Below, piece by piece: positions 1 through 64,000 of a stretch of DNA of 64,000 nucleotides. Source of the stretch: Lingula anatina (taxonomy: Eukaryota > Animalia > Brachiopoda); contig CM120646.1 of the NCBI GenBank assembly GCA_051362555.1, positions 24,212,142-24,276,141 of the forward strand, written 5' to 3'. A model generated the notes under the pieces. The model was not told the DNA's origin, did no database searches, and was given only the letters and a program-made list of their open reading frames with translations. The position numbers and the translations under genes were made by a program. Every line of letters starts with the position of its first letter. Positions within the stretch are counted from its first letter, which is position 1.

Positions 1-576
1 AAAAATTTAAATTGGGGTGCTATACATGTGCAATAACATTCCTATCTGGGGTAAAAGACCCATTGGATGGTAATGTTTATCCTTAAATCAAATGTTTATA
101 ACAGTTTTAGAGAGTGAATCTGCATCTCTTCATGATTTCATAACTATTTAAAATAATACCAACATTAGAAACAAAGTATTGAAATTTCAATTGTTCACAT
201 CTAGAAATGTCCACTTTTTCTTATATCTCTGAAAAATAAAAGTTTTTTTTTTCTCATTTGCCCCAACCAAAAGTTTGATAAGTTGGAAATTATCAAAAAA
301 GTGATCATAATGACAATAATAAATTATTGAAAAGAGCCAGAAAACAAAGACCTTCTAAACTATAAATAAAGTTGCAGTATTGTTTTGGGGTTTCTGCAAG
401 TAGTAAATGGTGTTACTATGCACCATTTTCTTGTGTACTGCCATAGATAATTATATACCTGTACACTGTACAGGGATACTACACATGGTATAACATGTGT
501 GGATCAACTGCCATGTCCATATATACAGATCTGACTTTCTGTTCAAGGTCAAGGTCAGTTTTAAGGTAAGGTATAT

Positions 577-1013
577 TTATCCAGTCTCCTCAGTAGCTGC
601 GTCTGCTGGTGTTTCTTCTGTTGGTTGCTGTTCTGCTGCTGTTTCTTCTGCTGGTTGTTGTTCTGCTGGTTGTTCTTCTGCTGGTGCTACATCTGCTGGA
701 GGTTGTTCTTCTGTAGCTTTTTCACCCTCCTCAGCAGCTGTCTCTGATGTTTTCTTTGTGGCAACTTCTTTTCTTGCCTGCATGCCACGGAATCCAGCTT
801 GAATTTTAGTTGCAGCTTTTCCGACCTCTGGGTCATTTAAGTCAATGTCAATTTCTTCTTCTTCCTCTGGCTTCTTCTCACCTTCAGCAGGTTTCTCACC
901 CTCTGTTGGACCTTCACCTTGACCTTCACCCTGACCTTCACCTTCAGTGGTCTGGGAAGTATCTGGTTCAGACTCTTTCTTCATGGCAGCAACCTCTTTT
1001 CTGGCCTTAAGTC
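577..1013 (-). CDS. SPA17: SPA17-like last coding exon (IQ plus E/A/P/Q-rich tail)
   Basis: GLKARKEV...IDIDLNDPEVGKAATKIQAGFRGMQARKEV...EETG*; acceptor ttttag|. Confidence 0.9.
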
Positions 1014-4000
1014 CTAAAAGATACATACAAAAAAATCCACAATTAAAATAATGTATATAAATAGAGATACACAAACAAGATGCAAAAAGAAGAACACAAT
1101 GTATATTTAGTACACTAACACAATCAACACATCAGAAGCACAAACACAGCCCAACACATATACACAAATTACATCAAACTACCTTTAAAACCAGCCTGAA
1201 TTTTAGTTGCAGCTTTTTCCACTTCAGGATCTTCCAGATCAATATCAATTTCTTCCTCCTCTTCTTTCTTCTCCTCTGCAGGAGGTGCTTCTGTGTCAGC
1301 AGGTGTCGCCTCTGCCTCTGCAGTTGGTGTCGCCCCAGAAGAAGGTGCTCCTGCTTCAGACTTCTTAGCTTCAACTTCCTTTCGTGCCTTAAATCCCTGA
1401 TAATTAAAAAAAAAGTTTGCTCAAAATTAAATCTTCCAAAAAACATTTTCACGAAAAAGAAGGAAATGTTTAATACAAATAACAGCATGCGGTGAACAAC
1501 AGTGCTAAAGAGTACATTGCTGTAAACTATGGTGCTGTAGACTACGGTGCCAAAAACTATGGTGCTGTAGACTACGGTGCCAAAAACTATGGTGCTGTAG
1601 ACTACGGTGCCAAAAACTATGGTGCTGTAGACTACGGTGCCATAAACTATGGTGCTGTAGACCACGGTGCCATAAACTATGGTGCTGAAGACTACGGTGC
1701 CATAAACTATGGTGCTGTAGACTATGGTGCCATTAACTATGGTGCTGTAGACTATGGTGCCATAAACTATGGTGCTGTTAACTATGGTGCCATAAACTAT
1801 GGTGCTGTAGACTACGGTGCCATAAACTATGGTGCTGTTAACTATGGTGCCATAAACTATGGTGCTGTAGATTATAGTGCCATTAACTATGGTGCTGTTA
1901 ATTATGGTGCCATTAACTATGGTGTTGTTAATTATAGTGCCATAAACTATGGTGCTGTAGATTATAGTGCCATTAACTATGGTGCTGTTAATTATGGTGC
2001 CATTAACTATGGTGCTGTAGATTATGGTGCCATAAACTATGGTGCTGTAGACTTTTTTGCCAAAAACTATGGTACTGTATACTATGGTAGAAGAATAGTG
2101 GGGTAGTGTAGAATAAATTTAGAGCAGAAAAGTCTACAGGTAGAGCAGAATAATGTGAATTATAGTAAATAGACAAGAATTAGAGTAGAAAAGACAAAAA
2201 ATAGTACAAGAATACTGGAGGAAGCTGAGAGCAGCTGAAGTGAGAAAATGATAGTAGTGACAGCAGTAGTGTAGATAACAGAGTGGTCAACTAGAGATAA
2301 AAGTACAGTACAAGAAGACTGGAGAAAACTGAGAGAAGCTAAAGTTAAATGACAGTAGTGACAGCAGTAGTGTAGATAACAGAGTGGTAAACTAGAGATA
2401 AAAGTACAGTACAAGAAGACTGGAGAAAACTGAGAGAAGCTAAAGTGAAATGACAGTAGTGACAGCAGTAGTGTAGATAACAGAGTGGTAAACTAGAGAT
2501 AAAAGTACAGTACAAGAAGACTGGAGAAAACTGAGAGAAGCTAAAGTGAAATGACAGTAGTGACAGCAGTAGTGTAGATAACAGAGTGGTAAACTAGAGA
2601 TAAAAGTACAGTACAAGAAGACTGGAGAAAACTGAGAGAAGCTAAAGTTAAATGACAGTAGTGACAGCAGTAGTGTAGATAACAGAGTGGTAAACTAGAG
2701 ATAAAAGTACAGTACAAGAAGACTGGAGAAAACTGAGAGAAGCTAAAGTTAAATGACAGTAGTGACAGCAGTAGTGTAGATAACAGAGTGGTAAACTAGA
2801 GATAAAAGTACAGTACAAGAAGACTGGAGAAAACTGAGAGAAGCTAAAGTTAAATGACAGTAGTGACAGCAGTAGTGTAGATAACAGAGTGGTAAACTAG
2901 AGATAAAAGTACAGTACAAGAAGACTGGAGAAAACTGAGAGAAGCTAAAGTGAAATGACAGTAGTGACAGCAGTAGTGTAGATAACAGAGTGGTCAACTA
3001 GAGATAAAAGTACAGTACAAGAAGACTGGAGAAAACTGAGAGAAGCTAAAGTGAGGAGATGACAGTAGTGACAGCAGTAGTGTAGATAACAGTGTGGTCA
3101 ACTAGAGATAAAAGTACAGTACAAGAAGACTGGAGAAAACTGAAAGAAGGTAAAGTGAAATGACAGTAGTGACAGCAGTAGTGTAGATAACAGAGTGGTC
3201 AACTAGAGATTAAAGTACAGTACAAGAAGACTGGAGAAAACTAAGAGAAGCTAAAGTGAAATGACAGTAGTGACAGCAGTAGTGCAGTTAACAGAGTGGT
3301 CAACTAGAGATAAAAGTACAGTACAAGAAGACTGGAGAAAACTGAAAGAAGGTAAAGTGAAATGACAGTAGTGACAGCAGTAGTGTAGATAACAGAGTGG
3401 TCTACTAGAGATAAAAGTACAGTACAAGAAGACTGGAGAAAACTGAAAGAAGCTAAAGTGAAATGACAGTAGTGACAGCAGTAGTGTAGATAACAGAGTG
3501 GTCTACTAGAGATAAAAGTACAGTACAAGAAGACTGGAGAAAACTGAAAGAAGCTAAAGTGAAATGACAGTAGTGACAGCAGTAGTGTAGATAACAGAGT
3601 GGTCAACTAGAGATAAAAGTACAGTACAAGAAGACTGGAGAAAACTGAGAGAAGCTAAAGTGAAATGACAGTAGTGACAGCAGTAGTGTAGATAACAGAG
3701 TGGTCAACTAGAGATAAAAGTACAGTACAAGAAGACTGGAGAAAACTGAGAGAAGCTAAAGTGAAATGACAGTAGTGACAGCAGTAGTGTAGATAACAGA
3801 GTGGTCAACTAGAGATAAAAGTACAGTACAAGAAGACTGGAGAAAACTGAGAGAAGCTAAAGTGAGGAGATGACAGTAGTGACAGCAGCAGTTCCCACCT
3901 TGAACCCTGCCTGGATCTTAGTGGCTGCTTTCTCCACTTCAGGGTCATTCAGATCTATATCTATCTCTTCTTTTTCTTCTGTTTTAGCAGCAGGCTCAGG

Positions 4001-6440
4001 CTCCTTAAGTGCCTCTGTGGCAGCTGCCTCTGCTTTTTCCTCCTAGAAATAGTGATGATACCTATGTCTCAGAATACATGATATGAGTTGTATAGAGAGG
4101 TGTAAATATTGATGATATCTATGTCTAAGAATACATGATATGAGTTGTATGGAGAGGTGTAAATATTAATGATATCTATGTCTCAGAATACACGATATGA
4201 GTTGTATGGAGAGGTGTAAATATTGATGATATCTATGTCTCAGAATACATGATATGAGTTGTATGGAGAGGTGTAAATATTGATGATATCTATGTCTCAG
4301 AATACATGATATGAGTTGTATGGAGAGGTGTAAATATTGATGATATCTATGTCTCAGAATACACGATATGAGTTGTATGGAGAGGTGTAAATATTGATGA
4401 TATCTATGTCTCAGAATACATGATATGAGTTGTAAAGTGAGATGTAAATATTGATGATATCTATGTCTCAGAATACATGATATGAGTTGTATGGAGAGGT
4501 GTAAATATTGATGATATCTATGTCTCAGAATACATGATATGAGTTGTATGGAGAGGTGTAAATATTGATGATATCTATGTCTCAGAATACATGACATCAG
4601 TTGTATGGAGAGGTGTAAATACTGTACTAAGAACTGTTAAGGGAAATAATGGTAGATTGTAAACAACAATATATTCATCAGTAAAAAAAAAGTCTGTCTC
4701 TAGTCATCAAGCTTGGCTATCTTGTTTTCAGTTCTTCAAATTCACTCATATCACACATTAATCACATTACACTTTTTCAAGAAACCTAAGACTCTTGAAA
4801 ATCACCCTACACATGTATGGTGAAAATAATTCAACAAATAACTGAAAAGTTTAGTCAAAAAGGTATAGTGTAATTTTTCTAGTTCCCCCACACCCTGTAT
4901 TGTATGTGATTTTTTTACTGTCCTTTCAGTTCTACCCCCTCTGTGTGAACAATTTTCCTGGAATAAACTATTAAATGCCTGCTATAATATAATATAATAT
5001 AATATAATATAATATAATATAATATAATATAATATAATATAATATAATATAATATAATATAATGAGATGCAGTGTGCCAACAAGATAAATGCCGTGCAAT
5101 GTGTTTGCCACTCACTGAAAAACATTGAGATGTCAACAATTATATATCAGCAAACAATTGTGTACATAATGAAAAACCCTGAGAGAAAACATCTGAAGCC
5201 ATATTTGCTTAGCTCATACACATGGATACTTTCCTATTAAACCCCATGCAGAGAGAATACATTGCTACATCCTCCAAACTATAACAGGGATATCCAGGTA
5301 GAATACAGATAAAGCGCCTAACAATGGATATCTAAATGTATCCAGTAATATAATGTTCTATTGCCGACAGCTACAGATAGTTTATCAGCACATGATCTAC
5401 TAGTACCACTATAGCGTATGTTCAGAAGCTTGCAAAATGTCAATAAAGCAGCCCAAGACTAGTAAGACAAGTAAAAAAAAAGGTATTCTTTCCCACCCAA
5501 CATGTCAACTTGATGATGAAAGTTTACTAACTGCAAATACATTTCAATTAAAAAATAAATACACTTAAAATTCAGAATTAGTACATTATCCATACTTAAT
5601 GCTGGACAACTAGCAAAATTGGTATATGAAAGCATTGCAGATGACCAGATGGGACGTATGGTAATAGATTACGTAGCAGTCACTACAAGGAGCAGAAGCT
5701 AAGCAGCATGGAACCAGACTAGGTTCTACCATTTTAAAGGGATATTAAAGGCAACTTCTTACACCAGATTTTATTTCTTTGACTCGTTTTCTATCTCTCA
5801 TTCCTCGGAAACCTGCTTGGATTTTACACGCAGCTGCTTCCTTGGTTTCCTGCCAGGAAATGAAAAAGTAAGTTAACCATAATCTCCACCAAAGATTGAT
5901 CTCTAATGAATTACATGGGATTATAGTCTCATTAAATAAAAACACAGTTATTATTATTATTATTATTATTTTAAATAAAAGTAGGATATTTTGCTTAGAG
6001 CTGCATAGTAGTTTTAAGGTAAACTACCAATGGCAAGTTTTAAAATGTCCAAAAGTCACAATTTGTATATGTGCATATCTTGCAAAGACATTTAATCTCT
6101 CCCAAATAACACCTTACAAAAGATAAACTACCCTCAAATTAAAGTACCGATTGTCCAGGAAATCACATCAGAACGATGTGAAAGAGATTCACAAATCAGA
6201 AGCATGCTAAGTGAAGATTGGAGACCACTCTCCATAGAATTTTCACAACAGCACAAGATGCAGATCTCTTGTTTCCAAGGGAGACATGCTTTCACTTTCT
6301 TCACAAAAATTACTGATAACTGTATGGCACACGCATTTGCCTTATGAAGGCAGCACAGCATTTAATGCATGTAAATCACTTCGACAAGTTACTTATAAAT
6401 CTCATATAAAGTCCACATACAGAGGGATAAATCACTCAGT

Positions 6441-6492
<52 letters not shown>

Positions 6493-9400
6493 GGAGGTTC
6501 AAACTTCACTTTTTCAAAATTCTGGTGATAATTATGACTTATTTATCTGTTCCTCCAGTTTATAAAAGTCTGCCAAATGATGTAGTAATGTATGCATATT
6601 ACTGCTGCAGGTGTAACAGCATATTTACATATTATTTATCAGGAAATATAAAAGGATGAGCTTTGGTTTTGTTATTTGAAATTACATGGTAGTATTCGGT
6701 TGGGATAAGTGGCAATGATTTGACATGCTAACTCACTTTAAATGCAGTTTTTAAACACTTTAAATACATACTGTTTTATTATCTGTTTGACTTGGTTCTC
6801 AAAGCTCATGTGTAATCAAAACCAATGCATTTCCTTAATAAACAAGGCTATGTGCTTATGTTAACATATTGACCTGTCCAATGCTTTAATGTAAAACATG
6901 ATATAAAGATTAAATAATAGTAAGACAGGGAAGTTATGTTAATATGTGAAATGCCAACAAGAAGGTTTAAAAAGACCAAGGCATCACAATTCAATTGGTC
7001 ATTTTAAAGGATTGTTAACATGGTATCATATATTGCACAACATAACACTGAACAGCAAGGAGTAAGAGAGAGAAAATATGGGATAAATAGAAGCAAATAT
7101 ACACTAAGGTTGAAAACTAAATCCTAATGATAGAACACAAATATGACAGCTGTGTCAAAAGTGGATCCAATTAAACACCAACTCTTGGGATGAAATACAA
7201 ATGCTTTGGTTGAGACAAACAGCACACCATGAGACAAATGTTTGAGATCAGGAACCATGTCCCAGGGATAACATACATGCTCTGGTTGAAATACCCACTG
7301 AATAAAACAGACTTCAGATGAAACAAACACTTTGAAAAGTGCGGTAGGTGAGACACAAATGTGTTGTTGGGTGAGACAGACCTTGATGACCTTGACCTTC
7401 TGTCTGGCATGCATGCCTCTGAATCCTGCTTGGATCTTTGTGGCAGCATGGCTTTCTGCTGCCTATGTAAATGACAACACCTGCTTTCATCTGATTGAAA
7501 ATTGTTACAAAATACTTTCCACAAAATCCTATAATTCTGATTATTATATTGCCAAAATTGTGTGAAAAAGACTGAATTCATCAAAACAGTCCATTCACCT
7601 TCAAAAAAGGTATAGGAGAATTAAGATTTAAATTAAAAGCATATTAAAAAATTTATCATCATTACTATCAGAGAAACCTTTATACTAGATATTATAATAA
7701 GGCAAAGTGAAATGAGATTAAAATATCACAATATAACCAGATCAATAAGAAATGTTCTTAAGATGTAGCAATATTTCATTGCATCTAAAGAATAAAATGA
7801 CATCATAATTTGTACCACCAAATATAAAAAACACACCTTCATTTTCTTCACTTCCTTTCTGGCCTTCATGCCTCGAAAACCAGCCTCAATTTTTGTAGCT
7901 GCTTTTGACTCCACCTCCTGCATAGAATATCATATGATATGCTCTACCATAACCCATCATATTACACTATAAACTATGTAATCGTTTAGTTCTTTTAAAA
8001 GATGATAAAATGTTATTTTTTATGAAAAATATATATAAAGTTTAGTTGGAACTGTTTCAGATATTCAATATCATTCAATATAAGACAAAATGAAACTATA
8101 GAACTTTAGGGAGGGGGTACATAACAAGGATAATATTTTGACTTTAAGCAGTATTACCCTGCCATCAAAATATCCTGGAATTAATTCCATTTGAAATACC
8201 CAAACAATTCCGGGGGCAGAGTGGAAAATGCACACGAGAAACAACATTCTGTCACACAAAAGGACAACAAGCAGAATTACCTTCTTTATCCACTTCATTG
8301 TCAAATACATATGATGTGAAATACCATTTTCATGCTTTTTCACGATAGGAAAAGGATTTAAATCCACTTTATACATAATCACATGCAAAGTGGTAATTTC
8401 GAACAATGACAGATTACTGACCTCTCAAGGATGTAGATGAAAAGGAATCTCAAGAAAATAAGCCTTTGTAAAACTAGTAAAATGCATACTTCAGTATTTA
8501 ATAACCCAGGACAGCACTGGCTGAGCCAAGTCCCATGCTATCAATATGTCAGGTGAGATATTTAATAACCCAGGACCACACTGGGTGAGCTAAGTCCCAT
8601 GCTATCAATGTGTCAGGTGAGATATTTAATAACCCAGGACCACACTGGGTGAGCTAAGTCCCATGCTATCAATGTGTCAGGTGAGATAATTAATAACAAA
8701 GGACCACACTGGGTGAGCTAAGTCCCATGCTATCAATGTGTCAGGTGAGATATTTAATAACCCAGGACCACACTGGGTGAGCTAAGTCCCATGCTATCAA
8801 TATGTCAGGTGAGATATTTAATAACCCAGAACCACACTGGGTGAGCTAAGTCCCATGCTATCAATGTGTCAGGTGAGATATTTAATAACCCAGGACCACA
8901 CTGGGTGAGCTAAGTCCCATGCTATCAATGTGTCAGGTGAGACAGACCTTCATAACCTGGACCTGGTGCCTGACATGCATGCCACGGAATCCTGCCTGGA
9001 TCTTGGTTGCTGCTTCAACCTCTCTTTCCTATTGTATGAATGTTTAACAAGTCACCTGATATTATGCATGTACATATAAATTATAATAAGTTAATAAGAA
9101 GCAAGCTAGATATACTTTCAATCAGAAATCCATGTTTAAGTGTTCAAATACATTATGCTGAGAACTATTTTTCTGTATTTAATAGATATTTTGCCAGTTG
9201 GAAGATAAAATGTGGCAAAGTGAACAAATGTTTCAGACAACCATCATTATTTACTCCACAATTCCTGTGATATCAATGGTAGCACACATAACTGTAGTTA
9301 TTAGTTATAACATTAATGACCAGTTCTGAAAAGAGAATGCTAGAAACCTGCATCTGTCAATATTTTTCAGCCATTCTGTGGAATTATAGTGCTGTGAAAG

Positions 9401-12400
9401 AACACAATATGCACAAGTCTGTGAAGAATGCTTAACAACCATAAGATACCACTTTTGTGTTAACTGAACAGTGCACAGTGCTTATAGTAACCCAAATAGC
9501 AACCTTACCCTGCAGACAAAAATATTCTTAGAACCATGTGTGCAATGACATTCCAATATTTGGGTGTACAATTAAGACTTCAAATTGGATCATTTAAATC
9601 AATAAAAATGTTGGTAAGCTGATATTAATTTTAAACCACAGATTACAGGTTATCTGTAGTCAATCATGTAATTCCCACCTAACAATAGTCTGCTTAATGT
9701 ATCTCAGTAGGTGTAAAAACAAACCTTCATATGCCGGACATCTCTTCTGGCCTTCATTCCCCTAAAGCCTGCTTCTATTTTTGTAGCTGCTTCTGTTTCT
9801 ACTTCCTGTGATTATATCAAATCAGATAAGAGAACAGTATATATTTAAATAAAGAGGCTTTAGGTTGTGCCTCTGTATTTAATTAAGGCTTTCTTCTGAT
9901 ATATTTATACTTGGAATTTCACTCAAATCTCCTGAAAGTTTTATATGTAACATTAGTCAAATTTTCACACCTTTTTATGTTTGATTTCTTCTCTGGCTTT
10001 CATACCACGATAAGCTGCTTCAATTTTTGTGGCTGCTTCTGTCTCTACCATCTGTGATTGCAAACAGTAAATATCTTTTGCATCAAAACCTTTGTCTTCT
10101 ACTCACACAAAAAGTGGGTTAAAATTCTTGAAAAATGACAGTTTCTACCATTTAACTCTTATATTACAGTAGACTCTCTTTTTACTTTCTACTTATAAAT
10201 AAAATTATTTTGTATAATTTCTGTTGTATTTTAAAATCCTTCTGTGTTTGAATTATTTTCTTGCCTTCATACAAAGATACCCAGTATTTATTGTTATATA
10301 TAGTTCCTGCATCTGACTATTTTATAGTGAGTGATGGAAAGTAAATGTAATCTCATTCATTATAAAGGATATTGGTGAAAATAAATGACAGAACCTATCA
10401 GTGAAGAAATCTAAAAAGATAAGTATTTGTATCTCTTACTTTTCAGAATTTAATACAACCTTTCATAATGTGCACAAGAAGACTGTTACAAATAAACTCA
10501 AATTCATTTTTTTTCTAACCTTTTTATGCTTAACTTCTTTTCTGGCATGCATTCCACGGAATGCTGCTTCAATTTTAATGGCAGCTTCTGTTTCTACTTC
10601 CTATGATGACAAACAAGATATTAGAGACTGACTACACAGAATCATTCAAGTAGTTTATCAGTAAACCAAAATATCATTCTTTGCATCAATACTTTTTTTT
10701 TCTTTAAAATCTCAATCTTAATCCTATCTCATTTATTTCAAACATGCCCCAAGTATTAGACAGTTTCTCAAACCTTCTTTAGTTTAACTTCTTTTCTGGC
10801 ATGCATTCCACGGAATGCTGCTTCAATTTTAGTGGCAGCTTCTGTTTCTACTTCCTAGAATAACAGACTTATGCAATGAGAGACAGAATAGTTAGAATCA
10901 TTCAGGAAATTTATAACTTATCCAAAATATCCTTTTTTTGCATCAATATATAATTCTTTCATAAATGCTTTTTTCTTTAAGACCTAAATCCTATTTCTTT
11001 TATTTCAAACATGCCTCATGTATAAGACAGTTTCTCAAACCTTCTTTAGTTTAACTTCTTTTCTGGCATGCATTCCACGGAATGCTGCTTCAATTTTAAT
11101 GGCAGCTTCTGTTTCTACTTCCTATGATGACAAACAAGATATTAGATACTGACTACACAGAATCATTCAAGTAGTTTATCAGTAAACCAAAATATCATTC
11201 TTTGCATCAATACTTTTTTTTTCTTTAAAATCTCAATCTTAATCCTATCTCATTTATTTCAAACATGCCCCAAGTATTAGACAGTTTCTCAAACCTTCTT
11301 TAGTTTAACTTCTTTTCTGGCATGCATTCCACGGAATGCTGCTTCAATTTTAGTGGCAGCTTCTGTTTCTACTTCCTAGAATAACAGACTTATGCAATGA
11401 GAGACAGAATAGTTAGAATCATTCAGGAAATTTATCACTTAACCAAAATATCCTTTTTTTTTGCATCAATATATAATTTTTTTGTAAATGCTTTTTTCTT
11501 TAAGAGCTAAATCCTATATCATCAATTTCAAATGTAGCAGAAGTTTTAGAGAGCTTCTCAAACCTTCTTATGTTTGACTTCTTTTCTGGCTTTCATACCA
11601 CGAAAACCTGCCTCAATTTTTGTTGCAGCTTCTGTTTTAACAGCCTGGGATAATAAAAGGTGTTTCATATATTTATCAAGTTCATGCTAGTTAAATCAGT
11701 GGAATTTAGATTTGATTGCCATAATAAGGCAAAGGAAAATAGATTTAAAGACTACCATGTAAAAAATAATATATTAAAGTATTTTTTACTTGCTACTATA
11801 TAAGTTAATCTTCTTAATAAAAATACAAATTGAAAGTAAATCTTGAATAATGAGTGATGGAATATTTTGTGGATGTTTTCATTACAAGTAACTGTTACAT
11901 TGACAAGGTGCATATACCTGTTCATTTAACATGCAGTTGCATCTCATAACATTTAAAATACCAAGTCACACTGACTGAAAATACATTGTAGTTAATTAAT
12001 TACCAGTATCAGAATTAATCTTGTTATATTGTCATACCAAGATGACCTTTCAGCAAGTCTTTATCAATAACATAACTTGTTTTATTGGCTCTTTATTATT
12101 TTTCTATGTATCAAAATGATCCATATAAAATCTCAATGTCATTTGCAAACCATCCGCATGCTTACACTGTGATGTCATTCTAAAACTTATCATTTCAAAT
12201 TTAGGCATACTTCAATTAAACTCACAACCAAGCCATAAACAAATCTTAATACCATGCTCAAGACATGGAAAATTCATCCACCAAAGGCCATTCAGTTTAA
12301 AGCTTTTTCCACTCATTATGTTCCAATATACACCTAAAGCAATAGGGATTTTGGTGAAAGGTACCAAAACAAAACATATTGACAACGAACTGTAATGCAT

Positions 12401-15400
12401 TAAGTTCATGATCTCAAACAAAACTGACTGCTTTTGATTTACAGAATAAATGGCATGCAAACTGTATTCCATAAATAATATTCCAGGAAAAAAAAGATGT
12501 AATATTTTTCTAAAATTGAGCTAAAAAATGCATTATCCTCTCTTAATTTTCTCAAAAATCTGTGTCAGATATTTCATGGTATTTATGAGAAAATTGGAAA
12601 AATTTCAGATAAATTAACTTTGTTTCTTTGCTTTGTGTTTCACCACCAAAACCCTTTTAAGCATAATATCTTTTGCATACATGCATATGTAAGATGGTTG
12701 TTCAACCATGTTTTCCAAAGTTCTAGTTCAAATAACTGCAAAGACAAAGAGAAAATTATATCAAAATGCAAAACAACATTCTAAAACACCTAAAGGCATA
12801 AGTAGTTGAAATATTGCAGACTTTTTTCTATCCAAAACCCTTCATATTTCAACATGCCAATCAATGGATATGTGCCACTGAAAAAGCCTCATTACTGTAA
12901 CATCTGACCTTCAAGACCTTGACTCGTCTTCGTGTTTTCATACCCCTAAAACCTGCCTGAATCTTGACTGCTGCAGACCTACGAACCTATGGTGACAGAA
13001 GCAAATAGTATACAGAATAGCTTAAAGCCTAAAAGAGAAAAACAAAAGAATAAAAAAGAAAAAAAATAGTACAAGACATCAAGAGACAGCTAGCTAGTAC
13101 ATCTGTAAAATGCAACTTTTAAGGGAATCAAAAAAGTTTCAAGGTTGAAAATAGCCAAAAAAAAAAGAAAAAAAAAAGTAATGATATATCTTTCATATTA
13201 AGTCTAAACAGTGAACTCATGCAAATTGTATCTCCCAAACCTTGAGAGCTTGGACTTTATGGCGGGCCCTCATGCCCCGAAAGCCTGCTTGGATTTTAAC
13301 TGCTGCTGCAGTCTGAGCCTGACAAATACAATAGCACGTAAGGTCACAGTGACTGTTACTGCTGCAGTCTGAGCCTGACAAATACAACAGCACATAAGGT
13401 CACAGTGACTGTTACTGCTGCAGTCTGAGCCTGACAAATACAACAGCACATAAGGTCACAGTGACTGTTACTGCTGCAGTCTGAGCCTGACAAATACAAC
13501 AGCACATAAGGTCACAGTGACTGTTACTGCTGCAGTCTGAGCCTGACAAATACAACAGCACATAAGGTCACAGTTACTGTTACTGCTGCAGTCTGAGCCT
13601 GACAAATACAATAACACGTAAGGTCACAGTGACTGTTAATGTTGATGCAAAACTAAAATCTGCATTTTTAATATCACAGAGAATTGGTATAATGATGTAA
13701 ATCCACAAGTCATGGTGTTCTATATTCTTTGATAATTGATTTGAATTAATCAACTAGGATTCTATGTATATACCACCAACAGAAACTCATCACTAAGTTC
13801 TTTTTGATTGTACACTTGATTTGTTCATTTTATAAAAAGTCAGAGACAACCTGTTCACTGTTGTGAGTGAAATTGGTACCTATCAATGAATATCATTGAA
13901 AATTTAATTTCCTTCAATTCATTGACATTTTAGACAAATGTACTGTACACAGATTTTTCACATTACTTATGACAAGTAAAATCAGTTAAAATTGAAACTG
14001 ATCTGCCCATGCATATCAACATCCATAAATGCCTTCACTGAAATGTAAATAATGCAGGAAACTAAACTTACATCTGAAATATTCAAGAAGTGAGCAAATA
14101 GTTGTCAACTCCCAAAACCTAGTACCAATGTGTTAGTAGTGGCTCATTCAAAATTATTGCATCCATGTATCTAAGACCGCATTCACAACGAGTTGAGCCA
14201 TGGCTCTACAAATCCACGAACTAAATATGGCGGACGTACATGAAAGAAAAAATGCCTAATCTTTTAATAGTCTCTCCGCCTCTCACGCGCCTCCCCATGT
14301 GTCGTCCCTGCGGGGGTACAGTCATTAAATCTCTGCTCCATTGGGATGACACATGGGGAGGCGTGTGAGAGGCAGAGAGACTATGAAAAGATTAGGCGGT
14401 TTTTCTTTCATGTACGTCCGCCATATTTAGATCGTGGATTTGTAGAACCATGGCTTAACTCGTTGTACATGTAAATGCAGTCTAACTGTTAGTGAAAAAA
14501 ATGGGTTGGCATAAGGGCACAGGAAGGACATCAAGACAGAAGATAATCCCACTTCAAAATCACATATCTCCAGTCAAGACAGAAGACATCCCACTTCAAA
14601 ATCACAAACCTTAACAGCCTTCACATTTTTGCGTGCTTTCATGCCCTTAAAGCCAGCCTGGATTTTAGTTGCCGCTTTCTCTACTTCTGGGTCATTAAGA
14701 TCTATATCTATCTCCTCCTCTTCCTCCTCTACAGTGGCAGAAGCAGGCTCCTGTGAGGGTGCCATGTTAGCGTCATCATGTGCTGACTGGTTGGAAAAAG
14801 CAGAAGCAAAACAATACTAAACAATGCAAAGCTATTGGTTAATATAATAATAGTGCACTATCATCTGGATGGTGACATGCTTACAGTGAAAACTTGGAGA
14901 TGATTAACTAAATATATGCAATAATATTATGCAAACAACAACAAAATTTCAAGTCATGTTAATGTGCAATTTGTGCAAAATAAAAAAAAAACAGCATACA
15001 TTTTCATGATTTAGACAAAGCCATGCAAAAACAATCAAACAAATGATTAAAATTTTGCAGTAGCTCACAATGTATTTATATACAAATCAAGCATTTAACA
15101 TAAGAACACGTGTCTGCTTAATTGCATTCCACTTACACTAAAAATGTAAACATTTTACAAAAACAAAGTTTATATAACAATAATAATAACAGAACAAACT
15201 TTGAAAACAAGAAATTTCTTAGCTTAGTTGAATTGTGGATGCTGACAAACTCAGAATAAGTGACAATGGGTAAACCAGTGAACTGATATCATTACAACAA
15301 TCAATTGTTAAAGCGGTAAATAGATTGACAGAAAAATTGCAAAGTACCAAAACTTAAAAGAATGAAAATAAAATTTGTGGAAAAAATATTAAAAGTCTAT

Positions 15401-17633
15401 ATAATAGTGAAGAAAAACAGAATGAAAAAAACATTCACAGAACAAGAACAGACTTAAACACACCAAAAATAACATATAAGGGGAACCAGGATAGAAAACT
15501 AGAGACATAGGGCCATCTACAGGAACAAGTCAAGAGAGAGAGAGCAGGCAGCCATGGTAAGAGGGTTGGTGAAGAAATGGTGACACTCATTGTGACAGGT
15601 GGTAACAATTAAAACAGATGAGACAAAAGACAGCAGCCACATATAACAGACAGAGCACTAGAAATTAAACATTCAGTTATATATTTGTAGATCCACATTG
15701 TTAACCACAGCCACATGAAATGTATAGAAAGAGCACTAGAAAACAATCACTTAAATATTTGTAGATCCACATTGTTAACAGCAGCCACATGAAACGTACA
15801 GACAGAGCACTAGAAAACACTATTTGCAGATTCACACTGTTAAAAAAGACTATGAAAGTTTCAGATCATTCACAAGACAGGAGATCTACATAAAGAAAAC
15901 ATAAAGAGTGGGTCTCTGGCTCAGAAGTCAAAAGAGAACTGGTATCTTACTGTTTTCATATCACTGACTTGCTTCCTTGCCTTCATCCCTTTAAACCCTG
16001 CCTGTAATTAACAGATTAGGGAGTATTATAAGTTAGAATTAACTTTACAAAATAATACAATATTCTACGTACTTGTACATGTGGCCACTACTTTCCAACA
16101 GTTTGTACATCACTGTGCCACACTGGTGTCAACATCAGTCTGTACAACTACTGTGCCACACTGGTATCAACATCAGTCTGTTCAACTACTGTGCCACACT
16201 GGTGTCAACATCAGTCTGTACAACTACTGTGCCACACTGGTGTCAACATCAGTCTGTACAACTACTGTGCCACATTGGTGTCAACAACAGTCTGTACGTC
16301 ACTGTGCCACACTGGTGTCAACATCAGTTTGTACGTCACTGTGCCACACTGGTGTCAACATCAGTCTGTACAACTACTGTGCCACACTGGTGTCAACATC
16401 AGTCTGTACGTCACTGCGCCACATTGGTGTCAACATCAGTCTGTACGTCACTGTGCCACACTGGTGTCAACATCAGTCTGTACAACTACTGTGCCACACT
16501 GGTGTCAACATCAGTCTGTACAACTACTGCGCCACATTGGTGTCAACATCAGTCTGTATGTCACTGCGCCACACTGGTGTCAACATCAGTCTGTACGTCA
16601 CTGCGCCACATTGGTGTCAACATCAGTCTGTACGTCACTGCGCCACATTGGTGTCAACATCAGTCTGTACGTCACTGTGCCACACTGGTGTCAACATCAG
16701 TCTGTACAACTACTGTGCCACACTGGTGTCAACATCAGTCTGTACAACTACTGCGCCACATTGGTGTCAACATCAGTCTGTATGTCACTGCGCCACACTG
16801 GTGTCAACATCAGTCTGTACGTCACTGCGCCACATTGGTGTCAACATCAGTCTGTACGTCACAGCAACACACTGGTTTCAACATCAGTCTGTACAACTAC
16901 TGTGCCACACTGGTGTCAACATCAGTCTGTACAACTACTGTGCCACACTGGTGTCAACATCAGTCTGTACAACTACTGTGCCACACTGGTGTCAACATCA
17001 GTCTGTACGTCACTGCGCCACATTGGTGTCAACATCAGAGGCACATGTCAAATTAACAACAGTGGGAGGTACTGATTGAACTATATCCAAAATATATGGA
17101 GCCAATTTGTAATGTTTTCCTGCCATCATATACCAGCATGTACCTGTCTTATTTTGGCTTTTTAAATAAATTACTTAAAAGTTTTCAACCTTTTTTTCTT
17201 TTCTTTTTCTTTCTTTTGATGAACAATAAAATTTAAAAAATTGCTACCCCTGACCTATGGGTTTATCTTATCTGGTACAGGCATCAATTGTCTTTCGAGG
17301 CCAGGGAATCAATGGCACCTTCATGTATTGGAGTAAAGCACTTTAGAAAAACGAAGGGAAGATCTGTGCAAAACTTTCTTTTACAAAATGACTGAATCCT
17401 CTGACAAATTGAATCACATCTTAATTGAGCATCCCAATCGTCTTTTAAGATCTAACAATAGATACAAAGTGCCAAAATTTAAGACAGACAGATTCCGATG
17501 CTCTTTTATTCCATATGCACTTTTAAATATCCAATAGTATTATGCTGTCTTTTATCCTAAGTACAATAATTTTAAAGTTCAGTTAGCAGTCTTTTAACTC
17601 AGTTTTATTCATGCAAATATTCATTTTATACTC

Positions 17634-17698
<65 letters not shown>

Positions 17699-20600
17699 AT
17701 TTTTTTAATTTTTTTTTTTTTAACATTCTGTGGACAACTTCAACCCACTGGGTTGCAATCTTAATAAATTATTATTATTATTTATTATTATTATTATTAT
17801 AAATTATTTCTCTCAGGGACACCACTTTATAAGAAAGCCAAAGATTACAAGATGTGGGAGTCTCTCTATGCAGTACCTAATACAATAGTCTACATATTCC
17901 ACAGCTTTATAAGAATTGTGGTTATAAATGAAATATAGTTTGTTTTCACAGAAACAATAAATGGTAAAAAATTACATTTACTATAAATTTCACCTGAAAT
18001 ACAAGCATTATTGTACTTGGTTTGAGAAATCCTCTTCTTTGAAATTTTCTTTCTTCTGATATTGATATGGAAAACATTTTCTACCTCGGAGAGAATAAAT
18101 TTGACCATTTCTACATCCATCTCTGGCTTACCTGTATTTTTGTTGCAGCTTTTTCCACCTCTGGGTCAGTGAGGTCAATGTCCACTTCCTCCTCTGCCTG
18201 GGGCGTGTCCTCGGCACTTGGGGCAGCACCTGCTTTGTTCTTCTTCCTGGCATCTCTGGCTTGCTTCTGTTTTTCATATTCTTCTGGGTCTCTGGAAAAT
18301 TCATAAAGAAGAAAATCTATTACCGACATGTCATTCTTTGCAAGGAAAATAAATCTTGTAACAATTAAGTACATGCCTATCTCCTTCATAACAATTATTT
18401 TGTTGAACTTTGGCAATATCATCCCCCTCTCCCTCTTCTTTATATTGCGATTCCACCTTCACTTACTAACCTTAACCTGGATATCATGCATCCATCACAA
18501 ATAATTTAGTTGGAAAAGTAAAGCAGACTATAAAACTATTTAATTATGTGGTGCCTTTATTTTTAATTATTAACACTTTGCCAAAATGGTACTAACAACT
18601 GGATACTTAGTTTTAAGTCATATAACAGGGAATTTTATAATATGAGAACAGCACTTAAAATAGGCATTTAGAACTGTATTTATAACATAATATGTAAACT
18701 GTATTTGTAACAGGCAAGTTTACAACAGTTTAACAGCATTTATAACAGGCAATTAAAATTATGTTAACAGCATTTATAACAGGCAATTATAATATATTTC
18801 AACAACATTTATAACAGGCAATTATATGTTAACAGCAGATGTTAGCTGCATCTACATGTATATCAGACAGATCATTCAACTTATAACTGGTATGAAAACT
18901 TTGCAGTGTGAAAACAAGGTAAATGTCTGCTGAAATATAAAAAGACTTAATTCCAAATATATTATATCAATTATAATAAAAAGCAAAATATATTATATCA
19001 ATTATGATAAGAAGCAAAATCATAATTAGGCCTCTAAAATAAAAAATAAAAACATTTTTGCTAAGATCAAGAGAAGGTACTTCATCAACTTTCAATAATA
19101 TTTAGAATGATTTTTTTTTTCATTTTTTCATGAACACGGACACAACTTTCGTCAACTACAAATCCTTTGAGTTTTCTTTATAGAATCATCAATGTTATGC
19201 CATAATTGCAGAATGGCCAAATGTGTCGTGTCACACTATGAAAAATACGGAATTATCAAAGTACTGACAAGCAATTCCACATGATAGGTGACAGCAGCCA
19301 CAGCCTTTAACACGGATACAGGTCTAAAAACAGTAAGCAGCAGATGATGGAAATGTGTATCTTCCTATGATTTAAGGTTTAGAGGGATCTCTATACACCA
19401 GCACTGAGGCATCTCACCGTTCCTCTCACAATCATTATCAGTGGTTAGCACATAGTGTTTTCAAAGTTCTCGATACAATCTGACCCGATGTGACTGAACT
19501 GTTCCTGACTTTGTCTACGTTAAAAAAAGTTGCTGTGAGAAAATAAACAGAAATGGAATAATAATAAAATCACCTTACCCATCTTGCTGTTCATCCTCTG
19601 AGCTATATAATGTCATGAAGCTAAATTTAACACAACTTCATTTCCTCATAACAAAACAACTTCATAAGAAATCATAGTTTGATCTGAGCTTTTTACACAC
19701 AGACATTCAAACAATTAAGATTCACACTGTTTATGAAGGGATCTAATTATCATTTCAGACAGCATAATACAATCCAGGTAATGTCTGTCTTCACAGTGTT
19801 TGCTGTTTTTTTCTACATGAATGTTATAACTTATACAGAGATAAATAAACACAACACAAATTAAGAGGCTTAATTCAAATTTACAAAAGCTCAAAGAAGA
19901 TGTTCCAAGTTCCTTTTACAGCACCAAACAGATGTCATTCAGAACAAGTTCACTAACAAGATCCATGGACTAAATATGGCTGTCTCACTTAAAAGTAATG
20001 ATGATTAATACCCTGATGTGTGTGTGTGTGTGTGTGTGTTCATGCAAACTTACTTCATCTTGAGCACTCTCTGTCTGCCCTGGAATCCCCGGTATCCTGA
20101 CTGGATCATGATGGCTGCCTGGTCTTCCCTCATCTCTTGCACCTCCTGTGTGGCAGCATGCTGACGATACTTGGTCTGAATCTTCACCGCAGCTTCTTGC
20201 TGCTGGGGGTCGCCACTGTCTATGTCAGGTTTCTGCAGACATAGAAATTTAGAAGAGTGAAAACCATAGGCTTATCCATTCAACTCAACCTTTCACTGAA
20301 AGTGTTGGAACAGGTATGAATGTTAAAATATAGTAGTAGTAGGGCCTTGCAGATTTTACAGTAATTCTGCAGGTCTCAGTGATACTAAGTGAAGAACTGT
20401 TTCATGCAGATGTTTTAAGAATATCTGCACTGTCTGTAACACAAGAAGTAAAACAAAGGCAGTTCCTCCTTTGCCCAACCTCTTTCCAACTATATGCCAC
20501 TAAATCACTCACAAAGGTGGATCCCCTCATTTCTTCTGATACCTTTTCCTTTTCTTGCAGACACGGGTGACTATAAACCCCCACATACAGTACATGCATA

Positions 20601-23600
20601 CACATACACATTACCTTGAAAGCTTTGTTGTTATAGAACCTGTCTTCAAGCTTGGCACCATGCTCGACAGGGTCAATGCCTTCCTCTGGAATAGAACATA
20701 TAGCAAAGTTTTATATAAAATATGAATCTACATGGTCAATGCCTTCCTCTGAAAAAGAACATATAGCAAAGTTTTATACCACGCTTCAACATCATGTCAA
20801 TGTAGACACTCTCCATTATACCACACTTCAACATCATGTCAATGTAGACACTCTATTATACCACACTTCAACATCATGTCAATGTAGACACTCCATTATA
20901 CCACACTTCAACATCATGTCAATGTAGACACTCTCCATTATACCACACTTCAACATCATGTCAATGTAGACACTCCATTATACCACACTTCAACATCATG
21001 TCAATGTAGACACTCTCCATTATACCACACTTCAACATCATGTCAATGTAGACACTCTCCATTATACCACACTTCAACATCATGTCAATGTAGACACTCC
21101 ATTATACCACACTTCAACATCATGTCAATGTAGACACTCTCCATTATACCACACTTCAACACCATGTCAATGAAGACACTCCATTATACCACACTTCAAC
21201 ATCATGTCAATGTAGACACTCTCCATTATACCACACTTCAACATCATGTCAATGTAGACATTCCATTATACCACACTTCAACATCATGTCAATGTAGACA
21301 CTCTCCATTATACCACACTTCAACATCATGTCAATGTAGACATTCCATTATACCACACTTCAACATCATGTCAATGTAGACACTCCATTATACCACACTT
21401 CAACATCATGTCAATGTAGACACTCTCCATTATACCACACTTCAACATCATGTCAATGTAGACACTCTATTATACCACACTTCAACATCATGTCAATGTA
21501 GACACTCTCCATTACACCACACTTCAACATCATGTCAATGTAGACACTCTCCATTACACCACACTTCAACATCATGTCAATGTAGACACTCCATTATACC
21601 ACACTTCAACAACATTTCAATGTAGACACACCCTCTTTTATACCACACTTAGCACCATGTCAATGTAGACACTCTCCATTATACCACACTTCAACATCAT
21701 GTCAATGTAGACACTCTATTATACCACACTTCAACATCATGTCAATGTAGACACTCCATTATACCACACTTCAACATCATGTCAATGTAGACACTCTCAA
21801 TTATACTACACTTCAACATCATGTCAATGTAGACACTCTATTATACCACACTTCAACATCATGTCAATGTAGACACACTCTCTTTTATACCACACTTAGC
21901 ACCATGTCAATGTAGACACTCTCCATTATACCACACTTCAACATCATGTCAATGTAGACACTCTATTATACCACACTTCAACATCATGTCAATGTAGACA
22001 CTCCATTATACCACACTTCAACATCATGTCAATGTAGACACTCTCCATTATACCACACTTCAACATCATGTCAATGTAGACACTCTATTATACCACACTT
22101 CAACATCATGTCAATGTAGACACTCCATTATACCACACTTCAACATCATGCCAATGTAGACACTCTCCATTATACCACACTTCAACATCATGTCAATGTA
22201 GACACTCTCCATTACACCACACTTCAACATCATGTCAATGTAGACATTCCATTATACCACACTTCAATATCATGTCAATGTAGACACTCTATTATACCAC
22301 ACTTCAACATCATGTCAATGTAGACACTCTCCATTATACCACACTTCAACATCATGTCAATGTAGACACTCTATTATACCACACTTCAACATCATGTCAA
22401 TGTAGACACTCTCTATTATACCACACTTAGCACCATGTCAAGAGGATCAACACAGCACTATTAGCTTTTCTCATTCTGATCATTACTCTCTTAGACTGCA
22501 TTCCCACAAATTTTTAGATTGTTCTATCCCCCTGGGGAGTCTCACTAGATTGGTGTCAGCTTAACCAGCTTAAATGTCTATCTCGCCTACTAAAAGCTGT
22601 AAGGGGGTAATTAACTATAGTGCACGCTCGGCTGACAGCAATTTAGCATGAACCCCCAGGGAGTTAGGTCAATATAGATAGATAGATCTAAATCTGTGGG
22701 AATGCAGTTTTTATCACCAAAGCTTTTCTTCTATTTTGTAAATGGAGTCAACAACATAAAACCAGGCTCTGTTCACTGTATATATAGGGCATGGGAAAAG
22801 TAAGTCAAGTTTAACAAAATTTTTTTAAAAAACACTAGTAACAAGTAAGTAAATATCTTAGCTGTCAAGGCAGTTAAAATTTGTTTATCACCCACTTAAT
22901 GGTAAAAAATATCTGTGTCCTAGATAGTAAAAGTTTTGATCAAGAACACATGTATTACCAAAAATGCTGAAGCAAAATGGTCAAAATAGACTATGAAAAT
23001 GTGTGTGTAGATTTATTGCCAGACGTACAGAAGGTTTGCAAATGAAACTGATGTTTGAAAACAGCTTTAAAATGTTTCTAGCCTTTTCTATAAGTGCTCA
23101 AACAGCCAAGTCCATGCCAGTTAATTAAAAGCTATAAATACACTCCAATCAGAGTCTGTGGTGTGACATTATTCCCTAGGCAGACTTAGGAATATGTATG
23201 TATGCAGCTAGTTTGGTGTAGAAGAAAAGTGTCTATTAACACTTATATTAATAGACTTATACCTGGGTCTCAAGAGGTCCAAAGGCCAACAGCAAAGACT
23301 ACAACTTACCTTTTATAGCCATTTTAAAACATTAATTATATATATAGATTTATGCTTGTAACAAAGTTAAATAGCACTGCTATGGAAAGTTAAAACCTTT
23401 AGGAGTTCACAGGTACCAAAAATGGATCCTTGCCTCTGGATAGAAGTACAATTTAAGGTGCATCTTATTGTACTAATTTTGGTTGATCAATCCAGCTAAT
23501 TTATACTTGATATGATATTTACATGCAGTTGCAGTGAGCATAACTTGCAATAATTCTGGTAATGGAGGTGAATTAAGTCAGGTGTAGTACCTGGCAATAA

Positions 23601-23810
23601 TATGGTATTTGTAGTGAACATGTTCACATCATGAACACAATACATTACATGCTAGTTTGCTGTCCAACTCTTCAATACATCAAGAGACTTCAATCAATTA
23701 AGCACCCAACTGTTCTATACAGTCCTTAGTGTAAATCTTTAAGCCTTATTGACTTACAATTAATGCCAGGGGATACTCAAAAACCAATCCATGATATTAC
23801 ATTATAGAAC

Positions 23811-23868
<58 letters not shown>

Positions 23869-26800
23869 ATTTGCTATGGACCCTCCTGGCTACATTAACA
23901 TTTCATCACTGGACCCACCTCCATTTAAAAAGATAGGAGCTCCTTCCTCCTCCTCCATCCCCTGCCTTTCCTCCTCAGGCCCAGAGTCATCATATTCTGA
24001 GCTAGAGTCCTTATGGACCCTCTCAGATAAAAACTGTTTCAACTTTTTCTCCTGCCAAGCTTGTTTTAGCTCCTGTTTAAATTCCGTGACATCTTCCGTC
24101 CAGTCCTCCAGGTCTTGCTTTACATGGTCCAGTTTGTTCCCCATCACTGACTTATGTGACACTCTTAAGGAATTGACTTTTTAAAAGTTATTGAATTAAT
24201 ACCAGAGCCTCTTCTGGCTACATGGAGTCTCCAACCTGTGCACCTTCAAGATAAACTAGTAATATGCTTTCCTGAAATTTTACTAGCAAGCCTGTGTTCA
24301 CATAGACATCCTTCTTTTCACCATTCACTGTGAATCATAAGCCTTAACACTGATATACTATCCACCTTCAATATGTGTGCATAGTGGTGTCACTTAATTA
24401 TCAGTAGACATCACAGAAAAATTATAAGATATCCTGAATATGTGGTCTCCTTGCAATGAACTGAAATACTTTCTGTAAATTTTCCAAACTTCATCTACAT
24501 GTATGTTAAAGGCCAAAGTATCTATCCCACAGAGTCTGTATCAATTGTGACATATACAACAGTACATGGATAACAACCTGAAGATATATTCAACTGTGAC
24601 AGCTATGTAACATGACTATAGATCTTTAAGATGCTGGGTACTATTCAATAGCAACAGAGTCACTGTATTCCAGTGGTTAGTCAAGAGGAGTGGGATACAA
24701 CTCCAAAAGAGAGCAACTGGTACAATTCCCTGCCATAAAATTCCAATATTAAGAATATTAGAATTCAAACAGCTCTGCTTTTTAGTTTTTTATCAAGTTT
24801 ATTGTCCAAAGATGGCCAGCCATATGTTATGATATATGTATAGTGACAGCAGGAATGAGATCCCAGGGTCTGAAATGTCTTTCCTATGTACTTTAACAGA
24901 CAGCTCCACACGTGTGTGTCTTCCCCACGAAGTCAGTGTTCCTAGGAGAGCTGGTATCACACAATTATGTCAACCTTACAATGTGGGGGTGTTTCAATGT
25001 CCAAACTGATACCAGAACACCTCTGAAAAATTTGTCAGGGAGAAGTGGAAGTCAGATCCTAAGCTTGTTTTAGTCCCACTGGCTGTAAAGATGGTGTTTA
25101 CCTTTCAGACTCTGCTTCTCCTCCTCCTACCTGCTCAGTACTCTTTGCCCAGTTGTGAGGAGGCCAATTCTACCAGCTGTATCAGACTCTGCTTCTTCTC
25201 CTCCTACCTGCTCAGTACTCTATGCCCAGCAGCTGTGAGGAGGCCAATTCTACCAGCCGTATCAGACCAGAAGTCATGTGGGACAAAGCCTTCTCTGCTA
25301 GCACCTCACGCTCCAATACTACCAACACAGAGAGATCAATACAATACCATGCCAATGGCCACCAATCAATTCCTGAACAAACTTCCAACAGGGCTCTAGT
25401 ATTCTTGTTTTTATTTAGTAAATTACATTCTGTCACCACAAGACAAGTATCACCTGATATCTGTACAGTAAACAATGGGATGTCTCTGGGCTCTGTAAGA
25501 CTACTGGGATTTGCAGCTCTCTCTAAGCTCCAAAGAAGTCATCATTGGAGACTACTGTACTGTGTGGTTTATATAGCAACACTGACACAGATCTATACCT
25601 TTCTATAGCAGTATCAATACAGACAAAATACAGCTCAGTGTAAGAAAACACTGGGGAAAAAACACTTAAGCAGTAGTAATGTTCAACTCAATAACAAAGT
25701 TGGTGAAGGACAAAGCTCAAGGACTTGATACCTGGCCAGTTGGAGGTGGGGGGGGGGGGGGGGTTGCTCTTGCCCTGTTCCTTCATGCTTAGCACTAACA
25801 CACTGCTGTCTATTTAGAAGTACTAGTAAATGGTTCTTTGAACTTTCAATGAGGTTTTCTGTTCAAGTTTCTGCTGTTGATTGCACTGCTGGGGAAGAAG
25901 TCAAGAGCAGGAAATACTTGGCTGCAAGGTAATCTACAGGAAACACACCTGACTGTAGCTTTTATGTTATTGAACAGCACAGCAGTTTGCCATCTAAACC
26001 TTCATGTATGGCAGTTACTTTTGTAAACAAATGTCAAGTTGATTAGAAGCTCTAGTAAATAGTGGCATTCTTGATCTTTTCCTAGAGTGCCATCTATTTT
26101 TGTAAAGATCTGGAGGAGACTAAGTTGGCTTCATAAAATGTAAACAGGAATCAATTACATGAACTTCTGCAGACAAATCATTATTCATTTCCATCTTCAT
26201 AAAGTTTTCAATATTTTGTTTTCAGGTATCACAAGTAAAGAATCAGAAAAAAGGGAAAAAAGTAACAGGTACATTTGGTACTCTGATAAACAACAGAATA
26301 AATTATTATTATATAATACTAAAGGGGCTAAATCTCCCAAAAACATCTTAATTGTAGGCAATAACTCTATTTCTATTAAAAGAATGCATTTAAAAAAAAT
26401 CCAAAATATACTTAGAAACGTTTAATCTTCAATGGTGAACAAAGTATGTCCATGGACAAATATTATGTTGTAAACTTGAATACTCTGACTGATGGAAGCA
26501 CCAAAACAATGGTGAACAAAGTATGTCCATGGACAAATATTATGTTGTAAACTTAAATACTCTGACTGATAGAAGCACCAAAACAATTCGTGACCTGCAC
26601 AGCAAGAGATTAAATTACTATTGAACTGGGGTCAATTATTGATGTGCTGCCAGCCATCTTTCCATTCAATAATACCCACCATCCGTGACTAGGAGCTTCT
26701 AAATAATTAATCTATTTGGAGAACTACAATTCAATGAAAACTTGGCATGTAAACACAGTATGGAGTGCTCAAGAATGAGTTTATTTTCTGCCTCCAGCAT

Positions 26801-29800
26801 GAGAGTTCACTGTCAATGACATGTAATATGCTACTTCATATGTGACTAAACATTGTGTGGCAGCAATATTTTACATGGAAAGTATACATCCAGGTCAAAC
26901 ACAACCGCCAATCCAGTTGTTTGATTTCTTTTTCCTTTTAATATAGTCTTGACAATGTTGAGGTTAATAGACACACAGTTTTGTGGTCTAAGGAAGCTTT
27001 GTCCAAATCTTGACCATATTTGGAAAGACTCTTTAGAGGGTCAATGATCTAAGGATTCAACAGAAAATGTTATTATTATTTAAAAAAAAAAATGGAAAAA
27101 AGCAGTTTTTACCAGAAAAGTTATCAAAACAGAATGTTGGGAAGGGATACCCCTATCAACAAAACAGCCACTCTCTCTGGCTTTACCAAATGTCCCCAGT
27201 GAACAGTTAGTACTGACATAATTGGCAGAATGGGTGAAAAAGATGTTCCCAGTGGGCAGTTAGTACTGATATAATAAGCAGAATGGGAATAGACGTCCAC
27301 AAAGAGTTGAAAATACCAATGGCATGCTGAGGCATATGCTCTTATTGATCTGGCTACAGTGAACTATTAAACAGATGTTGATTGGATAGGAAGGAGAATT
27401 TAAGACCTAAATTACAGTAATGTGTGAGTTCATGCAATGATATAATGGACACATGTTATTCGTATGTTTGTACCACTGATCTTTTCCATAAAAAAATGTT
27501 CATTTTCTCTCTGTCTCTCTCTCCTTTCTCAGGTTCATTCAATGTGTAAACCTAACAACATAATTTATTGAGTGCCTTTATCATACTGATATGAAATGAA
27601 GCATATTATATTTATTTGATTTCTGTGGAAATAAAGTTACTCACTTGAGATAATTTAATCACTTTCTACTGCTAGTAGTCATCTATCTAACTATAGAGAA
27701 GTAGCTTACATAATCGTATTGTCCTATTCTTTATAATACTAACTGTATTTAAGGGATTATTCATAACCATTAGTAAGTATGGGAAAATGGTTGTTTAGCA
27801 AAGGAAAATCTGTTTTATGGCCCTTTTCCCCAAAATTGAAGAAATGTCCAGACGTAATTAAGCATATTATAACACTTATAATGTCAAGGAAAGGATCACA
27901 TACCCATATATTGTAATACTTATAATGTCACGGTAAAGATCCATCATTTCACATCATTGAATTCTGCATTTTCTCCTTGGATAGAAAGTAGGTATTTGAA
28001 AATAGTTCAAATTTTAAATGACTGTTACATTTTCTGTAAGTTTTTAATAGTTACAAAATACAACAGAGCAAAGAGGTGTAAATTTACACTGTCAGCACAT
28101 GATCCAGTGGTTAGGATTATTGTTCCAGTCAATAAATTATTGGGAATTCCTCTCCCATAACTAGTCAGAGCTCAATGTAGTATGGATTTTGCTGTAACCT
28201 GCACCTTAATTAATAATTCAAACCTCATCCTATGTAAACATTTGTCCAACTGGATTCATAATACATCAACAGAACATAAAAAGGTCTGATTATGTTTCTA
28301 TTGGTAAAAAGACATATTACTTACTATAAATGCTTCCATAAGTAAGAAAGGCACAAAACTATGTATTTGAATCCTAATGTAATGGCAAATTTTAATTGAC
28401 ACTACTGGTTGTGCTCATAATTCGCGCGACAATCCGTATGCGTATACTCCATGTACGTATTAACTCTGTACTCACGCCCCCTGAGAGACAATGGGTTGTT
28501 TTGATAAACTACAAAAGCCTGTGCGGGTAGCAAACAATAGCGACGTGGACTCATACAGGGCCTAAGCGCACAGGGGGAGGAGCGCATATGTAAATTATTG
28601 TACGGGCGACCCTTGGAGACGGGAGTTCGTCCTCGCCAAGCGCGACGGGAAGTAAATTGATGCGCGCTATAATCCGACTTAATTAACAGCTTTCAACTTG
28701 GCAGTATTGCACCTTGCTCTAGGCTGAATGTCGACCTGCCGTCTCGTTGTTTTGTTTGCTTCTTACAATCAGGGGAATGGGCCTCTGCTATTTAATACAT
28801 TTGAAGGATTTTTTTGTAGTTTTGGTGAATTTCTCGAGCGATCAGTCTGTGGCCCATACCAATTAACCCTTCCGAACTTGGCAGAAGTCTCCCTAATTTT
28901 GGACGTATCTACCGATCTCCCTTTTGTCTCGATACATCACACTTTTCTCTTTGTCCTTACGTTTGGAAACTTCTCAGGTTAAGTGATAGGGGTATAGATA
29001 GCACTAAACAATAAAAAGAAATTACCAACGACAAAGCCGTGCCAGGTCTTCGTGTGAGTAACATCCAAAACACTGTACATGTATGTTGTTTTCGTGGAAA
29101 CGAAGCTGGTTTCGAAAGGAACCTAAATAGCGATAATATAAAACCACAGCTGGGCAAGCTACCTGGACATTGTAATAAGTGATAGATACAAGTCGCAGAG
29201 CCGAACTTGAAATATAACGAGCGTATTGTCGAGCCACAGGTTGAGTAATTTTCGGGTACAGCTCGGTGGGAGTGTTGTATCTAGCTTAAACCACAGCCTC
29301 TCATCGGTTAGTGCAATGTCCTCGCGATATATTACTGAATGCCAGCTGAGCGGTGGAAAATTAATTCCATGCAAAAATTCTTATTGGGCATTAGAAAAAA
29401 TTATCAAAAATGACTTAGGAGTGTGCCAATTTGCCTAACGGCAAGGGCCTAAGTGTTTGTGCAGATCGGTCACATAACTGCATTCGCTTACTGCAACTAC
29501 GAAATAGATTATTTAAAAGAAGATCTTTAACTGATACGTGTGCAAATGATGTGGAGGAGAGTTCGCCCAAACAAATCATTAAGGGTAAATGGCATTTGAT
29601 TAGCCTTTGTCGTGAACACAATAACATCATGTATGAAGTAAGTCCAAATTAACAAAGTTTTAATTTTTTCAATTTACTTCATGTATTATAACAAGAATAA
29701 TAATCAATGTTGTTTTCATGTGTACATGTACGTCCTAGGGATGGATGGTGGAAGTAAAAAGACTGTCATTCTTTTTTGATATCCCGCTTGTCGGCGGTGG

Positions 29801-32800
29801 AGATTACAATACAACGCTTTGTTTGCTGGTTAATGATCGCATTAAGGGGTGGCCGATTTCGCACCTTTTACATTTCATTCAATGGCAGTTACAACTGGTA
29901 GTCGCCCCTTTGTTTCGTTGTCCAGTGTTACTTAATGTCTGGGTTGTAAGTGACCTTTATATTACAAACTATTCCATTCTTTGTCTATGTCTACTAGTAT
30001 ACATCCCAAGAGCGTTCTCAGGCAGCAATTGTTAATCATTAAACAATAGCGATAAAGCATCGGTTTCAGCAAATTTCAATCTTTGAGGCCATCAACAGTG
30101 CCTAAATATTCAAGAGACACCAGTAAACTAAAGAACTTTTTCGTTTGCAGTGTCAGGGTGAACAAGAAGTTATAACTTCTTGGGGTGAATCAAAATTTTC
30201 TCAATTAGGTGCTGGTAGGCTAATGAAAGACTAGGAAATAATCGTTTATTGCATCGAGAATTTAATCCTGTGCAACCTTCTACAAAATGGATATTTTACA
30301 CTACTGCATGGGTCGTTATTCATAAAGAATGTTTTAACGTTTTATAAGGTTTTTGACAGATAAATAATTTCACCAAAGAATCTGCTCTTCGTTATTTGTT
30401 TTATTTAGATTTGATTCATTTCATTTAAGAGAAGTCAACAGATAAAAGTGCAGCGAAAAGAAATAGAGGAGAGAGGAAACTATCAAGAAAAAGTGATGGG
30501 AATCCTTAATATTAAAAACATTTACGGGAAATAAGATTGATGTCCATATCTCCCCTCTTTTTCTACCAAGCCCGCTTGCTCAAACAATTCATTCTTACTT
30601 CGGGGAAAACAAGTGATAAAATGCAGTAAATGTAGAAAAGAAGGACACGAACAAGAGAAGAGGGACGGGAGTCTTTAATATCAAAATATTTACGGGAAAA
30701 AAGTATGAGAGAGTGATCTTTATCTTCCGTCTTTCTCTGCCAGGTCGTCTTCTCCAATGCAGGTGCTCTCCGCTAGTTTAAAAAATATCTTTCTGCATAG
30801 ACAGCTTGACGATTGGTGATCGAATAATTTCCAGATAAAATATTTAAATACTGTGGCAAGTAAAGGAGACACCCCCCCCCCCCCCCCCCGACACCAAAAT
30901 GCATATATTTACAGACCTAGGCAACTTTCTACGCGCCCTTCTTATCCGTGTAGCACACCAATTAGACTAAATCATCATCTGTGATAATTTATCAAATCGC
31001 ATTATTAATAAAGATTTTCGTGCGCTAGATAAGACCCTACAAAGGAGGCAGCCTTTTGTAGACCTAAGATGTATTTTCAATGTTTCTTCTGATTTCGGAC
31101 CTTAAGTCCTCTCTGTGTCTGTCTGTAAGACAAAAAAAGTTAATGCACACATTTCTAAAGAATCACATTTGAAAGAAAATGCTGTCAAACGCATATTATT
31201 TACACTCGTAAATACTGTACAGAATCATCTCTCAAAAATACGCTTACAGAAGGGCATTTTTATTCTCAATAAATTTACGTTTTCTTAATAAGTAACATTT
31301 TATCTAATTAATACTGTCCATATATTTAAATTCAAAACTAATGAAAGTGAATTATATTGTGTAGAATATTTACAAATTCCATTCATGTGTTCAAAGTCTA
31401 AAACAAAAAGGTTAAGCAAACAAAACATGATCGATGCAAACTTTTTTAAATATAGGGCCTATATTTTGCATGCTGAAATAGGATTTTAATAGTATAACAC
31501 TTGAACTATAATTGGCTTTTCATGCATGTTAGATTTTCAATTTCAAACTTGTTATTTGTATTTTATTAAAGAAAATTTAAAAACTAGTTGTTGATCAATT
31601 TAAAAAGACAGAACTACATTACCAGCCAATAGACACAATCTAAGGATCGACCTGAAAAAAAAAAATTAACACAGACCCATTTATAGATAACGAGCTGCTT
31701 TCTCTCAACTTAATTACATGATTTATTCATTTCATTATTCATTTGAAAAGAGCATCTTGCTTGTACAAAGAAGCAATGAATTAGAATGTTGTTATTACTG
31801 CAATTTTACAAAATTATATTTCTACGATGAACCACTCCAGGACATAAATAGATCCCACTTATAAATAACTCAGTGCAAAGCAGCTTGAGCGCTTTATGGG
31901 GTATCAGCCTCCGACGAGCAAAGTTTAAATTCTTATGAATGTATTTTTTAATGATATCGTTTTTCAAAAAGGTATCACTTTCACTTCTCCGCGCGCACAG
32001 AGTCCTTTTTCGCAATGGCTGTCGACCTGCCTCCCTCTACATATAAAACTCAAGATGGCGCACGTGCAGTGACAGGCCCGTATGGCTTGACAGAATAAGT
32101 TGACCGAAATTAATAATACGCGAAAAACTTTCAAATGAGATCAGCATATAATGTCACGGTAAAAGACGTTAAAGAAGCGAATATACAGATAATCTTCACA
32201 ACGTCTGAAGTAGTTTATTTTATTTTTCCTCATTACCTCAGACGGCACGCTCCGTGGTTTGTGACCGATACTGCATTACGTCATTTTCAAATTAACGTTG
32301 GCTGTTATGTGGGAAAATTGTGAATAGCAGGACAAAAACTCACAAGTAGAATAAATATTAAATCTTTCAAACAAAACTTTGCAAAGTGAAGAAAAACCCG
32401 TTAGCAAGGCAGGAGATAGGCCCTGTGTCAGCCTAGAGAAAGGAACAGTACCGGCAGATAAGCAACTATGTAATTACGTCGGCTTACAGCAAGCGGCAAT
32501 TAACTCCCCGTCGAGCATAAACAGGGTGACAAGCCGCCACCGATGGACAAGCGGGGTTGATTTGCATATTAGCGAACATAGGGCGGGCTTGACGTCTTCT
32601 CATTTTCATTGCTATTGTGTTTTGCCCTATAATTATCTCGTCACCATGTACGCATACAGATGTCAGAAAATGATCAATTAGTTGTCGCGTGAATTATAGG
32701 CATGACAGTACCTGGAAAAATGGCAAAACTAAAAATGACACTCCAACCTTTATTGTGGCATCTTTAGTTCTAATACTGTTATCTCCACTGAGTTGGAATC

Positions 32801-34673
32801 AATCCCTGACTGTGGCAGTTGAACCTCAATACTGTTATCTCCATTGAGTTGGAATCAATCCCTGATTGTGGCAGTTGAACCTCAATACTGTTATCTCCAT
32901 TGTGTTGGAATCAATCCCTGATTGTGGCAGTTGAACCTCAATACTGTTATCTCCATTGTGTTGGAATCAATCCTTGATTGTGGCAGTTGAACCTCAATAC
33001 TGTTATCTCCATTGTGTTGGATCTAATCCCTGATTGTGGCAGTTGAACCTCAATAATGTTATCTCCATTGTGTTGGAATCAATCCCTGATTGTGGCAGTT
33101 GAACCTCAATACTGTTATCTCCATTGTGTTGGAATCAATCCCTGACTGTGGCAGTTGAACCTCAATACTGTTATCTCCATTGTGTTGGAATCAATCCCTG
33201 ACTGTGGCAGTTGAACCTCAAAACTGTTATCTCCATTGTGTTGGAATCAATCCCTGACTGTGGCAGTTGAACCTCAATACTGTTATCTCCATTGTGTTGG
33301 AATCAATCCCTGATTGTGGCAGTTGAACCTCAATACTGTTATCTCCATTGTGTTGGAATCAATCCCTGATTGTGGCAGTTGAACCTCAATACTGTTATCT
33401 CCATTGTGTTGGAATCAATCCCTGACTGTGGCAGTTGAACCTCAATACTGTTATCTCCATTGTGTTGGAATCAATCCCTGATTGTGGCAGTTGAACCTCA
33501 ATACTGTTATCTCCATTGTGTTGGAATCAATCCCTGATTGTGGCAGTTGAACCTCAATACTGTTATCTCCATTGTGTTGGAATCAATCTCTGATTGTGGC
33601 AGTTGAACCTCAATACTGTTATCTCCATTGTGTTGGATCCAATCCCTGATTGTGGCAGTTGAACCTCAATACTGTTATCTCCATTGTGTTGGAATCAATC
33701 CCTGATTATGGCAGTTGAACCTCAATACTGTTATCTCCATTGTGTTGGAATCAATCCCCGATATTATATTCACCTCCAACCAACTCTCTATTACCATGGA
33801 AATACTAGTAGCTAGGCTGACCAAGTTTATAGGTATTATATTCACCTCCAACCAACTCTCTATTACCATGGAAATACTAGTAGCTAGGCTGACCAAGTTT
33901 ACAGGTATTATATTCACCTCCAACCAACTCTCTATTACCATGGAAATACTAGTAGCTAGGCTGACCAAGTTTATAGGTATTATATTCACCTCCAACCAAC
34001 TCTCTATTACCATGGAAATACTAGTAGCTAGGCTGACCAAGTTTACAGGTATTATATTCACCTCCAACCAATTCTCCATTACCATGGAAATACTAGTAGC
34101 TAGGCTGACCAAGTTTATAGGTATTATATTCACCTCCAACCAACTCTCTATTACCATGGAAATACTAGTAGCTAGGCTGACCAAGTTTATAGGTATTATA
34201 TTCACCTCCAACCAACTCTCTATTACCATGGAAATACTAGTAGCTAGACTGACCAAGTTTATAGGTATTATATTCACCTCCAACCAACTCTCTATTACCA
34301 TGGAAATACTAGTAGCTAGGCTGACCAAGTTTATAGGTATTATATTCACCTCCAACCAACTCTCTATTACCATGGAAATACTAGTAGCTAGACTGACAAA
34401 GCTATGGAAAAGTTAACTGAGATTTACCAGCAAATATTTTGTCTTCTGAAAGTGGACTTCATCAAAGAAATAAAGGGGTTGATAGATATTAACATCTACA
34501 ACCCCTCCAGTATGGACAAATGAAACTTTATTTGTGTATTAATAACACCTATCTAATGAAACTGTTCTACAAGAGCAGCTACAATGTAGGCTGACGAAGG
34601 TCCTACGCATTGTAGGTCCAAACCTATCTTGGACATGCCTCTCTTATAACAGCATGCTGAATAGGTCAATTCA

Positions 34674-34710
<37 letters not shown>

Positions 34711-37700
34711 GAGTCTTCGACTGGGTTCTCACACATTTAGATCGATCCATCTGGATCAACCCAATTCCCTGGGGGTTCACGCTAAATTGCCGTCAGCTTC
34801 CGAGAGTCAAAGGTGCACAAAAGTTAATTACCCCCTTATAGCTTTAGTAGGTGGGACAGACATTTAAGCCGGTCAGGCTGAGAACAATCTAGTGAGACTC
34901 CCTAGGGGGACAGATCGATTTAAATATCTGTGGGAATGGTCTCTTGGAAACCAATGCCTTTGTATTGTGGATTTCACATACCCTTAATCAACAGAACTAT
35001 CTTTGAGGTCAGAGCAGGATTGGGAAAAAAAACCCAAGAAAATCTTTGTAATTTTGGTTTAGCCTTCTCTATTTGGCTTCACATTATGTTTCAATGAAGA
35101 GTGGATAAAGAATGAATTTATAAATAATTGAGATATAAATTAATATAATCAATACATTACAGGATGACAGACACATTGGTGTTATCATCTTAGCTCTTGT
35201 CCAAATTAACAAAATTATTTAACACAAAAGTGCCCATAAAACATGCATTAGTCTACACAGACCTGTACAATGGTCCATAAAAATGACATCACCCAAATGA
35301 GACCTGTGAAATAGTCTATCAATTATTAAGAGTAAAGACAGCAGGCCTGTCTGAAATGGTCTTACTCAAAGTGATTTCTCTAATAATACCTGTGAAATGG
35401 CCAACAGAACACGTTTTGCAAAGGAAACTTGTCTTAAATGATCCATTACAGAGAAACAAGGCTGAGCAGAGCTGTGCCACAATTCATGGTTTAATACTAC
35501 TTGTAAACCTTTGTCAATGACACTTACTAGCTATTCTATGGTTTGTTCACAAGAGGATGGGGGTGAAGAGAAAGTAAAGGGGAGTGCGTGCCTTTCCCCT
35601 TTATAACCATACAGCACACCTAACTTACCTGACATATCCCTTTTATCTTGTAATACCTCACTGACTTGGCCACTTTCATCTGGTTGCCTCCCAGTCTCCA
35701 CACTTTCATTGATATCAGTGACATTCTCATAGTCTGACCAAACAGTGTCTCTTTGTGAAGGCAAACAAACCAACATAGAATTGGGCAGGCGAACCATCTT
35801 GCATGGTGTGAACTGATCATCTCCTTCACAATTACTAGCATGACCTGGGGATAACTCAGATGATCCCTGAGAGAAAACAGTGACTCTGTTTGAGGCACCA
35901 TCATCACCACTATCACCATCCTCTTCCACTGACTGAATAAACTGCCCCCTGCCTGCCTGGCCCCTGTCAATGGGAGACAAACCAAGAAGTCCACAGTCAG
36001 ATTGCTGGTCACCTTTAGCTTGCAGTTCCCTTACAGGGGTACAGGGCTCTCGTCCTCTTAACTTGGAGTTTTGTACCACAACCGTTTTACTACTATTACT
36101 ACCATTTCTTTTCAACTCATTGCCAGTGTGGATATTTGCAGGCATTTTTGTAGAGATAGCACCATGTTCTGCACCACTTATTTGGTCAGGTTCCCTTGCG
36201 GCTGAATTTTCTAGCACCCCTGTACTAGTACCTCTGGCACTGCTGGCTGCACAACCCATGACCAGGCTACTGCTGATGATACATTCACCAGGATGGTCTG
36301 ATACTGTCTTTATAATTTTCTGTAACTCAATAACAAAGAAGTAGAAGTGTGTTTGAGTCTTTGAAATCTGCTGGCTACTGGCTCTCTAGGACAAACATAA
36401 GTCTCTGAGATCTGCTGGCTACTGGGTCTCTATGACAAACATAAGTCTCTGAGATCTGCTAGCTACTGGCTCTCTATGACAAACATAAGTCTCTGAGATC
36501 TGCTGGCTACTGGGTCTCTAGGACAAACATAAGTCTCTGAGATCTGCTGGCTACTGGCTCTCTATGACAAACATAAGTCTCAGAAATCTGCTGGCTACTG
36601 GGTCTCTATGACAAACATAAGTCTCTGAGATCTGCTGGCTACTGGGTCTCTATGACAAACATAAGTCTCTGAGATCTGCTAGCTACTGGCTCTCTATGAC
36701 AAACATAAGTCTCTGAGATCTGCTAGCTACTGGGTCTCTAGGACAAACATAAGTCTCTGAGATCTGCTGGCTACTGGGTCTCTAGGACAAACATAAGTCT
36801 CTGAGATCTGCTAGCTACTGGGTCTCTATGACAAACATAAGTCTCTGAGATCTGCTGGCTACTGGGTCTCTAGGCCAAACATAAGTCTCTGAGATCTGCT
36901 GGCTACTGGGTCTCTATGACAAACATAAGGCGTCTGGAATCTATATGCCTTCCATATCAAGTGAGAGAATTAATTACAGTGACAAGCATCATCAGTGTTC
37001 AGTAGACACAGAAAATGTACACCAATGGTGGTGGTTAGCTGCTCTAACTTGCTTGCTTTCAATGATAAATTAAAGCTGAAGAACTCCAACTGTATGCAAA
37101 GACAAATCGAAGTCTCCTTGGAAATCTTATTTGCTTCAGTGATGAAAGAACATATTAATACTAGTGACCTTCATAACCATACATGATATGTGGGCCATAT
37201 TACAAGTGAGTGTTAAGTATGGTATTATTTCTAAATACAGCCTATGATTAAAGTCTCACGCTGGTAAGAAGTGAAGACACCCCAGGAAATCCTTCTTATC
37301 ACAGAACTACTTTACTGTGAGTATTATGTAAGATTCCAATAAACCCTGTCACAGCATCATGTTAATATAACAGCAATATTTCCAACTGTTCTATAACAAA
37401 TCTTATAGACAGCTCCAATAGCTAGAACTGTTATATAACAATTCTCATAGTCAGTTCCCAGTCAGGGTATTGCTTTTCACCTTGGACATTGCATGAAGTG
37501 AAAACCATTGTTCCTGATAATTCAAACTTCATATCTGAAAGACAAACTAATTAACTTGTCATTTAAAAGTCACAGCCTCTATGATACATCCTATGTGATA
37601 AATAAAGTTCTGCAAAAAATAATTAATAATAAATAAATAAAAATAATCCAACAGAGACTGTATTTTCAACTTTTCCAGCACAACCATCTGAAAAAGTAGA

Positions 37701-38279
37701 TTCATTCCAACAAAAATGTTCACAGACTTGAAGTTGTACTATGTGTGTCAGTTTTATACAGTCTTGGCCTACAGAATGTTTTTGATGTATATACATTGTA
37801 TCTCACAATGTCATTTAGTTTTCTTCTGTTTTGGCTCTCTCTGTTAATTAATGAACACATTATTCCACTTCATTTGAACTTCTAGCTAACTTCAAGCACC
37901 TGGCCAGCAAGCATATCTGATGAGGGCAGGAATTACACCAAGTCCAGATTGCATGCTTCTGTGCCAGACTTGGCCATTCCCTGTGGTAATGATTTTCTTA
38001 ATGCACACAATAACATTACCAGGAAAAAAATCTAGATTAATTTTCCCCAGTGGAGATTGCCTTCTCTTGTTAGTGTGTGGAGGGACCTATATGGACAATC
38101 TGAATCTCCTATTACTTTTACCAAGATTGATGTGAAATGTGCCATAATATTACTATGGCGTCATGGGAAATGTGCTAACATTGATGGGATTTTACTGTAG
38201 AGAGAGTAATTGAATACTCCTAATGATATGACTCTAGAATAATTGTTATAACACTTTAAAATACTGTATAGGCTATTAC

Positions 38280-38315
<36 letters not shown>

Positions 38316-40395
38316 GTTATTCATTTGTTACGGATAACTTGACATAATAATGGATGCGGATGTTCTAGTGCACATGTGCACAGTAACAAGAAGAATAGGG
38401 AAACCTCAAACTATGGCACAGAGTGTAGAAATACAAGTTAAAAGCTTATAAGAGGTGTGGGGGAAAGAGGCCCATCACAAAGCCTTAATACAATAGAAAA
38501 GGGCAATGAGCAACATCTAGAAGCCAATGATACCAGCTGGCAGTTTTATGTAGCAATGGTTAAACAGAGAGCAAATCTAAACTTATACCTGAAGTTTAAA
38601 TTTGAATTAGTAATTTTGGATGGTAGCATACATATATAGTAGGACATTTAAGTTAATCCTGAAGGCCTATAAGAATTGTCATATAACAGTTCTTTAAAAC
38701 TAAGTTTCAATAATCAGACTAAATCTTTTCAAAATTAAAAATTTTGTAAACAGACTGAATTTCAAAACATGTTTGGCAATAAATAAATAAATAAATAAAT
38801 ATATAAATAAATGAATAGAATTACAAATTATTAGCGCTTAGAATAAAAAGGTCTCAGTGTTTAGTATATACAACAAGATCACAAATACAGAATATTTATC
38901 ATTCTAGCTCTCCCTGTCCAGACATATAAACGTTATGTTAATGACTCAATCTCTGCAATGGGGAAAATTTTGAAATTTATAGATACTGTACTACTTTCAG
39001 AAATAAAATTTTAAAAGTGAAACATACCTATTGAGGGATAGCAAAAATTGAAAAGTATTTTGCTATTCAATGCAGTGAAAGCACCATAATGCCATATAGA
39101 AAAAATATAATCCTTGATTCCAAAATTATGTATCTGAAAGATTGTTACAGTAATTGTCTGTAGATTATTTCAGTGATGTATAATTAGGATAAGGTCAACA
39201 TACAGAGAATACAAAACCCAGTCAAAAATAACCCAGATGAATTGCTTCAGATGAGACCAACACAGAATCTTCCCATCACAATCAGATATATTACACACAT
39301 ATATGGTCACATAGTGGCTTATATCAATACCACAGAATCTTTCCATCACAATCAGATATATTACACATATACATGGTCACATAGTGGCTTATATCAATAC
39401 CACAGAATCTTCCCATCACAATCAGATATATTACACACATATACATGGTCACATAGTGGCTTATATCAATACCACAGAATCTTCCCATCACAATCAGATA
39501 TATTACACACATATATGGTCACATAGTGGCTTATATCAATACCACAGAATCTTCCCATCACAATCAGATATATTACACACATATACATGGTCACATAGTG
39601 GCTTATATCAATACCACAGAATCTTACCATCACAATCAGATATATTACACACATATATGGTCACATAGTGGCTTATATCAATACCACAGAATCTTCCCAT
39701 CACAATCAGATATATTACACACACACACACACACACACATATATAAACCACCCCATCTCCTTGAAAATCAACATGGAACAAAAGCAAGAGACAAATAAAT
39801 ATACAAATTTATATTTTTTTCACTTTACTGATTATGACAAGAAATGAAGACCTGTGCATTTTGGCAGCCTTGTAATGTTTTACAAGGTTTAGTAAGGTGA
39901 TTTGGTTGATAAACTTAAAACAGTTTTACAAGGTTTAGTAAGGTGAATTGGCAATTTATTTTACAAAGATCTTTTGAACCCTAAAAAAATCTTTCTTGCC
40001 AAACTGATAAAACAATCTGATATCACCTCATATCACCTCGTATATTTGTCAGCAATAAGGATAAGAGGTGTCAGCACAATGCATTTACAGGGTTATCAAG
40101 AGGCAACACTTAACAATAAACTCAGTGCCAAGTTTTGTAAATGAAAAATGGGAAGTCAAAGGATTTCCTGTGTCTTTATTTAGATAACTATAAACACTGT
40201 ATAACAAACAATCTGTACAATGTCAAAATCAATCAACATACCTTCCCGTATCTTCATCAACTCTTCAAAATATTTGGCGCCAAATAAGTGGATGTCTTCT
40301 GGTTGGTTACGCAGAACCTCTCGTGCAAGGCCTTCCAATAGATTCTGGAACCCACGAGGAACACGCAGCTTGGTGTTGGAAAAGGGGACAGCCAT
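577..40395 (-). CDS. SPA17: SPA17/Sp17-like protein: RIIa D/D domain plus ~20 IQ motifs (spliced gene model, ~879 aa if all exons are included)
   Basis: Exons: 40395-40242, 20685-20615, 20232-20054, 18291-18132, 16001-15951, 14786-14610, 13318-13241, 12986-12909, 11644-11564, 11375-11295, 11121-11041, 10854-10774, 10600-10520, 10051-9971, 9805-9725, 9028-8948, 7917-7837, 7462-7382, 5849-5763, 4042-3899, 1396-1183, 1013-577. All introns are GT-AG with matching phases; total 2640 nt, open to TAA at 579-577. The N-terminus MAVPFSNTKLRVPRGFQNLLEGLAREVLRNQP...DPVEHGAKLEDRFYNNKAF is the Sp17 signature. Confidence 0.88.
1183..1396 (-). CDS. SPA17: SPA17-like penultimate exon
   Basis: GFKARKEVEAKKSEAG...EEEIDIDLEDPEVEKAATKIQAGFK; G|GTAGTT, phase 1. 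Confidence 0.86.
1522..2087. repeat. Minisatellite, 15-bp unit arranged as 30-bp dimers
   Basis: (ataaactatggtgctgtagactacggtgcc)n. Confidence 0.95.
2250..3889. repeat. Tandem repeat, ~101-bp unit, ~16 copies, abutting the donor at 3898
   Basis: gacagtagtgacagcagtagtgtagataacagag... recurs every ~101 bp. Confidence 0.95.
3899..4042 (-). CDS. SPA17: SPA17-like exon (acidic DIDL plus first half of IQ)
   Basis: EEKAEAAATEALKEPEPAAKTEEKEEIDIDLNDPEVEKAATKIQAGFK; ctag| ... AAG|GTGGGA. Confidence 0.86.
4052..4621. repeat. Tandem repeat, 57-bp unit, ~10 copies, abutting the acceptor at 4043
   Basis: tgatgatatctatgtctcagaatacatgatatgagttgtatggagaggtgtaaatat. Confidence 0.95.
4984..5063. repeat. (ATATA)n pentanucleotide microsatellite
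   Basis: Read directly from the sequence. Confidence 0.95.
5763..5849 (-). CDS. SPA17: Single-IQ exon M (87 nt)
   Basis: ETKEAAACKIQAGFRGMRDRKRVKEIKSG; donor |GTAAGA. Confidence 0.8.
7382..7462 (-). CDS. SPA17: Single-IQ cassette exon L (81 nt)
   Basis: AAESHAATKIQAGFRGMHARQKVKVIK. Confidence 0.8.
7837..7917 (-). CDS. SPA17: Single-IQ(IE) cassette exon K (81 nt)
   Basis: EVESKAATKIEAGFRGMKARKEVKKMK. Confidence 0.8.
8495..8943. repeat. Tandem repeat, 64-bp unit, 7 copies, abutting the donor of exon J
   Basis: tatttaataacccaggaccacactgggtgagctaagtcccatgctatcaatgtgtcaggtgaga. Confidence 0.95.
8948..9028 (-). CDS. SPA17: Single-IQ cassette exon J (81 nt)
   Basis: EREVEAATKIQAGFRGMHVRHQVQVMK. 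Confidence 0.8.
9725..9805 (-). CDS. SPA17: Single-IQ(IE) cassette exon I (81 nt)
   Basis: EVETEAATKIEAGFRGMKARRDVRHMK. Confidence 0.8.
9971..10051 (-). CDS. SPA17: Single-IQ(IE) cassette exon H (81 nt)
   Basis: MVETEAATKIEAAYRGMKAREEIKHKK. Confidence 0.8.
10239..10316 (-). pseudogene. Decayed IQ pseudo-exon
   Basis: The minus strand reads ...INTGYLCMKARK*FKHR. It has an in-frame TAA and AAG|GA where the sibling exons have AAG|GT. It lies at roughly the array spacing between exons G and H. Confidence 0.6.
10520..10600 (-). CDS. SPA17: Single-IQ(IE) cassette exon G (81 nt)
   Basis: EVETEAAIKIEAAFRGMHARKEVKHKK. Confidence 0.78.
10774..10854 (-). CDS. SPA17: Single-IQ(IE) cassette exon F (81 nt)
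   Basis: EVETEAATKIEAAFRGMHARKEVKLKK. Confidence 0.78.
11041..11121 (-). CDS. SPA17: Single-IQ(IE) cassette exon E (81 nt)
   Basis: EVETEAAIKIEAAFRGMHARKEVKLKK. Confidence 0.78.
11295..11375 (-). CDS. SPA17: Single-IQ(IE) cassette exon D (81 nt)
   Basis: EVETEAATKIEAAFRGMHARKEVKLKK. Confidence 0.78.
11564..11644 (-). CDS. SPA17: Single-IQ(IE) cassette exon C (81 nt)
   Basis: AVKTEAATKIEAGFRGMKARKEVKHKK. Confidence 0.8.
12909..12986 (-). CDS. SPA17: Single-IQ cassette exon B (78 nt)
   Basis: VRRSAAVKIQAGFRGMKTRRRVKVLK; phase 0/0. Confidence 0.8.
13241..13318 (-). CDS. SPA17: Single-IQ cassette exon A (78 nt)
   Basis: AQTAAAVKIQAGFRGMRARHKVQALK; phase 0/0. Confidence 0.8.
13304..13637. repeat. 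Tandem repeat, 56-bp unit, 6 copies, each containing the exon A acceptor
   Basis: tgctgcagtctgagcctgacaaatacaacagcacataaggtcacagtgactgttac. Confidence 0.95.
14175..14482. mobile_element. Palindromic MITE (family 1), TAA target-site duplication
   Basis: Inverted arms of ~135 bp (GACCGCATTCACAACGAG... / ...CTCGTTG..AATGCAGTC) around a short spacer, flanked by TAA. Confidence 0.85.
14610..14786 (-). CDS. SPA17: SPA17-like exon (acidic DIDL plus IQ)
   Basis: SAHDDANMAPSQEP...EEIDIDLNDPEVEKAATKIQAGFKGMKARKNVKAVK; ccag| ... AAG|GTTTGT. Confidence 0.85.
15951..16001 (-). CDS. SPA17: SPA17-like exon (second half of the IQ motif)
   Basis: AGFKGMKARKQVSDMKT; tacag| ... |GTAAGA. Confidence 0.87.
16099..17037. 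repeat. Minisatellite, ~35-37-bp variant units
   Basis: actgtgccacactggtgtcaacatcagtctgtac(aact/gtc). Confidence 0.95.
18132..18291 (-). CDS. SPA17: SPA17-like exon (acidic DIDL segment, first half of an IQ motif)
   Basis: DPEEYEKQKQARDARKKNK...EEVDIDLTDPEVEKAATKIQ; ttttccag| ... CAG|GTAAGC. Confidence 0.88.
20054..20232 (-). CDS. SPA17: SPA17-like exon with two IQ motifs
   Basis: KPDIDSGDPQQQEAAVKIQTKYRQHAATQEVQEMREDQAAIMIQSGYRGFQGRQRVLKM; ctgcag| ... AA|GTAAGT. Confidence 0.88.
20615..20685 (-). CDS. SPA17: SPA17-like exon (EEGIDPVEHGAKLEDRFYNNKAFK)
   Basis: 71 nt, tccag|...AAG|GTAATG; contains the conserved Sp17 EDRFYNN motif. Confidence 0.9.
20772..22440. repeat. Minisatellite, ~39-41-bp unit, ~40 copies
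   Basis: ttataccacacttcaacatcatgtcaatgtagacact(ct)cca. Confidence 0.95.
22494..22709 (+). mobile_element. MITE (family 2)
   Basis: TIRs GACTGCATTCCCACA / TGTGGGAATGCAGT, preceded by TTA. Related copies at ~34719 and ~46418. Confidence 0.75.
23919..24144 (-). CDS. Putative second alternative first coding exon (MGNKLDHVKQDLEDW..., 75 aa, helical then acidic)
   Basis: ATG at 24144. Donor GAG|GTGGGT after 226 nt is phase 1 and compatible with exon 20685. Composition is protein-like. Possible acceptor tttcag| at 24271. Confidence 0.55.
28420..32700. promoter_or_regulatory. CpG-retaining intronic domain, candidate internal promoter or enhancer
   Basis: Visibly more CG dinucleotides than the flanks. 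Motifs: TATAAAA 32042-32048, YY1-like CAAGATGGCG 32051-32060, CACGTG 32061-32066, octamer ATTTGCAT 32560-32567, GGGCGGG 32581-32587, TGACGTC 32590-32596. Confidence 0.4.
32772..33758. repeat. Minisatellite, 56-bp unit
   Basis: aatactgttatctccattgtgttggaatcaatccctgattgtggcagttgaacctc. Confidence 0.95.
33763..34398. repeat. Minisatellite, 66-bp unit, directly joined to the previous array
   Basis: attatattcacctccaaccaactctctattaccatggaaatactagtagctaggctgaccaagtttataggt-like unit; the ORF track shows a constant-period peptide repeat. Confidence 0.9.
34719..34941 (-). mobile_element. MITE family 2, inverted and diverged copy
   Basis: Reverse-complement similarity to 22494-22709 (gttaattacccccttatagct, ctagtgagactccc, atctgtgggaatg). 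Confidence 0.7.
35629..36259 (-). CDS. Putative alternative first coding exon of the SPA17-like gene (MGCAASS..., 210 aa low-complexity region, myristoylation/palmitoylation-type N-terminus)
   Basis: Long non-repetitive ORF. Strong donor CAG|GTAAGT after 631 nt is phase 1, matching the acceptor at 20685. Polypyrimidine acceptor ...gttacag| at 36319. Confidence 0.7.
36366..36928. repeat. Minisatellite, 44-bp unit, ~13 copies, just upstream of the MGC exon acceptor
   Basis: gagatctgctggctactgggtctctatgacaaacataagtctct. Confidence 0.95.
39260..39742. repeat. Minisatellite, ~69-73-bp unit
   Basis: cacagaatcttcccatcacaatcagatatattacacacatata..tggtcacatagtggcttatatcaatac. Confidence 0.93.
40242..40395 (-). 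CDS. SPA17: SPA17-like first coding exon, RIIa dimerisation/docking domain
   Basis: MAVPFSNTKLRVPRGFQNLLEGLAREVLRNQPEDIHLFGAKYFEELMKIRE; 154 nt; donor G|GTATGT (phase 1). An acceptor ttttcag|G at 40453 implies an upstream non-coding exon. Confidence 0.92.
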
Positions 40396-40539
40396 CTTGT
40401 TTGTTTTGAGCAAATTTTCTACGGAAGTTTAACAGAGATAATGGATCTTGTTCCTGAAAAATAAATATAAACTAATCATATTTCTTGTTAACAAATGTCT
40501 AACATTAAAGCAAAAATAACTCTTCCTTTGAGAATCAAA

Positions 40540-42221
40540 ATTCCGCATGAAATACATTGTAAACAACGCATGGAAATATATTCTATTGTATTTTACCACT
40601 AAAAGGGCCGTTATTGTAGTAAAACTAAAATCTGTGCTTGTCAATAGGGCTTTCGATGCTTTTCTTCCCAGTCATCAAGGCATTTGTTGTAAATGACGTA
40701 ATGGTGTCACGCAGATTCTCGCATTCATTCGAGACCAAAATAACATATGGCACCAAACGCATTAATGCAGACGCAGATGTAAGTTGCAAGTTTTTATACA
40801 GTGCGTCGGATAACGAAAAGCCCAGAATGGCACACATTGTGGATATTAATGTATTTTTAACAAAAAGACGAATATATCTCATGAATCTTATATAGTGTTG
40901 TTGTTGTCTGCTTTTCCCGTGGTTTTAAGTAGGTCAACAGTGACTATGCGATGTCAGAGAGAGCTCCGTCAGTTAAAATCTCTTAAGAGATTTTAACAAA
41001 AAACCGTACGTTTAGGAAAAAAACCCTGGATTAACTTTGAATACAGGAATGGGGTTGCTGACCATTGGTAAGTACGGGAAAATTGCCGTTTACTCCAGGA
41101 AAATCCAATTTTTGACCAAAATGAAGAGTTATTATGACTTTAACAACTGAAACAGTCTTATCCCAAAATATTTCTACCAAACAGTTACTAATAACCATGC
41201 AAGGCTGTGGCTATTTTATTTTGACAAATAAGCCTTCTAGTAAAAGGCCTCAGATCATATCAACATTTAGTAAACTAATACTGGCAAAATGAATAAATTT
41301 GTGAGAAAACTATATCTGTAAAATACATGCACACTAAAATGTACAGTAACTATAACAAAGTACAAGCACTTAAAATGAGTAATGAAAACCATCTATAGGC
41401 ATAATTGCTTTTGAAACCATCCAAAAAATAAACAAAAGACGATAATATTTGCATGTTTCAGTAATAAACAATGCTGGTGAACATTTACGCTCATCACCAT
41501 TAATCAAATATCACAAAAACTGTTCATCTAGTCATCCAAGTGAGACTTCTTGCTACTGTTTACACTCCTTGACGACTGTCAGTTATTTCCAGGTACAAAA
41601 AAATTGACAACGAGCGTCTGTTTAATAGAGAGTGCAGATAACAGAGGACAATTTAGTTACACGTAGAAGATTACTCAGTTCTACTGCAAATTTAATTGTA
41701 AAATTTGGTCAAAAGGATATTTTAACGTTTTTAACATGTCACACCATATCACGCACATGTCGTAAGCGTCGTATGACAACGCGTCGACAGCAAGGTTTGT
41801 GGCTATTTTCACCCAACACTCTCAATCAAATTACTATTTTTCAATTCTACTGTAATAACACTAAGCAAAATATATCATAAACTATCACAAAACTTTGCCA
41901 TACGTACAAATGGACGGAATTTTTTCAACTACTCGCTCCTTCTTTGGTCAAATCTTCGCCATACCAAAACAACTCGTAACTCTAGCAGTGCCGCAGAAAA
42001 TAAAGGTGACAAATGACTGTAAAGTAATATGATCTCGAATATGATAGACGACATACATAAAAATAACACTATCGAATATAATCAAGAAATGTGTTGTGAT
42101 TTCATAATTTTGCAAACGATAGTATAAAAATTGTGTACTAAAAATGCCCAATCAAAATTGTCTTTGCTTTTGCCTCATTTCGGAAACGACTGTATCGCCA
42201 TCTATATATCTGCAACACAGG
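40540..42221. promoter_or_regulatory. Divergent (bidirectional) promoter region between SPA17-like and ZNHIT2
   Basis: The head-to-head ATGs are 1.8 kb apart. The region retains CpG while the gene bodies are depleted. An imperfect X-box-like GTCGTATGACAAC lies at 41768-41780. Confidence 0.6.
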
Positions 42222-42268
42222 ATGGAGGACGATCAAAACATTTCGAAAACGGAGGCAATTTGTCGTGT
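42222..42268 (+). CDS. ZNHIT2: ZNHIT2 exon 1
   Basis: MEDDQNISKTEAICRV; donor |GTGAGT; supplies the first Cys of the zf-HIT domain. Confidence 0.85.
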
Positions 42269-45200
42269 GTGAGTAAACGCTAACGTCAGTGATACGTATT
42301 TTTCTAGAAAACTTAGATGTATGGATGTCGTAGCGTAAAATATATAGAATATATGAAAAAGGTGTGATATTAATGCGAGGATGGTCTTGGTGTTGGGCGG
42401 TGGAGGTTTTAGGGGGGGGGGTCTACCATGAAAGACAGATGAAGCTTACTTTACCCTACTCATGGCCCGCTGGACGGGCATATTGGTTTGCTTTACATGA
42501 GTTTGCGAGTTGAGGAGATGAGAGGTAGGATAAAGATTTGAGAGCACCCGTATCATGGAGGACGTGCAAACTGGTTGCCATTATACAATTTTTAGGCCTT
42601 TGATTTCAAGTTCTATGCGTAAACAGCAGCGTTTGCACAGACAGTGTAAAACTGGTCTGAGGAATCTTCGATTTTTTAATAAGCATAAGGATAAAATAGG
42701 CGAGTACAGGGTGGAGTGTTTTGTCCAATTGAACGCCCATACATTTACTGCATTTCGGAACTTAGGAGCAGTGAAACTCACTTCACCTGATACAGTTAAC
42801 ATTTAAGTTGTTTTCTGCTAGAGTTTTGCTCTTCTGATATAACTTACATCATGTCTTATGTATGTGTATTCTATGATCTGGCAGTCCCTTCACATTTTTA
42901 TTTAGGGACAAAAGGGAGAAAGTCACAAGCATGGTTTTCTCTTGTACAGTTAGTGTCTACACATTGAAAATATTAAAAAATGGTATGTACTCTTAAAAAA
43001 CAGTTGGGGGGAGGGGGGCATTGACATATTGAGTTACTGTAATTATGGTCCAAATTATATTTATTGAGTGATCTTTGATATATTTCAGGTGTTTGAAGAC
43101 TGTTTCTAAGTACATATGTCCTCGCTGTCACCTCCAATACTGCAGTGTGACTTGCTACAGGAGCCCACACCATGAAAACTGCAGTGAGAGCTTCTACAGG
43201 GACTGCGTCATGGAAGGACTCAAAGATTATGGCTCAAGGTACAACCTAACTAGTGGTAACCAGGAGATGGATATATTTTAGTCTCAGCTCAGATTTGTCC
43301 CTAATTTAACTGAGGGTGATGTTGAATATGTGTCATATCTGCCTCCCATAGTATTTATAAAATAAAGACTACAGCTTCAGAACATCTAGTAAATGATCCA
43401 TATCGAAACTTAGATGACATCAAACACAGCAACAGATTACACAGAACATGTGGTTCATTTTGGAATAGTCTCAGTCTTTTTTTCTATTAAAAAGTAACCT
43501 ACATGGTCCATCAGTATGTTAATTTCTTTTCAAGAATTTTTTTTTTAAACAGCAAAGAAGATAAACTGAAGGTTCGGGACATGCTACAAAGGTTAAACAC
43601 AGATCAGCTGGGAGACGGGGAGGATCATGGTAAGAACTCGGTACATACACAGAGGTTAAACACAGATCAGCTGGGAGACGGGGAGGATCATGGTAAGAAC
43701 TCGGTGCAGACATTATGATGAGTGTATATAGCTTGGCTATGATTCACCTGTGTGTTGAAATAGTGTGATAGGGAAACATTTACAGGTAACCTTAGGTAAG
43801 CAATAACTTAGCTGGGATATGGCTCAGGTAGGGTTGGTGACCCATTGTCTTAAGATGTTTGTACACTTAATTTAAGATTTGCTGATTTTTTTACACAAGT
43901 AACAGATGTCCCATGTAGGTATGTTTCTGTAAATGCCACATTTGCCAAACATGATTCTGTACAATTGAGTTTATATTTGCAGAGAGTGAAGACAATGAAG
44001 ATGAAGCAGAAGAGTTTCCAAGTCTAGCAGATAGAATCCAAGGTTTGGACTTAGGTAAGTAGATAGAATCCAAGGTTTGGACTTAGGTAAGCAAATAGAA
44101 TCCAAGGTTTGGACTTAGGTAAGCAAATAGAATCCAAGGTTTGGACTTAGGTAAACAAATAGAATCCAAGGTTTGGACTTAGGTAAGCAAATAGAATCCA
44201 AGGTTTGGACTTAGGTAAGCAAATAGAATCCAAGGTTTGGACTTAGGATCCAAGGTTTGGACTTAGGTAAGAAGATAGAATCCAAGGTTTGGACTTGGGT
44301 AAGCAGATAGAATCCAAGGTTTGGACTTGGGTAAGCAGAATGACTTGATACCTAGTACTTAAAGAGTTAACTTGTAGTTACAACAAGTCACTCACTGTGT
44401 CCAATACACAATAATTTTAAATTGAGCTTGCAGCCAACATGGACATAGGCCTTTATGTTGAAACTTTATGTCTAGCTTGCCAGTAAGCTATCCATGAAAT
44501 TATGTTCAGCTTGTGTTCAATAAGAACTATATATGATCCAACTACCAAATTATTGAATAATTTGTCTCATGTGTTATATCTTATTCTAGACAAAGACACA
44601 GAAAAAATTTGGGAAAAACTCACTCAGTGGGAAAAACAAGAATTTGAGGAGATGGCTAAAGATGGCAGGCTGCTTAACTTAGTAGAACAGTGGGACCCTT
44701 GGTGGAATATAAAGGTAGGTATGATGATGTGCTCCCATATAGGACATTGGATTTCACTATAGGATGATGTTCTACCATATAGGACATTGGATTTCACTAT
44801 AGGATGATGTTCTACCATATAGGACATTGGATTTCACTATGGGATGATGTTCTACCATATAGGACATTGTATTTCAATATGGGATGATGCTCTTCTATAC
44901 ACAATGTTGGTCTTTCATAGAAGATCAGTGGTCTTCCTTGTAGAATGTTGGTCTATCATATAGGACGTTGGTCTTCCATAGAGGAACATTGGTCTACCAT
45001 ATAGGACGTTGGTCTTCCATAGAGGAACGTTGGTCTACCATATAGGACTTTGGTCTTCCATAGAGGAACGTTGGTCTTCCATATAGGACGTTGGTCTTCC
45101 ATAGAGGAACGTTGGTCTACCATATAGGACGTTGGTCTTCCATATAGAACAATGGTCTTCTATAGAGGAACATTGGTCTTCCATATAGAATGTTGATCTT

Positions 45201-48200
45201 CATATAGAACTTTAAAGTTAAACGAGACTTGGTTGTAAGTTGAAGTTGGACTGGGATTTTGTCTGAAAGGCCAGCAAGCAAAGTCTTAGCATCTAAAGAG
45301 TGCAGTCCTACATCTCGCGTCGTGTTATATTTTAAAGAAACTTAGTGACACACATATCACATGATAAATCCCATGAAACATGGGAAGGGAGGCAGTTGAC
45401 ATATTTTTGATGTTTATGGCAGTTTTTAAAAAAGTCTAATGTAGTCATCAGTAGTTGTATTTCAATGCAGAAGCACTAGAAATTCAGTGTTGTGCTCCAT
45501 TTTCTAGGAAAGTGATCTCATTGAAGAAGACAGGATATCGTTGAGGCCAGCACTTCCAAAGATAGCAGAGAACATTCCACAGATGACTTCACTGCTGCCT
45601 GTTAGTTTTTACAACTGAAGTATAGGTCATATAACTATAGAACTGTACAATATTAAAACTGGTGTGAACATTCCATAGATAACTTCACTGCTGCCTGTAA
45701 GTTTTTACAACTGAAGTATAGGTCATATGGCTGTAGAACTGTTTTCTTTTTTTCTTTTTTTACCTTGTATTTTTTATTTGGATAATCTGGGCCTAGATGA
45801 TGATGTATTCCATTCCTGTATTCTCCTTTTTCTTTCAGAAAGGCAAAGTGTCCGAGTGTGTCAAGTATTCCCTGGTGGACATCTTGTTTTCTTATGCTTA
45901 TGTTGCTAGGTTACACAATGGAGATTTGGAAGTATCTACACAGGATTGTGCTCAGGTCAGTATTCATCATAGAAGTATCTACACAGGATTGTACTCAGGT
46001 CAGTATTCATCATAGAAGTATCTACACAGGATTGTACTCAGGTCAGTATTCATCATAGAAGTATCTACACAGGATTGTGCTCAGGTCAGTATTCATCATA
46101 GAAGTATCTACACAGGATTGTACTCGGGTCAGTATTCATCATAGAAGTATCTACACAGGATTGTACTCAGGTCAGTATTCATCATAGAAGTATCTACACA
46201 GGATTGTACTCAGGTCAGTATTCATCATAGAAGTATCTACACAGGATTGTACTCAGGTCAGTATTCATCATAGAAGTATCTACACAGGATTGTACTCAGG
46301 TCAGTATTCATCATAGAAGTATCTACACAGGATTGTACTCAGGTCAGTATTCATCTCGTCTAAAAGAACTGATTTCATAATAGCATCAGTTGGAGTGTAC
46401 AATATTAGCCAATATTAGACTGGAGTCCCATGCCTAGATCAATCCATCTGGATCGGTCTAACTCCCTGGGGAGTCTCACTAAATTGCTATCAACCAACTG
46501 GCTTAAATGTCTGTCACGCCTACCCAATTAGCTACACACACACACTTATAATTGATATTTTAATTGGCAACACATTTTAATTTTTTTTTAAATTAAGACC
46601 CCTCTCCTTTGCACGTGGTAGTCTGTTAGTAATCAGTTCTTGTCCTTCTAATAATTGGACAACAATTTGGGTTTTTTTCTTCAAATGCAGATGAACCCTA
46701 TTCAATTTGAGGGCAGAAGGTCCAAGGTTGCTGAGAATGGCCTGCCTCTTTCAGCAACTGATATGTCATTTTCATATTTTTTCTCAAATTTTCTATTTTA
46801 GGAAATCCTGTCTTTATCACCTAGTTTGAATGAAAGCCAAAATTATCCAAATGCTGTGGAAGCACTTCATGGATGTTTACAGTGTTTACAAGAGGTATGT
46901 TGACAGGATCTTTTCTCTTGCTCTCCCTATCTCTTTCTCTCTCTCTCTCTCATTTTTAAGTTAGAAAATAAATTTATCTGCATTAATAGGTGCATCAAAA
47001 AACAAAACAAAAAGAAGAGTGATATATATATATATATAATTAATGTCCAGTGGTTTGTGCTTCACCATAGAAAATTAACAAAGTAATTAACTTGGCACCA
47101 TAAAGAAAACACATAAGTTATCTAGCTGACAACATTCTGTTATCTTTCAGAGAGCAAATGTTCTGTTTGTATCTCAGTCTTATAATAGTGTACTATAGTT
47201 ATCTAGCTGACAACATTTTGTTATCTTTCAGAGAGCAAATGATCTGTTTGTGTCTCAGTCTTATTATATTGTACTATAGTTATCTAGCTGACAACATTCT
47301 GTTATCTTTCAGAGAGCAAATGATCTGTTTGTATCTCAGTCTTATAGTATTGTACTATAGTTATTTAGCTGACAACATTTTGTTATCTTTCAGAGAGCAA
47401 ATGATCTGTTTGTATCTCAGTCTTATAGTATTGGAATTGTGGAGGATGTCCAGAAGATTCTGGTTGGACCAAGCAGGTTCAGGGCTCAGGCTTATGTGAT
47501 GGCGGCCCTGTCACATGTACTACAACTGTTACAGCTAGGAGGAAAAGCTGTGAACAGAGGTTGGTAATGGATCAATATGACATATCACTATTATCAGCCC
47601 TTACATAGGTCATAGACTGGTCTAATAATATAGCTGGATAAATATGGCATATCACTATTATCAGCCCTTACATAGGTCATAGACTGGTCTAATAATATAG
47701 CTGGATAAATATGGCATATCACTATTATCAGCCCTTACATAGGTCATAGACTGGTCTAATAATATAGCTGGATCAATATGGCATATCACTATTATCAGCC
47801 CTTACATAGGTCCTAGACTGGTCTAATAATATAGCTGGATCAATATTGCATATCACTATTATCAGCCCTTACGTAGGTCCTAGACTGGTCTAATAATATA
47901 GCTGGATCAATATGACATATCACTATTATCAGCCCTTACGTAGGTCATAGACTGGTCTAATAATATAGCTGGATCAGTATGACATATTACTATTCTCAGC
48001 CCTTACATAGGTCATAGACTGGTCTAATAATATAGCTGGATCAATATGACATATCACTATTATCAGCCCTTACATAGGTCATAGACTGGTCTAATAATAT
48101 AGCTGGATAAATATGGCATATCACTATTATCAGCCCTTACATAGGTCATAGACTGGTCTAATAATATAGCTGGATAAATATGACATATCACTATTATCAG

Positions 48201-50741
48201 CCCTTACATAGGTCATAGACTGGTCTAATAATATAGCTGGATCAATATGACATATCACTATTATCAGCCCTTACATAGGTCATAGACTGGTCTAATAATA
48301 TAGCTGGATCAATATGACATATCACTATTATCAGCCCTTACATAGGTCATAGACTGGTCTAATAATATAGCTGGATCAATATGACATATCACTATTATCA
48401 GCCCTTACATAGGTCATAGACTGGTCTAATAATATAGCTGGATCAATATGACATATCACTATTATCAGCCCTTACATAGGTCATAGACTGGTCTAATAAT
48501 ATAGCTGGATCAATATGACATATCACTATTATCAGCCCTTACATAGGTCATAGACTGGTCTAATAATATAGCTGGATCAATATGGCATATCACTATTATC
48601 AGCCCTTACATAGGTCATAGACTGGTCTAATAATATAGCTGGATCAATATGACATATCACTATTATCAGCCCTTACATAGGTCATAGACTGGTCTAATAA
48701 TATAGCTGGATCAATATGACATATCACTATTATCAGCCCTTACATAGGTCATAGACTGGTCTAATAATATAGCTGGATAAATATGACATATCACTATTAT
48801 CAGCCCTTACATAGGTCATAGACTGGTCTAATAATATAGCTGGATAAATATGACATATCACTATTATCAGCCCTTACATAGGTCATAGACTGGTCTAATA
48901 ATATAGCTGGATAAATATGACATATCACTATTATCAGCCCTTACATAGGTCATAGACTGGTCTAATAATATAGCTGGATAAATATGACATATCACTATTA
49001 TCAGCCCTTACATAGGTCATAGACTGGTCTAATAATATAGCTGGATAAATATGACATATCACTATTATCAGCCCTTACATAGGTCATAGACTGGTCTAAT
49101 AATATAGCTGGATAAATATGGCATATCACTATTATCAGCCCTTACATAGGTCATAGACTGGTCTAATAATATAGCTGGATCAATATGGCATATCACTATT
49201 ATCAGCCCTTACATAGGTCATAGACTGGTCTAATAATATAGCTGGATAAATATGACATATCACTATTATCAGCCCTTACATAGGTCATAGACTGGTCTAA
49301 TAATATAGCTGGATAAGTACAGGGTGAATATCTATCAAATTTCAAGAAACTTCCTGGGCATAAACTTCAATATGTGCATGAACTTTCCTCAAAGTTACAA
49401 TTTTCTTAGTTGCTTTGCATAAAAACTATGATCTTTTTAAAAATATGCTCCAAATTGCCTCCATGGCATTAGGGGCCACTTGCAATTACTGGAACACAAT
49501 GCTTCTGTGAGATTTCCCAGATTGTTGCTATGGTTTCTGCCCACAGTTCACCCATCATTTGAAGGTTGGTCTGGTACACTTTATCCTTGAGATACCCCCA
49601 CAGAAAATATTGGGGGTCGTTCAAGTCTGGTGAATGCTGTGCCCACTCAACATCACATTTCCTGCTGATTAGTCTCTCCTAAAATCACTATTTGGCAGTG
49701 CTGAGAAAGTTTTGGACATCACTGGGATGATTCAGAGGGATAAATCAAGATGGACAGTGGTTCCAGCAAGACAGGGCCACCCCCACACATCAAATGACTC
49801 CCTAGCCTGACTGAGAGAGGGGTTTCAGGAGTGACTGATCAGCAGAAAGTAGATAACCACTATTGATATTTAGGCTTTAGGTTAAAGTAAAAGTTTTAAT
49901 ACAAATACCTAGTCGGACATGTCAATAGTCTAGAGAAATATTTGGCCTGCTGGGGGCACCAGTGTTTGACTTACACCTCTTCTGTACTTCTTTTTCTAGA
50001 CAAATACTTCTTTTTACTTCTTTTTCCAGACAAACACCTCTTTTATATTTTTTAAATCAGGCAAACACTTGTCCTATACTGCTATTTCCAGACAAAAAGA
50101 AACTATTCAAAGCTGATCCACAACTAGAGGAACTGAAGCAACTGCGGCACAAACTGTTCCAAGCAGAGAAGAAGGTGGAATTCTTGCTGAGCTGGTGCCT
50201 GGCCTTTGGTTCATGTGTCCAGGAGCTGGTGGCACCTTTATCACTTGAACAAGGTGAAACTTGCATAATACACTAATGTATACAGCTCGTATAACTACAG
50301 AATTATATTCAGGTCATATAACTGCAGTGATGTATTCAGGTCGTATAACTACAGTAATGTATTCAGGTCATATAACTACAGTAATGTATTCAAGTCATAT
50401 AACTGCAGTAATGTATCCATTATAAACACAGTAATATATTCATGCATTATAAAGTTATGATAATAATAATGTATTTATAGCAGCTAAAATGAGTTGGATT
50501 GTACATGGTTCATAGCAAGTTGTTGTTGATAAGCCTGATATATCCTTTCAGAAACTAAATCATCCAACAACAACAGACTTCTTGTTCAAATATAAACATT
50601 TTTTTTCTTGTTTGTTTTTCAGCAAACTTAGCTGTGGAAGATGAGACCCACAATGTGTGCAAATCACATCTAGAAAAACATTGGGGTGGGAGCCAGCCAC
50701 CACGGAATAAGAAGAAAAAGTTGATAGAAGAACTCTCTTGA
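42222..50741 (+). CDS. ZNHIT2: Zinc finger HIT domain-containing protein 2 (spliced gene model, ~406 aa)
   Basis: Exons: 42222-42268, 43089-43238, 43553-43629, 43983-44054, 44590-44714, 45508-45600, 45839-45955, 46802-46894, 47394-47559, 50092-50253, 50623-50741; 1221 nt, GT-AG, phases consistent. Motifs: zf-HIT CRVC...YICPRCHLQYCSVTCYRSPHHENCSESFYRDCV, LADRIQGLDL, IWEKLT..EKQEF, WDPWW, SYAYVARLHNGD, KKVEFLLSW and a C-terminal KLIEELS. Confidence 0.9.
43089..43238 (+). CDS. ZNHIT2: ZNHIT2 exon 2 (zf-HIT)
   Basis: CLKTVSKYICPRCHLQYCSVTCYRSPHHENCSESFYRDCVMEGLKDYGS. Confidence 0.92.
43553..43629 (+). CDS. ZNHIT2: ZNHIT2 exon 3
   Basis: KEDKLKVRDMLQRLNTDQLGDGEDH; donor G|GTAAGA, duplicated at 43692. 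Confidence 0.85.
43983..44054 (+). CDS. ZNHIT2: ZNHIT2 exon 4
   Basis: ESEDNEDEAEEFPSLADRIQGLDL; G|GTAAGT. Confidence 0.87.
44031..44338. repeat. Tandem repeat, 32-bp unit, ~10 copies, containing the ZNHIT2 exon 4 donor
   Basis: atagaatccaaggtttggacttag|gtaagcaa. Confidence 0.95.
44590..44714 (+). CDS. ZNHIT2: ZNHIT2 exon 5
   Basis: DKDTEKIWEKLTQWEKQEFEEMAKDGRLLNLVEQWDPWWNIK. Confidence 0.9.
44722..45210. repeat. Compound minisatellite (40-bp, then ~21-bp units) after the exon 5 donor
   Basis: gatgatgttctaccatataggacattggatttcactatag followed by acgttggtcttccatatagg-like units. Confidence 0.85.
45508..45600 (+). CDS. ZNHIT2: ZNHIT2 exon 6
   Basis: ESDLIEEDRISLRPALPKIAENIPQMTSLLP; |GTTAGT. 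Confidence 0.82.
45839..45955 (+). CDS. ZNHIT2: ZNHIT2 exon 7
   Basis: KGKVSECVKYSLVDILFSYAYVARLHNGDLEVSTQDCAQ. Confidence 0.88.
45929..46354. repeat. Tandem repeat, 43-bp unit, ~10 copies, containing the ZNHIT2 exon 7 donor
   Basis: agaagtatctacacaggattgtactcag|gtcagtattcatcat. Confidence 0.95.
46418..46525 (+). mobile_element. MITE family 2 fragment
   Basis: ccctggggagtctcacta...gcttaaatgtct.tc.cgcctac is shared with 22530-22590. Confidence 0.65.
46802..46894 (+). CDS. ZNHIT2: ZNHIT2 exon 8
   Basis: EILSLSPSLNESQNYPNAVEALHGCLQCLQE; |GTATGT. Confidence 0.85.
47116..47432. repeat. Tandem repeat, 81-bp unit, 4 copies, containing the ZNHIT2 exon 9 acceptor
   Basis: ...gctgacaacattctgttatctttcag|agagcaaatg at 47151, 47232, 47313 and 47394. 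Confidence 0.93.
47394..47559 (+). CDS. ZNHIT2: ZNHIT2 exon 9
   Basis: RANDLFVSQSYSIGIVEDVQKILVGPSRFRAQAYVMAALSHVLQLLQLGGKAVNR. Confidence 0.85.
47568..49316. repeat. Minisatellite, 67-bp unit, ~26 copies, starting just after the exon 9 donor
   Basis: catatcactattatcagcccttacataggtcatagactggtctaataatatagctggat(c/a)aatatg(a/g). Confidence 0.96.
49320..49850. mobile_element. Degenerate Tc1/mariner transposon remnant with an internal inversion
   Basis: TA|CAGGGTG end at 49318. The minus strand encodes LISRKCDVEWAQHSPDLNDPQYFLWGYLKDKVY...GGNLEHIF. The plus strand at 49758-49850 encodes WFQQDRATP../..LISRK with stops and a frameshift. Confidence 0.85.
50092..50253 (+). CDS. ZNHIT2: ZNHIT2 exon 10
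   Basis: DKKKLFKADPQLEELKQLRHKLFQAEKKVEFLLSWCLAFGSCVQELVAPLSLEQ. Confidence 0.87.
50623..50741 (+). CDS. ZNHIT2: ZNHIT2 exon 11 (last coding exon)
   Basis: ANLAVEDETHNVCKSHLEKHWGGSQPPRNKKKKLIEELS*. Confidence 0.88.
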
Positions 50742-50960
50742 CAAAAACTGTTGTGAAAAAAAATTATGTTAGCTACTGTAACAGTCAACTTCTAATAGTT
50801 GTAATGTGTTAATTGAAGGTGCGTTTTCACCTATAACAAATACACAAATAAGTACAAACAACACAGATGTGAGAACAAAATGTTAATGGGAGAATTGCAC
50901 TGATCATTCATCTTGGAGTTATTTATGGTATCAGGATAAACCCCTGCAAACAGAATGTTC

Positions 50961-51250
50961 ACTATCTTAGTCTGCTGGCTAGTCCTCTAGTCTACTATCT
51001 TAGTCTGCTGGCTAGTCCTCTAGTCTACTATCTTAGTCTGCTGGCTAGTCCTCTAGTCTACTATCTTAGTCTGCTGGCTAGTCCTCTAGTCTACTATCTT
51101 AGTCTGCTGGCTAGTCCTCTAGTCTACTATCTTAGTCTGCTGGCTAGTCCTCTAGTCTACTATCTTAGTCTGCTGGCTAGTCCTCTAGTCTACTATCTTA
51201 GTCTGCTGGCTAGTCCTCTAGTCTACTATCTTAGTCTGCTGGCTAATCCT
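50961..51250. repeat. Minisatellite, 33-bp unit, in the probable ZNHIT2 3' UTR
   Basis: actatcttagtctgctggctagtcctctagtct. Confidence 0.95.
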
Positions 51251-51357
51251 CAGAGATCTTGGAATATTGACTATTCTCAATACTGAAATTTCAAATCCAA
51301 CATTCGTCTGGGGCATGGCAGAATCTGCCTTTATAGAGACTTTATTTCCAGGAACAC

Positions 51358-51566
51358 AGGATCTACCCCCAAAACTTGTTTGTGCATAAGAGAAACTATT
51401 AATTAGCAGATACAAAGGATGTACCCCTCAAAACTTGTTTGTGCATAAGAGAAACTATTAATTAGCAGATACAAAGGATGTACCCCCAAAACTTGTTTGT
51501 GCATAAGAGAAACTATTAATTAGCAGATACAAAGGATGTACCCCCAAAACTTGTTTGTGCATAAGA
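51358..51566. repeat. Tandem repeat, ~59-bp unit, 3.5 copies
   Basis: aaaacttgtttgtgcataagagaaactattaattagcagatacaaaggatgtacccc. Confidence 0.9.
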
Positions 51567-51696
51567 TTACCTGGTGGAAGGTGTGTTATTACATAAAAAC
51601 AAAAGGTGAACATTTTACCTTGTAGAAGATGTTTAAATTTGAAGATGACCTTGTGGTGTTTCTTGTGTTACAGACAGGAAACTGTGTTGTTTGGAG

Positions 51697-51702
51697 AATA
51701 AA
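51697..51702 (+). terminator. Candidate polyadenylation signal of ZNHIT2
   Basis: AATAAA about 950 nt after the stop, just before the CpG-depleted sequence gives way to CpG-retaining sequence. Confidence 0.45.
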
Positions 51703-52236
51703 ATCATAGAAACTTAAACCAAGTGTGCATTTTACAAATTATTTTAGAAATTTATGAAACAATTCTAGAGAATGATTCTGTGACAAAGTTGCAAATTTAG
51801 AGAAAAGATTTTCTGAAAGATAAAGGATTCTGTAAGCATTTTTCAAAACTTACGGCGTGCAGCCCCTTGAGTTACAGTTTATATATTTATAAAAACATCC
51901 TTACGTCATGTCTAATTTACCATGACTGACTCACTACAAAATATATCGGAATGCAGTATTAAAATTAAATGACCCGGAACACACGTTACCATTTAGGGCT
52001 CTTTGCATAATGTAAAGGCATGGTAAAAATTAAAATTTGAATTTAAATTGAGACAGTTGTGGATTTTTGTTGTATTTCTATACTGTATATGCCTTAAAAA
52101 CTGAATTCAAGTTCGAATTAATTCAGTTTTATTTTTGACTCAACGTTGTTGTTAGGTCGTCGTGATGTAAGACATGAATCATAATTTAAAATATTAATTA
52201 TTGAAAACGTGATACTATGTTTATAAATATTAGTGT

Positions 52237-52437
52237 ATTAGAGACAACTCGTGTAGAACTACAGTCCTCGCTAGCGTACCGGATACACAATGGAATTAAG
52301 AGACAAAACTCGTGTAGAACTACAGTCCTCGCTAGCGTACCGGATACACAATGGAATTAAGAGACATAACTCGTGTAGAACTACAGTCCTCGCTAGTGTA
52401 CCGGATACACAATGGAATTAAGAGACATAACTAGTGT
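52237..52437. repeat. Subtelomeric tandem repeat, ~61-bp unit, 3 copies
   Basis: aactcgtgtagaactacagtcctcgctagcgtaccggatacacaatggaattaagagac. Confidence 0.9.
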
Positions 52438-52439
52438 AA

Positions 52440-52600
52440 GGCCGCATTCTCAACGAATTGAGCCAGGCTTTACAAATCTTGAGTACTAAAAATGGCGAAC
52501 GTACATGAAAGAAAAACCGCCTAATCTTTTAATAGTCTCTCCGCCTCTCACTCGCCTCCCCACACGTCGTCCCTGCGGGGTACAGTAATTAAATCTCGGC
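52440..52600 (+). mobile_element. Truncated copy of MITE family 1 (left arm plus spacer)
   Basis: Closely matches 14175-14335, e.g. gtacatgaaagaaaaa..gcctaatcttttaatagtctctccgcctctcac. Confidence 0.8.
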
Positions 52601-53475
52601 TGTAGTAGGCTTACATCGTTTCCCCCTCGATTTCTTTGGTTTGGGAGTTCGTAAGAATTTTTTGTTCGAAAATTGTTTGGTATAAATCAATATTCGAACT
52701 AAGTCCTGTGTTATTTATCAACTTATGGGAACTGTGGCGCAACATGTTTTTAGAAAAAGTTACTTCGCATGCCCTGACCAAGAAAAAAATCTTTAAATTT
52801 GGAGATGCGACAATGGATAGTAAGGGATAACTATCGAAGCGACAAAAAATCAACTGGTTTGAAAAATGTGTCTGTATTAAATACTTTAAACCCGTAAATG
52901 AAGTGACACCGAAGAAAAATATCCAAATCAGAGCCTGCATTTCGTTCACGTACGCCTGAAAAAGGTTTCATCGAAAAGAATTTGCCTCAGCGCGTAAAAA
53001 ACAGAACATCTGCAGACTGTTTATTTGAAATTATTCTAGTTTTTCGTCTCCTGTATGACAGTGTTAGCGAACAAAATTTGAGAGAGAAAGAGGATGATGT
53101 AAACCATTTTGTCAGATAAGTTTTATGGACTCATGTCCTTGTGTATCTGAAGTGTTTTAGTTCGTGTTGAAGGAGTGGATACAGTAGACTTAAGCCTCTT
53201 CTCTGCTCCAGTTGCCACTGCCATCTACCGGGGGCTGTGTTGGTTTAACACATATGACGCCCCTTGCAGGATGTGTAAAAGACAGCAGCTGGTCATCGCA
53301 CTTGGCTTTTTCAACGGGGCACCTGGCAAAAGTATAAAGACAACCATGTAGATACACACACAGGTAGCACTCACACCTATGTCAATGTAGTTGACTAGCA
53401 ATAAGAAATAATTATATGACACTTTATTGCTATGCATTCAGAGTAATGAACCCAATGGATCATCGGATAGAAAAA

Positions 53476-53683
53476 GATTGAGGTATAACCCACCTAGTCC
53501 TGTATACCTTGCCATCCGAACCACATAATATCACATCTCTAAACTGATTGAGGTATAACCCACCTAGTCCTGTATACCTTGCCATCCGAACCGCATAATA
53601 TCAAATCTCTAAACTTATTGAGGTATAACCCACCTAGTCCTGTATACCTTGCCATCCGAACCACATAATATCACATCCCTAAA
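53476..53683. repeat. Subtelomeric tandem repeat, ~70-bp unit, 3 copies
   Basis: attgaggtataacccacctagtcctgtataccttgccatccgaaccacataatatcacatctctaaact. Confidence 0.9.
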
Positions 53684-53887
53684 TGTTTGATTCCATATTT
53701 CCGGACAGTCTTCGCCCGCTTTTAACGACGTACAAAATTCAGAACAAACGGTTTTAGAGTTTCAGGCTTGCAAATTTTCCAGCGGCCTCCTATATCAGCA
53801 CCTGCACAACGGGATTTGTAGAACTCGCAACTGTGACAGAAATATGTAAAAGATAGCAAATACAAGCTTTATACTTGTCGGCATTAA

Positions 53888-54082
53888 GGCTTCGTTCACA
53901 TGCAATGTCTATTTTCTAAATTCTATTTTCTATTTGCGGCATGTCTTATGATCACGGTCTGTGCACTGAATATCCCGCCGCGTAATTACTGGCAGCGCGA
54001 GCCAGTTTACTATAGTAAATAAAATAGTGCACAGACCGTGATCATAAGATAGCGCGAATAGACATTGCATGTGAACGAAGCC
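53888..54082. mobile_element. MITE, PIF/Harbinger (Tourist)-like, abutting the telomere
   Basis: Perfect 26-bp TIRs GGCTTCGTTCACATGCAATGTCTATT / AATAGACATTGCATGTGAACGAAGCC. Internal 24-bp inverted repeat at 53944-53967 / 54026-54049. TAA on both sides (53885-53887 and 54083-54085). Confidence 0.85.
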
Positions 54083-54167
54083 TAAGGGTTTAGGGTTTAG
54101 GGGTTAGGGTTAGGGGTTAGGGTTAGGGTTAGGGTTAGGGTTAGGGTTAGGGTTAGGGTTAGGGTTA

Positions 54168-54198
<31 letters not shown>

Positions 54199-57100
54199 GG
54201 TTAGGGTTAGGGTTAGGGTTAGAGTTAGGGTTAGGGTTAGGGTTAGGGTTAGGGTTAGGGTTAGGGTTAGGGTTAGGGTTAGGGTTAGGGTTAGGGTTAG
54301 GGTTAGGGTTAGGGTTAGGGTTAGGGTTAGGGTTAGGGTTAGGGTTAGGGTTAGGGTTAGGGTTAGGGTTAGGGTTAGGGTTAGGGTTAGGGTTAGGGTT
54401 AGGGTTAGGGTTAGGGTTAGGGTTAGGGTTAGGGTTAGGGTTAGGGTTAGGGTTAGGGTTAGGGTTAGGGTTAGGGTTAGGGTTAGGGTTAGGGTTAGGG
54501 TTAGGGTTAGGGTTAGGGTTAGGGTTAGGGTTAGGGTTAGGGTTAGGGTTAGGGTTAGGGTTAGGGTTAGGGTTAGGGTTAGGGTTAGGGTTAGGGTTAG
54601 GGTTAGGGTTAGGGTTAGGGTTAGGGTTAGGGTTAGGGTTAGGGTTAGGGTTAGGGTTAGGGTTAGGGTTAGGGTTAGGGTTAGGGTTAGGGTTAGGGTT
54701 AGGGTTAGGGTTAGGGTTAGGGTTAGGGTTAGGGTTAGGGTTAGGGTTAGGGTTAGGGTTAGGGTTAGGGTTAGGGTTAGGGTTAGGGTTAGGGTTAGGG
54801 TTAGGGTTAGGGTTAGGGTTAGGGTTAGGGTTAGGGTTAGGGTTAGGGTTAGGGTTAGGGTTAGGGTTAGGGTTAGGGTTAGGGTTAGGGTTAGGGTTAG
54901 GGTTAGGGTTAGGGTTAGGGTTAGGGTTAGGGTTAGGGTTAGGGTTAGGGTTAGGGTTAGGGTTAGGGTTAGGGTTAGGGTTAGGGTTAGGGTTAGGGTT
55001 AGGGTTAGGGTTAGGGTTAGGGTTAGGGTTAGGGTTAGGGTTAGGGTTAGGGTTAGGGTTAGGGTTAGGGTTAGGGTTAGGGTTAGGGTTAGGGTTAGGG
55101 TTAGGGTTAGGGTTAGGGTTAGGGTTAGGGTTAGGGTTAGGGTTAGGGTTAGGGTTAGGGTTAGGGTTAGGGTTAGGGTTAGGGTTAGGGTTAGGGTTAG
55201 GGTTAGGGTTAGGGTTAGGGTTAGGGTTAGGGTTAGGGTTAGGGTTAGGGTTAGGGTTAGGGTTAGGGTTAGGGTTAGGGTTAGGGTTAGGGTTAGGGTT
55301 AGGGTTAGGGTTAGGGTTAGGGTTAGGGTTAGGGTTAGGGTTAGGGTTAGGGTTAGGGTTAGGGTTAGGGTTAGGGTTAGGGTTAGGGTTAGGGTTAGGG
55401 TTAGGGTTAGGGTTAGGGTTAGGGTTAGGGTTAGGGTTAGGGTTAGGGTTAGGGTTAGGGTTAGGGTTAGGGTTAGGGTTAGGGTTAGGGTTAGGGTTAG
55501 GGTTAGGGTTAGGGTTAGGGTTAGGGTTAGGGTTAGGGTTAGGGTTAGGGTTAGGGTTAGGGTTAGGGTTAGGGTTAGGGTTAGGGTTAGGGTTAGGGTT
55601 AGGGTTAGGGTTAGGGTTAGGGTTAGGGTTAGGGTTAGGGTTAGGGTTAGGGTTAGGGTTAGGGTTAGGGTTAGGGTTAGGGTTAGGGTTAGGGTTAGGG
55701 TTAGGGTTAGGGTTAGGGTTAGGGTTAGGGTTAGGGTTAGGGTTAGGGTTAGGGTTAGGGTTAGGGTTAGGGTTAGGGTTAGGGTTAGGGTTAGGGTTAG
55801 GGTTAGGGTTAGGGTTAGGGTTAGGGTTAGGGTTAGGGTTAGGGTTAGGGTTAGGGTTAGGGTTAGGGTTAGGGTTAGGGTTAGGGTTAGGGTTAGGGTT
55901 AGGGTTAGGGTTAGGGTTAGGGTTAGGGTTAGGGTTAGGGTTAGGGTTAGGGTTAGGGTTAGGGTTAGGGTTAGGGTTAGGGTTAGGGTTAGGGTTAGGG
56001 TTAGGGTTAGGGTTAGGGTTAGGGTTAGGGTTAGGGTTAGGGTTAGGGTTAGGGTTAGGGTTAGGGTTAGGGTTAGGGTTAGGGTTAGGGTTAGGGTTAG
56101 GGTTAGGGTTAGGGTTAGGGTTAGGGTTAGGGTTAGGGTTAGGGTTAGGGTTAGGGTTAGGGTTAGGGTTAGGGTTAGGGTTAGGGTTAGGGTTAGGGTT
56201 AGGGTTAGGGTTAGGGTTAGGGTTAGGGTTAGGGTTAGGGTTAGGGTTAGGGTTAGGGTTAGGGTTAGGGTTAGGGTTAGGGTTAGGGTTAGGGTTAGGG
56301 TTAGGGTTAGGGTTAGGGTTAGGGTTAGGGTTAGGGTTAGGGTTAGGGTTAGGGTTAGGGTTAGGGTTAGGGTTAGGGTTAGGGTTAGGGTTAGGGTTAG
56401 GGTTAGGGTTAGGGTTAGGGTTAGGGTTAGGGTTAGGGTTAGGGTTAGGGTTAGGGTTAGGGTTAGGGTTAGGGTTAGGGTTAGGGTTAGGGTTAGGGTT
56501 AGGGTTAGGGTTAGGGTTAGGGTTAGGGTTAGGGTTAGGGTTAGGGTTAGGGTTAGGGTTAGGGTTAGGGTTAGGGTTAGGGTTAGGGTTAGGGTTAGGG
56601 TTAGGGTTAGGGTTAGGGTTAGGGTTAGGGTTAGGGTTAGGGTTAGGGTTAGGGTTAGGGTTAGGGTTAGGGTTAGGGTTAGGGTTAGGGTTAGGGTTAG
56701 GGTTAGGGTTAGGGTTAGGGTTAGGGTTAGGGTTAGGGTTAGGGTTAGGGTTAGGGTTAGGGTTAGGGTTAGGGTTAGGGTTAGGGTTAGGGTTAGGGTT
56801 AGGGTTAGGGTTAGGGTTAGGGTTAGGGTTAGGGTTAGGGTTAGGGTTAGGGTTAGGGTTAGGGTTAGGGTTAGGGTTAGGGTTAGGGTTAGGGTTAGGG
56901 TTAGGGTTAGGGTTAGGGTTAGGGTTAGGGTTAGGGTTAGGGTTAGGGTTAGGGTTAGGGTTAGGGTTAGGGTTAGGGTTAGGGTTAGGGTTAGGGTTAG
57001 GGTTAGGGTTAGGGTTAGGGTTAGGGTTAGGGTTAGGGTTAGGGTTAGGGTTAGGGTTAGGGTTAGGGTTAGGGTTAGGGTTAGGGTTAGGGTTAGGGTT

Positions 57101-60100
57101 AGGGTTAGGGTTAGGGTTAGGGTTAGGGTTAGGGTTAGGGTTAGGGTTAGGGTTAGGGTTAGGGTTAGGGTTAGGGTTAGGGTTAGGGTTAGGGTTAGGG
57201 TTAGGGTTAGGGTTAGGGTTAGGGTTAGGGTTAGGGTTAGGGTTAGGGTTAGGGTTAGGGTTAGGGTTAGGGTTAGGGTTAGGGTTAGGGTTAGGGTTAG
57301 GGTTAGGGTTAGGGTTAGGGTTAGGGTTAGGGTTAGGGTTAGGGTTAGGGTTAGGGTTAGGGTTAGGGTTAGGGTTAGGGTTAGGGTTAGGGTTAGGGTT
57401 AGGGTTAGGGTTAGGGTTAGGGTTAGGGTTAGGGTTAGGGTTAGGGTTAGGGTTAGGGTTAGGGTTAGGGTTAGGGTTAGGGTTAGGGTTAGGGTTAGGG
57501 TTAGGGTTAGGGTTAGGGTTAGGGTTAGGGTTAGGGTTAGGGTTAGGGTTAGGGTTAGGGTTAGGGTTAGGGTTAGGGTTAGGGTTAGGGTTAGGGTTAG
57601 GGTTAGGGTTAGGGTTAGGGTTAGGGTTAGGGTTAGGGTTAGGGTTAGGGTTAGGGTTAGGGTTAGGGTTAGGGTTAGGGTTAGGGTTAGGGTTAGGGTT
57701 AGGGTTAGGGTTAGGGTTAGGGTTAGGGTTAGGGTTAGGGTTAGGGTTAGGGTTAGGGTTAGGGTTAGGGTTAGGGTTAGGGTTAGGGTTAGGGTTAGGG
57801 TTAGGGTTAGGGTTAGGGTTAGGGTTAGGGTTAGGGTTAGGGTTAGGGTTAGGGTTAGGGTTAGGGTTAGGGTTAGGGTTAGGGTTAGGGTTAGGGTTAG
57901 GGTTAGGGTTAGGGTTAGGGTTAGGGTTAGGGTTAGGGTTAGGGTTAGGGTTAGGGTTAGGGTTAGGGTTAGGGTTAGGGTTAGGGTTAGGGTTAGGGTT
58001 AGGGTTAGGGTTAGGGTTAGGGTTAGGGTTAGGGTTAGGGTTAGGGTTAGGGTTAGGGTTAGGGTTAGGGTTAGGGTTAGGGTTAGGGTTAGGGTTAGGG
58101 TTAGGGTTAGGGTTAGGGTTAGGGTTAGGGTTAGGGTTAGGGTTAGGGTTAGGGTTAGGGTTAGGGTTAGGGTTAGGGTTAGGGTTAGGGTTAGGGTTAG
58201 GGTTAGGGTTAGGGTTAGGGTTAGGGTTAGGGTTAGGGTTAGGGTTAGGGTTAGGGTTAGGGTTAGGGTTAGGGTTAGGGTTAGGGTTAGGGTTAGGGTT
58301 AGGGTTAGGGTTAGGGTTAGGGTTAGGGTTAGGGTTAGGGTTAGGGTTAGGGTTAGGGTTAGGGTTAGGGTTAGGGTTAGGGTTAGGGTTAGGGTTAGGG
58401 TTAGGGTTAGGGTTAGGGTTAGGGTTAGGGTTAGGGTTAGGGTTAGGGTTAGGGTTAGGGTTAGGGTTAGGGTTAGGGTTAGGGTTAGGGTTAGGGTTAG
58501 GGTTAGGGTTAGGGTTAGGGTTAGGGTTAGGGTTAGGGTTAGGGTTAGGGTTAGGGTTAGGGTTAGGGTTAGGGTTAGGGTTAGGGTTAGGGTTAGGGTT
58601 AGGGTTAGGGTTAGGGTTAGGGTTAGGGTTAGGGTTAGGGTTAGGGTTAGGGTTAGGGTTAGGGTTAGGGTTAGGGTTAGGGTTAGGGTTAGGGTTAGGG
58701 TTAGGGTTAGGGTTAGGGTTAGGGTTAGGGTTAGGGTTAGGGTTAGGGTTAGGGTTAGGGTTAGGGTTAGGGTTAGGGTTAGGGTTAGGGTTAGGGTTAG
58801 GGTTAGGGTTAGGGTTAGGGTTAGGGTTAGGGTTAGGGTTAGGGTTAGGGTTAGGGTTAGGGTTAGGGTTAGGGTTAGGGTTAGGGTTAGGGTTAGGGTT
58901 AGGGTTAGGGTTAGGGTTAGGGTTAGGGTTAGGGTTAGGGTTAGGGTTAGGGTTAGGGTTAGGGTTAGGGTTAGGGTTAGGGTTAGGGTTAGGGTTAGGG
59001 TTAGGGTTAGGGTTAGGGTTAGGGTTAGGGTTAGGGTTAGGGTTAGGGTTAGGGTTAGGGTTAGGGTTAGGGTTAGGGTTAGGGTTAGGGTTAGGGTTAG
59101 GGTTAGGGTTAGGGTTAGGGTTAGGGTTAGGGTTAGGGTTAGGGTTAGGGTTAGGGTTAGGGTTAGGGTTAGGGTTAGGGTTAGGGTTAGGGTTAGGGTT
59201 AGGGTTAGGGTTAGGGTTAGGGTTAGGGTTAGGGTTAGGGTTAGGGTTAGGGTTAGGGTTAGGGTTAGGGTTAGGGTTAGGGTTAGGGTTAGGGTTAGGG
59301 TTAGGGTTAGGGTTAGGGTTAGGGTTAGGGTTAGGGTTAGGGTTAGGGTTAGGGTTAGGGTTAGGGTTAGGGTTAGGGTTAGGGTTAGGGTTAGGGTTAG
59401 GGTTAGGGTTAGGGTTAGGGTTAGGGTTAGGGTTAGGGTTAGGGTTAGGGTTAGGGTTAGGGTTAGGGTTAGGGTTAGGGTTAGGGTTAGGGTTAGGGTT
59501 AGGGTTAGGGTTAGGGTTAGGGTTAGGGTTAGGGTTAGGGTTAGGGTTAGGGTTAGGGTTAGGGTTAGGGTTAGGGTTAGGGTTAGGGTTAGGGTTAGGG
59601 TTAGGGTTAGGGTTAGGGTTAGGGTTAGGGTTAGGGTTAGGGTTAGGGTTAGGGTTAGGGTTAGGGTTAGGGTTAGGGTTAGGGTTAGGGTTAGGGTTAG
59701 GGTTAGGGTTAGGGTTAGGGTTAGGGTTAGGGTTAGGGTTAGGGTTAGGGTTAGGGTTAGGGTTAGGGTTAGGGTTAGGGTTAGGGTTAGGGTTAGGGTT
59801 AGGGTTAGGGTTAGGGTTAGGGTTAGGGTTAGGGTTAGGGTTAGGGTTAGGGTTAGGGTTAGGGTTAGGGTTAGGGTTAGGGTTAGGGTTAGGGTTAGGG
59901 TTAGGGTTAGGGTTAGGGTTAGGGTTAGGGTTAGGGTTAGGGTTAGGGTTAGGGTTAGGGTTAGGGTTAGGGTTAGGGTTAGGGTTAGGGTTAGGGTTAG
60001 GGTTAGGGTTAGGGTTAGGGTTAGGGTTAGGGTTAGGGTTAGGGTTAGGGTTAGGGTTAGGGTTAGGGTTAGGGTTAGGGTTAGGGTTAGGGTTAGGGTT

Positions 60101-63100
60101 AGGGTTAGGGTTAGGGTTAGGGTTAGGGTTAGGGTTAGGGTTAGGGTTAGGGTTAGGGTTAGGGTTAGGGTTAGGGTTAGGGTTAGGGTTAGGGTTAGGG
60201 TTAGGGTTAGGGTTAGGGTTAGGGTTAGGGTTAGGGTTAGGGTTAGGGTTAGGGTTAGGGTTAGGGTTAGGGTTAGGGTTAGGGTTAGGGTTAGGGTTAG
60301 GGTTAGGGTTAGGGTTAGGGTTAGGGTTAGGGTTAGGGTTAGGGTTAGGGTTAGGGTTAGGGTTAGGGTTAGGGTTAGGGTTAGGGTTAGGGTTAGGGTT
60401 AGGGTTAGGGTTAGGGTTAGGGTTAGGGTTAGGGTTAGGGTTAGGGTTAGGGTTAGGGTTAGGGTTAGGGTTAGGGTTAGGGTTAGGGTTAGGGTTAGGG
60501 TTAGGGTTAGGGTTAGGGTTAGGGTTAGGGTTAGGGTTAGGGTTAGGGTTAGGGTTAGGGTTAGGGTTAGGGTTAGGGTTAGGGTTAGGGTTAGGGTTAG
60601 GGTTAGGGTTAGGGTTAGGGTTAGGGTTAGGGTTAGGGTTAGGGTTAGGGTTAGGGTTAGGGTTAGGGTTAGGGTTAGGGTTAGGGTTAGGGTTAGGGTT
60701 AGGGTTAGGGTTAGGGTTAGGGTTAGGGTTAGGGTTAGGGTTAGGGTTAGGGTTAGGGTTAGGGTTAGGGTTAGGGTTAGGGTTAGGGTTAGGGTTAGGG
60801 TTAGGGTTAGGGTTAGGGTTAGGGTTAGGGTTAGGGTTAGGGTTAGGGTTAGGGTTAGGGTTAGGGTTAGGGTTAGGGTTAGGGTTAGGGTTAGGGTTAG
60901 GGTTAGGGTTAGGGTTAGGGTTAGGGTTAGGGTTAGGGTTAGGGTTAGGGTTAGGGTTAGGGTTAGGGTTAGGGTTAGGGTTAGGGTTAGGGTTAGGGTT
61001 AGGGTTAGGGTTAGGGTTAGGGTTAGGGTTAGGGTTAGGGTTAGGGTTAGGGTTAGGGTTAGGGTTAGGGTTAGGGTTAGGGTTAGGGTTAGGGTTAGGG
61101 TTAGGGTTAGGGTTAGGGTTAGGGTTAGGGTTAGGGTTAGGGTTAGGGTTAGGGTTAGGGTTAGGGTTAGGGTTAGGGTTAGGGTTAGGGTTAGGGTTAG
61201 GGTTAGGGTTAGGGTTAGGGTTAGGGTTAGGGTTAGGGTTAGGGTTAGGGTTAGGGTTAGGGTTAGGGTTAGGGTTAGGGTTAGGGTTAGGGTTAGGGTT
61301 AGGGTTAGGGTTAGGGTTAGGGTTAGGGTTAGGGTTAGGGTTAGGGTTAGGGTTAGGGTTAGGGTTAGGGTTAGGGTTAGGGTTAGGGTTAGGGTTAGGG
61401 TTAGGGTTAGGGTTAGGGTTAGGGTTAGGGTTAGGGTTAGGGTTAGGGTTAGGGTTAGGGTTAGGGTTAGGGTTAGGGTTAGGGTTAGGGTTAGGGTTAG
61501 GGTTAGGGTTAGGGTTAGGGTTAGGGTTAGGGTTAGGGTTAGGGTTAGGGTTAGGGTTAGGGTTAGGGTTAGGGTTAGGGTTAGGGTTAGGGTTAGGGTT
61601 AGGGTTAGGGTTAGGGTTAGGGTTAGGGTTAGGGTTAGGGTTAGGGTTAGGGTTAGGGTTAGGGTTAGGGTTAGGGTTAGGGTTAGGGTTAGGGTTAGGG
61701 TTAGGGTTAGGGTTAGGGTTAGGGTTAGGGTTAGGGTTAGGGTTAGGGTTAGGGTTAGGGTTAGGGTTAGGGTTAGGGTTAGGGTTAGGGTTAGGGTTAG
61801 GGTTAGGGTTAGGGTTAGGGTTAGGGTTAGGGTTAGGGTTAGGGTTAGGGTTAGGGTTAGGGTTAGGGTTAGGGTTAGGGTTAGGGTTAGGGTTAGGGTT
61901 AGGGTTAGGGTTAGGGTTAGGGTTAGGGTTAGGGTTAGGGTTAGGGTTAGGGTTAGGGTTAGGGTTAGGGTTAGGGTTAGGGTTAGGGTTAGGGTTAGGG
62001 TTAGGGTTAGGGTTAGGGTTAGGGTTAGGGTTAGGGTTAGGGTTAGGGTTAGGGTTAGGGTTAGGGTTAGGGTTAGGGTTAGGGTTAGGGTTAGGGTTAG
62101 GGTTAGGGTTAGGGTTAGGGTTAGGGTTAGGGTTAGGGTTAGGGTTAGGGTTAGGGTTAGGGTTAGGGTTAGGGTTAGGGTTAGGGTTAGGGTTAGGGTT
62201 AGGGTTAGGGTTAGGGTTAGGGTTAGGGTTAGGGTTAGGGTTAGGGTTAGGGTTAGGGTTAGGGTTAGGGTTAGGGTTAGGGTTAGGGTTAGGGTTAGGG
62301 TTAGGGTTAGGGTTAGGGTTAGGGTTAGGGTTAGGGTTAGGGTTAGGGTTAGGGTTAGGGTTAGGGTTAGGGTTAGGGTTAGGGTTAGGGTTAGGGTTAG
62401 GGTTAGGGTTAGGGTTAGGGTTAGGGTTAGGGTTAGGGTTAGGGTTAGGGTTAGGGTTAGGGTTAGGGTTAGGGTTAGGGTTAGGGTTAGGGTTAGGGTT
62501 AGGGTTAGGGTTAGGGTTAGGGTTAGGGTTAGGGTTAGGGTTAGGGTTAGGGTTAGGGTTAGGGTTAGGGTTAGGGTTAGGGTTAGGGTTAGGGTTAGGG
62601 TTAGGGTTAGGGTTAGGGTTAGGGTTAGGGTTAGGGTTAGGGTTAGGGTTAGGGTTAGGGTTAGGGTTAGGGTTAGGGTTAGGGTTAGGGTTAGGGTTAG
62701 GGTTAGGGTTAGGGTTAGGGTTAGGGTTAGGGTTAGGGTTAGGGTTAGGGTTAGGGTTAGGGTTAGGGTTAGGGTTAGGGTTAGGGTTAGGGTTAGGGTT
62801 AGGGTTAGGGTTAGGGTTAGGGTTAGGGTTAGGGTTAGGGTTAGGGTTAGGGTTAGGGTTAGGGTTAGGGTTAGGGTTAGGGTTAGGGTTAGGGTTAGGG
62901 TTAGGGTTAGGGTTAGGGTTAGGGTTAGGGTTAGGGTTAGGGTTAGGGTTAGGGTTAGGGTTAGGGTTAGGGTTAGGGTTAGGGTTAGGGTTAGGGTTAG
63001 GGTTAGGGTTAGGGTTAGGGTTAGGGTTAGGGTTAGGGTTAGGGTTAGGGTTAGGGTTAGGGTTAGGGTTAGGGTTAGGGTTAGGGTTAGGGTTAGGGTT

Positions 63101-64000
63101 AGGGTTAGGGTTAGGGTTAGGGTTAGGGTTAGGGTTAGGGTTAGGGTTAGGGTTAGGGTTAGGGTTAGGGTTAGGGTTAGGGTTAGGGTTAGGGTTAGGG
63201 TTAGGGTTAGGGTTAGGGTTAGGGTTAGGGTTAGGGTTAGGGTTAGGGTTAGGGTTAGGGTTAGGGTTAGGGTTAGGGTTAGGGTTAGGGTTAGGGTTAG
63301 GGTTAGGGTTAGGGTTAGGGTTAGGGTTAGGGTTAGGGTTAGGGTTAGGGTTAGGGTTAGGGTTAGGGTTAGGGTTAGGGTTAGGGTTAGGGTTAGGGTT
63401 AGGGTTAGGGTTAGGGTTAGGGTTAGGGTTAGGGTTAGGGTTAGGGTTAGGGTTAGGGTTAGGGTTAGGGTTAGGGTTAGGGTTAGGGTTAGGGTTAGGG
63501 TTAGGGTTAGGGTTAGGGTTAGGGTTAGGGTTAGGGTTAGGGTTAGGGTTAGGGTTAGGGTTAGGGTTAGGGTTAGGGTTAGGGTTAGGGTTAGGGTTAG
63601 GGTTAGGGTTAGGGTTAGGGTTAGGGTTAGGGTTAGGGTTAGGGTTAGGGTTAGGGTTAGGGTTAGGGTTAGGGTTAGGGTTAGGGTTAGGGTTAGGGTT
63701 AGGGTTAGGGTTAGGGTTAGGGTTAGGGTTAGGGTTAGGGTTAGGGTTAGGGTTAGGGTTAGGGTTAGGGTTAGGGTTAGGGTTAGGGTTAGGGTTAGGG
63801 TTAGGGTTAGGGTTAGGGTTAGGGTTAGGGTTAGGGTTAGGGTTAGGGTTAGGGTTAGGGTTAGGGTTAGGGTTAGGGTTAGGGTTAGGGTTAGGGTTAG
63901 GGTTAGGGTTAGGGTTAGGGTTAGGGTTAGGGTTAGGGTTAGGGTTAGGGTTAGGGTTAGGGTTAGGGTTAGGGTTAGGGTTAGGGTTAGGGTTAGGGTT
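54083..64000 (+). repeat. Telomeric repeat array (TTAGGG)n, ~9.9 kb, runs to the window end
   Basis: G-rich strand runs 5'->3' toward the end. Variants (TAAGGG, TTTAGGG, TTAGGGG, TTAGG, TTAGAG) occur only in the proximal ~140 bp. Confidence 0.99.

Follow-up and report, generated by a model that had tools for sequence, protein, structure and literature searches.

A candidate acylated first coding exon, predicted to take the place of the RIIa docking domain in Sp17 of Lingula anatina, and the same replacement in orthologue isoform models

The Sp17 gene of the brachiopod Lingula anatina appears to have alternative beginnings. In the intron that follows its RIIa docking-domain exon lies a candidate alternative first coding exon (here the MGC exon, 35629..36319, minus strand), and the explanation we favor, with a probability of about 0.72, is that this exon is used, that its product is acylated, and that it replaces the RIIa domain. 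All coordinates refer to the window, that is, the whole stretch of 64,000 nt that was analyzed. Sp17 is usually regarded as a docking protein of cilia and the sperm tail, and the family is characterized by AKAP binding and a ciliary or sperm-tail location. Replacement of the docking domain is likely to be a real, widespread, and unrecognized variant of Sp17, isoforms of which exist in automated annotations of other animals. Judged from these models, comparative support is strong for the swap mechanism, not for the sequence of the MGC exon.

By sequence, the host gene is a long multi-IQ invertebrate Sp17, with an RIIa exon, a conserved flank exon, and IQ-like repeats. The RIIa (D/D) coding exon (40242..40453, minus strand) has its acceptor at 40453, an ATG at 40395, and a phase-1 donor (AAG/GTATGT); the coding part, 154 nt from 40395 to 40242, keeps its reading frame when spliced to exon 2 at 20685. 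It matches Pfam RIIa (E 4.8e-14), and SPA17 structures are the top three matches among solved relatives, zebrafish SPA17 being the best (7my4, E 3.8e-20). The RIIa form thus has the N-terminal RIIa D/D domain of SPA17/Sp17, which the MGC form would not. The shared exon 2 (20615..20685, minus strand, phase-1 acceptor, read depth 12-29) encodes the conserved flank that in SPA17/Sp17 comes after the D/D helices and reaches about residue 75; it is 61-71% identical to orthologue residues 52-75 in five of the seven tested. The first 135 residues of the RIIa form are about 70% identical to the oyster protein and 67% to that of the annelid Owenia, about 70% being the best identity among the closest relatives compared. 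The exon-2 acceptor has a duplicated decoy 63 nt upstream (20730..20770, minus strand), from which the exon would start at 20748; no read depth was seen at 20741-20773 in four runs.

Exon 3 (20054..20232, minus strand; read depth up to 30) carries two IQ motifs (Pfam IQ, E 2.2e-07). It is followed by a possible 24-nt in-frame micro-exon (19579..19602, minus strand), which leaves the frame intact whether included or not and had no reads in four runs, and by predicted downstream exons (577..18291, minus strand) with 18 further IQ-like repeats, eight of them with IE for IQ and several in tandemly duplicated cassette-like exons. The repeats, 20 in total, extend down to position 816. Pfam IQ matches exon 3 and two of the downstream exons, so that the IQ motif of SPA17/Sp17 is present here as well, but SPA17/Sp17 has one such motif, vs. 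20 IQ-like repeats and D/D-removing starts in the host gene. Eight short IE-type exons at 7831-11680 (minus strand) are recently duplicated, and may have altered calmodulin binding and optional cassette use. A protein word search with exon 3, a short query for which the method reaches weakly, gave eight candidates and no match. The window ends in about 1650 TTAGGG copies (54085-64000), so that the Sp17 gene start looks to be about 14 kb from an apparent telomere. Exon-like frames at 44487-44762 and 49929-50276 (plus strand) mark an opposite-strand gene, head to head with Sp17; the frame at 44487-44762 has no Pfam match, and presumably recalls ZNHIT2.

The MGC exon frame runs on the minus strand from an ATG at 36259 to 35629 (631 nt, or 210 codons plus one base), and begins MGCAASS. 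It closes at a consensus phase-1 donor (CAG/GTAAGT), the same phase as the RIIa donor and the acceptor at 20685; in these respects the initial annotation of this stretch, which had picked out the frame within the intron after the RIIa exon, is confirmed. Joined to exon 2, the exon keeps the frame. Its use as an in-frame cassette after the RIIa exon is excluded, as had been claimed: the RIIa exon spliced to 36319 reads ENYKDSIRPSW and then meets TGA, after 11 codons. At its head the exon has an acceptor (TTACAG/36319) with a pyrimidine-rich tract, followed by a 60-nt leader and a start codon in strong context (G at both -3 and +4); within the leader is an upstream frame of 5 codons (36267..36284, minus strand) with a weak-context ATG at 36284. 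Because of this acceptor and leader, the exon is probably the first coding exon behind a putative non-coding exon, rather than the first exon of the transcript, and the earlier description of it as a “start exon” should be narrowed accordingly. The donor scores 8.9 bits on a generic matrix, vs. 5.4 bits for that of the RIIa exon, and GC content is 46%, vs. 37% for the intron. Ser, Gly, Asp, and Glu are abundant in the encoded sequence, which appears disordered and contains no Pfam family.

An open frame of this kind is far beyond chance. When the non-repeat part of the intron (15,129 bases) was dinucleotide-shuffled 200 times, no frame of at least 210 codons arose (the longest was 178); none of 2000 shuffles of the exon itself remained open; and an ATG frame of 210 codons closing at a phase-1 donor was found in 0 of 500 shuffles, with thresholds chosen after the data had been seen. 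Within the window the exon is the sole case of an ATG-Gly-Cys start on the minus strand, and no second copy of it was found.

RNA evidence comes from nine raw-read runs with the same species label and without tissue labels, seven of which were aligned to window regions, using about 6 in 100 of the reads for X1-X5 and 25 in 100 for X7-X8. The region of the shared acceptor (19030-20773) was covered with X1, X3, X5, and X8. In all four, 20685 is joined to the RIIa exon, by 55 junction reads (12, 7, 12, and 24, respectively), and exon 2 to exon 3 (20615 to 20232): the RIIa form, plain Sp17, is the main spliced form in these runs. None of the four has a row for a junction from 35629 to 20685, rows requiring 3 reads; a read joined to the MGC exon would make a separate loose-end row, one base further on. 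At the shared loose-end row the reads of three runs agree fully (1.0) and those of X8 to 0.96, leaving room for at most about one read joined to the second Met-Gly candidate described below.

Reads on the MGC exon itself were sought in X1, X2, X4, and X7 (region 34720-36355), X1 being the one among these that was also aligned at the shared acceptor, where the host gene is expressed; there were no sense reads in any of the four. The lone X1 read pair that falls on the exon does not count in its favor: X1 is stranded, with first mates on the plus strand for reads of the gene and on the minus strand for this pair, which, being oriented opposite to the mRNA, is therefore antisense or DNA. With an exon-2 depth of 23.6 and a mean read length of about 142 in X1, some 115 reads would be expected on the MGC exon were it used by all transcripts, so the absence of sense reads limits the MGC form to at most roughly 3% of X1 transcripts (hand arithmetic). 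All four runs also have partial reads, originating elsewhere, on a dispersed repeat with inverted ends at 34720-34994, which is probably a small mobile element.

The comparative evidence comes from automated gene models. In 11 of 11 mollusc isoform pairs, from 10 species, the two forms split at RIIa residue 52/53 and are then identical to the end, the alternative form having the RIIa domain replaced by a Met-Gly start at the junction used in the host gene. A search with the RIIa exon matched 204 proteins; ten match clusters, taken with no selection for starts, gave five mollusc Met-Gly isoforms and two amphioxus isoforms (MGSC and MCGC), and ten further clusters gave no Met-Gly swaps. In amphioxus both forms join downstream of the mollusc junction, at residue 88. 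Seven Met-Gly starts came from an unbiased search, made with the whole Owenia orthologue. A third set of cluster members and a junction profile yielded additional cases; the profile, being built from Met-Gly starts, is biased toward finding them. Among 230 fetched proteins with the exon-2 motif, a count that includes redundant entries per species, RIIa precedes the motif in 187. The other 43 comprise 24 Met-Gly starts, 18 apparent contig-level calls from an intron (judged from their ends and sources), and one Elysia model; the regular expression behind this count missed Pomacea X5, likewise Met-Gly.

These starts fall into two classes. The basic class, found in bivalves and gastropods, is short and has Gly2 and Ser6, with 4-6 Lys/Arg among its first 20 residues. 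The Cys-bearing class is found in Biomphalaria, Bulinus, the annelid Dimorphilus, and three further models (P0212, P0206, and P0322); in the last two, from two further animals, long Met-Gly-Cys starts of 165 residues (P0206) and 130 residues (P0322) are joined to exon 2. Biomphalaria has RIIa, Cys-type, and basic-type starts, and in one Bulinus model a long Cys-type start is followed by a basic-type start and then by exon 2, which is also how the two Met-Gly candidates are ordered in Lingula. The mollusc, annelid, and amphioxus models (e.g., XP_078326470, XP_071095771, XP_055866562, and XP_055866570) are like the host gene in that a Met-Gly start supplants RIIa, outside amphioxus at the same junction, and in the Cys and basic classes; they are filed under unrelated names such as titin-like, triadin-like, and ASPM homolog. 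Most mollusc alternative starts are 20-60 residues long, vs. the 210 codons of the MGC exon.

The MGC exon fits the Cys class by anatomy, not by sequence. Its body has no match (blastp) among 393 fetched proteins, none of them from a close relative, and no significant similarity to eleven alternative starts. A possible motif common to it and to P0322 and P0206 was dropped as not significant (199 and 50 of 300 shuffles, respectively, reach the score), and internal “MG..S” matches in Mytilus and Lineus are not starts but MGN words within a Pex19-like tail. The N-terminal swap proposed in the initial annotation stands in part: the same swap is present in the 11 mollusc pairs, while the junction reads, the sense reads, and a match to the exon sequence are each lacking in the material described.

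Some models also have an unusual other end. Mussel, scallop, nemertean, and hemichordate Sp17 models (P0063, P0064, P0088, P0013, and others) have a tail ending in a CaaX-like CTIL or CSIL, and the Mytilus tail scores as Pex19 (E 5.6e-17); P0129, P0135, and P0195 have both a Met-Gly start and a CaaX-like end. By its sequence, such an end would be a second, C-terminal lipid anchor at the Sp17 locus. Four abalone and Solemya models (P0145, P0192, P0193, and P0198) have the start GGKLS, as in the myristoylated calmodulin-binding start of BASP1 (PMC7494789), a likeness that may be due to convergence or chance.

A second candidate alternative first coding exon, overlooked by the initial annotation, lies at 23919..24144 (minus strand). 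It has 75 codons, starting MGNKLDH, and a phase-1 donor (GAG/GTGGGT); if unspliced, the frame continues until it meets a stop at 23890. The intron contains 14 Met-Gly starts, and outside repeats two of them, this one and the MGC exon, end at phase-1 donors; 0 of 500 shuffles reach two such frames (mean 0.018), thresholds again being post hoc. A third, at 39700, was set aside, as it lies inside a 70-bp tandem repeat and has a weak donor. The MGNKL frame is the weaker candidate: 54 of 2000 shuffles of it remain open, Asp at position 6 is a poor fit to myristoylation, and there is no good acceptor upstream, the phase-1 AG sites there being weak, with pyrimidine tracts of 0.45 vs. 0.60-0.80. Its first residues are nearer than those of the MGC exon to the basic-type mollusc starts, a weak likeness (1-2 of 300 shuffles reach the score) that is partly circular. 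A tblastn search of the intron with short mollusc starts found no separate short basic-type exon; the best relevant matches were to the MGNKL frame itself (E 1.6 and 11). As in Biomphalaria, three starts are probably interchangeable at this locus: RIIa, Cys-type, and a second Met-Gly.

How else might the MGC exon be explained? It may be real but silent or decaying, the relic of an ancestral swap in a lineage that does not use the MGC start or uses only the MGNKL one. This would account for the lack of sense reads and junctions across the seven of nine runs aligned, and for the lack of sequence conservation among the fetched proteins, but decay would erode the 210-codon frame, donor, acceptor, and start context, all of which are intact, and the runs, unlabeled as to tissue, were read to the extent of about 6 or 25 in 100; we consider it unlikely. 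That the frame is open by chance, within a patch of higher GC, or is the relic of a mobile element, is scarcely credible. Neither a Pfam family nor a homologue among the fetched proteins was found for the exon, and frames of 135-136 codons overlap it in other reading frames, but none of the 2000 composition-matched shuffles stays open, the exon is single-copy within the window, and start motif, donor, and phase agree with the pattern in orthologues.

Two other possibilities keep the exon functional in a different role. As a poison cassette, it would be included after the RIIa exon to stop translation after 11 codons, leading to decay or to a restart at the MGC ATG. It has the acceptor and the early TGA that this calls for, and transcripts lost to decay would seldom be met in RNA, which agrees with the reads; a 210-codon open frame with an acylation motif would be unnecessary for such a purpose, however, and orthologue models have clean swaps, making this quite improbable. 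We give an equally small chance to a nested gene on the same strand, opened by the MGC exon and confined to the intron, as would be the case were that exon spliced to the MGNKL frame with its stop at 23890. The weak phase-1 AG sites before that frame would allow this, and the join to 20685 was not seen, but the pyrimidine tracts of those acceptors are poor, and the Met-Gly-Cys starts of relatives join exon 2.

On the favored explanation, that of a used and acylated first coding exon, an upstream non-coding exon or a separate promoter would feed the MGC exon in an unsampled tissue or stage. Myristoylation favors a small residue at position 6, and Gly2, Cys3, and Ser6 are all present; as read from the sequence they fit a predicted dual acylation, in which Met would be removed, Gly2 myristoylated, and Cys3 palmitoylated. 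The roughly 200 Ser/Gly/Asp/Glu-rich residues that follow may serve as a fast-evolving disordered spacer. The product would have neither D/D-helix dimerization nor AKAP docking, and its up to 20 IQ-like repeats would hold calmodulin at the membrane: with RIIa replaced by an acylated start, the calmodulin-binding tail would sit there and not on an AKAP-type scaffold. Given the ciliary role of Sp17, the ciliary membrane is as plausible a destination as the neuronal one.

Gly2 and Cys3 lead to rapid membrane anchoring in Fyn (PMC2132482), and RP2 and calflagin are directed to the cilium or flagellum by a Gly2/Cys3 start (PMC6678300); these starts are like that of the MGC exon, whose acylation is predicted, but the proteins are not homologous to it. 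In sperm hexokinase HK1S, the N-terminus peculiar to the isoform is fatty-acylated, with a change of location (PMC4736023). Isoform-specific acylated starts being known in other proteins, the surprise here is limited; unlike that of HK1S, the Sp17 swap also removes a protein-docking domain, and so exchanges one targeting mode for another. The passages on SPA17 in a study of the R2D2 docking-domain family mention neither myristoylation nor invertebrates, describe no isoform whose start removes the D/D helices, and report that Sp17 homodimers bind AKAP18 weakly (9.6 uM), tight binding requiring ROPN1L (PMC8339350); the “AKAP-docked” Sp17 of the initial annotation is for this reason conditional. 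Sp17 domains are also treated in PMC11276731. No description of an acylated Sp17 isoform was found in the open-access literature searched.

Igloo is a further protein with a likeness to the host gene, and the initial annotation had compared the MGC form to neuromodulin and Igloo. As regards anatomy this holds: the calpacitins (GAP-43, neurogranin, PEP-19, and Igloo) are, like the host gene product, acidic and likely disordered, with IQ motifs. They differ in having a PKC serine within the IQ; GAP-43 and neurogranin are further characterized by neuron-specific expression and by binding calmodulin that is free of calcium. Since none of the 20 host-gene repeats has this serine, and nothing in the reads, which carry no tissue labels, points to neurons, the likeness to neuromodulin was overstated. 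The repeats of some relatives retain the serine. Of the sources consulted, one describes the PKC-site serine of the calpacitin IQ motif (PMC3589724), another names Igloo as a calpacitin (PMC9618489), teleost neurogranins are reported to carry Gly at the serine position (PMC9415131), and GAP-43 is described as palmitoylated at Cys3/4 and not myristoylated (PMC7494789).

It is possible, and we propose it tentatively, that ancestral animal Sp17 was a dual-output locus, giving a ciliary docking protein and, from acylated starts, membrane calmodulin buffers, and that its IQ-repeat tail was the source from which vertebrate neurogranin, and perhaps Igloo and PEP-19 too, split off. Met-Gly swaps are known from models in molluscs, an annelid, and amphioxus. 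Bowfin models named “neurogranin b” end in a neurogranin-type IQ block and also contain RIIa and the exon-2 motif, and 23 of 41 residues (56%) are identical between this C-terminal block and a host-gene repeat, which suggests that neurogranin may derive from an Sp17 tail; the match of a host-gene repeat to PEP-19 is weak (E 0.0028). We take human SPA17 and NRGN to be adjacent. Fish proteins variously named neurogranin b, neuromodulin, or Sp17 (P0220, P0259, P0221, and P0265) combine RIIa with neurogranin-type IQ blocks, an arrangement pointing to a common SPA17-NRGN locus. Zebrafish nrgnb has the alias spa17, and is reported as closer to neurogranin (PMC9415131).

Should the swap prove real, the Sp17 loci of invertebrates would yield membrane-anchored multi-IQ proteins in addition to the docking protein. 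It would be a conserved localization switch, hidden in public annotations under misleading names, and would provide concrete candidates among invertebrate proteins for a role like that of GAP-43 or neurogranin, as well as an origin of neurogranin that can be tested.
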